From Ranitomeya imitator (lineage: Eukaryota): 64,000 bases of DNA. Position 1 is the stretch's first letter, and every line of letters begins with the position of its first letter. The DNA lies in NCBI RefSeq assembly GCF_032444005.1, contig NC_091290.1, forward strand, positions 133,796,001 through 133,860,000. The letters are read 5' to 3'. Of this stretch, positions 1-64,000 are shown piece after piece. Position numbers and translations under genes: made by a program. The notes beneath the pieces were generated by a model. It had not been told where the DNA came from, made no database searches, and was given only the letters and a program-made list of their open reading frames with translations.

Positions 1-249
1 CCATTCACTTTCATCCTGCAGTCACAGAAGCACATGGAGAGGAGAGGTGTGCACAGTGCCACAGCACATGGGACTGAGGACAGGAGGTGCCTGACCACAA
101 GCTGGGGTGAGTTACTATACAGAGAACATGGGGTGCAAGGGTGGTCTGTGACTGTTCTGGAGGTGGTGGGCTGGGGGAGGTGATGGAAGGAAGCGCAGGA
201 GAGGGGAAGGCAGAAGAGTGCAGGGTGCAATGTCATGATGGACAATAGT

Positions 250-1390
250 GTATGCAGGGATTGCAAGAGGGAATGCAGGGGAGGAATAAATACATGCCTA
301 TGGGACCAAAGGGGTGCAAGGTACAAGGCAGGATACATGATGGGGAGCAGGAAATGTGAACACGATGTGGGGTCCTGGAGAGGGGATCACATATGGGTGC
401 AGTAAAGGTGAACACGTGGGTGCAAGAAAGGTGATCACATATGAATGAAGGAAAGGGGGGACACATGGGTGCAGGAAAGGGGGACACATATGGGTGCAGG
501 AAAGGGGGACACATATGGGTGCATGAAAGGGGGACACATATGGGTGCATGAAAGGGGGACACATGGGTGCAGGAAAGGGGGACACATGGGTGCAGGAAAA
601 GGGGGACACATGGGTGCAGGAAAGGGGGACACATGGGTGCAGGAAAGGGGGATACATATGGGTGCAGGAAAGGGGGGCACATATGAGTGCAGGAAAGGGG
701 GACACATATGGGTGCAGGAAAGGGGGATACATATGGGTGCAGGAAAAGGGGACACGTGGGTGCAGGAAAGGGGGATACATATGGGTGCAGGAAAGGGGGG
801 CACATATGGGTGCAGGAAAGGGGGACACATGGGTGCAGGAAAGGGGGATACATATGGGTGCAGGAAAGGGGGGCACATATGGGTGCAGGAAAGGGGGACA
901 CATATGGGTGCAGGAAAGGGGGAGACATATGGGTGCAGGAAAGGGGGACACATGGGTGCAGTGTAAAGTACAGGAAAGGTGAACAAAATTTAGGGTGCAA
1001 TGTAGGGTGCAGGAAATGTCAAAATGTATGGGTGCAATGTAGGGTACAGGAAAGGTGAACATGTATTAGTGTAATGTAGGGTGCAAGACAGGGGAACACA
1101 TATGGGTGCAGTGTAGAGTGCAGGAGAACTGAACACAAGTGGGTGCAGGAAAGGTGATCACAATGTAGGGTGCATGAGAGGAGATCAATTATGGGTGCAG
1201 GAAAGGGAGACACATGGGTGCAGTAAAGGTGAACACACGTGGGTGCAGGAAAGGTGAACACATGTGGGTGCAATGTAGGGTGCAGGAAATGTGAACATGT
1301 ATGGGTGCAATGTAGGGTGCAGGAAAGGTAAACTCTCATGGGTGCAGTGTATGGTGCAGGACAGATGGGGACAACTACATGGGTGCAGAG
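250..1390. repeat. G-rich minisatellite: 25/23-bp core unit GGGTGCAGGAAAGGGGGACAC(AT)AT at about 410-965, with degenerate related units on both flanks
   Basis: Direct tandem repetition seen in the sequence. It explains the six overlapping low-complexity ORFs at 233-1062. Confidence 0.9.
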
Positions 1391-2099
1391 GAAAAACTAT
1401 ACATTTTGTAAGAGGAATGCAGCATAGAATAGTGTATAAAATGCAGAAATTCCCATAAGAAAGAATAGATCAAGACAAGAACAGATTCCCAAGAGTAGAG
1501 GGGGCGCAGTGTAGAGTGCTGCAGTGAGTGCATGAAGTGCACAGAGATTGCTGGAGCTGCAGTGGGGCAGAGGTGACATGATTGCATAGGTCCAGTAGTA
1601 ATGAGAGGATCCAGAATGTGTGGAGAAGAAAACCAAATAACACCCAGACTCGTCCTCTGCTGGGAGAGAGAAGATGCTCAGTGCTGCAATTGAGGAATAA
1701 TCCACATAGGGGTAAATGCAAGGTGAGAGCATGAGTGCATGGGATGGAGTATTATCAGTGGGGGCTTTGCTGCATGCTTGGGGATATACTGCTGCTTTCT
1801 ATCCATTCACAGACCTTGCGCTGTGCTCCCTGCAGTTCTGCATTGTGTGAGGACACGGCCGCAGACAGATGCATATAGAGAATCCCACCCGCCTGACATC
1901 CTTGTGGAGATGCAATACATACCACCCTCCCCTGCACCTAATATTAGTTTTCAAATTCCACTTTAATTATCTAAACCATAACAATTATAGTACTACAAGT
2001 CCCAGAATTTACTCACATAAGACTTGAGGTGATTGGATTCCAGATTGATATGGGAATCTTGGAAATTTAGAAAGTTTCAGAAAGCGGAAGTTCAGGGTT

Positions 2100-3175
2100 T
2101 ATAGTTTCATTTCATAACGACACTTGTCACTTGCACGTAGTTTTTGAAGGATCTCGGCAGGAGGTTGTTCCAAACATCTTGGAGAAATAACCCCAGATCT
2201 GTGGATGTCGCTTGTGAAATTCTGTCTGTCTCTTTTCATGTAATCCAAAACACACAAGATGATGATGAGATCAGGGCTCTGTTGGGGCTGGATCATCACT
2301 TCCAGGACTCCTCGCTCTTCTTTACCCTGAAGATCATTCTTAATGACATTGGCAGGATGTTTGGGGTTGTTGTTCTGCTAGAGAATAAATTTGGAGCCAA
2401 TCAGATGCCTCCATGATGATATTACATGATGGATAAAGATCTGCCTGAATCTCTCAGCATTGAGGACACCAACTCCATATGGTGAAAGGCATCCCCAATT
2501 TTGCTGGACCCTTCATCATGCTTCACTGTTCCTTTACACTCATTATTTCACATTTTGACTCATCAGTCCAGCGCTCCAGCTGCCATTTTCCCCACACCTC
2601 AGTTCCCATGTTTTTGTGCATAGTGGAGTCACTTGGTGTTGTTCCCGTGTGGTGGGTACGGGCTTTTGGGCTGCATTTCTTCCATTAAGACCACTTTTGC
2701 CAAGATTTCTCCAAACAGTAAATGGATGTAGCTCAGTCTCCCTTATTTCGTGCCAATTCTGAACTGATGGCACTGCTGGACATCTTCCAATTTTGAAAGG
2801 AAGCAACATATGTCTTTCATCTGCTGCACTAAGTTTCTTTGGCCGACCACTACATCTACGATCTTCAGCGTTGCCCATTTATTGGTGTCCTCAATGCTGA
2901 GAAAGAAATATAATTAATTAACTACCTTCAGAGAGGAAGAACAAGTAGTCCTGGGAGTGATGATCTGGCCCCAGAGAGCCCTGATCTCATCTTAGAGTCT
3001 GGGATTACATGAAGAGACAGAAGTAATCTGCACAACAGAAGATCTGGGGTCGGTTCTCCAAGATGTTTGGAACAACCTCCTGCCGAGTTCCTTCAAAAAC
3101 TGTATGTAAGTGACAAGTACCTAGAACAACAGATTCTGTTTTAAAGGCGAAGGGAGGTCACCAAATATTGATTTT
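2100..3175 (-). mobile_element. Degenerate Tc1/mariner transposase remnant (minus strand) plus an inverted partial copy on the plus strand
   Basis: Minus-strand peptides GRPKKLSAADE (HTH linker) and QSPDLIII (SPDLNPIE-like) are Tc1-like. The plus strand at about 3141-3170 reads as a frameshifted LKAKGGHTKY* Tc1 C-terminus. 2452-2472 is the exact reverse complement of 2882-2902. Confidence 0.75.
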
Positions 3176-4756
3176 ATTTAGATTTTCCGTTTTATTTATT
3201 CAGTTAACATTTCGTTTTTAAAGAATTCTTACTTTGCATCGTTTTTTTTCCAAACCCACTGATGTCTTGGGACTGGTCTACAGCCTTATGTTTATGGCGG
3301 TCTCCCAACAGCAGTTTTTGGGGGGGTGGACAAAGGATTGGGCAGTTGGATTTGAACATGCCCAATCCTTTTATTCTCAGGAGAGATAAACCTGCTCTTT
3401 AAGGTTCTGACCAAGACTTATTCACGTCTCACCTTTCTGAACACAGCCAAGCTATATGTGTATGCAGGAGATAGGTGAACCGGTTTTGGCCAAACTGTCA
3501 CATGTGTATGACCAGCTTAGGAATAGATCTTCCTCTGGTGGACCTGAACGTCCATTTATTGGAATGGCTGACTTGTGATACTAATGGGGATTATGTGAAC
3601 TTCTAATCTTTATTTTTACAGCCCTGGAGATGCCCTTTAAATGGTATCTGAAATATAGGGGTGACCGTATCCCCCATCTGTTGCATCCTGCAGCATCTAC
3701 ATGCAGTTCACCATAAGAAGATCGGTATGGTTTTAGGCTTTGTAGCTTCTCATTCCTGACTTTAGAAGTTCAAGCCGTAGACATGTAACCTGTCATTAGG
3801 TTCCCCCCTCCTCGTCATACCAGGCTTTTGAAGTCTCTTTGTTCCTTAAGACATTCCCTTGCAGGTAGCCTTTTCATTTCCTCCTTTTCTTCATTACCCT
3901 TATAATTAGTAAGTCTATCAGACGATCCCACAAAACTCTTTTTCTTTCTAACATTAATGGGAGTGTAGAGGATCTGACCTCCCCGACACGCGTGACCTCC
4001 TCAAAAATAAATCTGGATCCAAATGCAACAAATTTTCACTCCCACGGGACAAAATAAGACCAATAAAACCACAATAAAAGTTCACCATTCAACGATACAA
4101 AACATTTGTGGTGCAGATATCTCGCATGTTCCTTTTATACCATTTTTATGTACATTTTTTTTTCTTTCTTGTATTAAAGTTAATTATTTTAGTAATTGCA
4201 GCTGTTTTTCAAGATGCAAATTATAAAATTCTGGCTACCTCCGGTCACCACTAGAGGGAGCTTACTGTATACCAGTGAATACAGGGTATTGCTATACACA
4301 CTGAACTACTTATATATATCAATGATTGCCAGGTAGAAGTTGCTGGGACTTGTAGTTCCACAGTCACCTGTTTTAGATCTTCTTTTGACCTAGTAAGATT
4401 GACGGCATGGCCGCCGGGGGACAGGTCCCTTTCTGACTGCTAAGTTTAAGGTATAAAACGTCTTACACAGATCAAGTCATCTGAAAATTGAGGTTTGCAG
4501 GAAAAAAACAAATCAGCCCTGCACCTCTGAATAAGAGGATTCAACAAATGTAGCCATCATTTTGGTCATAGGGGGCGCCAAAAGTATTGCATAAAAGTTT
4601 ATGAGAACTTTTGCAGAAAGTGAGTATATAATTAAAGTCATTACTGCCCGTAGGTCCGTCGGAGTTGGCACGTAGACTGGCATGTGTTGACTTGGTGCTG
4701 CAGTTATGTGTGGGCGTCTCTACTTATTTTCTCTCTGCTTTATTCCTTTGGCACAG

Positions 4757-5362
4757 ATGCCTGGACGGCTGAAGACGGCCCTGAAGATCCTAGGCACAAG
4801 CCTTTTTGCGGTGCTGGTGCTGGGGGGCATCCTCGCTGCTTATGTGACCGGGTACCAGTTCATACACACTGACCGCCATCACCTCTCCTTCGGGCTGTAT
4901 GGAGCTATTTTGGGGCTTCACCTCCTCACTCAGAGTCTTTTCGCTTATCTGGAGCACAAACAAATGCGGAAAGGTGGCGAGGGTCTTGTCAGGACCTCCA
5001 GGGTGGCACTGTGCATTGCGGCCTATCAAGAAGACCCCGAGTACCTGAGGAAATGTCTGCAGTCGGCACGACGCATCTCCTACCCGCACCTCCGAGTCGT
5101 CATGGTCATTGACGGGAATTCGGAGGACGATAGGTACATGATGGACATTTTCCGAGAGGTCATGGGATCAGAGGGCACGTGCTGCTATGTGTGGGACAAC
5201 AATTACCACGATGCCCAGGAAGGCGGGCAGGAGGGCGAACGGGGGGTGCAGGAGCTGGTGCAGAACTTCCCGTACACTTGTATCATGCAGAAATGGGGAG
5301 GAAAGCGAGAAGTGATGTACACCGCCTTCCGGGCTCTGGCCGATAGTGTGGATTATGTGCAG
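4757..5362 (+). CDS. HAS3: HAS3 coding exon 1
   Basis: Acceptor GCACAG is followed directly by ATG; donor GTAAGA at 5363. Confidence 0.93.
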
Positions 5363-7796
5363 GTAAGAAACGGCAGATTATTGGGGCATGTTCACACAGC
5401 GCAATTTCCATGTATAATTTTAAGGACTGACCCTATTGTACTACTCACCCTATGCCCAATATATCACTAATGTGCCCTTACACCTCAGAGAACCAAGAGT
5501 CTGGGGACAGTATTCCTCTCCATACACATGCACGCTCAGTTTAGCTGAGTATGCATGTGCTTTTGATGAATAAGTGAGCAACTAATAGACACCTCTGATG
5601 CCATTTGTCAGGCATGCCAACATTGTCTTTCTTTAGGCCCAATAAAAGTCTTATCAAAATTGGTGGGATTGGCCAATATTAATCTAAGGCTATGTTCCCA
5701 CAGAAGTTTTTGAGGCTGTAAAAAGCAAAAAAATTTAAGCAAAAACTGCTTTATTAAGCACTCAGTTTTTGAGGAGCTTTCTTTTCCTGAAACAGTTTTG
5801 GAAGAGTGATTGGACAGTGGATAGTTTGGAGGTTTCCGCTTTCTCATCAATTTCCACCAGGCGTTATTTAAAACCTCTTCAGGGAAAAAAGAAAACTCCT
5901 CATATAAACAGTAAGGAGTCGTTCTGATGGGTTTTCGGAGCAGAAACTCAATTTTTGAGAAGTTTTGAAATTTGCAGGATTTGGAGAGTTTTTGTTCCAA
6001 AAACTCCTTGGAACACTAAGTGTACACATGGCCTAAAGTGGATTTGCCATAGAAATGATTAGAAAGAGTTTTCCAAGTGTTTTGGAAGTAGTTTCTTCTC
6101 CAAGAAACCTCTGTGCATGTATAGTAGTGTCCTCCCTCACGTCTTGTGATCCTGAGACCTTGTGCATTGTCAATCCCGTCAGCCATAATATAGATATAAT
6201 GACCGTGAACGCTCGTGTTCTGTCCTTCACCGAAAGGTAGCAGATTAGAGGAACATAGGAGACTGAAGGAACATTAAAAATTGTAATGAAAACGCTACTA
6301 AAATCTCATCAACGCCATGTAGCATTTTTAGTGTAGTTTTCTGCCGGTATGTGTGAACGTACCCCTAGCTAACAGTGTACAGTCAGTGTCACAGTTTCCG
6401 TGAGTTGTATGCAGATTATGTGGCTCTGATTTCACACTTTGGGGTGAATTCACATCTTGCAGTCTTGGTTGCAAAAATGTCTGCACCTAAAAAATCAGTT
6501 CTACTGAATGGGCGAGTTAAAAAAATTTCTGCAGTAAATTCCACAGCAAATCGGGGGAAGTCGCAATCGCCAATTCATGCTTCCTTTTACCTCTGGTTGT
6601 AGGTTTGTGATTCAGACACTGTACTTGATCCGGCGTGTACCGCAGAGATGCTGCGTATATTGGAGGAGGACACTAAAGTTGGTGGGGTCGGAGGAGATGT
6701 GCAGGTGAGAAGTTTTCTGTTTTTTTATATTTGGTATAGGCAGGGTCATCGTCAGACCATTTTTACATTATGGTACCGACGCATTTCGCACTTTTTTATT
6801 TTATTTGTGCAACTTGATCACAAGTCCCAACTCAACTTCACCAAAATGTCCTTCTGTCGCACACAGATACTGAACAAATACGACTCCTGGATCTCCTTCC
6901 TGAGCAGCGTCCGGTACTGGATGGCGTTTAATGTAGAACGAGCTTGCCAGTCCTACTTCGGCTGCGTCCAGTGCATTAGTGGTCCGCTGGGGATGTATCG
7001 GAACAGCCTCCTGCAGTACTTCTTGGAAGACTGGTACCATCAAACCTTCCTGGGTCATAAGTGCAGCTTCGGAGACGACCGGCATCTCACCAATCGAGTG
7101 TTGAGCATGGGTTACAGGACTAAGTACACAGCGCGCTCCAAGTGCCTGACCGAGACCCCCACCAAGTATTTGCGCTGGTTGAACCAGCAGACCCGGTGGA
7201 GTAAGTCCTATTTTCGGGAATGGTTATACAACGCGCTTTGGTTCCACAAGCATCACCTATGGATGACCTACGAGTCTGTGGTCACCGGCTTCTTCCCTTT
7301 CTTTTTGGTGGCCACAGTGGTGCAGCTCTTTTACCGTGGCCGTATCTGGAACATAATGCTTTTTCTTCTGACCGTCCAGCTTGTGGGCATAGTGAAGGCA
7401 ACCTACGCCTGCTTCCTCCGTGGCAATGCCGAAATGATCTTTATGTCTTTGTATTCTCTCCTCTACATGACCAGCCTGCTACCTGCTAAGATGTTCGCGG
7501 TGCTCACCATCAACAAGTCTGGATGGGGAACGTCAGGGAGGAGAAAGCTGGTGGTGAACTTCATGGGCATGGTGCCGGTGTCCATCTGGTTCTGCGTCCT
7601 CTTGGGTGGTCTCGTGTATACAGCGTACTGCCAAAGTCAGGATCCATTCACCGAGACTGAACTCTTATTCCTGGTGACTGGAGCCATCCTCTACGGCTGT
7701 TACTGGCTGGCATTGCTCAGCTTGTATCTGGCAATAGTCGCCAGGCGGTGCGGGAAGAAGCAGGAGCTGTATAGCTTGGCATTGTCGGAAGTGTGA
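4757..7796 (+). CDS. HAS3: Hyaluronan synthase 3; join(4757..5362,6603..6704,6867..7796), 545 aa
   Basis: The GT2 motifs [13 protein letters not shown] and QQTRW are present. The N-terminus [11 protein letters not shown] and C-terminus LALSEV are HAS3-like. All introns are GT-AG phase 0, total 1638 nt. Synteny with CHTF8/UTP4/SNTB2 points to HAS3 rather than HAS1 or HAS2. Confidence 0.95.
6603..6704 (+). CDS. HAS3: HAS3 coding exon 2 (VCDSDTVLD...GGDVQ)
   Basis: Acceptor TTGTAG, donor GTGAGA, 102 nt. Confidence 0.93.
6867..7796 (+). CDS. HAS3: HAS3 coding exon 3 ([10 protein letters not shown]...LSEV*)
   Basis: Acceptor ACACAG; stop TGA at 7794-7796. Confidence 0.95.
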
Positions 7797-9858
7797 ATGG
7801 AAACCTTTATATAGATTGTTGAGGATATGGCGGAGTCAACCAAATATAAGATTGGTAGGCCTTGCTTCCAAGATGGTAGAAGTGCGGTCCTATTAGAGGG
7901 TCAGTTCTCACCAGCAATGTCTTACTATGCAAACATATACCTCAGGCAAATCGAAAAAGAAAGAGAGCAATTTGCCAAAGCAATACGAGCCATAATCGGC
8001 ACAGCCTTAACATATCCGTAAAATGTTGTAACGGTACGGTGCCACAAACCTGCAACTGTGCGAAAGTTCTACGAAGCCCCACCGCCGGCGGGAAGAGGCT
8101 ACTCAGACGACGCAATCCATAACCCATGACAAAAAATACCGTAAAATCCTGCAAGACGATATACGGACACGACGTCTCTCCTACCGGGCTGTCGAGATGA
8201 TTATTCCCGGCATGAATGAGAGTTGCATGGCGTTACATTATGGGGATGTGATTGCGGTGGTAATTCTCTAATAACATATAGGGATTAGTGCAATAAGAAA
8301 CCTTCTCCTTATTTAGATGGGGTCTATACACAGCAGTGGCACAAATATCTTTTATTTAGGGTGTACTCACTTATGATATCTAGTTTTGGGAAGGCTGATT
8401 AACAACCAAGATGGCCACTGACCATAAAGGATGCCCATCCAATGCGTATAGTGGTGCTCTGACTATCCCCGACAGCATAGGCGGTAATACAGGTTTAGGC
8501 AGCGCCTCTCATGTCTGCATTGGGTATTGCACGCTGGTAGGGGACAGTTGCAGTATATGTGCCATGGTATCGCAGGGTCTCTCATCGCCCTATGCAGAAA
8601 TGAGAAGCACTTCACAACCCCTTTATGTCGGATCCTTTGTTCTCAGGTATAATGGAGGCTTATTTCTCTTTACCATGGACACTTGGCTGAGTGGTCATGC
8701 ATTTGTATAAAGGGAGTTAGCGGTCAGCCGAACTGAGCGATCAGCCCTAGTCTGTCTTCTGCATTTCACAGTCCATGCACGGCCATCTTTGGGTCTCATA
8801 TATGCCTATGAGGCTGCTAGGTCAAATCCAGTCCAAAAACTGGACTTGGTGCATACACTATGAAATTCATACGTTTGAAGCAGGTCTTTCAGCTAAGTTC
8901 AATATCTGAAGCAAAATGGTGCGGATTTCCTGCAGATTTCACCCTTTTGCATTGTTTATGAAATCTCTGCACCAAATGCAAACATACCTATCAGTGTCAG
9001 CAGATCGGATCACTATAATTAAATGTGCAGATAAACCTCAGATTCTTCTGTCCACTTTCCATGGGTGCACGAAGCTTATGGTGGATACCCTCAGACCCGT
9101 CTCATCTAACATCTTCAGAATAGAATGATATATCATCCCTTTATGCTGTGGCTATGCAGTGCCTCCCCCCATAAGTGAGTGCAACTTGAACATTTGCTCA
9201 GGGCTATGTCTCATCTCCCATGCTTCTATGGTTTACAGGGAATTTCAGTGCTTTATAATATGCATCGTACATATGACACCATCAGCCTCGGCTCCAGCTC
9301 TCAGGGTTTCCCAGATACAGGCGAGGGTTGGGTCGGTCCTATTACATATAATTTAGAGTAATATGTGGACGATTCAGCAGCTTCACGTTATATAAAAAGG
9401 GTTGGGCAGAGATCGATCGTGTTCTGCAGGTTCCATTTTCATCCGTCCTCGGTCGTCTTCCACCACGTGCCATAAAGCAAACTCTATGCACATGGCCGAA
9501 TTCGGCACGGTCTCTGCATGCAGCATGAACAAGGACAAGTTCCGGGGTCCACGTCAGTTCGTTTTAACTTTGTACACGTTTGGAATCTTTTACAAAAATG
9601 TATTTATTTTGTGATTTGCATTTTGGAAATCGTTCTTTTTACAATGTTCATAGAATAAAAAGACGGATTCAGAAGAGACAATGCATCTCCGCGCATCCGA
9701 CTACACAAAAAACTTTCTCTTTTACAAAATGCATCACTACTATGGTCAGTGCCCCCATTACTGGACCCATGAGATTAATATTTCCTGGGGATCAAAGATC
9801 TAAATAATGGGTGTAAGAAATCCATATTACCGCCTCCTACAAAAAAAGTCATAGTTAA

Positions 9859-10197
9859 AGGGGTTGTCCAGTTCAAACAAATTCTAGGTGGTATCGTATT
9901 GATATTGAGTGGGGGTCTGACCGCTGGGACTTGCACAGATCCGTAGAAAAGGGACATTTTATGCACATGCTCGACTGCTGCTCCATTCATTCCTTATGGG
10001 GGCTGCTGACTTGGCGCTAGGATTTTTACATAAGCCCCCTAAAGAATGAATAGAGAGGCGGCTGGGGGTCTGACCTGCTGCTCCATCTATTAAAAGGATA
10101 AAAGTTCCCATATTGGTGCGTCTCCTGAGGTTCAGACCCCCGCTATGTTATGACCTATACTGTTAACATTCGATAACTTGTTTTCTCAGGACAACCC
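9859..10197. mobile_element. T2/Kolobok-type MITE (TTAA-flanked, AGGGGTTGTCC...GGACAACCC termini)
   Basis: TTAA at 9855-9858 is followed by AGGGGTTGTCC. The inverted terminus GGACAACCC+TTA lies at about 10189-10200. Confidence 0.55.
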
Positions 10198-10200
10198 TTA

Positions 10201-10396
10201 GGGCTCCTTCTCACTTGCGTGAAATACGGCCGAGTCTCTCAGGTTAAAACCTGGCTCTGCCGTCGGCACTCCAGAGCGGTGCGTGCGGCTGCAAAGCAAT
10301 ACATGGAGCTGCACGCTCCGCTCTCAAGTGCCGGCGGCAGAGCCGGGTTTTAACCTGCGAGACTCGGCCGTATTTCACGCAAGTGAGAAGGAGCCC
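10201..10396. mobile_element. PIF/Harbinger-type palindromic MITE with TTA target-site duplication
   Basis: TIRs GGGCTCCTTCTCACTTGCGTGAAATACGGCCGAGTCTC and its reverse complement; TTA at 10198-10200 and 10397-10399. Confidence 0.85.
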
Positions 10397-10637
10397 TTAT
10401 AAAGAGAATCCCCCCTGACTAAACATTTTTGAGACGCCCTAACAAATACATGGTGCGATTACATATACTGGGTGGTCCTAGGTGTGCCAACCGAGGATTT
10501 GGAGGAATAAAATGACAGACTGCAAAGTAGCAGTCTACTAGGAATTGAAGCTCACATCTTCTGGTCCCTAAGGAGTCCAGGGTTGCAGATGAAGTTCTGC
10601 TCCATCACAGTGCACCACACCGACCGTCTCCTGCTCC

Positions 10638-10862
10638 TCACACCTTCTTAGGCACGTTAGTGATGATAGGTTTTGGGCGGGTTTTAAAAATTATCTTCCT
10701 CTTAATCAGCGCGGTTACATTGTACTTTGTCTCCGTCACATCTCCCGTGTCCATTGCGTCTGATGAGGAGCTGGTGCTCTTCACCAGAACGGCAAAAGGC
10801 TTCTCAAGACGAACGACTTTACCGTATAATATGTGATGTCCGATGATAAGAACAGGAACCCC
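10638..10862 (-). CDS. CHTF8: CHTF8 last coding exon
   Basis: Minus-strand acceptor CTCTTCTCCAG; [15 protein letters not shown]...PKKV-TGA. Confidence 0.95.
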
Positions 10863-13800
10863 CTGGAGAAGAGCAATACAATATAGTGATAAGCTCAGGG
10901 GAGGAGAAATATATGTCCTTATTATATAGAGTATTCATTAAAATGTCACACTTGGCACCTCCATCTGACGGTCATGTGATATGGCATCACAGCGTGCATA
11001 TCACTGCAGGTAAAAATAAGCCGAGCTCTGAATATTCTGGATGCATATGACACCTAGTGGCCTTATATAGTATTACAATCAAACTTTATATACAGTGCCG
11101 AAAATAAGTATTTGATACATTGACGATTTTGCAAGTTTTCCCCTACATAGAATGGAGGTCTGTAATTTTTATCGTAGGTACACTTTACCGTGAGAGACAG
11201 AATCTTAAACAAAAAAAAACAGAAAATCACATTGTAAGTTGTTTACATAATTGAATTGCATGAAATAAGTATTTGATCACCGACCAACCAGCAAGAATTC
11301 AGTCTCTCACAGACCTGTTAGTTTCTCTTTAAGAAGCCTTCCTACTCTACACTCATTACCTGGATTAATTGCACCTGTTTGAACTTGTTACCTGAATAAA
11401 AGACACCTGTCATCACACTCTGACCTCTCCACCATGGCCAAGACCAAAGAGCTGTCAAAGGGACAAAATTGTAGACCTGCACAAGGCTGGGATGGGCTAC
11501 AGGACAATAGGCAAGCAGCTTGGAGAGAAGTTAACAACTGTTGGCGCAATTATTAGAAAATGGAGGAAACTCAAGATGACTGTCAATTTTCGCTGGCCTG
11601 GGGCTCCATGCAAGATCTTTCTTCGTGGGTTAGGGTGATTCCGAGAAAGGTCAGGAATCAGCTCAGAACTACATGGGAAGACCTGGTCAATGACCTGAAG
11701 AGAGCTGGGACCACAGTCTCAAACATTACTGTTATTAACACACTACGCCCTCATGGAATAAAATCATACAGAGCATGCAAGGTCCTCCTGCTTCCGCCAG
11801 CACATGTCCAGGCCAGTTTGAAGTTCACCAATGACCATCTGGATCATCCAGAAGAGGCATGGGTTTAGGTCATGTGGTTAGATGGGACCAAAATAGAACT
11901 TTTTGGTATCAACTCCACTCGCAGTGTTTGGAGGAAGAAGAAGGATGAGTACAAACCCGAGAACACCATCCCAACCATGAAGCATGGTGGGGGAAACATA
12001 CTTTGGGGGTGCTTTTCTGCAAAGGTGAGAGGACCACTGCACTGTATTGATGGGATGGATGGGGTCATGTGTCGCAAGATTTTGACCAACAACCTCCTCT
12101 TAGTAACCGCATATAACATGGGTCGTGGCTGGGTCTTCCAGCATGACAATGACCCGAAACACACAGCCAGGGCAACTAAGGAGTGGCTCCGTAAGAAGCA
12201 TATCATGGTCCTGGAGTGGCCTAGCCAGTCTCCAGACCTGAACCCAATAGAAAATCTTTGAAAGGAGCTGAAAATCAATGTTGCCCAGCGACAGCCCCGA
12301 AACCTGAAAGATCTGGAGAAGTTCTGTATGGAGGAGGGGGCCAATATCCCTGCTGCAGTGTGTGCAAACGTGGTCAAGAACTACAGGAAACATCTTACCT
12401 CTAACTGCAAACGAAAGTTTCTGTACCAAATATTAAGCTCTGTTTTTCTATTGTATCAAATACTTATTTCATGCAACAAAATTCAAATTAATTATGTAAA
12501 AATCATAAAATGTGATTTTCTGTTTTTTTTATTGTTAGATTCTGTCTCTCACAGGTGAAGTGTACCTACAAAAAAAATGACAGACCTCTTCATTCGCTGT
12601 AGGTGGGAAAACTTGCAAAATTCACATTCAATTTTTTTTTTTGCACTTTCTGTGGTTTTAAAAGATAGCCCACAAATAAATAATTTTCCAGCTATTACAT
12701 CTCTAGACAGAAGTATCTGATAATACTGTGAGAGCGCCAACTTCACAGGAGTGCCACCAACACCAACGCTCTGCTGCTCTTTAGAGATATTTTGCTTTTT
12801 GTGGACGCACTGTGGCATGTTGGGAGTTGTAGTTTTGTAACAGCTGGAAATAACATTAAAAAAAGTGTAGCCCACTGGCAGCCTGTCCACATGACAGGTC
12901 CTTCTATTATAGGCCATCAATATGAGACCAGTGAGGGTCTGAGCCCTGGCACCCACCTCGATTAGCTGCTGATAATAGCAGAGCGGAGGGGATGTTGGAC
13001 CCCCAACAATTTAAAGATTGGTCATCGATATTACATGTCCCAATAGCCCCTTTAAAGAGGATGATTATTAGGCTGCCACTGCAGCCCATTAGGGTCATGA
13101 GGTGACACAGGTAGCCCCTCCTATTGAAGCTGTGGTCACTGAGGGGTTAAACGTCCCGGATCAGAGTTATTGGAAGGTCCCAGTAGAGAAATTGATGACT
13201 ACTCTCCCACTTGTGGAGGTTCTGTGTCAGATGCCGCACACTGGTGACTGGCAGTCGCGGCTCACCTCCGTGGTGTAGTGCAGGTCGCCCATCACCTTCC
13301 CGGCTAATCCATCCTGTTTCCGGGCTTCGATCTCTCCCTGCAGCTCCATCAGTAACCACTCGGCCGGCGGCTGCCCCCGGACATCCCTGTAACGGCAGGA
13401 GGATCAGACAGAGGGTGAGATCAGGGCATCATAGGCTGGAACACACCGTCTGCTTCACTGACAGCAAAGGGTCAGATGGAGGCACCATCACCACCTGTCA
13501 CCTCCGGCTCTGCAGGACCTCAGACCCACAGGGCATGCTGGGATTCATAGTCCCTCCTGTATCAACCACAGGGCATGCTGGGATTCATAGTCCCTACTGT
13601 ATCAACCACAGGACACGCTGGGATTCATAGTCCCTACTGTATCAACCACAGGACACGCTGGGATTCATAGTACCTACTGTATCAACCACAGGACATGCTG
13701 GGATTCATAGTCCCTACTGTATCAACCACAGGACATGCTGGGATTCATAGTCCCTACTGTATCAACCACAGGACACGCTGGGATTCATAGTCCCTACTGT

Positions 13801-15831
13801 ATCAACCACAGGACATGCTGGGATTCATAGTCCCTACTGTATCAACCACAGGGCATGCTGGGATTCATAGTCCCTCCTGTATCAAGCACAGGGCACGCTG
13901 GGATTCATAGTCCCTACTGTATCAACCACAGGGCATGCTGGGATTCATAGTCCCTCCTGTATCAAGCACAGCGCATGCTGGGATTCACAGTCCCTACTGT
14001 ATCAACCACAGGGCATGCTGGGATTCATAGTCCCTACTGTATCAACCACAGGGCATGCTGGGATTCATAGTCCCTACTGTATCAACCACAGGACACGCTG
14101 GGATTCATAGTCCCTACTGTATCAACCACAGGACACGCTGGGATTCATAGTCCCTACTGTATCAACCACAGGACACGCTGGGATTCACAGTCCCTACTGT
14201 ATCAACCACAGGACACGCTGGGATTCACAGTCCCTACTGTATCAACCACAGGACACGCTGGGATTCATAGTCCCTACTGTATCAACCACAGGACACGCTG
14301 GGATTCATAGTCCCTACTGTATCAACCACAGGACACGCTGGGATTCATAGTCCCTACTGTATCAACCACAGGACACGCTGGGATTCACAGTCCCTACTGT
14401 ATCAACCACAGGACACGCTGGGATTCATAGTCCCTACTGTATCAACCACAGGACATGCTGGGATTCATAGTCCCTACTGTATCAACCACAGGGCATGCTG
14501 GGATTCATAGTCCCTCCTGTATCAAGCACAGGGCACGCTGGGATTCATAGTCCCTACTGTATCAACCACAGGGCATGCTGGGATTCATAGTCCCTCCTGT
14601 ATCAAGCACAGCGCATGCTGGGATTCACAGTCCCTACTGTATCAACCACAGGGCATGCTGGGATTCATAGTCCCTACTGTATCAACCACAGGGCATGCTG
14701 GGATTCATAGTCCCTACTGTATCAACCACAGGACACGCTGGGATTCATAGTCCCTACTGTATCAACCACAGGACACGCTGGGATTCATAGTCCCTACTGT
14801 ATCAACCACAGGACACGCTGGGATTCACAGTCCCTACTGTATCAACCACAGGACACGCTGGGATTCATAGTCCCTCCTGTATCAACCACAGGGCATGCTG
14901 GGATTCATAGTCCCTCCTGTATCAACCACAGGACACGCTGGGATTCATAGTCCCTACTGTATCAACCACAGGGCATGCTGGGATTCACAGTCCCTACTGT
15001 ATCAACCACAGGGCATGCTGGGATTCATAGTCCCTACTGTATCAACCACAGGGCATGCTGGGATTCATAGTCCCTACTGTATCAACCACAGGGCATGCTG
15101 GGATTCATAGTCCCTACTGTATCAACCACAGGGCATGCTGGGATTCATAGTCCCTACTGTATCAACCACAGGACATGCTGGGATTCATAGTCCCTACTGT
15201 ATCAACCACAGGACATGCTGGGATTCATAGTCCCTACTGTATCAACCACAGGGCATGCTGGGATTCACAGTCCCTACTGTATCAACCACAGGGCATGCTG
15301 GGATTCATAGTCCCTACTGTACCAACCACAGGACACGCTGGGATTCATAGTCCCTACTGTATCAACCACAGGACATGCTGGGATTCATAGTCCCTACTGT
15401 ATCAACCACAGGGCATGCTGGGATTCATAGTCCCTCCTGTATCAACCACAGGACATGCTGGGATTCATAGTCCCTCCTGTATCAACCACAGGACATGCTG
15501 GGATTCATAGTCCTACAATAGGCCCATAATTAGAATGACAGGACATTATCCTGCAGCTACAGAATGAAAGGCAGGGCGTGATGGGATTTGTGGTCCCCTT
15601 TACACAAAGACTGCTAGGGACTACTGGAAATTATGGTCCTACAGCAGCTACATAATCAGAAAATCACAGCTGTGGTAATGGGAGGACACGTAGAGGCCTC
15701 TACAGAGTCAGTGTGTGACTGGACAGGCGAGGTGGGTCGGGTACAATGAGTCTGGCAGGACATGCTGGCTGGGAGTAGTAGTTCTACCCCCAGCACCGCA
15801 CCACTGACCTGGACACAACTATCTGCACCAT
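10638..15831 (-). CDS. CHTF8: Chromosome transmission fidelity factor 8; complement(join(10638..10862,13266..13386,15809..15831)), 122 aa
   Basis: Manual translation: MVQIVVSR|[40 protein letters not shown]|[28 protein letters not shown]...[19 protein letters not shown]. This matches vertebrate Ctf8. Exons are 23+121+225 = 369 nt, GT-AG, phases 2 and 0, at the syntenic position between HAS3 and UTP4. Confidence 0.95.
11093..12621 (+). mobile_element. Tc1-like DNA transposon (IR/DR type, long TIRs), inactive, in CHTF8 intron
   Basis: TA+CAGTG left end. The left TIR of about 190 bp carries AAATAAGTATTTGAT twice and is mirrored at about 12450-12621, where the outermost about 28 bp are missing. 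Transposase starts at ATG 11434 (MAKTKELSK) and includes [15 protein letters not shown] and [10 protein letters not shown], but has frameshifts and a premature stop at 12259-12261. Confidence 0.93.
13266..13386 (-). CDS. CHTF8: CHTF8 middle coding exon
   Basis: Acceptor CCGTTACAG, donor GTGAGC; [14 protein letters not shown]...GDLHYTTE. Confidence 0.95.
13525..15513. repeat. 40-bp minisatellite, 50 copies (GGGATTCATAGTCCCTACTGTATCAACCACAGGACATGCT), in CHTF8 intron 1
   Basis: GGATTCA(T/C)AG recurs every 40 bp from 13541 to 15501 with no indels. Confidence 0.97.
15809..15831 (-). CDS. CHTF8: CHTF8 first coding exon (MVQIVVSR)
   Basis: Minus strand reads GGAGG-ATGGTGCAGATAGTTGTGTCCAG|GTCAGT. 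Confidence 0.92.
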
Positions 15832-15993
15832 CCTCCCCCGCGGCGGCTCCTGTCAGCTGAAGGAACTGAACCTGGCGCCTCAGCGAGGAGGGGGCGGGGC
15901 CGACGGTGTGACGTGTTTCCGCTTCCGGCTCCCTGTGAAGCACACGTGAGGGGAGCACTAGCAACGCGAGGAGGAGCGGGGCCGGAGGAGACG
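15832..15993. promoter_or_regulatory. Compact GC-rich bidirectional CHTF8/UTP4 promoter and UTP4 non-coding first exon
   Basis: GC box GGGGCGGGGC at 15891-15900, CRE-like GTGACGTG at 15908-15915, tandem ETS-type TTCCG/CTTCCGG at about 15917-15928, E-box CACGTG at 15943-15948, and a strong donor G|GTGAGT at 15994. The genes are arranged head to head. Confidence 0.75.
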
Positions 15994-16048
15994 GTGAGTG
16001 CGCCGTATATTGAATATACCTAATATATACATATTTATATACACACAC

Positions 16049-16223
16049 GTGAAGGTATGCAGGGAACAGTAGTTCTACCATGACTGGAAAGGTACAGAGT
16101 GCAGACCCTCCAGCATTTGGGGGGATATCAGTATTGGGGGGAGATATCCCCCCCAATACTGGAGGGTCTGCACTCTGTGCCTTTCCAGTCATGGTAGAAC
16201 TACTGTTCCCAGCATACCTTCAC
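16049..16223. repeat. 175-bp near-perfect palindrome (MITE-like hairpin) in UTP4 intron 1
   Basis: Arm GTGAAGGTATGCAGGGAACAGTAGTTCTACCATGACTGGAAAGGTACAGAGTGCAGACCCTCCAG is matched by its reverse complement with about 2 mismatches. Confidence 0.9.
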
Positions 16224-16893
16224 ATATCAGGGCATGCTGGGTGTTGTAGTTCTGCAGCCTGTGAAGAGTTCCTCATTGCTGAGCAGTGACCTCCATAGAC
16301 CCATGACCTCCCAGTATAGGGGGCTCGGACCCCTGTCGTCCCCCTCCCTCGGCCGCTCTGGGGTCAGCTGTAGGGTTTGTATGGCTCTGCCTGTGTCGCC
16401 CGCTGTCTCCTGTGATTGCAGCTTCTGGAGGGTGAAGAGACCGGATCAGAGCAATCTCCGATCCCGGCCATTGCTGCAGGGTGTCCGTCATACGCTAGGA
16501 CTCGTGCCCCGCTCAGCCTGCGCCGTACATGCTGGGTTATAGAGCCACATAGGGGGCTAGACGGGCCCTTAGAGCCGCTTTTTGTCTCCCTCGCCTTCCG
16601 AGAGCTCTGTCCTTCTTATTTTTGGGTCCATGCAGCTGTATCCAGGCCCGCTCTGTGCGCTAAGAGCTGTGGGTTTTATCGTTACCATTGTGGGGTCCGT
16701 ATGACGTTCTGATCCCTCTTTATTCTAATTTTTTGGCAGATTAAGTAACTATAAAATGGCAATTCTGTCATTTCGATATGTTTACATTCTTTAGATTTTT
16801 ATTACTTTTTGTTAAAAATTAACAATCTCATATGGAGACCAATTAATAATGCGTAATAATTGCTAAATTCTTCTCTTTTGTGATTTTATAGAG

Positions 16894-19800
16894 ATGGGGG
16901 AATTCAAGGTACACCGCGTCCGCTTCTTTGACTATGTCCCGTCTGGCGTGCGCTGTATGGCGTACTCGGACCAGACCGATAGACTCGCTGTGGCTCGTAA
17001 TGATGGATCTGTAGAAATTTACAACTTTTCTGCCAACTACTACCAGGAAAAGGTATGAAGATTGATGCATAGTGTTGTCGATGTCCAACTATTTCAAAAC
17101 TACAACTGCCTGTATGTTTTTTTTTTTTTTTTGTTAACGGAAAATTAGTATATGACCATGTTTGTTGTGCAGATTATTCCTGGAGATGACAGGAGGTCCA
17201 CCGAGTCCGTTTGCTGGGCGGCCGCCGGTGAGCGGCTTTTCTCTGCTGGTCTAAATGGAGAGATCATTGAGTATGATCTGAACAAGCTCTGTGTTAAATA
17301 TTCCTTGGATGCTTTCGGAGGACCCATCTGGGGCATTGCGGCCAATCCCAGCAACACCCACCTTGCTGTACGTACCACGTCCGTCACATTTATATTTAAT
17401 CCTTCTTTTAGTTGTGTGATCTCCATTTGTAGCTGCTGTATTTCTTTACAATGTAGGTTTGCTGTGAAGATGGCTCTGTCAAGCTTTTTAGCATTACACC
17501 CGAGAAGATTATCTTTGAGAAGATCTTAGATCGGCAAAAAGGTGATTGCTGGACGATTATGTGATGTAGTCGCCTTCTAGCTGATCCCAATGGACAAGTG
17601 TCACCTATTTTTTTTCTCATTCTCCCTGTGCAGATCGTATCCTATGTCTGGCGTGGCATCCATCAGGATCTCAAATTGTCACTGGTTCTGTCAATGTCAT
17701 CAAAGTATTCAACGTCTCATCAGGTGAATATGACACAGGGTGTGTGGTCACATCATTGTAGGAAGCTTTTTGCCACTCTGGTTATATTGGGATACTGCGC
17801 TGGATTTTACTTTTGTCCCCTTTTTGTAGATTTAAATGGGTTATCCAGGCCTGGGGTTCACTCTGTGACTGCAGACTTGTTTATCCTTACAGCCTGCAGG
17901 CAGGATAGAGTGACTGCAGACTTGAACCCCAAGCCTGGACAACCTCTTTAATGCTTAATTATGCAGTCTAATCTTAATGAGTGAAGGGATATGGCGAGGC
18001 TTCATCCTCATTTAATGATATGTAAGGGTCCGCCCTGCAACACTGGTTCCTGCAGTGCTCCTCTGGCTGAAAGACTATGCATGGAAACATAACCCATCCT
18101 ATTAACTTTATAGAAGCTGCTCTTAAACAAGTAGCCTCGAACACTTGAGCTGCTCAAATCTGTCTGTAAATCTATGTACAGTGAGGGATAAAATGAAACC
18201 TGCTGCCTATAAAAGTTTATGGAGGGGGAATGAGCACAAAGCTGGAGGGTAATAGTAAAGAAAAAAAGAATAAAGTTAAATTGCTGAGCCTTCTAGTGCA
18301 GAGGGGAAAGTGCTAAAAATGCAGGACACAAGTGATGTGCTGGCCATGGCTAGTTCTAGTATTATTCCTTGTGTACACACAACACCTTATTCTGAAATGC
18401 CATATGAAATTACCGGTATGGCACATGCTATAGATAGGAACCAACTTTTTTCTAGATGTAAGAAGTAATCCTTAAGTGAATAATGTAAATGCGTTGGATT
18501 AAAGTTTATGGCCAACCTTTTAAAAGGGAGAGAATCCCTGTAGCCTGCTTCCTCTAGGCACTAGATACCACACAGTCAGTATTTTTTTGGATTGTTTCTT
18601 TTGAAGGGAGTCTGTCAGTGCAAAATGACTGTTCAAACCAAGCACAGACGTTTGGTGCACCCTTGGCGAAGCTGAGTAGTTGAGTGTACTATCTTACTTG
18701 TTTTCCATTTATCGTCATCCTCTTGCAAAGCCAGAGATGTCAATCTGAGAAGAGGAGGAGGAGATAGAAAACAACAAAAGTTGAAGGGAAGGTGCACTGA
18801 ACTTTTCAACCAGCCCAAGGGTACACTGGACACCTGAGCTTGGTTTGATCCATCATTTTGTAAAGAGTGATAAAATATATCTATATGACACTGTTGGTGC
18901 CTTGGGAAATCCTGACTGTGGGCACAAACGCAGTGTGCACCCAGCTGTAGTCTGACATATGTTGGTTCACAATAGGTCACCTTCTACATACATTGAAGCT
19001 GGACCTCCGGTCGGTGAGTGGGAGGAAGCGCAAATCCATTGTGTGGAGTGTGGCCGTCCTCTCCTGCGGAGAAATCATCAGTGCGGATTCTACAGGAAAA
19101 CTCCAGTTCTGGGAGATAAAGAACGGAACGCTTCTCCGCACGTACAACGTGGCCAGCTGTGACCTCCTGTGTCTCGCCGTGGCCAAGGTGATACTCCTGC
19201 ACACTGGGTGTTTGTCTTATAAGCTGCTGAATGACAATGCTGACCCTTCCTGTTGTTTTCCTGCAGACAGAGGACAGCCTGCTGGTGGGCACGGCTCAGG
19301 GCGTCATCTTCCAGTTCCAGCATTTGGCCGTTCAAGCAGGAAAACCAGAACAGCAATGGATTTGCACAAAGCCATTTCGATATCACACTCACGACGTAAG
19401 AGCCGTGGCGCACAGCAGCACCGCTCTTATCTCTGGTGGTACGTCAGACCCCCCCACCTACACATCAGCTTAGAAGTTACCTTCTTCTTCATCATTTCTA
19501 AAGCTGCTTCTCGTCTTCACAGGTGTTGATGGTCACATTGTTTCCCGGCCCTTGATGGAAAAGATGCAAACCAAATCCTACGAAGCTGCTCTAAGAAAAA
19601 TCACATTTCCACATGTAAGTCTGGATATGGCTGATATAGCTTAGTATTTTCAATTTCCAGCTTGCCATGAAGGGATGTTTATTGTACATCTGTCTCTTTC
19701 CTCAGCGCCATCTTATATCTTGTGCCCAAGCCTCCCGACTGCTTCTCTTCCAGTTTCCTGAACATCTCGAGTTGTGGCGACTCGGACAGACAAATGAATC

Positions 19801-22800
19801 AGGTGAGCTGGTGCGCTTTAAAGTCAAAACATTAAATCCCATATTAATGAGGGCGCTGTGAGCTCACAATATATGTATCAAGTATTTCTAAGAAAGTCAG
19901 AGACCTGTTGCTTCCGCTGTACTTTACACTGCATCCCTGCTTATTCATATAATTGCATATAAGCACGAGGGAAGTCATTAAAGGGGAGGTTCTTTTCCGC
20001 TCTGATGGGGCAGGCGTGACTGACAATGTAAAGCTGGTAGGCAGCAGTCAAAGTGAGGGGAGCCAGCTGTCAGTCAGCATGACGCCAGCAGTCACACCCA
20101 GTCGAGAAAGCAGCCCAGAATAAGACGACCTGTTGTGTTGACGTAAAGCAGCAGAATCACCGGGAGGAGAGGTCCGTGAAAGTTCTGGGCCCACACCGGA
20201 TAGAACAGGCAGTGAGCAATTACCTGCTTGTTTCGTTTTTAGGCCCATAATACGAAAAATATATATATAGGCAACCCCTTTAAATATGCGCGAATCCTGG
20301 AAATTTGCAAAAAATCTTAACATCATGACGTCTTTGGTCGCTCAAAACATAGTCCAGACGGCAAAATACTCTAGAAATAAGAAAACTTTAGAAAGCCGGT
20401 TTGTTAGGCTAAGTGATAATTTATGTGTAGGCTACAAATAATTTGTGCCGTCTGATAGTTATGAAAGCTTTCACTTTTGTAACTTTGTTGTAGGAATCGA
20501 TGGGGATCTTCTTAATGTGAGCCAGGAGGAAGAACTTCTTTTGCAGCTGAAGAGAAAGGTGAGTAGTGCCAGTGGGTGGCAGCACTGAGTCACTGGAGCA
20601 AGGGGTTGAAGATACGTGTGGTTCATGCAGACATCGATATATTTGCACTGGCTTATCAATGCAAAAACATAAGGGAAAAAATGCAAAAAAAATACCAACC
20701 GTGTGTGTGCGCGCAAATATATATGCACAACACATTATTTGCATACATATGTCAAAGCATTGCCTAATGTGCTTAGGTTTGTTGGGAGTGACCACTCTGA
20801 TTTTCTGTCTATTTTCAGGGGTCTGAGTGTATACGTTGCAGCACCATCTCCCACTGTGGCTCATGGCTTTCTTATGCCACTACCTCCCGTCTGTTTCTCC
20901 ATAGGCTGCACTACGACAACAACAATATAAGTATCACCCGGGTGAGTTTGATCTGCCGAGCGCTACACTCACACACAGATACTGTGTGTCCTCACATAAT
21001 AAATGTCTTTTTATTTTGAAATAGGTTCCCAAAGTTCCTCAGACTGGAGCTCTGCAGCTTCTCTTCTCCCCTGACGCTAAACGCCTCTACGTAGGGTCAG
21101 AGGGGGGACGCGTTCATGTCCTGGAGCTATCGGAGGGCGCCTGCCAACACCGTCACACCCTGGAGCCGCCAGCAGGTACTGGAAATCATATAGGTATATA
21201 GAAAAAAAATCTGATCATAAGAACGTCATGTCCGCGGTGCTGGCTGGCGCGGTTGTCAAAGCAAGCTGCACTTGTGTGCACACACCTTTATGTATTTTAC
21301 TGAGGCTCCTTTGTGTTGCTGATTTTGGGGTCCCTGGGGTAGTTTTTTATTTTTAAGAAGGTTTTTTTTGGAGCACTTTTATTTTCTGGTTTTCTTTTGA
21401 TTGTTTGGAGCCGATGATGTAAGGAATTTCCATCAAATAAGTAACTTGTACCTTTTGTTTTGTTCTCTTTCCTCACTGGAAGATTTAACAAAAATGTTGT
21501 TGGTGAAAAAAAAAGAAAAAGCAAAATCTGCAAAAACAAAAAACTCGCTGAATAGCAATGTGTATTTCCAATTGAAATCAATGTGAAGAGTATTGGGAAG
21601 CAAATCCACATAGAAAAAAAAAAGCTCAGTGTGAAGAAACCATAGGGGGTGGCCATGTGCCGCTTCGCTCCATTGAATGGGGCTATTCCACGTCGTAACC
21701 CATGGCAAAGCCGCAGCATGACGGATGATCCTCTTTCTATTTCTGATGCAATTTCTATTTCATATATCCGTCGCCCATCGTGTGTATTCGTCTCCACAGT
21801 GTCCTCCCATCCTGTGCATCTTTTGGCTGCAAGTTCGGATGGATCCCTGCTGGCGGTGGCTTCTGCCAACTCTCAGATTGATGTATTCAATGTGAAGGAG
21901 CTGAAGGTGAGTGGCATCTCCATTATTAATGCAGTTTGCAGAATTACCAGTGTTATATGTGCTTTGAATTAACCCCATGATGTCTTTCCTGTAGTATGAA
22001 TGCTCAGTTCCTCAGTACAGTTCTCCTCCTACTGCCATCAGTATCCATCCATCCATTAATGACCTGGTGATTGCTCACGCTGACCAGCAGGTAGGTGCTG
22101 CTCCGTCCTGGGAGACTTTCTTCAGGTGAGGCCATAGGATACAACTCTGATGTTTCTTCTCTCTCTCCCCCCAGGTCCTGGAGTTCAGCATTGCTAAGAA
22201 GCAGTACACAGACTGGAGTCGAAAAGTTCTGCAGTATGGCCTCCATCGTGATTGGGTGGAGCGTGATACGCCAATCACGGGCATCGCGTTTAACCCTTCG
22301 AGGCCTGATCATATTCTTATGCATGATAACTATATGTTCTGTGTCTTGGACAAGTCCTTGGTAAGTAGCAGTACTGCCTGAGATCTGTATCACCAGGGAG
22401 AATTTTTTTTTTTTAAATTGGTCGCACATGAATTATTTTTTTTAATATATATTTATATATACAACCAATAGTACTAAAATATTTATCGACTGCCCGTAAA
22501 GAAACAAGCAGAAATGTATATATTTTTTTTTTTATCATTTCACAATATGAANNNNNNNNNNNNNNNNNNNNNNNNNNNNNNNNNNNNNNNNNNNNNNNNN
22601 NNNNNNNNNNNNNNNNNNNNNNNNNNNNNNNNNNNNNNNNNNNNNNNNNNNNNNNNNNNNNNNNNNNNNNNNNNNNNNNNNNNNNCCATATATCATTGTA
22701 TTGCTTTCTTTCCCTAGCCTCTGCCAGATGACAAAACAGCCCTAGTCAACCAGAAGTCGCTGAAGCAGCTTTCGGAGAGTGCGAGGAGAAGTCACGCTCA

Positions 22801-23409
22801 TGCCTTTAAAATAACCAGAAAGTTTCAGGTAGGACATATCGATCCTTAGTTTTCTAAAGTTTGGACAGTTATCTTATCTGTGATGGATCAAACATTGGGA
22901 CTGACAAATGATCCCTAAAACAGGGATGTCAGAGTGGACAGGTGACTACACGTCCCCCTGAAGGGGTATTCACACTTTTAGATAAATTCAAGATTTCTTG
23001 TTTTATAAAGAAACGTTCTGAAACTTACTCTAACATACTTGGTGCTTCAGTTCCTCTAATATTGAGAATTCTGCTTATTGCCAGTGAATAAAAACCCATA
23101 CAGGTCTCAATACTGAAAACCTCCATAATAGTATTCACATCTGAGAGTTTGCTACACTTGCGTCCAGACGGGACATTACTTTATGCTACATATTTTTAAG
23201 GTTTTTTTTTTTTTTAACTGATATATTTTTTTCTCTTCCCCTCGCCCCGTTTTATTTATGAACCCTTCCGGTCGTTGTCGGACGCCCTGCAGCCTTTGCT
23301 TTTCATGGACTTGTTGGATGATGGGGAATTAGTCCTGGTGGAGAGACCCCTCACTGACATCCTGACTCGGCTGCCCCCACCGATGAAACAGAAGAAATTT
23401 GCAACGTAA
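16894..23409 (+). CDS. UTP4: U3 snoRNA-associated protein 4 (cirhin), WD40 SSU-processome t-UTP subunit, 685 aa; exons 16894-17052,17173-17367,17457-17541,17634-17723,18976-19187,19267-19438,19523-19614,19706-19802,20494-20558,20819-20941,21025-21175,21800-21906,21995-22090,22175-22360,22718-22828,23293-23409
   Basis: Starts MGEFKVHRVRFFDYVPSG, includes AFGGPIW, HTHDVRAVAHS and LRKITFPH, and ends PPPMKQKKFAT*. The 16 exons sum to 2058 nt with consistent phases and GT-AG introns. A candidate ATTAAA poly(A) signal is at 23594-23599. Confidence 0.95.
17836..17947. mobile_element. Short TTAA-flanked T2-like MITE in a UTP4 intron
   Basis: TTAA-ATGGGTTATCCAGGCCTGGGG...CCCCAAGCCTGGACAACCTCT-TTAA, imperfect inverted termini. 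Confidence 0.6.
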
Positions 23410-26400
23410 AGCTGCATCCAGATTTTTGTATACAGGTTTATCAAATTCTTATCGAAGATTGGACTGTTGTTTAGTGGACTTTGATATCGCTCAGAAGACC
23501 GGGAATGGACCTTGTGTAAAAAGCTGCATGAGAGGTTAATTATTTTTTTTTTTTTTTTAAGGACTGAAAATGACTTCTCTGTCCATTTCCACAATTAAAT
23601 ATCTACATGTGGCCTTTCTATGGTTCCTGGGTTTTTGTATGTTTACTACGGAATATTTAATCCAATCATTAAAGTATTTGGGGGAAACTTAAATCAGGGA
23701 GGAGGGTGAAAACTTTTTCCTTTCCATGTGGGAAGCTGCAGGGTTAGCGGGAAATTATACTGAAAGCTTCCTGCATTATTGACTGCTGTTGGTTGAACGC
23801 CTGGCATCTTTACTTTGTGGTTTGTTAAAAAAAACACATTAATTTTCTAACAATATTCCAATTCTGATGACATGGGTGCATAGGACCCCATGGACGTCAA
23901 TAACGGTCAGTCTGCTGGCCGGGGTCAGCGCACTCAGCAACCACTAATTGTTGGTAAAACTCCCTCATTATTTATTTACGGCAGTCATTTCACGCTGGGT
24001 TCTTCATTAAGACTGCCGGCTGACGTTTCCCTTTACAGACAGGAATAATGGCGTCTTACGCGGTAAGTCGTATGAGCAAATAAGGAAAGGAACCGGCATA
24101 TGTCACTTTTTATGGAAAGCTGATCAGTGGTGACCAAGTGGTGTCCATGCCTCTTGCTCCTGCAAAACCCTAAAAGATGACAGCCACCATTACTGATAGT
24201 GTGGAGGGTCTGAGCATCAAATAGGATGGGGCTAAATGAGACAACCCCTTAAACAATTCTCCGAAAATGAGAATAATCGAGATTCATGAGTTACTGGCAT
24301 AGGGATATCGAAGGATGTTTTCACGTGATTGCTGTACTTGAAATTCCGCACCAAATTGGTAAATAAGTTTTTGCAGATATCGCTGTGGTTTCCGTTGCAG
24401 ATTTACAGCCAAATTCATCCTTTCAATTTAAAAAAAGGTAAGATCATGATATCTGCGGCATAAAATGACATGGTTTGGGATTGGCGCTGGTGCTATAATC
24501 CACTGCGGCGTCTTTCTCGGTTTTATTGGTCCCGGTTTATAGTGATTGTTGCAGGACGTGTGTGAGTTAAATTTACAGATATCGGAGAGTGCATCCTCAG
24601 GAAGGAAGGAAGGAACGCCTCGTGTTGGTGCCGGGCTTCCCAGATAAGCAGCTGTGACAAGTGAGATAGTCGCTGTTTGCAGTTCACTTATTTCTTGTAT
24701 CTGGGCATTGAGCTTTGGAGGGCTGAGCGTTCTGGGAAGTTGTATGCGTGTAGCTATGGGATGTTTTCCTATAGGGCATCGCCACGTAACTAACGAGAAG
24801 GGTGAACGAAAGTGATCAGTTAAAAATGGGGCTATTCTCACACTGACGGCAGTATGTATTACATATCCCACTATTTCCCCCCCCCATTAAGTCTCTATCC
24901 CATTTCCAAAATGGATAGACTAGAAATGAGTAATTTGATAGACACTACATCGGTCTGGTCCTTTGTTGAGTCATGACACCATAAGTTGCCACGGAGGACT
25001 GGACTGGACGCTGCACTAAGCCAGTGTGTTACCAAAGTGCTTTATCCCTCCCCATTGTAAAATGACCCTAATATTACACCTCCTCCTGTATGTACGTGTA
25101 TATATAATGCAGAGGGAGACCTTTCTGAAAATGTTAGACTCCCACTGCATGTACAGCCCCCTAAAATGTACACACTAGCACGTGGTTTGAAATAGTGACA
25201 CCCTATAACATTACTGGCTGCTCCTTCCCCCATACCCCCTGGGAGTGAGTACCCCAGGGTAAGAAGCACGACAATGAGGTATTGTGATAAGTGGGGGTCT
25301 TCAGAGTCAGTCTGAGGGCCAGTAGGGACCCTAATTTTGGTCTCCACCACTATGTGTTATTTTATTTCATTTTCTGCCACTGAATGTGCCCAAATCATAA
25401 TTCTGCCCCCTATTTAAGGTTTTCAGATCTGATACAACTTTAGAAGAGTTATTTTTATAAGGTTCGGAAAAAGTTTTTTTGAAAGTTTCTCGATTTTATA
25501 AACTGTGTATCATAACCTCGTCAGGAAAAAAAATAAACAAACCTGTAACTCTCCAAACTCTTTAACTATAACATAGGCGAAATCTTGAACGAAAAAAAGA
25601 AACGTCCTAAAAGTCGAGAGAAATCTGTGAAAGTATTTTTGCTGCGGTAAATATTTCTACTCCGCAGAACAGTGAACATGGTGATTGTGAGATCTGCCGA
25701 GCTCCTGACCTCACAGGAAGCCTCGCTCCGAAATACAGACGGCAGCAGAATATAGGGGTCGGGGGTTAACGTCTTTAATCTGAACAGTTGGGATCATTTT
25801 CTCCCGGCGCAGCTACTAGGACTGAAAAGTAAAACTCCGGTTTGGAGCAATTTTTAAAAATCTGAGGGAATTGCTAAAATAGCAATTACTTTATATAATC
25901 CAAGGTTCTTTTAGGAGAATCGATTTTTATTTTGTCTCATCCCAGCCCTGCAGAATCAGTCTCTAACCTGCCCCCTCTTATGTGCAACTACAAATCCCAG
26001 CATGCACAAAGCTGCAGTAAGTCAGCCTGAGACTATATTTTTTTATTTTGTAGATTGATATAACATCTGCAAGTGGAAGAAGTTGTATTAATAGTTGCAA
26101 TCGCTTCTCATGCAAGTCCCAACCCAGATTTTCGCTACGATTGCTCGCGTACATGACACAAGGGAGCGCTTCCCCTTTTTTTTTTCTGTGTTGTATTTTT
26201 ACTTTCCCCTATGAATAATTGCATTAAATAGAGCTGCACTACCAGATCCAGCCTACTGACCAGAGAGGCGCTGTTTCCGCTGATGATCTGCATGTGTCTG
26301 CTTTCCGTTTATCAAAAAAATACAATAATAATTTGTCAGGGGAGTATACAGATGATATCCATCGGAGGCCGTACACCTGCTGCGCTCCTGCTGACGTAGC

Positions 26401-27376
26401 GCCATCGCCCACCGGGCTGTGCGGAAAGAACAATGCAAATAATAAACATCGGCTTAGGATTGGACATGACCTTCAGGCTCCAGGAGGGGAAATCTCCTAA
26501 ACCTTCAGGGAGAATGTGATATGTAGGCAGGATAAATAAACGGAGGCATTAAGGGATGTCTGCAGGGGGTGTGGTGGTCATACATGGGCCCTAAACCCTA
26601 AGGGGGGGTCCAGAAGACCCCCTGCCACAAAGGGGACTGGTACGTGATAATCATAAAGTGCTACAGAATTTAACATCGTTGGATCAGATATGTTATTGAT
26701 GCCTTGGGCCCATGGTGGCATAGGGTGGTCTACACTTCGGCTGTGCCCCCCATTGCAGACTAGGAACGTCGGCATGTATGGGGTCTGCTGTGCGCTAAAA
26801 TGCAGACGGCTGGAGGAAAAGAAAGCTGTAATACCTCCAGAATGTCAGCTTCAGGGTCTGGATTCTTTTCCTAGTATTTGGCACAGGGGAGAGTTATGTG
26901 GATCTGACATACTTTCAGATCTTTAAAGGGGTATTCAGATTAAATATATATTTTTCTCCCTTTAAATGGCCCGTTTGATCCTGCAGCGACATCTCTTTGT
27001 TGACCACTGCAGCCAATCACTGACCTCAGCATTGATGCTTGCATGGCTATAGATTGGCTGCAGCGGTGAGGACAATCGGATCATAGGACTCTAATAAGGC
27101 CCCATCTATGTATTGAACTGTGGGCCAAAGAGACCTGCATGTGAACATAGACTTAGATTTTTGGAGGAAACTTTAGAAAAGCCATTTCCTCAGTAGTAAG
27201 AAATCTAAAGTCTGCAGAAAGTGTGAGAATAATAATTTTATGGGGGGATGTGTGAGCTGTGCCTGCCCCCGCTGCCATGTGTAATAGCAGCCAGCAGGTG
27301 GCGCTGCGCAGCGGGAGGAGGGAGCCGCCGCCGCCGCGGACACTGGCAGGAAGTGTGCAGCGCACAGGGGGCGACC

Positions 27377-27866
27377 ATGGCGGTGTGGACCCGAGCCTCC
27401 AAGTCCGGGCTCCTGGAGCTGCTGCTGCACGACCACTGGGTGCGGGTCCATGCGGAGCTCTCCGGGGACTCCCTGAGCCTGACCTCGGAGCAGGAGCCGC
27501 CAGCACTCAATGGCATGAGCAATGGCACAGAGGTGGCCCCTGGCAGCTCCCCTCAGGAGTCAGGACTGGGGAGCCCAGGTGCCAGGTTCCCCCCGGACAG
27601 CCCGGAGCTGGGCACAGAGCCAGTGAGGAGGGTGAGGGTGGTGAAGCAGGAGTTTGGAGGACTGGGCATCAGCATCAAGGGCGGCCAGGAGAACCACATG
27701 CCCATCCTCATCTCCAAGATCTTCCCGGGGCTGGCAGCAGACAAGAGCCAGGCGCTCCGGGTAGGGGATGCCATCCTGTCAGTGAACGGGGCAGATCTGA
27801 CCAATGCCACCCACGACCAAGCTGTGCAGGTGCTGAAGAAAGCGGGCAAGGAGGTGACCTTAGAAG
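27377..27866 (+). CDS. SNTB2: SNTB2 exon 1 (PH1a + PDZ)
   Basis: ATG at 27377; donor GTAAGC at 27867. Confidence 0.93.
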
Positions 27867-28555
27867 GTAAGCCGTGCCAGGGCATGCCAATCAGGGGTCC
27901 GACACCATTTCCCAGGACTTGTCATTGGAACTTGCACTTGTTAGAAAAAGTTTTGGCAGAAACTGCGCCCCCTCTTGTCCATTGGCGGTGCCCGGTATTG
28001 CAGACTAGAGGCAAAATTGGGGTCAACCCATAGACATGTTTTATCGTAAAGAAAGTACATGACTTCTATCAGCCACCAACTGGGTATTTAGGAGACCCCC
28101 ATAAAGAATCTGACAATAACCGCCCGACGCCCCGCATCCACATGAACGCGCAGCTTGGACCAGTGTGCAGGTTTGTTCTAACTGACACTTCTGGGGAGCA
28201 TTTATCTCACCGATGGGGCATGTCAAAATACAACATGTCCAATCCTTTTCCCACCCTCATTATCATCCTCAAGGAGAATGGCAGTTTTTGNNNNNNNNNN
28301 NNNNNNNNNNNNNNNNNNNNNNNNNNNNNNNNNNNNNNNNNNNNNNNNNNNNNNNNNNNNNNNNNNNNNNNNNNNNNNNNNNNNNNNNNNNNNNNNNNNN
28401 NNNNNNNNNNNNNNNNNNNNNNNNNNNNNNNNNNNNNNNNNNNNNNNNNNNNNNNNNNNNNNNNNNNNNNNNNNNNNNNNNNNNNNNNNNNNNNNNNNNN
28501 NNNNNNNNNNNNNNNNNNNNNNNNNNNNNNNNNNNNNNNNNNNTCTATCTATCCT

Positions 28556-28621
<66 letters not shown>

Positions 28622-29407
28622 CTTCTATCTATCTATCTATCCTTCTATCTATCTATCCTTCTATCTATCTATCCNNNNNNNNNNNNNNNNNNNNNNNNNN
28701 NNNNNNNNNNNNNNNNNNNNNNNNNNNNNNNNNNNNNNNNNNNNNNNNNNNNNNNNNNNNNNNNNNNNNNNNNNNNNNNNNNNNNNNNNNNNNNNNNNNN
28801 NNNNNNNNNNNNNNNNNNNNNNNNNNNNNNNNNNNNNNNNNNNNNNNNNNNNNNNNNNNNNNNNNNNNNNNNNNNNNNNNNNNNNNNNNNNNNNNNNNNN
28901 NNNNNNNNNNNNNNNNNNNNNNNNNNNNNNNNNNNNNNNNNNNNNNNNNNNNNNNNNNNNNNNNNNNNNNNNNNNNNNNNNNNNNNNNNNNNNNNNNNNN
29001 NNNNNNNNNNNNNNNNNNNNNNNNNNNNNNNNNNNNNNNNNNNNNNNNNNNNNNNNNNNNNNNNNNNNNNNNNNNNNNNNNNNNNNNNNNNNNNNNNNNN
29101 NNNNNNNNNNNNNNNNNNNNNNNNNNNNNNNNNNNNNNNNNNNNNNNNNNNNNNNNNNNNNNNNNNNNNNNNNNNNNNNNNNNNNNNNNNNNNNNNNNNN
29201 NNNNNNNNNNNNNNNNNNNNNNNNNNNNNNNNNNNNNNNNNNNNNNNNNNNNNNNNNNNNNNNNNNNNNNNNNNNNNNNNNNNNNNNNNNNNNNNNNNNN
29301 NNNNNNNNNNNNNNNNNNNNNNNNNNNNNNNNNNNNNNNNNNNNNNNNNNNNNNNNNNNNNNNNNNNNNNNNNNNNNNNNNNNNNNNNNNNNNNNTCTAT
29401 CTATCCT

Positions 29408-29465
<58 letters not shown>

Positions 29466-32400
29466 CTTCTTTCTATCTATCTATTAAGATTCAAGATTCA
29501 AGATTCAAAGAAGCTTTATTGGCAGGACCAAATACACATCAGTTTTGCCAAAGCAAGTGTATAGAGGCAATAGGGATAGGGACTGAGGGGATGTTGGGTA
29601 GGAGCTGTGGGGGGAGGTGGATGGGGCAGATCCAGGTTGGGGGCTATAGTCCATGGCATAGGGGAGGTGGATGGGGCAGATCCAGGTTGGGGGCTATAGT
29701 CCATGGCATAGGGGAGGTGGATGGGGCAGGTTCAGGTTGGGGGCTATAGTCCATGGCATAGGGGAGGTGGATGGGGCAGGTCCATTGTGGGGGCTATAGT
29801 CCATGGCATAGGGAAGGTGGATGGGGCAGATCCAGGTTGGGGGCTATAGTCCATGGCATCATAGTTCTCTTTCTCGCAGTCTATGGCATTCGCTCACATA
29901 CCGCGCTGCTATCTCCACCGCTCTCTCTTCTTCTCCCAGCAAGATATATGTTTTCTCTTCCTCCTTCATGGTGATGAAGTCTGGGAAGAGATGTGAGAGT
30001 CTCCTGAAGTGAGTGTCCCTCACTGCTGAGTATTTGGAGCAGTGTAGCAGGAAGTGGGTTTCGTCCTCTATGGCCTCCTGGTCACAGTGTTGGCACAGTC
30101 TTTCCTCCCTGGGCTTGTAGCTCTGCCTGTGTCGGCCACATTCGATGGCCAGACTGTGGGCACTGAGTCTATATCGGCTCAGGATCTGGCGGTCTCTGGG
30201 GTCCGGGAGTTTCTCCAGATATGGGGCCAGTCTGTAGTCTCTCTGTAGGCTCCGGTACATGGTCAGTTTCTGTGAGCTGATGATATCATTCTTCCAGTCA
30301 CTGACATACCTCTCCTGGCCTTCATCTGCCATCTTCCTAATTCCGGCTTTTGTCAGGTTGTTGTGATTGGTGTTCTGCTCCGGTTGGGTTTGGCTGGGCT
30401 GTTCCGGGGGTTCTGGTTTTTCTGTTTCACCTTCATGTATCAGGGCTTTATGGTGATGGGAGCTTGGATTGCTCCTATGCAGGTGAGCCCGGAATGACAG
30501 CGCCCTCTTTAGAACTGTCAGGTGTAGAGGGAATCTGCCCAGCTCGGCCCGACAAGCACTGTTGGAGGTGCTCCGATGGACCTGGAGAAGGTGCTTGCAG
30601 AATTCCAGGTGGAATATTTCTGTTGGACTGGAGTCCCACTTTGACCAGTCTGGGTAGGTGTGAGGACCCCAGACTTCGCTGCCATACAGGAGGATTGGGG
30701 CGATGATGGAGTCGAAGATTTTTAGCCAGACCCTCACTGGTGGCTTCAGATGGTAGAGTGTCCTTCGGATGGCATAGAAGGTTTTGCAGGCCTTGTCTTT
30801 CAGGGTCTCTATGGCTTGTTTGAAGTTCCCTGACCGGTGAATCTCTAGGCCCAGGTAGGTATATTTGTCCGTTCCTGTGAGGTCGCAGTTGTTGAGGATA
30901 AATGATGGGTGTTGGTCTGATCTTCTCTTTCTCCTCTGGAACACCATGGTGTTGGTTTTCTTTAGGTTGACCGGTAGGGCCCAGGTGGAGCTGAATTTCT
31001 CTAGGATTTTCAGGTTGTCCTGGAGGCCTTTCTCGGTTGGTGACAGCAGCAGCAGGTCATCTGCATACAGCAGGAATTTCACCTGAGCGTCGTGGAGGGT
31101 GAGTCCTGGTGCTGAGGAGGATTCCAGGGCGGTAGCCAGCTCGTTGATGTAGATGTTGAAGAGCGTTGGGCTTAGGCTGCAGCCTTGTCTTACTCCGCGG
31201 CTCTGCTGGAAAAAAGCCGTTCTTTTGCCGCTCACACTCACGCTGCAGCGGTTCTCGGTGTAGGAGCTTTTGATGACATCGTAGGTCTTTCCTCCTATTC
31301 CACTCTCCAGCAGTTTCAGGAATAAGCCCGGGTGCCACACTGAATCAAAGGCCTTTTTAAAGTCCACAAAGCAGGCGTATATCTTCCCATTCTTTGTATT
31401 GTAGACGTGTCTCTGAATGAGGCTGTGCAGAGTATAGATGTGGTCAGTGGTGCGGTGGTTCGGCATGAACCCTGCTTGGCTCTTGTTGAGGACGTTGTGC
31501 TCGGTGAGGAAGGTGAGGATCCTCTTGTTCAGGATACTGTTGAACAGTTTTCCCAGGTTGCTGCTGACGCATATGCCTCTGTAGTTGGCTGGGTCATACC
31601 TGTCCCCACTCTTGTGGATGGGTGTGATGAGGCCTTGGTTCCAGGTACGAGGGAAGTAGCCGGCACTCAGTACAATATTGAAGAGTTTAACCATTGCAGC
31701 CTGTATTTCTGGTGGGCTGTACTTCAGCATTTCTGGTAGGATTCCATCTAGGCCACCGGCTTTTCTACTTCTTATGGAGGAGAGTCTCTCGGTTACTTCC
31801 TGTAGTGTTATAGGTGTATCCACCGGGTTTTGGAAGTTTTTGATTTTTTCCTCCATTGCTTTTAGTTTCGCCATTATGTTTTCCTGTTCTTGGCTTAGTC
31901 CTTCCTTTGGAATGTCTTTATAGAGGTCTCTGAAGTATTGGAGCCAGAGGTTGCCATTTTGGATATGGTTGTTGTTTTTCTTGTCTTTGGTGTCCATGTG
32001 GTTCCATAGTTCCCAGAAGGAGTGGTCTTGGAGGGCGTCTTGGAGTTGATTGAGCTTNNNNNNNNNNNNNNNNNNNNNNNNNNNNNNNNNNNNNNNNNNN
32101 NNNNNNNNNNNNNNNNNNNNNNNNNNNNNNNNNNNNNNNNNNNNNNNNNNNNNNNNNNNNNNNNNNNNNNNNNNNNNNNNNNNNNNNNNNNNNNNNNNNN
32201 NNNNNNNNNNNNNNNNNNNNNNNNNNNNNNNNNNNNNNNNNNNNNNNNNNNNNNNNNNNNNNNNNNNNNNNNNNNNNNNNNNNNNNNNNNNNNNNNNNNN
32301 NNNNNNNNNNNNNNNNNNNNNNNNNNNNNCGCTGGGGTGTAGCGTCGGCCGTGCTGGCTGTCACCCAGCTTTCCCAGAACCAGATATGACTTAGAAGTGG

Positions 32401-35400
32401 CAAAACAACATTTTTACCAGCTATTACTATACTTACTCCTCTTATTGCACTGCATAAAATGAAACTTGTTTATACTAACCACACCCGAAATGTACTGGTT
32501 TCAAATTGCAGAGATTTCTCCTAGTTTTTGTGAATACCTGATTTTTAGTAATTGTCTTGCGCTTCTGTTTATCACTAATAAAATCTATAGAAACAGGCAA
32601 AAAAAAGTTAGTGGAAAACTGGATATTCTTGTTCCACTGACAAATAACTTGCAGACGATATCTACCGTATTATACTCCAGAGCTGCACTCACTATTCTGC
32701 TGGTGCAGTCACTGTGTACATACATTACATTACTGATCCTGAGTTACATCCTGTATTATACTCCAGAGCTGCACTCACTATTCTGCTGGTGCAGTCACTG
32801 TGTACATACATTACATTACTGATCCTGAGTTACCTCCTGTATTATACCCCAGAGCTGCACTCACTATTCTGCTGGTGCATTCACTGTGTACATACATTAC
32901 ATTACTGATCCTGAGTTACATCCTGTATTATACCCCAGAGCTGCATTCACTATTCTGCTGGTGCAGGCACTGTGTATATACATTACATTACTGATCCTGA
33001 GTTACATCCTGTATTATACCCCAGAGCTGCACTCACTATTCTGCTGGTGCAGTCACTGTGTACATACATTACATTACTGATCCTGAGTTACATCTTGTAT
33101 CTTATCCCAGAGCTGCACTCACTATTTTGCTGGTGCAGTCACTGTGTACATACATTACATTACTGATCCTGAGTTACATCCTGTATTATACCCCAGAGCT
33201 GCACTCACTATTCTGCTGGTGCAGTCACTGTGTACATACATTACATTACTGATCCTGAGTTACATCCTGTATTATACTCCAGAGCTGCACTCACTATTCT
33301 GCTGTGCAGTCACTGTGTACATACATTACATTACTGATCCTGAGTTACATCCTGTATTATACCCCAGAGCTGCACTCACTATTCTGCTGGTGCAGTCACT
33401 GTGTACATACATTACTGATCCTGAGTTACCTCCTGTATTATACTCCAGAGCTGCACTCACTATTCTGCTGGTGCAGTCACTGTGTACATACATTACATTA
33501 CTGATCCTGAGTTACATCCTGTATTATACTCCAGAGCTGCACTCACTATTCTGCTGGTGCAGTCACTGTGTACATACATTACATTACTGATCCTGAGTTA
33601 CATCCTGTATTATACCCCAGAGCTGCACTCACTATTCTGCTGGTGCAGTCACTGTGTACATACATTACATTACTGATCCTGAGTTACATCCTGTATTATA
33701 CCCCAGAGCTGCATTCACTATTCTGCTGGTGCAGGCACTGTGTATATACATTACATTACTGATCCTGAGTTACATCCTGTATTATACCCCAGAGCTGCAC
33801 TCACTATTCTGCTGGTGCAGTCACTGTGTACATACATTACATTACTGATCCTGAGTTACATCTTGTATCATATCCCAGAGCTGCACTCACTATTCTGCTG
33901 GTGCAGTCACTGTGTACATACATTACATTACTGATCCTGAGTTACATCCTGTATTATACCCCAGAGCTGCACTCACTATTCTGCTGGTGCAGTCACTGTG
34001 TACATACATTACATTACTGATCCTGAGTTACATCCTGTATTATACTCCAGAGCTGCACTCAGTATTCTGCTGGTGCAGTCAGTGTACATACATTACATTA
34101 CTGATCCTGAGTTACATCCTGTATTATACTCCAGAGCTGCACTCACTATTCTGCTGGTGCAGTCACTGTGTACATACATTACATTACTGATCCTGAGTTA
34201 CATGCTGTATTATACTCCAGAGCTGCACTCACTATTCTGCTGGTGCAGTCACTGTGTACATACATTACATTACTGATCCTGAGTTACATCCTGTATTATA
34301 CTCCAGAGCTGCACTCACTATTCTGCTGGTGCAGTCACTGTGTACATACATTACATTACTGATCCTGAGTTACATCCTGTATTATACCCCAGAGCTGCAC
34401 TCACTATTCTGCTGGTGCAGTCACTGTGTACATACATTGCATTACTGATCCTGAGTTACATTCTGTATTATACTCCAGAGCTGCACTCACTATTCTGCTG
34501 GTGCAGTCACTGTGTACATACATTACTGATCCTGAGTTACCTCCTGTATTATACTCCAGAGCTGCACTCACTATTCTGCTGGTGCAGTCACTGTGTACAT
34601 ACATTACATTACTGATCCTGAGTTACATCCTGTATTATACTCCAGAGCTGCACTCACTATTCTGCTGGTGCAGTCACTGTGTACATACATTACATTACTG
34701 ATCCTGAGTTACATCCTGTATTATACCCCAGAGCTGCACTCACTATTCTGCTGGTGCAGTCACTGTGTACATACATTACATTACTGATCCTGAGTTACAT
34801 CCTGTATTATACCCCAGAGCTGCATTCACTATTCTGCTGGTGCAGGCACTGTGTATATACATTACATTACTGATCCTGAGTTACATCCTGTATTATACCC
34901 CAGAGCTGCACTCACTATTCTGCTGGTGCAGTCACTGTGTACATACATTACATTACTGATCCTGAGTTACATCTTGTATCATATCCCAGAGCTGCACTCA
35001 CTATTTTGCTGGTGCAGTCACTGTGTACATACATTACATTACTGATCCTGAGTTACATCCTGTATTATACCCCAGAGCTGCACTCACTATTCTGCTGGTG
35101 CAGTCACTGTGTACATACATTACATTACTGATCCTGAGTTACATCCTGTATTATACTCCAGAGCTGCACTCACTATTCTGCTGGTGCAGTCACTGTGTAC
35201 ATACATTACATTACTGATCCTGAGTTACCTCCTGTATTATACTCCAGAGCTGCACTCACTATTCTGCTGGTGCAGTCACTGTGTGCATACATTACATTAC
35301 TGATCCTGAGTTACATACTGTATTATACTCCAGAGCTGCACTCACTATTCTGCTGGTGCAGTCACTGTGTACATACATTACATTACTGATCCTGAGTTAC

Positions 35401-38400
35401 ATCCTGTATTATACTCCAGAGCTGCACTCACTATTCTGCTGGTGCAGTCACTGTGTACATACATTACATTACTGATCCTGAGTTACATCCTGTATTATAC
35501 TCCAGAGCTGCACTCACTATTCTGCTGGTACAGTCACTGTGTACATACATTACATTACTGATCCTGAGTTACATCCTGTATTATACCCCAGAGCTGCACT
35601 CACTATTCTGCTGGTGCAGTCACTGTGTACATACATTGCATTACTGATCCTGAGTTACATTCTGTATTATACTCCAGAGCTGCACTCACTATTCTGCTGG
35701 TGCAGTCACTGTATACATACATACATTACATTACTGATCCTGAGTTACATCCTGTATTATACTCCAGAGCTGCGCTCACTATTCTGCTGGTGCAGTCACT
35801 GTGTACATACATTACATTACTGATCCTGAGTTACCTCCTGTATTCTACTCCAGAGCTGCACTCACTATTCTGCTGGTGCAGTCACTGTGTACATACATTA
35901 CATTACTGATCCTGAGTTACATCCTATATTATACTCCAGAGCTGCACTCACTATTCTGCTGGTGCAGTCACTGTGTACATACATTACATTACTGATCCTG
36001 AGTTACATTCTGTATTATACTCCAGAGCTGCACTCACTATTCTGCTGGTGCAGCCACTGTGTACATACATTACATTACTGATCCTGAGTTACATCCTGTA
36101 TTATACTCCAGAGCTGCACTCACTATTCTGCTGGTGCAGTCAGTGTACATACATTACATTACTGATCCTGAGTTACACCCTGTATTATACCCCAGAGCTG
36201 CGCTCACTATTCTGCTGGTGCAGTCAGTGTACATACATTACTCATCCTGAGTTACATCCTGTATTATACCCCAGAGCTGCGCTCACTATTCTGCTGGTGC
36301 AGTCAGTGTACATACATTACTCATCCTGAGTTACATCCTGTATTATACCCCAGAGCTGCGCTCACTATTCTGCTGGTGCAGTCAGTGTACATACATTACT
36401 CATCCTGAGTTACATCCTGTATTATACTCCAGAGCTGCGCTCACTATTCTGCTGGTGCAGTCAGTGTACATACATTACTCATCCTGAGTTACATCCTGTA
36501 TTATACTCCAGAGCTGCACTCACTATTCTGCTGGTGCAGTCAGTGTACATACATTACTGATCCTGAGTTACATCCTGTATTATACTCCAGAGCTGCGCTC
36601 ACTATTCTGCTGGTGCAGTCAGTGTACATACATTACTGATCCTGAGTTACATCCTGTATTATACTCCAGAGCTGCGCTCACTATTCTGCTGGTGCAGTCA
36701 GTGTACATACATTACTGATCCTGAGTTACATCCTGTATTATACTCCAGAGCTGCGCTCACTATTCTGCTGGTGCAGTCAGTGTACATACATTACTGATCC
36801 TGAGTTACATCCTGTATTATACTCCAGAGCTGCGCTCACTATTCTGCTGGTGCAGTCAGTGTACATACATTACTGATCCTGAGTTACATCCTGAATTATA
36901 CTTCAGAGCTGCGCTTACTATTCTGCTGGTGCAGTCAGTGTACATACATTACTGATCCTGAGTTACATCCTGTATTATACTCCAGTGCTGCGCTCACTAT
37001 TCTGCTGGTGCAGTCAGTGTACATACATTACTCATCCTGAGTTACATCCTGTATTATACTCCAGAGCTGCACTCACTATTCTGCTGGTGCAGTCAGTGTA
37101 CATACATTACTCATCCTGAGTTACATCCTGTATTATACTCCAGAGCTGCACTCACTATTCTGCTGGTGCGGTCACTGTGTACATACATTACTGATCCTGA
37201 GTTACATCCTGTATTATACCCCAGAGCTGCACTCACTATTCTGCTGGTGCAGTCACTGTGTACATACATTACATTACTGATCCTGAGTTACATCCTGTAT
37301 TATACCCCAGAGCTGCACTCACTATTCTGCTGGTGCAGTCACTGTGTACATACATTACATTAATGATCCTGAGTTACATCCTGTATTATACCCCAGAGCT
37401 GCACTCACTATTCTGCTGGTGCAGTCACTGTGTACATACATTACATTACTGATCCTGAGTTACATCCTGTATTATACTCCAGAGCTGCACTCAGTATTCT
37501 GCTGGTGCAGTCAGTGTACATACATTACATTACTGATCCTGAGTTACATCCTGTATTATACTCCAGAGCTGCACTCACTATTCTGCTGGTGCAGTCACTG
37601 TGTACATACATTACATTACTGATCCTGAGTTACATGCTGTATTATACTCCAGAGCTGCACTCACTATTCTGCTGGTGCAGTCACTGTGTACATACATTAC
37701 ATTACTGATCCTGAGTTACATCCTGTATTATACTCCAGAGCTGCACTCACTATTCTGCTGGTGCAGTCACTGTGTACATACATTACATTACTGATCCTGA
37801 GTTACATCCTGTATTATACCCCAGAGCTGCACTCACTATTCTGCTGGTGCAGTCACTGTGTACATACATTGCATTACTGATCCTGAGTTACATTCTGTAT
37901 TATACTCCAGAGCTGCACTCACTATTCTGCTGGTGCAGTCACTGTATACATACATACATTACATTACTGATCCTGAGTTACATCCTGTATTATACTCCAG
38001 AGCTGCGCTCACTATTCTGCTGGTGCAGTCACTGTGTACATACATTACATTACTGATCCTGAGTTACCTCCTGTATTCTACTGCAGAGCTGCACTCACTA
38101 TTCTGCTGGTGCAGTCACTGTGTACATACATTACATTACTGATCCTGAGTTACATCCTATATTATACTCCAGAGCTGCACTCACTATTCTGCTGGTGCAG
38201 TCACTGTGTACATACATTACATTACTGATCCTGAGTTACATTCTGTATTATACTCCAGAGCTGCACTCACTATTCTGCTGGTGCAGCCACTGTGTACATA
38301 CATTACATTACTGATCCTGAGTTACATCCTGTATTATACTCCAGAGCTGCACTCACTATTCTGCTGGTGCAGTCAGTGTACATACATTACATTATTGATC

Positions 38401-41400
38401 CTGCGTTACACCCTGTATTATACCCCAGAGCTGCGCTCACTATTCTGCTGGTGCAGTCAGTGTACATACATTACTCATCCTGAGTTACATCCTGTATTAT
38501 ACCCCAGAGCTGCGCTCACTATTCTGCTGGTGCAGTCAGTGTACATACATTACTCATCCTGAGTTACATCCTGTATTATACTCCAGAGCTGCGCTCACTA
38601 TTCTGCTGGTGCAGTCAGTGTACATACATTACTGATCCTGAGTTACATCCTGTATTATACTCCAGAGCTGCGCTCACTATTCTGCTGGTGCAGTCAGTGT
38701 ACATACATTACTCATCCTGAGTTACATCCTGTATTATACTCCAGAGCTGCACTCACTATTCTGCTGGTGCAGTCAGTGTACATACATTACTCATCCTGAG
38801 TTACATCCTGTATTATACTCCAGAGCTGCACTCACTATTTTGCTGGTGCGGTCACTGTGTACATACATTACTGATCCTGAGTTACATCCTGTATTATACC
38901 CCAGAGCTGCACTCACTATTCTGCTGGTGCAGTCACTGTGTACATACATTACATTACTGATCCTGAGTTACATCCTGTATTATACCTCAGAGCTGCACTC
39001 ACTATTCTGCTGGTGCAGTCACTGTGTACATACATTACATTAATGATCCTGAGTTACATCCTGTATTATACCCCAGAGCTGCACTCACTATTCTGCTGGT
39101 GCAGTCACTGTGTACATACATTACATTACTGATCCTGAGTTACATCCTGTATTATACTCCAGAGCTGCACTCAGTATTCTGCTGGTGCAGTCAGTGTACA
39201 TACATTACATTACTGATCCTGAGTTACATCCTGTATTATACTCCAGAGCTGCACTCACTATTCTGCTGGTGCAGTCACTGTGTACATACATTACATTACT
39301 GATCCTGAGTTACATGCTGTATTATACTCCAGAGCTGCACTCACTATTCTGCTGGTGCAGTCACTGTGTACATACATTACATTACTGATCCTGAGTTACA
39401 TCCTGTATTATACTCCAGAGCTGCACTCACTATTCTGCTGGTGCAGTCACTGTGTACATACATTACATTACTGATCCTGAGTTACATCCTGTATTATACC
39501 CCAGAGCTGCACTCACTATTCTGCTGGTGCAGTCACTGTGTACATACATTGCATTACTGATCCTGAGTTACATTCTGTATTATACTCCAGAGCTGCACTC
39601 ACTATTCTGCTGGTGCAGTCACTGTGTACATACATTACTGATCCTGAGTTACCTCCTGTATTATACTCCAGAGCTGCACTCACTATTCTGCTGGTGCAGT
39701 CACTGTGTACATACATTACATTACTGATCCTGAGTTACATCCTGTATTATACTCCAGAGCTGCACTCACTATTCTGCTGGTGCAGTCACTGTGTACATAC
39801 ATTACATTACTGATCCTGAGTTACATCCTGTATTATACCCCAGAGCTGCACTCACTATTCTGCTGGTGCAGTCACTGTGTACATACATTACATTACTGAT
39901 CCTGAGTTACATCCTGTATTATACCCCAGAGCTGCATTCACTATTCTGCTGGTGCAGGCACTGTGTATATACATTACATTACTGATCCTGAGTTACATCC
40001 TGTATTATACCCCAGAGCTGCACTCACTATTCTGCTGGTGCAGTCACTGTGTACATACATTACATTACTGATCCTGAGTTACATCTTGTATCATATCCCA
40101 GAGCTGCACTCACTATTTTGCTGGTGCAGTCACTGTGTACATACATTACATTACTGATCCTGAGTTACATCCTGTATTATACCCCAGAGCTGCACTCACT
40201 ATTCTGCTGGTGCAGTCACTGTGTACATACATTACATTACTGATCCTGAGTTACATCCTGTATTATACTCCAGAGCTGCACTCACTATTCTGCTGGTGCA
40301 GTCACTGTGTACATACATTACATTACTGATCCTGAGTTACCTCCTGTATTATACTCCAGAGCTGCACTCACTATTCTGCTGGTGCAGTCACTGTGTACAT
40401 ACATTACATTACTGATCCTGAGTTACATCCTGTATTATACTCCAGAGCTGCACTCACTATTCTGCTGGTGCAGTCACTGTGTACATACATTACATTACTG
40501 ATCCTGAGTTACATCCTGTATTATACTCCAGAGCTGCACTCACTATTCTGCTGGTGCAGTCACTGTGTACATACATTACATTACTGATCCTGAGTTACAT
40601 CCTGTATTATACCCCAGAGCTGCACTCACTATTCTGCTGGTGCAGTCACTGTGTACATACATTGCATTACTGATCCTGAGTTACATTCTGTATTATACTC
40701 CAGAGCTGCACTCACTATTCTGCTGGTGCAGTCACTGTATACATACATACATTACATTACTGATCCTGAGTTACATCCTGTATTATACTCCAGAGCTGCG
40801 CTCACTATTCTGCTGGTGCAGTCACTGTGTACATACATTACATTACTGATCCTGAGTTACCTCCTGTATTCTACTCCAGAGCTGCACTCACTATTCTGCT
40901 GGTGCAGTCACTGTGTACATACATTACATTACTGATCCTGAGTTACATCCTATATTATACTCCAGAGCTGCACTCACTATTCTGCTGGTGCAGTCACTGT
41001 GTACATACATTACATTACTGATCCTGAGTTACATTCTGTATTATACTCCAGAGCTGCACTCACTATTCTGCTGGTGCAGCCACTGTGTACATACATTACA
41101 TTACTGATCCTGAGTTACATCCTGTATTATACTCCAGAGCTGCACTCACTATTCTGCTGGTGCAGTCAGTGTACATACATTACATTACTGATCCTGAGTT
41201 ACACCCTGTATTATACCCCAGAGCTGCGCTCACTATTCTGCTGGTGCAGTCAGTGTACATACATTACTCATCCTGAGTTACATCCTGTATTATACCCCAG
41301 AGCTGCGCTCACTATTCTGCTGGTGCAGTCAGTGTACATACATTACTCATCCTGAGTTACATCCTGTATTATACCCCAGAGCTGCGCTCACTATTCTGCT

Positions 41401-44400
41401 GGTGCAGTCAGTGTACATACATTACTCATCCTGAGTTACATCCTGTATTATACTCCAGAGCTGCGCTCACTATTCTGCTGGTGCAGTCAGTGTACATACA
41501 TTACTCATCCTGAGTTACATCCTGTATTATACTCCAGAGCTGCACTCACTATTCTGCTGGTGCAGTCAGTGTACATACATTACTGATCCTGAGTTACATC
41601 CTGTATTATACTCCAGAGCTGCGCTCACTATTCTGCTGGTGCAGTCAGTGTACATACATTACTGATCCTGAGTTACATCCTGTATTATACTCCAGAGCTG
41701 CGCTCACTATTCTGCTGGTGCAGTCAGTGTACATACATTACTGATCCTGAGTTACATCCTGTATTATACTCCAGAGCTGCGCTCACTATTCTGCTGGTGC
41801 AGTCAGTGTACATACATTACTGATCCTGAGTTACATCCTGTATTATACTCCAGAGCTGCGCTCACTATTCTGCTGGTGCAGTCAGTGTACATACATTACT
41901 GATCCTGAGTTACATCCTGAATTATACTTCAGAGCTGCGCTTACTATTCTGCTGGTGCAGTCAGTGTACATACATTACTGATCCTGAGTTACATCCTGTA
42001 TTATACTCCAGTGCTGCGCTCACTATTCTGCTGGTGCAGTCAGTGTACATACATTACTCATCCTGAGTTACATCCTGTATTATACTCCAGAGCTGCACTC
42101 ACTATTCTGCTGGTGCAGTCAGTGTACATACATTACTCATCCTGAGTTACATCCTGTATTATACTCCAGAGCTGCACTCACTATTCTGCTGGTGCGGTCA
42201 CTGTGTACATACATTACTGATCCTGAGTTACATCCTGTATTATACCCCAGAGCTGCACTCACTATTCTGCTGGTGCAGTCACTGTGTACATACATTACAT
42301 TACTGATCCTGAGTTACATCCTGTATTATACCCCAGAGCTGCACTCACTATTCTGCTGGTGCAGTCACTGTGTACATACATTACATTAATGATCCTGAGT
42401 TACATCCTGTATTATACCCCAGAGCTGCACTCACTATTCTGCTGGTGCAGTCACTGTGTACATACATTACATTACTGATCCTGAGTTACATCCTGTATTA
42501 TACTCCAGAGCTGCACTCAGTATTCTGCTGGTGCAGTCAGTGTACATACATTACATTACTGATCCTGAGTTACATCCTGTATTATACTCCAGAGCTGCAC
42601 TCACTATTCTGCTGGTGCAGTCACTGTGTACATACATTACATTACTGATCCTGAGTTACATGCTGTATTATACTCCAGAGCTGCACTCACTATTCTGCTG
42701 GTGCAGTCACTGTGTACATACATTACATTACTGATCCTGAGTTACATCCTGTATTATACTCCAGAGCTGCACTCACTATTCTGCTGGTGCAGTCACTGTG
42801 TACATACATTACATTACTGATCCTGAGTTACATCCTGTATTATACCCCAGAGCTGCACTCACTATTCTGCTGGTGCAGTCACTGTGTACATACATTGCAT
42901 TACTGATCCTGAGTTACATTCTGTATTATACTCCAGAGCTGCACTCACTATTCTGCTGGTGCAGTCACTGTATACATACATACATTACATTACTGATCCT
43001 GAGTTACATCCTGTATTATACTCCAGAGCTGCGCTCACTATTCTGCTGGTGCAGTCACTGTGTACATACATTACATTACTGATCCTGAGTTACCTCCTGT
43101 ATTCTACTCCAGAGCTGCACTCACTATTCTGCTGGTGCAGTCACTGTGTACATACATTACATTACTGATCCTGAGTTACATCCTATATTATACTCCAGAG
43201 CTGCACTCACTATTCTGCTGGTGCAGTCACTGTGTACATACATTACATTACTGATCCTGAGTTACATTCTGTATTATACTCCAGAGCTGCACTCACTATT
43301 CTGCTGGTGCAGCCACTGTGTACATACATTACATTACTGATCCTGAGTTACATCCTGTATTATACTCCAGAGCTGCACTCACTATTCTGCTGGTGCAGTC
43401 AGTGTACATACATTACATTACTGATCCTGAGTTACACCCTGTATTATACCCCAGAGCTGCGCTCACTATTCTGCTGGTGCAGTCAGTGTACATACATTAC
43501 TCATCCTGAGTTACATCCTTTATTATACCCCAGAGCTGCGCTCACTATTCTGCTGGTGCAGTCAGTGTACATACATTACTCATCCTGAGTTACATCCTGT
43601 ATTATACCCCAGAGCTGCGCTCACTATTCTGCTGGTGCAGTCAGTGTACATACATTACTCATCCTGAGTTACATCCTGTATTATACTCCAGAGCTGCGCT
43701 CACTATTCTGCTGGTGCAGTCAGTGTACATACATTACTCATCCTGAGTTACATCCTGTATTATACTCCAGAGCTGCACTCACTATTCTGCTGGTGCAGTC
43801 AGTGTACATACATTACTGATCCTGAGTTACATCCTGTATTATACTCCAGAGCTGCACTCACTATTCTGCTGGTGCAGTCAGTGTACATACATTACTGATC
43901 CTGAGTTACATCCTGTATTATACTCCAGAGCTGCACTCACTATTCTGCTGGTGCAGTCACTGTGTACATACATTACATTACTGATCCTGAGTTACATCCT
44001 GTATTATACCCCAGAGCTGCACTCACTATTCTGCTGGTGCAGTCACTGTGTACATACATTGCATTACTGATCCTGAGTTACATTCTGTATTATACTCCAG
44101 AGCTGCACTCACTATTCTGCTGGTGCAGTCACTGTATACATACATACATTACATTACTGATCCTGAGTTACATCCTGTATTATACTCCAGAGCTGCGCTC
44201 ACTATTCTGCTGGTGCAGTCACTGTGTACATACATTACATTACTGATCCTGAGTTACCTCCTGTATTCTACTCCAGAGCTGCACTCACTATTCTGCTGGT
44301 GCAGTCACTGTGTACATACATTACATTACTGATCCTGAGTTACATCCTATATTATACTCCAGAGCTGCACTCACTATTCTGCTGGTGCAGTCACTGTGTA

Positions 44401-47400
44401 CATACATTACATTACTGATCCTGAGTTACATTCTGTATTATACTCCAGAGCTGCACTCACTATTCTGCTGGTGCAGCCACTGTGTACATACATTACATTA
44501 CTGATCCTGAGTTACATCCTGTATTATACTCCAGAGCTGCACTCACTATTCTGCTGGTGCAGTCAGTGTACATACATTACATTACTGATCCTGAGTTACA
44601 CCCTGTATTATACCCCAGAGCTGCGCTCACTATTCTGCTGGTGCAGTCAGTGTACATACATTACTCATCCTGAGTTACATCCTGTATTATACCCCAGAGC
44701 TGCGCTCACTATTCTGCTGGTGCAGTCAGTGTACATACATTACTCATCCCGAGTTACATCCTGTATTATACCCCAGAGCTGCGCTTACTATTTTGCTGGT
44801 GCAGTCAGTGTACATACATTACTCATCCTGAGTTACATCCTGTATTATACTCCAGAGCTGCGCTCACTATTCTGCTGGTGCAGTCAGTGTACATACATTA
44901 CTCATCCTGAGTTACATCCTGTATTATACTCCAGAGCTGCACTCACTATTCTGCTGGTGCAGTCAGTGTACATACATTACTGATCCTGAGTTACATCCTG
45001 TATTATACTCCAGAGCTGCGCTCACTATTCTGCTGGTGCAGTCAGTGTACATACATTACTGATCCTGAGTTACATCCTGTATTATACTCCAGAGCTGCGC
45101 TCACTATTCTGCTGGTGCAGTCAGTGTACATACATTACTGATCCTGAGTTACATCCTGTATTATACTTCAGAGCTGCGCTTACTATTCTGCTGGTGCAGT
45201 CAGTGTACATACATTACTGATCCTGAGTTACATCCTGTATTATACTCCAGTGCTGCGCTCACTATTCTGCTGGTGCAGTCAGTGTACATACATTACTCAT
45301 CCTGAGTTACATCCTGTATTATACTCCAGAGCTGCACTCACTATTCTGCTGGTGCAGTCACTGTGTACATACATTACATTACTGATCCTGAGTTACATCC
45401 TGTATTATACCCCAGAGCTGCACTCACTATTCTGCTGGTGCAGTCACTGTGTACATACATTACATTACTGATCCTGAGTTACATCCTGTATTATACCCCA
45501 GAGCTGCACTCACTATTCTGCTGGTGCAGTCACTGTGTACATACATTACATTACTGATCCTGAGTTACATCCTGTATTATACTCCAGAGCTGCACTCACT
45601 ATTCTGCTGGTGCAGTCACTGTGTACATACATTACATTACTGATCCTGAGTTACATCCTGTATTATACTCCAGAGCTGCACTCACTATTCTGCTGGTGCA
45701 GTCACTGTATACATACATTACATTACTGATCCTGAGTTACATCCTGTATTATACTCCAGAGCTGCACTCACTATTCTGCTGGTGCAGTCACTGTGTACAT
45801 ACATTACATTACTGATCCTGAGTTACATGGTGTATTATACTCCAGAGCTGCACTCACTATTCTGCTGGTGCAGTCACTGTGTACATACATTACATTACTG
45901 ATCCTGAGTTACATCCTGTATTATACTCCAGAGCTGCACTCACTATTCTGCTGGTGCAGTCACTGTGTACATACATTACATTACTGATCCTGAGTTACAT
46001 CCTGTATTATACTCCAGAGCTGCACTCAGTATTCTGCTGGTGCAGTCAGTGTACATACATTACTCATCCTGAGTTACAGTACATCATACATACATTTTCA
46101 GTTTTGTTGTTTTTAAAGAAAATTAGCAAAACTTATTTTTTAGTGACCTGAGCTAATTTGCATACCTTTTTTCCCAACGAGTCTTGCTCATAAGACTTTG
46201 TTCCCAGAGTTATTTTTAATTTTGTCTCTTTCACTTACTATTCATTTTTATTAGAATTTCATTTTGCTGTGGATATTTTTGTGCAGTTTTTTTTTTTAAC
46301 TGAATCTTAAAAAAAAGCCTAGTGGCAAAAAAAACCCACAAAAAACCTGCACGTCAGTTCTTATAAGCCGATCTTGAAGAAAATATTTCCAAATTGGACA
46401 CTATATAATCAAAAGGCTGCAAAGCATACTTCAGTAAAATAACAGCTGTCATCAACCCCAACTACCATTACCCTGGGCAATTGGGAAGAGCTAGGCAAAG
46501 TTCCAAAATTGGCACATGCAATGGATGCATCGAAAATATGCTGTGTCCAGAATGCTAGTATTACTGATCCCAGCCTTAGATGCCGACGTACCCTGAAGAC
46601 ACTTTAGGAAAACGCTGGTGGGTTGTTGTTTTTTATATTGTCTTTTCAGACATGTTTTTGCAGCAGCTTTTATTATATATATATTTTTTTTACTTTTCAT
46701 ATATAACATAGTGGTGGCTTTCAAGCTGAAGAATGGAAAGGTCATTTCTTTTAGCCTCTTCACGGCTGAAAGAAGTGACAAAAGATGAATCACGTGCATA
46801 TCAAAGTTGTTTGGACATTGCCGTATATTTGTTCTTTTTGCCGTTTTTATTAGCGATTTTTCCGAGGTGTTGTAGGCAGAATCTGTTTGAAAAATACGCC
46901 CAAAAAAAAAAATGCCTGTAAAAACACCTTAGAAATGAATAGGAAAAGTTTTCCAAATCTATTTGAGGAGCATTTTGGACTGGATTCGCCCTATAACGTT
47001 CGTCTTATTCCTATGGGCTGCAAATGTGCAGGTTTGTCCCAGAAATCTGGGTGTGTTCGTGTAAAGGATTTTTTTTTTTTTTTTTAGTAGACGCTCCTCT
47101 TTGCCCAGTTCCAAAAAAACAGAACATTCTGCAGCCGCGTTAACCCTTCCATGCAGAATTTTGCCTCGCGCTTGCCTACCAGAATGGCCAGATTTGCTGA
47201 GTCTGCTCCTGACAATACTAATCGGTCTTAACCCGGCATTAATATTAATACCCCGCTCCAGCCCCTGCTGATGACTGCTGTCACCTTATAGAGCGCATCA
47301 TCTGCTTCTGTGTATGCGATTTCACCAAAAAAGTGGGAAGATTACAGCAGTGGTGTCGTTACATTGGGATTATTTCATTATCTGGGTCCCTGATTGGCGG

Positions 47401-50400
47401 AACCCATAGGGTAAGCTACTACGGGGCTCAGATAACCATAATCCTACACAATTATAGGAATTATCGCTCCATGAGATGGTTAAAAATAATGGAGGTTTGG
47501 CAGTGGGAGCTGCAATATTTTAACGTTTTTATAAATTACTTTTTTTAATGGCGGAGCTGTGGTCTGCGAGACCTCATAAAGATTTGGCGCCATCTTTCAC
47601 CGCGCTGGGATGCGTCGAAATGTATCCACCAAGTCCTATGTTTTACAAGGTAGTGCCTGCTGTAGGGACTACAACTCCCAACATTATCAGCAGCACAAAT
47701 CTTTCTTCTATTCTTGCAGTTTGCTACAATGTATCACTCTGTAGTCTTGTCTTCGTTTTGATCTTGATGATCTTGTGTAGCAAACCTTCAGGATGTGACT
47801 TGGGCTGATCTTATGTAGCAAACCTTCAGGATGTGACTTGGGCTGATCTTATGTAGCAAACATTCAGGATGTAACTTGAGCTGATCTTATGTGGCAAACC
47901 TTCAGGATGTGATTTGAGATGATCTTGTGTAGCAAACCTTAAGGATGTGACTTTAGCTGATCTTATGTAGCAAACCTTCAGGATGTGACTTGAGCTGATC
48001 TTATGTGGCAAACCTTCGGGATTTGACTTGGGCTGATCTTATGTGGCCAACCTTCAGGATGTGGCTTGGGCTGATCTTGTGTGGCAAACATTCAGGATGT
48101 GGCTTGGGCTGATCTTGTGTGGCAAACATTCAGGATGTGACTTGGGCTGATCTTGTGTGGCCAACCTTCAGGATGTGACTTGGGCTGATCCTGTGTAGCT
48201 AACCTTCAGGATGTGACTTGGGCTGATCTTGTGTGGCATACTTTCAGGATGTGACTTGGGCTGTTTGCACACATTGAGTATTTGCAGCAGATTTTTTTTG
48301 CACCAAAAGTCAGACTGTTGGCAAAAAAACCCGCTGTGGAGAATTTCAGAAATCGCGTTCACTTTTCTGGTACTATAAACAGCAATTTTTATTTATTGTT
48401 TAAAGACAGGGCAAAAAATGCAGCATGGGAACAAGTCTTAACACTTCATGGATCAATTTCCGTTTACATCCAGGAGTTGGGAGAAACAAACAACTAAACC
48501 TGTTTGCTACTATGTATCCTGTGCAGACTGATACAATGTATCTGCATCTTGTTTATTTCAAAGCCTTGTGTGGATGAGATACAATTGTAGCAAATTGTCA
48601 GCTGTGGAATTCTTCGGTTGTCCTGGTTTTCAGCCTATGGGTGCATTCACATTAATGTATTTTCCATGCGGATAATGCGTGGACTAACGTTAGCCACGGT
48701 GCTAGTCCACGTGGGCGATTTTTCGATTTACGGAACCAGACGAGGACATGGAGCTTCTTCCAGGTCTGCGAAGTTAAGCTCCCAACTAAAGCAAAAACTT
48801 ATTTTGAAAATGTGGTTCGTTGCCATACTCCCAATTCCATAGCTATGAACATAGATGGTTAGGACATGCTGAGAGTTGTAGTTCTACAAGCTTTGGAGAG
48901 GCGCAGTTTTGAGAACACCGGTATAAAGGAAAAACTACAGACCTCAATGTCCCTCTCCCCCAGATAGAGGCATCTGTTGAGCTAGGAGCGGCCGGGTCTC
49001 TGGGCACTGGGTGTGCCGTGTATGTAGCCAGCATATGCTCCGCATGTGACTGACACATAAATGTTACAAGATGGTGATGTTTACTCGGCGCTGTAAAACT
49101 GTCGCAGATGGTTAAAGTTTGGGAGTGTTCATGAAAAACACAGCACAAAATTTGTAGTACGCATAGATCTGCATTGGAGCTGTATACACAAAACGGTAAT
49201 TTTTTATTATTATTTTTAATATCGGAAAGTTGCACATTTTCTTTTATTTTTTTACCGTTTCAGAAACTTGATAAATTTATTTAATTTTCCTTTTTGTCAC
49301 GTTTTGAGAATTCCATATCATGTGCATGTTTGCCCAGAATGAGAGGTGATTTTCTTAGCAGGCGTCCCAGGTATGTCTGATTGTGAAAAACATGGCTGTT
49401 TTCTTCCAAAATCAGGGTCCTCAGGTTGTGTCGGGTATTGCAGATTTATTTCTTGGAACTGCAATACCACGCATAACCTGCAGTAAGAGGTGGCGCTGTT
49501 TCTGGAAGCTTGGATTGATAATCCTAAGTACCAGCTTTCATGATATTGGTAAACTGATGATCCATAGGAGGGTGAATATTCGCCTCTAGAGGAAAGGTAA
49601 TTTTTCCTCCTCCTCGTAAATTTGATATCGTACAGTATTTTATATGATGCACTATGATCCACTCGCTAATAAATGTGGATTATACCAATGTCCTTCTGTT
49701 CTCTACATCTGTTGGCTGATACTTCTAGAAACTACTTATCCCATGACACCTTGCTTCACTGGGGGAAATAAGTGTGCAAATTGCCTCTTCGGAGAGGTCA
49801 AAATTGACTTTTAGGATTGCTTCTTCCAGTATGTGTCAGTAGAGTTTATGTTACCCTTTAAATGGTGTAACCGGTAGTCTTGCCAAATCCTTAGGGGACA
49901 GCAATGGAGTCATGTGAATCCTAAAGCCTCAGGCAAAAAGGAGGGCAAATACCTTTACGTTATTTGTGGTGGAGCCGTTTAGTTTCAGCCAATCAGCTTC
50001 TTCATTAAGGCTACGTTCACATTAGCGTTGTGCGGGGCAGCATCTGCGACGCAACGCACAGCGCATGCAAAAACGCATGCACAACGCAGCTTTTTGTGAC
50101 GCATGCGTTCATTTTTGCATGATTTTTGGCGCAGAAAAAAACTGCATCATGCAGCGTCCTCTGCGCCCTGACAGTTGCGCCAAAATGACGCATGCGTCAC
50201 AAAACGCAAGACAACGCATGTCCATGCGCCCCCCCCATGTTAAATATAGGGGTGCATGACGCATGCGTCGGCGCGGCTGCGCCCGACGCTGCCCCGCACA
50301 ACGCTAATGTGAACGTAGCCTAAGAGGTTCTGGTGGGGTATATTAGTGAATTCAAGGGTGTGCATATAACACTAACTGAACAGCACCAGAAATCATTTCA

Positions 50401-53400
50401 GGGGTATTGAGTGCAGCCTGCAGTCCTTCTGGAAAGGACAGGTGGGCGGGGCTTCTGGAATAGAGCCCTGTCAGTCATTGGCTTTCCTCCAATCAAGGCT
50501 CACGTGGCTCTTCCCTCTGAAGTTCTGCAAACATGTCCTTTTCAGAAGGACTCTAACCTTTCAGGAATTTTTTTACAAGTGACAACTGTATATTAATAGT
50601 GATATAAGTAGTCCCCCTCCCCCCCCAAAAAAAAAAGGGGTGCCCCAGAGTATGTATTACACAGCCTTTATTGGAAAAAAATGGGACAGTCACTCTTTCC
50701 AGTAACTTTTTTCGGGGGGGGGGGTGCACTGAATGGACCCCCTAAGTAACATCAGTTTCTGTTGGTTCAGATGGAGAACAATGGAGTTTGCTTTATTTTT
50801 CTCGTTGCCAAATTTGGTGGAAAAGTCCCAAAAGTAGGACCGCTCGGTACGAGTGGCTTTAACATGTCTGATACAAAAAAAAACTGTTGTCAAACTACAA
50901 CCTCCAGCATTTAGCGGTCAGGACATGCTGTGATTTGTAGTTCCACAACAGCTGTAGAGCCACTGATAAACAATGCCACTGCCTCCCTCCTCTCTCAGCT
51001 GTGGACCTCATTCTCCTCCTCATTCTGGAGTCAGGTTATGCTGGGATTTGTAGTTTCACAACAGAATGGAACTGATAAGCAAACAATGACCCGGGTGACC
51101 CACCTTTACCAATATCCAGCCTTTAAGGAGTTTTGGAAAGCTGAGTGGTTCCTTAAATGGGGGTCCATCACCCAACTTTCCGTGTAACTGATATTTAGGA
51201 GGGATGGCTGTGGAATACAGCGACTTATTTTGGCTGCACCTGACAGCTCTGTCCTTAGGGGCTGCTGGTATTGGAGCGAGACCCTTCTGTGCCCCCCTTT
51301 CCCCTCTTCTGCGCCTCTCCATTTATAACACCCTGCGATCCCTCTCTCCCTTATATGGAGACTCTCCCTAATCCTCCCCTATTCTGCAGCAAGCCATATA
51401 ATCTGCAGCGAGATATCGGCTTCAGACCAGATTAACCCCTGACGTCCCCGAGGAGCGAGGGTGGGGGGGTAAGATGTCTGGCAGCCACCTTCAGTCTGGC
51501 GTCATTATTTCTTGCCATATTTATTCTGGGGACCCCATTTAAGGGAATATTCTAAAGTTTTTCTTAAGCCTTTTTTTTTTTTTTTTTCTCCCCCATTACT
51601 CGCATCTTATGCAACTTCCAGGAATAGATTTAACGAAAATTTCATTGTGAAATCCATAACATCAGCAGTAAAAAATATGAAATTCTTGACTCATTAAGAT
51701 GCTAAAAATATTCCAAGAAGTATAAGAAAGTTGAGTGAGCTCAAACCCAACTGTAACCAGGGTTGTCACCCAGCTTTTCCAGGATCCTGAATGGCAATGT
51801 AATTGCTGTATGCATGCGCCGTATTAACTCTTTAATTCTCCAATCTTCTCTTCTCCGCAGTGCGCTTCCTGCAGGACGTGTCCCCCTACATTCGGAAGGC
51901 GTCCCTGGTGGGTGATCTTCCCTGGGACAGTTGTGACCTCCGCAGTCCGGCGCACAGCGATGCATCTGGATCCCCCAAACATGACCCCAGGGACTGCAAG
52001 GTCATTCCCTTAAAAATGTGTTACGCTGCGAGAAATCTGAGCATGTACGACCCCGAGGGACGGTCAGTGACAATGTGTGCGTGGCTCCAGTGTTCCTGTT
52101 TGTCTCCGTAGGAGGTACATGTAGCGGTGTGCCTCGCGCCTCTGCTCCGTGCCTCTTATGTCTCCATCTCTTCCAGGCTGGTAGAGCTGCGCTCGCCGGA
52201 TGGATGCCACTCTCTGGTGCTCCGCTGCAGGGACTCGGCCTCCGCTCTGTCCTGGTCACAGGCTTTGCACAATAACATCACGGCTCTGCTGCCGCAGGTC
52301 CTGGCGGAGACCCAGTGCATGCTGGGAGCTGCGACCGATGACCTCAGATACTTAGGCTGGGTGGCTGAGCAGGTACGTATACGGTCCGATATCTACTCAA
52401 TACATGATCGCTGAGGAACTGACGGCCGAGACCCCCTCCAATAGTGGTCCATGCTGACCACTGCTTCATTCACTTCTATGGGAAAGATAGCGACCATCGC
52501 TCCCATACACAGTGAGTGGCACAATGGTCATGCATATGTGCTCCCTCTTTATTCACATGGTGGACTTTGGGGTCCCTGTACTCGGGACTGATAGGGATCC
52601 CAGCAATCATATGTTTATCATATATTCTGTAGATATATTATTAATGGAACAACCCCTTAAAATGCTGTTGATGAATTCTGCATATTTCCAGTCAGTGTTA
52701 AATTTCACCATTATGAAGAACTCTGCCTGCTGTCAGTAAATGGGGACGATTTACAGATCTAGCACTTCTCACAACTGAGACGCCCTCACATATACCCCTA
52801 TATACAGTGTGAGCCCCACATAGCCTTCTATATAAAGTATGAGCCGCTACATAGCCCAATATATTAAGTATGAACCCTCATATAGCCTCCTATATAGTGT
52901 AAGCCCCCCACATAGCCTCCTATATACAGTATGAGCTGCTAAGTAGCCTTATATATTCAGTATGAACCCCACATAGCCTCCTATATACAGTAAGTCCCCA
53001 CATAGCCTCTTATATAGTGTAAGCCCCCCACATAGCCCCCTATATACAGTAAGTCCCCACAAAGCCTCTTATATAGTGTAAGCCCCCCACATAGCCTCCT
53101 ATATACAGTATGAGCTGCTACATAGCCCAATATATTCAGTATGAACCCTTATATAGCATCCTATATATAGTGTAAGCCCCCACATAGCCTCCTATATAGT
53201 GTAAGCCCCCCACATAGCCTCCTATATACAGTATGAGCTGCATAGCCCAATATATTCAGTATAAACCTCCACATAGCCTCCTATATACAGTATGAGCTGC
53301 TATGTAGCCTAATATATTCAGTATGAGCCCCCACATAGCCTCCTACCTACAGTGTAAGCCCCCACATAGCCTCCTATATACAGTAAGAGCATCTACATAG

Positions 53401-56092
53401 CCAAATATATTCAGTATAAACCCCCACATAGCCTCCTATATACAGTGTAAGCCCCCACATAGCCTCCTATATACAGTATGAGCTGCTACGTAGCCTAATA
53501 TATTCAGTATGAACCCCCACATAGCCTCCAATATACAGTGTAAGCCCCCACATAGCCTCCTATATACAGTATGAGCTGCTACGTAGCCCAATATATTCAG
53601 TATAAATCCCCACATAGCCTCCTATATACAGTGTAAGCCCCCCACATAGCCTCCTATATACAGTATGAGCTACTATGTAGCCCAATATATTCAGTATAAA
53701 CCCCCACATAGCCTCCTATATACAGTGTAAGCCCCCCACATAGCCTCCTATATACAGTATGAGCTACTATGTAGCCCAATATATTCAGTATGAACCCCCA
53801 CATAGCCTCCTATATACAGTGTAAGCCCCCACATAGCCTCCTATATACAGTATGAGCTGCTACGTAGCCCAATATATTCAGTATAAATCCCCACATAGCC
53901 TCCTATATACAGTGTAAGCCCCCCACATAGCCTCCTATATACAGTATGAGCTACTATGTAGCCCAATATATTCAGTATAAACCCCCACATAGCCTCCTAT
54001 ATACAGTGTAAGCCCCCCACATAGCCTCCTATATACAGTATGAGCTACTACGTAGCCCAATATATTCAGTATAACCCCCCACATAGCCTATATACTTGTC
54101 AGCCCCCACATAGCTTCCTATATACTTGTGAGCCCCCACATAACCTCCTATATACTTGTCAGCCCCCACATAGCCTTCTATATACGGTACGAGCTGCTAC
54201 ATAACCCAATATATTCAGTATGAACCCCGACATAGCCTCCTATACACAGTGTTAGCCCCCACATAGCCTCCTATATACGGTTTGAGCCCCCACATGGCCT
54301 CCTATATACAGTATGAGCAAGCACATGGCCTCCTAGATACATTGTGAGCCCTCACATAACTTCCATTATACAGTATGAGCCCCCACATAGCATATTATAT
54401 ACAGTATGAGCGAAGCACATGGCCTCCTATATATAGTATGAGCCCCAATATATAGTATGATCCCTCACAGCCCCCTAAATACAGTATGAGCTCTCACATA
54501 ACCTCCTGTATACATGCAAACATCCCATACACGTATTAAAAAAAAAAAAAAACCCTACTTGCCTCGCTCCTGTTTCCCCAGCGCTCTGCTCCAGTGCGCT
54601 AACTCGTCGCACAGTAGACGCAATGTAATGACCTGATCACATCTGCTGTCTCAGTTACGCACACCGATTGGGGGAAGAAGGAGCCGGCGGCTCTCTCCTC
54701 CACCAATGTATTCACCGCTGTCTGCATCCTGAGGATGGGGGTAATATCGGGACGCGGGTGGTAAGCGAGGACATGATGCAGCCCGTGGGCCACTGTATTC
54801 AGCCCTTTGGCTGTCTCAATCTGCAGACTGGACTGGACCAGCCAGAGGACCGGATGTGACCCACGGGCCTCACTTTGCCCAGGTCTGGTCTAAGCTGCAT
54901 GTACTAATGCAAACTCCTGGCTGTGATAAGTATTGTAGGATTGTAGCTTGTGACTAAAGTGGCTGATAACAGAGACTCGTGTACTGACCTTCATTATTTT
55001 CCACCTCAGATCTCTCAGGATGATGGACGGGCTTTATGGCATGCTATGCTTGCCGTTGTTTCGCAGAAGGATTTTCTTCTCTTTGAGGCAATGCCCAAGA
55101 CTCGGGAAGAGTGGGTGCACCCCAAGCAGAAGCTGCCGCTTATCTCCACAAGGTAATAGTCCTGAAAATTGAGCTTTGGAAAGCATTGAATTCCTTATCT
55201 TAATTTGTTACGGCATGTTTGATACTTCAGAGCTGCATTCACAATTCTTCTGGTTTTTGGCATTGGAAACCATTGACATCACTGTAAAGTGCTATGTGCT
55301 CCCACTGAATAGGATAGGAATGCTGGGAGATTTCTGCTCTGAACCCTGCAGAACTGTTAACGCATCTCTAATAGAGGTTGAGATTCTGCACAAGATTAGT
55401 AATGTATGTATTAATAAAGTTGCAGAACTTTTTTACGTAGCTTAAACTTGAATAGAAGTGGTTTTTAAAGGTAGACATGCCCTTTAACTGAAATGTACAT
55501 ATTTATGTAGGCTAAATTACCGTTAATCGCAATCGGACCACCAACAATAACGAGAACTGGGCTCCTCATCTTGAATGCAACAGAGGAGCACATTCAGGAC
55601 ATCTGCTCTATTCATTGTCTATCGGACTGCTGGAAATAGCCGAGCGCTGTACTTGGTTTTCTCCAGGAGTCCCATAGACAATGAATGGAGCAGCGCATTG
55701 CAGACAGGTGTATACACAGTCATCATATACATATTCACTACAATTACAATATCTCACAACGTGGCACTTACGCCTTACGTAGGACCATCCAGGACTGTCC
55801 CCAAACTTACTAGCAACAGCCTTTTATGGGTCGTATTTGTTTAAACCATGTGTGGTGCACAGGATTGTCCTGGCAGAATTGGGGCTGTTGGCAGAATATA
55901 CCTTTTTTTTTTTCTTTTTTTTCCCTCTAGAAGGCATTGTTCAGTCTCTACCTATGTTTTATTTTTGCCCACGATTGGAGCGTATAAGGACGGGAACTGT
56001 CATGTTCTTGGGTGACCGATGCAATTAACATAAAGGGGTTGTCCACTACTAGAAAATCCCTTTTAATTGTCATAGGCAGGTGGAAGATATTT

Positions 56093-56140
<48 letters not shown>

Positions 56141-56319
56141 GTAAAAATTGGAACAGCATCACGTATTACCGCAGTTGTCGTGCAGCGCTTTCCCAATGTT
56201 CAAATGGCTTCCAATAATAGAGATAAAAAAAGGAAAACAGCACAAAAATTAAAGAAAAACGGGCTTTTAATGCCTGAACGGCGTGGCAACGTTTCGGATA
56301 TGGTATCCTTTCTCAAGCT

Positions 56320-56395
<76 letters not shown>

Positions 56396-59300
56396 TATAC
56401 TAGCTGAAGAGCCCGGCGTTGCCTGGGCATAGTAAATATCTGTGGTTAGTTATAGCACCTCACTTCTCTTATTTTCCCATCACGCCTCTCATTTTCCCCC
56501 TCACTCCTCTTATTTTCCCCCTCACTCCTCTTATTTTCCCCCTCACTCCTCTCATTCCCCCCAACACTTGTCATTTCGACCTCACATCTATCATTTTCCG
56601 ATCACTCCACTATTTTCCCTCACTCCTCTCATTTTGCACTCACACCTTTTCATTTTCACCTCACACCTCTCATTTTCCCCTCAGTATATACATGTTTGTC
56701 ATCTCCCCTGTATATAGTATATACCTGTATGTCATCTCCCCTGTATATAGTATATACCTGTGTCATCTCCCCTGTATATAGTATATACCTGTATGTCATC
56801 TCCCCTGTATATAGTATATACCTGTATGTCATCTCCCCTGTATATAGTATATACCTGTGTGTAATCTCCTCCTGTATATAGTATATACCTGTGTCATCTC
56901 CCCTGTATATAGGATATACCTGTGTCATCTCCTCCTGTATATAGTATATACCTGTGTCATCTCCCCTGTATATAGTATATACCTGTATGTCCCCTCCTCC
57001 TGTATATAGTGTATATACCTGTGTGTCATCTCCTCCTGTATATAGTATATACCTGTGTGTCATCTCCTCCTGTATATAGTATATACCTGTGTGTCATCTC
57101 CTCCTGTATATAGTATATACCTGTGTCATCTCCCCTGTATATAGTATATACCTGTGTGTCATCTCCCTTGTATATAGTATATATCTGTATGTCATCTCCT
57201 CCTGTATTGGACCTCGTTCACACGTTGTTTAGTCAGTATTTTTACCTCAGTGTGGCGAGTTTTCCATGAGGTGAGTTTTGCACTTGTGGCGAGTTTTGCA
57301 TGTGGCGAATTTTGCGCGTGGCGAGTTTTGAGCGGTGACTTTTGTGTTTCGACTTTTATGTGGCGAGGTTGGTGTATGTGTGGTGAAATGTGTGCTGAGG
57401 GTAATATGTGTTCAAGCACGTGGTAGTGTGTGGCGCGTTTTCTGTGTGTGTTCATATCCCCGTGTGCGGTGAGTATCCCATGTTGGGGCCCACCTTAGCA
57501 ACTGTACGGTATATACTCTTTGGCGCCATCGCTCTCACTCTTTAAGTCCCCCTTGTTCACATCTGGCAGCTGTCAATTTGCCTCCAACACTTTTTCCTTT
57601 CACTTTTTCACCATTATGTAGATAGGGGCAAAATTGTTTGGTGAATTGGAACGCGCGGGGTTAAAATTTCGCCTCACAACATGGCCTATAATATGCAAAT
57701 TGCCTCTTCTGAGAAAAAGAGGACTTAGGCTCTACAAGGCCAATGACATGGCCTATGATGCTCTCGGGGTCCAGACGTGTGACTGTGCAAAATTTTGTGC
57801 AAAACAGCCACGACCAATCAGCGACGGGCACAGTCTGGAAGAAAATGGCCGCTCCTTCCTCCCCACAGTCAGTGCTCGGCGCCCGCATACTCCCCTCCAG
57901 TCACCGCTTACACAGGGTTAATGCCGGCAGTAACGGACCGCATTATGCCGCGGGTAACGTTACCGCTGAGATTAACCCTGTGTGTCCCCAAATTTTTACT
58001 ATTGATGCTGCCTATGCGGCATTAATAGTAAAAAAAAATGTAATGTTAAAAATAATAAAAAAACTAAAAACCTGCTATTATCACCCTCTGTAGTCCGCCG
58101 AGCCGCACGCGCCTGCCGCCATCTTCCGTTCCCGGCGATGCATTGCGAAATTACTTAGAAGACTTAGCGGTCTCGCGAGACCAAGTCATCTGGGTAATTT
58201 CGCAATGCATCCTGGGAACCACGCGGGGGGACCACGCGGGGGGACCTAGTGAATGAACTGCAGAGAGCTGGGACCAATGTAACAAGGCCTACCATAAGTA
58301 ACACACTACGCCACCATGGACTCAGATCCTGCAGTGCCAGACGTGTCCCACTGCTTAAGCCAGTACATGTCCGGGCCCGTCTGAAGTTTGCTAGAGAGCA
58401 TTTGGATGATCCAGAAGAGTTTTGGGAGAATGTCCTATGGTCTGATGAAACCAAACTGGAACTGTTTGGTACAAACACAACTTGTCGTGTTTGGAGGAAA
58501 AAGAATACTGAGTTGCATCCATCAAACACCATACCTACTGTAAAGCATGGTGGTGGAAACATCATGCTTTGGGGCTGTTTCTCTGCAAAGGGGCCAGGAC
58601 GACTGATCCGGGTACATGAAAGAATGAATGGGGCCATGTATCGTGAGATTTTGAGTGCAAACCTCCTTCCATCAGCAAGGGCATTGAAGATGAAACGTGG
58701 CTGGGTCTTTCAACATGACAATGATCCAAAGCACACCGCCAGGGCAACGAAGGAGTGGCTTCGTAAGAAGCATTTCAAGGTCCTGGAGTGGCCTAGCCAG
58801 TCTCCAGATCTCAACCCTATAGAAAACCTTTGGAGGGAGTTGAAAGTCCGTGTTGCCCAGCGAAAAGCCAAAAACATCACTGCTCTAGAGGAGATCTGCA
58901 TGGAGGAATGGGCCAACATACCAACAACAGTGTGTGCCAACCTTGTGAAGACTTACAGAAAACGTTTGACCTCTGTCATTGCCAACAAAGGATATATTAC
59001 AAAGTATTGAGATGAAATTTTGTTTCTGACCAAATACTTATTTTCCACCATAATATGCAAATAAAATGTTAAAAAAACAGACAATGTGATTTTCTGGATT
59101 TTTTTTTCTCAGTTTGTCTCCCATAGTTGAGGTCTACCTATGATGTAAATTACAGACGCCTCTCATCTTTTTAAGTGGTGGAACTTGCACTATTGCTGAC
59201 TGACTAAATACTTTTTTGCCCCACTGTACATACATAAATATTTTAGAATACCCGACGCTATATATATAATATACACTCTTCTCCTGTACCGGCTCTGCTA

Positions 59301-62263
59301 GTCCGTCTGCTGGGTCCAATATCCAGCATGTGAGTAAGGCCGGGATCACACTGGCGACTTAAATGGACGAGTGCAATGCGATTAAAAACCGCATTTGCAC
59401 TCGGACCAATGTTACACTATGGGGCAGCTCCCAGCAGCCGATTGTTTTTTTTTTTGTCGGCCGTTTTCCTCGGTCCGAGACAATCGCAGCATGCTGCGAT
59501 TGTCACGGACACTCGGCCGACTCTCGGCTCATTCGCACCCATATAAGCCTATGGGTGCGAGTGAGACAGCGCACACCACTCGGATATCATCCGAGTGCTG
59601 TGCGTTAAACGCGGACCCCGGCAATGGAGGAGATGGAGAAATTAGTTTCTCCGCCTCCTCCGCAGCTGTGCTCCGATCCGCACTGTGCGAGAGGCTCGGA
59701 GCACAGACGCCTGACACTCTGCTCGCAGGAGAGCAGGAGCCGAGTGTCATTAGCATATCGCATCCGATGCCATAAGCTAGTGTGACGCCGGCCTAATGCA
59801 GACACTCAGCGGGCAGGTGACTTTACATTTTTTTTTCTACTATCCGTAGCCTAATAAGGGTTTTCCAGTAGTGGACAACCCCTTTGATATGAAATCTTCA
59901 ATCCTTTTTTAGAGGTGAGATTTCTGCAGCAAGATCTGTGCGATTTTGACACGGATTTTCCCACAAACTGGAATCTGTTGTTTTTGGCAATATCTGTAAT
60001 TTTGTTAGAAATAGCGCCACTTTTTGTTTGAAGGCAGTGTCTGGTATTACAGTTCAAGGCGGGCAGTATTTCCAAACACAACCAGTAGACCAGAATGGCG
60101 CTACGGTCGGATCTTTCACTACCTTGAATGTTGTATAGTTGTGCTATTGTGTTGGTCATGTATAATTTTGTCTTTTTTCAGGTTGGTGCACTCGGGACCC
60201 GGGCAAAACTCGCCCTCTCTAGGGCCACATCTAACATTCGCCACTCGTACAGGGCATCCTCAGGGAATCGATATGCGCATTTTCCGCGTGGAGAACCAGC
60301 GGGATCTTTCCGCCTGGACGAGAGCGTTGGTGCAGGGGTGTCACGCGTCAGCTGAACTCACGAGAGAGGTCACAATTAGTAAGTCTTTTTTTTTTTTTTG
60401 CAGAATGTAGAGTCTGTTCCACATAACTGTGCTTGCTGTCAATAAATGAGAAAATTCATGTTAACGTGCACAGGGTGACTTGGGGTCAAGAGTTTTCCAG
60501 GTCTCTACAATAGGTGCAGTTGTAGCAAACTCTCAGCTGTGAGAAGTATCAGCTAATGGGGAGGATCTTTTCTGTTTCTTGTATGTATCCTAGTAGACCC
60601 CTTAAATTTAGGCCAGCCTGAATTATAAATACTCGCTGCTAATGAATATTCCAGTGCACATACTTCTATTTTATGGCAAGATTCCTTAGCCCTGCAAAGG
60701 ATTTAGCAATACTGTCCGAGTTCCCAGCATTCTGTCATCATCCCATATTTAACATAGGGAGGATTTGGCTAGGAAACTATTTCCATGAGAGAAATTGTGG
60801 GTCCCCTTGAAGACATATGGAGCGTGTTATTGGCCTTCTTATCCTTTTACCCTCTTGTATAATATATATAATTCACAGACGGATAAAACAATCTCCAATA
60901 TTCTATGTACAGATACTCCTGATGTCCTAATGTATCACATAACACATTGCTATGCTCCCTGTCACCAGGCTGCTCTCTACGCGGGGAATCAGTGTCTCTC
61001 TCCATCCATTATGACACCGGATTCACATTGTGCCGGGGAGGACCTTCCGGCCCCCTCATGTACAGATACCCGTTCGAGAAGCTTCGTATGTCAGCAGATG
61101 ATGGGACCAAAAATCTTTATCTGGACTTTGGCGGACCAGAAGGAGAACTGGTAAGAGATGAGTGTATTAATATAATAAATATTTAGTATATAACATACTG
61201 ATAGAGCATCTGTACCTGACCCCCATAGACAAATGCATATGTAGCCCTGCTGCACATGGTGCCTCTGGCTCCCAGTCTCTGCCCCCTGATTGCTCTGGCT
61301 GCTAATCCCCAGTCTGTACCCCGATTGCGCTGGCTGCTGGTCCCCATTCCCTGCCCCCTGATTACGCTGGCTGCTGACCCTCAGTCTCTGCCCCTGATTG
61401 CGCTGGCTGCTGACCCTCAGTCTCTGCCCCTGATTGCGCTGGCTGCTGACCCTCAGTCTCTGCCCCTGATTGCGCTGGCTGCTGACCCCCAGTCTCTGCC
61501 CCCTGATTGTTCTGGCTGTTGACTCCCAGTATCTGCCCCCTGATTACGCTGGCTGCTGACCCCCAGTCTCTGCCCCCTGATTGCGCTGGCTGCTGACCCT
61601 CAGTCTCTGCCCCCTGATTACGCTGGCTGCTGACCCCCAGTCTCTGCCCCCTGATTGCGCTGGCTACTGACCCTCAGTCTCTGCCCCCTGATTACGCTGG
61701 CTGCTGACCCTCAGTCTCTGCCCCCTGATTGCGCTGGCTGCTGACCCCCAGTCTCTGCCCCCTGATTGCGCTGGCTGCTGACCCTCAGTCTCTGCCCCTG
61801 ATTGCGCTGGCTGCTGACCCTCAGTCTCTGTCCCTGATTGCGCTGGCTGCTGACCCTCAGTCTCTGCCCCCTGATTGCGCTGGCTACTGACCCCCAGTCT
61901 CTGCCCCCTGATTGCGCTGGCTGCTGACCCCCAGTCTCTGCCCCCTGATTGCGCTGGCTGCTGACCCCTAGTATCTGTCCCCTGATTGTTCTGGCTGCTG
62001 ACCCCTAGTATCTGCCCCCTGATTGCGCTGGCTGCTGACCCTCCAGGCTCTGCCCCCACATCGTGACCACCGATATGACTTCTTCCGGCCATACTGAACT
62101 CTAGAATAATATAGTATTTGCATAATTTCTTCTATAACAATCAGTGTTTTTTTTCCCCCCAACTTTTTAGGCTCTGGATTTGCACACGTGTCCGAAGCCT
62201 GTTGTTTTCCTGTTACACACATTCCTTTCCGCTAAGGTCACCCGGATGGGTCTTCTGGCGTGA
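27377..62263 (+). CDS. SNTB2: Beta-2-syntrophin (split PH, PDZ, PH2, SU domains), 500 aa; join(27377..27866,51861..52062,52177..52372,55010..55152,60182..60378,60969..61150,62171..62263)
   Basis: [17 protein letters not shown]; [38 protein letters not shown]; [20 protein letters not shown]; C-terminus [15 protein letters not shown]. Total 1503 nt, phases consistent, strong Kozak GCGACCATGG, syntenic after UTP4. Confidence 0.95.
28544..29485. repeat. (TATC)n / GATA microsatellite interrupted by N gaps
   Basis: Seen at 28544-28674 and 29396-29485. Confidence 0.9.
29486..32057 (-). mobile_element. Non-LTR retrotransposon (RTE-X-like LINE), young; RT ORF open from the N gap to the stop at 29859
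   Basis: The 712-aa ORF carries RT motifs ([40 protein letters not shown]) and a C-terminal RLCQHC...[10 protein letters not shown] zinc knuckle. The frame stays open upstream ([20 protein letters not shown]) to the gap. On the minus strand, AATAAA at 29520-29515 is followed by a (GAATCTT)x3 tail. The clade call comes from recalled motif style and needs a phylogeny. Confidence 0.9.
29611..29860. repeat. 5 x 50-bp G-rich tandem repeat forming the LINE 3' UTR
   Basis: Units start at 29611, 29661, 29711, 29761 and 29811. Confidence 0.9.
32666..46078. repeat. 13.4-kb satellite array of 86-bp units with 79/81/84-bp variants (roughly 155-165 copies) in SNTB2 intron 1
   Basis: Unit TATTATACTCCAGAGCTGCACTCACTATTCTGCTGGTGCAGTCACTGTGTACATACATTACATTACTGATCCTGAGTTACATCCTG. 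Spurious ORF starts recur at 86-bp spacing. Confidence 0.98.
47768..48262. repeat. 38-bp minisatellite, about 13 copies (GGGCTGATCTTATGTAGCAAACCTTCAGGATGTGACTT)
   Basis: CAAACCTTCA occurs at 47781 and 47819 and continues with this period. Confidence 0.92.
50009..50320. mobile_element. PIF/Harbinger-type palindromic MITE, TAA TSD
   Basis: TIRs GGCTACGTTCACATTAGCGTTGTGCGGGGCAGC and its reverse complement; TAA at 50006-50008 and 50321-50323. Confidence 0.85.
51861..52062 (+). CDS. SNTB2: SNTB2 exon 2
   Basis: (V)[21 protein letters not shown]...[16 protein letters not shown]; acceptor CCGCAG, donor GTCAGT. Confidence 0.93.
52177..52372 (+). CDS. SNTB2: SNTB2 exon 3
   Basis: LVELRSPD...ALLPQVLAE...LGWVAEQ; acceptor TTCCAG, donor GTACGT. 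Confidence 0.93.
52785..54520. repeat. About 30-bp minisatellite (CCCCACATAGCCTCCTATATACAGTATGAG family) with an about 90-bp trimeric higher-order unit
   Basis: Three alternating variants (..GTAAGCCCC, ..GAGCTGCTAC, ..TATATTCAGTAT) repeat in order through about 53250-54070. Confidence 0.9.
54530..54887 (-). mobile_element. Probable hAT-family non-autonomous element terminus
   Basis: The minus strand begins CAGACCTGGGCAAAGTGAGGCCCGTGGG, resembling hAT/Charlie-type ends. No opposite TIR was found. Confidence 0.4.
55010..55152 (+). CDS. SNTB2: SNTB2 exon 4
   Basis: [35 protein letters not shown]...PLISTR; acceptor CCTCAG, donor GTAATA. Confidence 0.9.
56094..56138. repeat. (TA)n microsatellite
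   Basis: Seen directly. Confidence 0.9.
56320..56394. repeat. (TATC)n microsatellite
   Basis: Seen directly. Confidence 0.92.
56400..57800 (-). mobile_element. Non-autonomous Helitron-like element, 3' end intact and 5' end not seen, carrying internal minisatellites
   Basis: The minus strand ends GCCCAGGCAACGCCGGGC-TCTTCAG-CTAG|T: a GC-rich hairpin 7 nt before a CTAG terminus followed by T, the canonical Helitron 3' signature. The 57800 boundary is approximate. Confidence 0.6.
56690..57205. repeat. About 33-bp minisatellite (TCATCTCCCCTGTATATAGTATATACCTGTATG), about 15 copies
   Basis: Direct tandem repetition with 31-35-bp variants. Confidence 0.92.
58218..59226 (+). mobile_element. 5'-truncated Tc1-like transposon with an intact DD34E catalytic-domain ORF (58249-59010) and a complete right TIR
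   Basis: The 253-aa stop-free frame carries [38 protein letters not shown] and ends KGYITKY*. The right end is ...CCCCACTG+TA (59227-59228). Confidence 0.93.
59338..59793. mobile_element. PIF/Harbinger-type MITE, TAA TSD
   Basis: GGCCGGGATCACACT ... AGTGTGACGCCGGCC termini (2 mismatches); TAA at 59335-59337 and 59794-59796. Confidence 0.75.
60182..60378 (+). CDS. SNTB2: SNTB2 exon 5
   Basis: LVHSGPG...LTFATRTG...[21 protein letters not shown]; acceptor TTTCAG, donor GTAAGT. Confidence 0.93.
60969..61150 (+). CDS. SNTB2: SNTB2 exon 6
   Basis: IHYDTGF...[15 protein letters not shown]...GGPEGEL; acceptor CACCAG, donor GTAAGA. Confidence 0.93.
61262..62056. repeat. 36-37-bp minisatellite (CAGTCTCTGCCCCCTGATTGCGCTGGCTGCTGACCCC), about 21 copies, in the last SNTB2 intron
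   Basis: CAGTCTCTGC occurs at 61564 and 61601 and continues with this period. Confidence 0.93.
62171..62263 (+). CDS. SNTB2: SNTB2 exon 7 (last)
   Basis: [33 protein letters not shown]; acceptor TTTTAG. Confidence 0.94.
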
Positions 62264-63333
62264 CCCTAGCGTGTCGTCTGCAGAGCCACGCTGATTAATC
62301 TGTGCCTTCCAGCGACAATCACAACACGTAATGAAGGACCACGCAGAGCCATAATACCAAATGTATTATGACCTGGGAGCCATACTGTCTTATGAGAGCG
62401 CTGATCCGCAGGACGCCCTCCTCCCAAAGATGTGAGCGCACTAGCTACAACCAATCAGAAGTTACCGGTATACTCAGACTTTTGCTGTTTGTTTTGTCTG
62501 GCGAGGACCGCCGTACCCTAGAACTACGGTGTTCGTCCCCTTTTTCACTACAATGACTGAAGTTTTCCTCTGGGAATATGAAGCCATATTGTTTATATGA
62601 CCAAAGTGCCTTTTATGTTATTGCTGCCTTAAATTTTTATTACGCACAAATCGTATTTATAGAGGATATAGATATATACATATGTATAGATCTACACACA
62701 TTCCTGCACCGCTACATAACACATACACAGTTTCTAGACGCAGGTTCCCCGCGAGCTGCCGTGAGACACCATTTTAGTATTTTTTGGCCGCCAACGGGTC
62801 TCTGTTAAGACCAAAGATTATACCGAGCAGGAATATCTGTTATGTATTGTGCAAAAGATGACTTGCTTCAACAAAAAATGTACAAAATATACAACATTTA
62901 AAGGATTTATTTTGTCTCTCATTTTTCCATAATTCTACAGCAATTGCGCATATATTCACATGCTAATCCTATTTACATCCGATTTTACATGGAGAATACA
63001 CCGCTTGTGATATAATACAAAAAAAAAAAAAAAAATCTGCAACTTTCTAATGGATTTTGTGCTCCCATGCAATTTTCAAACAATTTTTAATTTTTTAACT
63101 TTCATTTTTTTTTTCTTCCAAGAGCCATAACTTGATTTTTTTTTTTTTCCGTCGACAGGCGTTTTTTTACAGGGTGAATTGTAGTTTCTATTTGTACCAT
63201 ATATGACTCTTTGATTTATTTTTTTTTTACTTCCTTTTTTGGGGGAGTTGATGTGATAAAAAAAAACCAATGCTCCTACAATTTTGATTTTATTTTCCAT
63301 TTCACGTGCACTGTATGGGATAAATTTCTTGTC

Positions 63334-63371
<38 letters not shown>

Positions 63372-64000
63372 TTTTTTAATTTATTTTTTTAGTTTGTATA
63401 ATCGCACATGAACATTGGCATTTTTTTTTTTCATTTATTAGATGTTCCTATTTGAATTTAGAGGAAAAGAGGGTAGAGGAAGGATTTCAATGGAACCTGT
63501 CAGCTGATTCATACTGCCGAAACAATGGGTTGCATAAATGATCTTCTGCTGCTCCGTAGAGAGATCAATAAAAAAAAATGAAAGCATTTAAAAATATATT
63601 ATTTTTTTCCTATTTTTTTTTTATATATATATTTAATTGCTTTCACTTTTTTTAAATTGGTCCTCTTCAAGACTTAACCCTGCAATCACATATAGTGTAT
63701 TGTTTAAGCTGACTCCTAGCAGTTGGGTATCGGAAATGAAACCTACTCCCCATTCCTAACCTAAATTTTGCTGCGGCGTGGTATCTAAAAGGTTAAAAGT
63801 TTTGATTGGAGCCTTTTCTGGTCTGTACGTATCAGGAAGGGCCAAGTTCACTCACAGCAAGCAGAGGCCTAGGATGTAGTGAGGCATTGAATTATATTAG
63901 AAAGTTGCAGAGTGGGTCAGATACAGATTTTTGGTTTTTTTGGTTGGTTGAGGGTGGGGCTGGTATTTGTTCCTGACATTGATGGAACACTAGCTTTTGT

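What the first reader, a model, noticed from the sequence alone, without database searches (positions are those of the whole stretch)
13525..15513. 2-kb minisatellite is a tandem array of ZNF143/THAP11-type promoter motifs beside a bidirectional promoter
Seen: on the minus strand each 40-bp unit contains GACTATGAATCCCAGC(A/G)TG. ACTATGAATCCCA matches the degenerate motif ACTAYRnnnCCCR exactly in about 42 of 50 units; by my count the other 8 have the CACAG variant. The following GCATG matches the extended Staf/ZNF143 site (ACTACAATTCCCAGCATGC type). The array ends about 300 bp from the first CHTF8 coding exon. Known: this motif is associated with ZNF143(Staf)/THAP11/HCF-1 and is enriched at bidirectional housekeeping promoters. 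Inference: a promoter motif may have been amplified into a VNTR acting as a copy-number-tunable binding platform or sink for the CHTF8/UTP4 pair. Caveat: single copies of the motif are also dispersed in this window (about 1992, 4343, 25987, 47670, 51040), so it may be a common frog repeat seed with no function.
Basis: partly seen in the sequence, partly recalled or inferred. Interest (0 to 1): 0.72.

Follow-up and report, generated by a model that had tools for sequence, protein, structure and literature searches.

The report
Promoter motif copied fifty times
In the poison frog Ranitomeya variabilis, one conserved ZNF143/THAP11-type promoter motif just inside the first intron of CHTF8 has been copied head-to-tail about 50 times; it is most likely an ordinary repeat expansion at a repeat-prone spot, though it gives a natural 1-versus-50 copy series for testing what extra binding sites do.

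Summary
Window 13526-15513 is a 40-bp x 49.7 minisatellite (96% matches). On the minus strand, 42 of 50 units match ACTAYRNNNCCCR exactly and 8 carry ACTGTG. Eighteen full units (19 sites) also match 16 of 18 positions of the published Staf/ZNF143 consensus.

The genome is Ranitomeya variabilis. The array fills 1,988 of the 2,421 bp of CHTF8 intron 1. It starts 294 bp after coding exon 1 and lies about 0.4-2.4 kb upstream of the UTP4 start site. An RNA contig shows the intron is spliced out.

Orthologous loci settle the origin. The tree frog Dendropsophus has three single motifs at the start of this intron, and the third lines up with the first array unit (23/26 identical; neighbouring DNA about 50%). 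One conserved site was therefore amplified in place. A related species in the read archive has the same junction.

Nothing shows selection for many copies:
- Common variants hit core motif positions.
- A perfect 480-bp internal duplicate shows recent unequal exchange.
- Xenopus, Pyxicephalus, Mantella and Mixophyes carry unrelated minisatellites beside the same promoter.

Binding, copy-number variation and any expression effect are untested. Earlier notes of this scan report similar arrays at STX4 and RAB40C in this genome.

The parts
13526..15513 (-). 40-bp x 49.7 minisatellite; each unit carries an M4/SBS2-like site in the orientation of CHTF8 transcription
14389..14868 (-). 12-unit block that is 100% identical to 13749-14228 (offset 640 bp, i.e. 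16 units): a recent internal duplication
13749..14228 (-). second copy of the perfect 480-bp internal duplicate
13387..15807 (-). CHTF8 intron 1 (2,421 bp, of which 1,988 bp is the array); spliced out in RNA
   Evidence: (X9 record 25 ends at 15808 and its loose end is the reverse complement of the start of exon 2)
15808..15895 (-). CHTF8 exon 1: ATG at 15830, coding part 15808-15830. The 5' UTR reaches at least 15885. A cDNA cap-switch oligo sits at about 15895, but on a contig that may come from a look-alike locus.
13266..13386 (-). CHTF8 coding exon 2
   Evidence: matches frog CHTF8 proteins
10641..10862 (-). CHTF8 last coding exon (74 aa), 100% identical to Ranitomeya variabilis CHTF8
15871..15950 (.). 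conserved bidirectional core promoter (E-box, ETS pair, CRE-like box, GC box), alignable from Xenopus to Ranitomeya; part of the only CpG-rich stretch (15801-16000)
15942..15993 (+). UTP4 non-coding exon 1; a cap-switch oligo marks the 5' end at 15942, and the exon is joined to exon 2
   Evidence: (X3 record 16 and loose ends)
16892..17052 (+). UTP4 exon 2 with the start codon at 16894
15755..15790 (-). motif 1 of the intron cluster (ACTACTACTCCCAGCC...); it corresponds to Dendropsophus L004:6099 and to the small ACTACTAC repeat of Engystomops
15624..15639 (-). degenerate motif-like copy (GGACCATAATTTCCAG)
   Evidence: read directly
15571..15598 (-). motif 2, decayed in Ranitomeya; aligned with intact sites in Leptodactylus (L003:6163) and Dendropsophus (L004:6151)
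16226..16250 (-). single SBS2-type site in UTP4 intron 1 (M4 exact, 16/18 of the SBS consensus); a roughly 35-nt stretch that occurs at many loci in the reads
16049..16223 (.). 175-bp hairpin element (81-nt arms, 95% complementary) whose arms carry SBS-like motifs

Best explanation
The array is an in-place tandem amplification, in the dendrobatid lineage, of one ancestral ZNF143/THAP11 (SBS2/M4) site. That site was the third of a small cluster of such motifs at the start of CHTF8 intron 1, a few hundred bp upstream of the UTP4 start site, and the cluster is shared by hyloid frogs. The amplification went by replication slippage and unequal exchange, at a promoter-proximal position where frogs repeatedly form minisatellites whatever the sequence. 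The array is removed with the intron. By sequence, 18 full units (19 sites with the partial terminal unit) are good ZNF143 sites and 42 are good THAP11 sites, so some occupancy near the open promoter is likely. The many copies are most probably a neutral or nearly neutral by-product rather than a selected copy-number device. Shown: the anatomy, the splicing, the single collinear ancestral site, the shared junction in a related species, and the internal duplication. Inferred: the mechanism of expansion, protein occupancy, and the lack of selected function.
For: Array and motif counts. Species and gene model. Splicing and transcript ends. Collinear orthology: the first Ranitomeya unit against the single Dendropsophus site is 23/26 identical, while DNA between motifs is 29/56 and the spacer 5/13. 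Motif 2 aligns in three families. Mixophyes, Xenopus, Pyxicephalus and Mantella have no such motifs in intron 1. A related species (X5, about 7% substitutions in the flank) has contigs crossing the 15513/15514 junction into unit sequence and a high depth of unit words. A perfect 480-bp duplicate at a 16-unit offset shows recent unequal exchange. Variable positions number 5 of 26 in the motif and 3 of 14 outside it. The commonest variants hit SBS core positions (A29/G20 and T27/C22). Independent minisatellites with unrelated units lie within 2.5 kb of the same promoter in X. tropicalis (34 bp x 12.9), Pyxicephalus (39 x 14.7), Mantella (38 x 48.7 and 34 x 41.2) and Mixophyes; none matches M4 or SBS. 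In Engystomops the motif-1 unit is present 3 times in one assembly and once in the other. Rough depth of unit words in the same-species DNA run is about 60 single-copy equivalents, close to the 50 assembled copies, so the unit is not a large dispersed family.
Against: No binding, accessibility, methylation or expression data exist, so a function of the copies cannot be excluded. The array has persisted since the split from a related species. Earlier notes of this scan report similar arrays at STX4 and RAB40C, and the STX4 one is said to be conserved across families, which hints at more than chance. All units keep one orientation, and 42 of 50 keep an exact M4 match. The promoter-proximal excess of minisatellites rests on only eight species' loci. 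In Ranitomeya itself the whole window is repeat-rich (0.40 of bases near the promoter against 0.31 elsewhere). Any two SBS sites resemble each other, so the 23/26 identity alone is weaker evidence than the collinearity.
Confidence: 0.7

Rival explanations
1. Selected binding platform. The 50 sites are kept because dense ZNF143/THAP11/HCF-1 loading next to the bidirectional promoter tunes CHTF8 and/or UTP4 output. This could work as an upstream enhancer-like block for UTP4, or as a roadblock or buffer in CHTF8 intron 1. Copy number would be the tunable parameter.
For: Exact M4 in 42 of 50 units and 16/18 SBS matches at 19 sites (18 full units plus the partial terminal unit), all in one orientation with 40-bp spacing that leaves room for each site. 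The array spans -429 to -2416 from the UTP4 start, inside the window where M4 is conserved in mammals (PMC5006282). It is present in a related species. Similar arrays are noted at two other promoters of this genome. ZNF143 bound downstream of a start site can act as a roadblock (10.1101/2024.05.13.594008).
Against: High-frequency variants weaken the ZNF143 core: 20 of 49 units have G at the A of ..MATSC.., and 27 of 49 have T at the following C. The motif shows no lower variability than the spacer. The array is absent in Hylidae and Leptodactylidae, which manage with single sites. Unrelated arrays sit at the same place in other frogs. The array is CpG-poor and lies outside the CpG island. Utp4 and Chtf8 were not found among ZNF143 or RONIN targets in the supplements that could be read.
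Confidence: 0.17
2. Inserted repeat. The array is the internal satellite of a transposable element or a member of a dispersed satellite family that landed in the intron. Its likeness to the Dendropsophus site would then only reflect that all SBS sites look alike.
For: The motif is about 8-fold over-represented as single copies in the window. A hairpin element with SBS-like arms lies about 500 bp away. A roughly 35-nt SBS2 stretch is found in many unrelated contigs. A Tc1-like element at 58.1-58.2 kb carries canonical SBS1 sites. In mammals, SBS2 sites derive partly from MLT1J elements (PMC3627581).
Against: The flanks are single-copy in reads (depth about 9) and alignable to other frogs on the 5' side. 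No terminal inverted repeats or target-site duplication were seen at the junctions. The spacing to motif 2 is kept (84 bp against 96 bp in Dendropsophus). Unit depth roughly equals the assembled copy number.
Confidence: 0.07
3. Factor sink or assembly artefact. Either the array titrates ZNF143/THAP11 away from other promoters, or its length is an assembly error.
For: Fifty sites lie in one place. The perfect 480-bp internal duplicate could in principle be an assembler duplication.
Against: At the single-copy density seen here (about 1 per 9 kb), a multi-gigabase genome would hold several hundred thousand such motifs, so 50 more are negligible; this is an inference. Unit sequence and the junction are seen in independent runs of two species, at a depth that fits tens of copies.
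Confidence: 0.03

Closest known systems
SBS2 / M4 composite site (Staf/ZNF143 site with the ACTACA extension bound by THAP11/Ronin-HCF-1)
   Same: The unit matches ACTAYRNNNCCCR exactly. In the best variant it matches 16 of 18 positions of YWCCCRNMATSCMYYRCR, with the two parts in the standard register, next to a CpG-island bidirectional housekeeping promoter.
   Different: Known sites occur once or twice per promoter; PMC5006282 says most M4 genes have one copy. Here there are 50 in tandem. The 5' part reads ACTATG rather than ACTACA, and half of the units carry core changes. No binding has been shown.
Promoter-proximal minisatellites (VNTRs) that carry transcription-factor sites
   Same: Units of 10-100 bp lie head to tail near a promoter, there is internal higher-order duplication from unequal exchange, and the number of motifs scales with the number of units.
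   Different: Length polymorphism and an effect on expression are documented for the known human cases. Neither could be tested here.
DXZ4-type tandem arrays of CTCF sites
   Same: A tandem array in which every unit carries the site of one architectural or promoter factor, all in one orientation.
   Different: DXZ4 is a macrosatellite with kilobase units and shown allele-specific CTCF binding (PMC3491370, title and abstract seen). This is a 40-bp minisatellite with no binding data and a different factor.
MLT1J-derived SBS2 sites of mammals
   Same: Repeated DNA multiplies ZNF143/THAP11 sites (PMC3627581).
   Different: There the copies are dispersed by retrotransposition. Here one site was multiplied locally in tandem.
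Other motif-seeded intron minisatellites noted by this scan in the same genome (STX4, RAB40C, TERF2, KCTD19, IFT122)
   Same: A single factor motif near the start of a first intron or a promoter is copied head to tail, and single-copy counterparts exist in other frog families.
   Different: The STX4 array is reported as shared by several frog families. The CHTF8 array is absent from Hylidae and Leptodactylidae and is so far seen only in Ranitomeya and one related species.

Membership tests
M4 / THAP11-binding site | match to ACTAYRNNNCCCR | tested here: met
   42 of 50 units match exactly; 8 units have G at position 4 (ACTGTG)
M4 / THAP11-binding site | purine-rich upstream core RRACTAYR (PMC5006282) | tested here: met
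   The units read GGACTATG; one unit has GTAC
M4 / THAP11-binding site | location within about 2.5 kb upstream to 0.5 kb downstream of a start site | tested here: met
   -429 to -2416 from the UTP4 5' end at 15942. For CHTF8 it is +382 to +2369, mostly outside that window
Staf/ZNF143 binding site (SBS) | match to the 18-bp consensus YWCCCRNMATSCMYYRCR | tested here: inconclusive
   16/18 in 18 full units (19 sites), 15/18 in 13 units, 14/18 in 18 units. The window expectation for 2 or fewer mismatches is 3.8 sites. No weight matrix was available.
Staf/ZNF143 binding site (SBS) | binding by ZNF143, THAP11 or HCF-1 | not testable with these tools
   No ChIP, CUT&RUN or EMSA data for this species
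Minisatellite / VNTR | head-to-tail units of 10-100 bp | tested here: met
   Period 40, 49.7 copies, 96% matches, no indels
Minisatellite / VNTR | signs of unequal exchange | tested here: met
   Perfect 480-bp duplicate at a 640-bp offset
Minisatellite / VNTR | copy number varies between individuals | not tested
   The reads tool refuses the repeat itself and only contigs were available. Indirect hints only: the Engystomops mini-repeat is 3 versus 1 copies between two assemblies, and unit depth is higher in the related species.
Transposon-borne or dispersed satellite | the same unit at many loci, with element ends or a target duplication at the junctions | tested here: not met
   Flanks are single-copy, unit depth is about 60 equivalents against 50 assembled copies, no other copy lies in the window, and the flank is collinear with orthologues. 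A whole-genome search was not possible.

The most novel reading that the evidence does not exclude
Tandem arrays of the ZNF143/THAP11 site next to promoters (CHTF8 here; STX4 and RAB40C in earlier notes) may form a recurrent class in dendrobatid frogs and not be chance. Either stably occupied sites themselves provoke tandem duplication, for instance by fork stalling at a protein roadblock or by promoter-directed recombination in a lineage thought to lack PRDM9. Or the arrays are retained as high-avidity loading platforms whose length tunes housekeeping promoters.
Probability: 0.15. Interest if true: 0.65.

Novelty: new member of a known kind. Interest (0 to 1): 0.4.

Why it matters
ZNF143, THAP11 and HCF-1 control many housekeeping promoters. 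How the number and position of their sites shape output is still studied mostly with artificial reporters. This locus offers a natural series at one orthologous position: three single sites in a tree frog, one to three copies of a neighbouring motif in Engystomops, and about 50 copies in Ranitomeya, upstream of one gene and inside the first intron of its divergent partner. Together with the STX4 and RAB40C arrays of the same genome, it allows a direct test of whether bound factor sites seed minisatellites, or whether repeat-prone promoter flanks simply amplify whatever lies there. If the array turns out to be methylated and unbound, it is only one more minisatellite in a very repeat-rich genome.

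Tried and rejected
Only the 5' junction could be laid, so array length in other individuals, the 3' junction and the unit variants of the related species remain unknown.
Rhinoderma was not on record.
- Literature searches for tandem arrays of this motif, for the motif in frog repeats, and for VNTRs linked to ZNF143 found nothing relevant.
- I looked for CHTF8 or UTP4 among published ZNF143/RONIN/HCFC1 targets. The supplements were not held or gave no hit, and Utp4 was unchanged in the one table that lists it.
- A single-strand fold of four units is not better than shuffles (z = -1.6), so a hairpin-driven expansion has no support.
- The findings search by sequence gave a blank, which means nothing according to the operators.
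I repeated it from references only.
- CpG observed/expected in the array is low (0-0.4), but I rejected it as evidence of methylation, because all units descend from one nearly CpG-free sequence.
- The joined (spliced) CHTF8 model was not searched. Exons were used one by one, by reference, as required.
Full report
**1. What is there**

Tandem Repeats Finder reports a single array at window 13526-15513, with period 40, 49.7 copies, 96% matches and no indels. Read on the minus strand, every unit starts GGACTATGAATCCCAGC.

The degenerate promoter motif ACTAYRNNNCCCR (M4) occurs 58 times in the window against 0.89 expected from shuffles. Of these, 42 are array units, all on the minus strand and exactly 40 bp apart. 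The remaining 8 units read ACTGTG.

The 18-bp Staf/ZNF143 consensus quoted in PMC5006282 is YWCCCRNMATSCMYYRCR.
- It is matched at 16 of 18 positions by 19 sites in the array, which are 18 full units plus the partial terminal unit.
- It is matched at 15/18 by 13 units and at 14/18 by 18 units.
- The two parts stand in the register of the published 25-bp SBS2 site: the ACTACA extension bound by THAP11, followed by the ZNF143 core (PMC3627581).

**2. Where it is**

The last coding exon of the minus-strand gene (10641-10862) is 100% identical to CHTF8 of Ranitomeya variabilis, so the window comes from that poison frog, assembly GCA_051348905.1.

CHTF8 coding exon 1 is 15808-15830 and exon 2 is 13266-13386. 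Intron 1 (13387-15807) is 2,421 bp, of which 1,988 bp is the array. The array begins 294 bp after exon 1 and ends 139 bp before exon 2.

An RNA-type contig (X9) matches 15808-15885 without a mismatch and then continues with the reverse complement of the start of exon 2. The intron, with the array, is therefore spliced out.

A cDNA run (X3) carries a cap-switch oligo next to 15942 on a contig that joins 15942-15993 to the UTP4 start-codon exon (16892-17052). This puts the UTP4 5' end at 15942. A second oligo marks a minus-strand 5' end near 15895, but that contig matches only 35 nt and may come from a look-alike locus.

The two genes thus start about 50 bp apart. The array spans about +382 to +2369 for CHTF8 and -429 to -2416 for UTP4. 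Only 15801-16000 is CpG-rich; the array is CpG-poor.

**3. Origin: one conserved site, amplified in place**

I fetched the orthologous locus from eight assemblies of seven other frog species. The core promoter and exon 1 align from Xenopus to Ranitomeya.

- **Dendropsophus ebraccatus (Hylidae).** The first 250 bp of intron 1 hold three single M4/SBS sites, at L004:6099, 6151 and 6247.
- **Leptodactylus fuscus.** It keeps the second site (L003:6163).
- **Ranitomeya.** It has a first site at about 15770-15782, which shares the odd CCCAGCCA spelling of the first Dendropsophus site. It has a decayed second site at 15571-15598. The array stands where the third site should be.
- **The key comparison.** The first array unit and the single Dendropsophus site are 23/26 identical, including 16 consecutive core bases. 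The DNA between motifs is 29/56 identical with 24 gap columns, and the spacer after the motif is 5/13. The distances from motif 2 are 84 and 96 bp.
- **Outgroups.** Mixophyes, Xenopus tropicalis, Pyxicephalus and Mantella have no such motif in this intron.

The simplest reading is that a motif cluster arose in hyloid frogs, was kept for tens of millions of years (my estimate from general knowledge of frog phylogeny), and that its third member was amplified in the dendrobatid lineage.

A DNA run of a related species (coded organism B) supports this. It differs by 37 substitutions and 24 gap letters over 502 nt of flank. It has contigs that cross the 15513/15514 junction into unit sequence, and its unit words reach a depth far above single copy. 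The array therefore predates that split.

In the same-species run, the mean depth over the array bins is roughly 60 single-copy equivalents, close to the 50 assembled copies. The flanks are single-copy. I saw no inverted ends or target duplication. This argues against a dispersed or transposon-borne satellite. The depth figures are rough by the tool's own warning.

**4. How it grew, and whether the copies are under selection**

At an offset of 16 units, a 480-bp stretch (14389-14868 against 13749-14228) is 100% identical. This is the mark of a very recent unequal exchange or large slippage event.

Among the 49 full units only 8 positions vary: 5 of the 26 motif positions and 3 of the 14 others. 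The two commonest variants fall in the ZNF143 core:
- A against G at the A of ..MATSC.. (29 to 20).
- T against C at the next C (27 to 22).

The edge units and the Dendropsophus site read GCATGT, so that form is probably ancestral. One derived form (GCATGC) improves the consensus match and another (GCGTGT) worsens it. I see no sign that the motif is protected within the array. The pattern is what concerted evolution of a neutral array gives.

**5. A repeat-prone place**

Independent minisatellites with unrelated units lie within 2.5 kb of the same promoter in other frogs:

| Species | Unit x copies | Position |
|---|---|---|
| X. tropicalis | 34 bp x 12.9 | intron 1 |
| Pyxicephalus | 39 bp x 14.7 | starts 235 bp after the ATG |
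| Mantella | 38 bp x 48.7 | UTP4 side |
| Mantella | 34 bp x 41.2 | intron 2 |
| Mixophyes | several short arrays | just upstream |

In these four species, the minisatellite share of bases within 2.5 kb of the promoter against the share elsewhere in the locus is 0.09 vs 0.01 in X. tropicalis, 0.12 vs 0.00 in Pyxicephalus, 0.65 vs 0.13 in Mantella and 0.07 vs 0.01 in Mixophyes. None of their units matches M4 or SBS better than shuffles.

In Engystomops, the motif-1 unit at the very start of the intron is present three times in one assembly and once in the other. So tandem duplication is recurrent here whatever the sequence, and in Ranitomeya it happened to catch a factor site. The sample is small, and the Ranitomeya window is repeat-rich throughout, so I treat this as suggestive.

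A possible cause is recombination directed to promoters in a lineage that I recall as lacking PRDM9. That is my inference and was not tested.

**6. Likely working**

By sequence, many units could bind ZNF143 and/or THAP11-HCF-1. ZNF143 needs the 3' part of the site, THAP11 needs the ACTAYR part, and in vitro the two exclude each other on one site (PMC3627581; PMC5006282). The 40-bp spacing leaves room for each site.

Being next to an active promoter, the promoter-near units are probably occupied. If so, the array would act as extra upstream sites for UTP4. For CHTF8 it would act as intronic sites, which in human cells can hinder early elongation (10.1101/2024.05.13.594008).

I put about 0.7 on 'expansion without selected function', about 0.17 on a selected platform, about 0.07 on an inserted repeat, and about 0.03 on a sink or an artefact. 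A sink is unlikely because single motifs are already about eight times more frequent than chance in ordinary DNA of this window.

**7. Comparison with what is known**

The unit passes the sequence tests for an M4 site and partly for an SBS. Binding could not be tested.

As a structure it is a minisatellite carrying a factor site, a known kind: promoter VNTRs, and CTCF arrays such as DXZ4. I found no paper describing tandem arrays of this particular motif.

Earlier notes of this scan list similar arrays in the same genome at STX4 intron 1 and upstream of RAB40C. They also list CTCF-, CRE- and RFX-seeded intron arrays, several of them read as by-products of repeat-prone spots. I did not re-test those loci. 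The CHTF8 case differs from the STX4 note in that the array itself is not shared with other frog families.

**8. Limits**

There are no binding, chromatin, methylation or population data. Only one junction was laid in reads. The related species is coded, so the age of the array is not dated. Array-unit words occur in a cDNA-type run (X3) at a collapsed depth of 330-750 without the unique intron flank. This could be pre-mRNA, another locus or DNA carry-over and is left open. The spliced CHTF8 model was not joined for any search; exons were used singly, by reference.

Noticed in passing
window 15861-15949: The core promoter and 5' UTR block of CHTF8/UTP4 is covered by many partly matching contigs (summed depth about 1,500 against about 9 for single copy) in DNA runs of two species. 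It also lies inside longer RNA contigs. It therefore looks like an 85-nt multi-copy family, although the same block is conserved at the orthologous promoter in all frogs examined. No other copy lies in this window.
   Followed up: partly
window 16049-16223: A 175-bp hairpin element in UTP4 intron 1 (81-nt arms, 95% complementary). Its arms carry SBS-like motifs, and it sits directly beside a single SBS2 site at 16226-16250.
   Followed up: partly
window 58130-58220: An inverted pair of near-canonical ZNF143 SBS1 sites (one at 58201-58218 with a single mismatch) around a TCTCGCGAGA box. It lies immediately upstream of a Tc1/mariner-like transposase reading frame, so it may be a transposon-borne promoter.
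   Followed up: no
window 29611-29859: A 50-bp x 5 minisatellite about 2 kb downstream of the SNTB2 first coding exon (around 27.4-27.9 kb, plus strand). Its unit matches M4 exactly but not the ZNF143 part. It lies between TCTA microsatellites and masked N runs.
   Followed up: partly
window 32667-46063: A 13.4-kb satellite of 86-bp units (about 160 copies, 95% matches), apparently inside the SNTB2 first intron.
   Followed up: no
L001:6042-6129 versus L002:6040-6075: Two Engystomops pustulosus assemblies differ in the number of copies (three versus one) of a 25-34-bp ACTACTAC-containing unit right after CHTF8 exon 1. Their intron 1 lengths also differ by about 1.7 kb.
   Followed up: partly
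L008:946-2796 and L007:1974-2790: Mantella has a 38-bp x 48.7 array on the UTP4 side of the shared promoter. Pyxicephalus has two short 38-bp repeats at the corresponding side with a similar unit, so this may be an older ranoid array.
   Followed up: no
window 11400-12400: A Tc1/mariner-like transposase remnant lies in CHTF8 intron 2, antisense to the gene (read).
   Followed up: no
window 15340-15440 in run X3: A cDNA-type run holds near-identical array-unit contigs at a collapsed depth of 330-750 but nothing from the unique intron flank. The source (pre-mRNA, another locus or DNA carry-over) is undecided.
   Followed up: no
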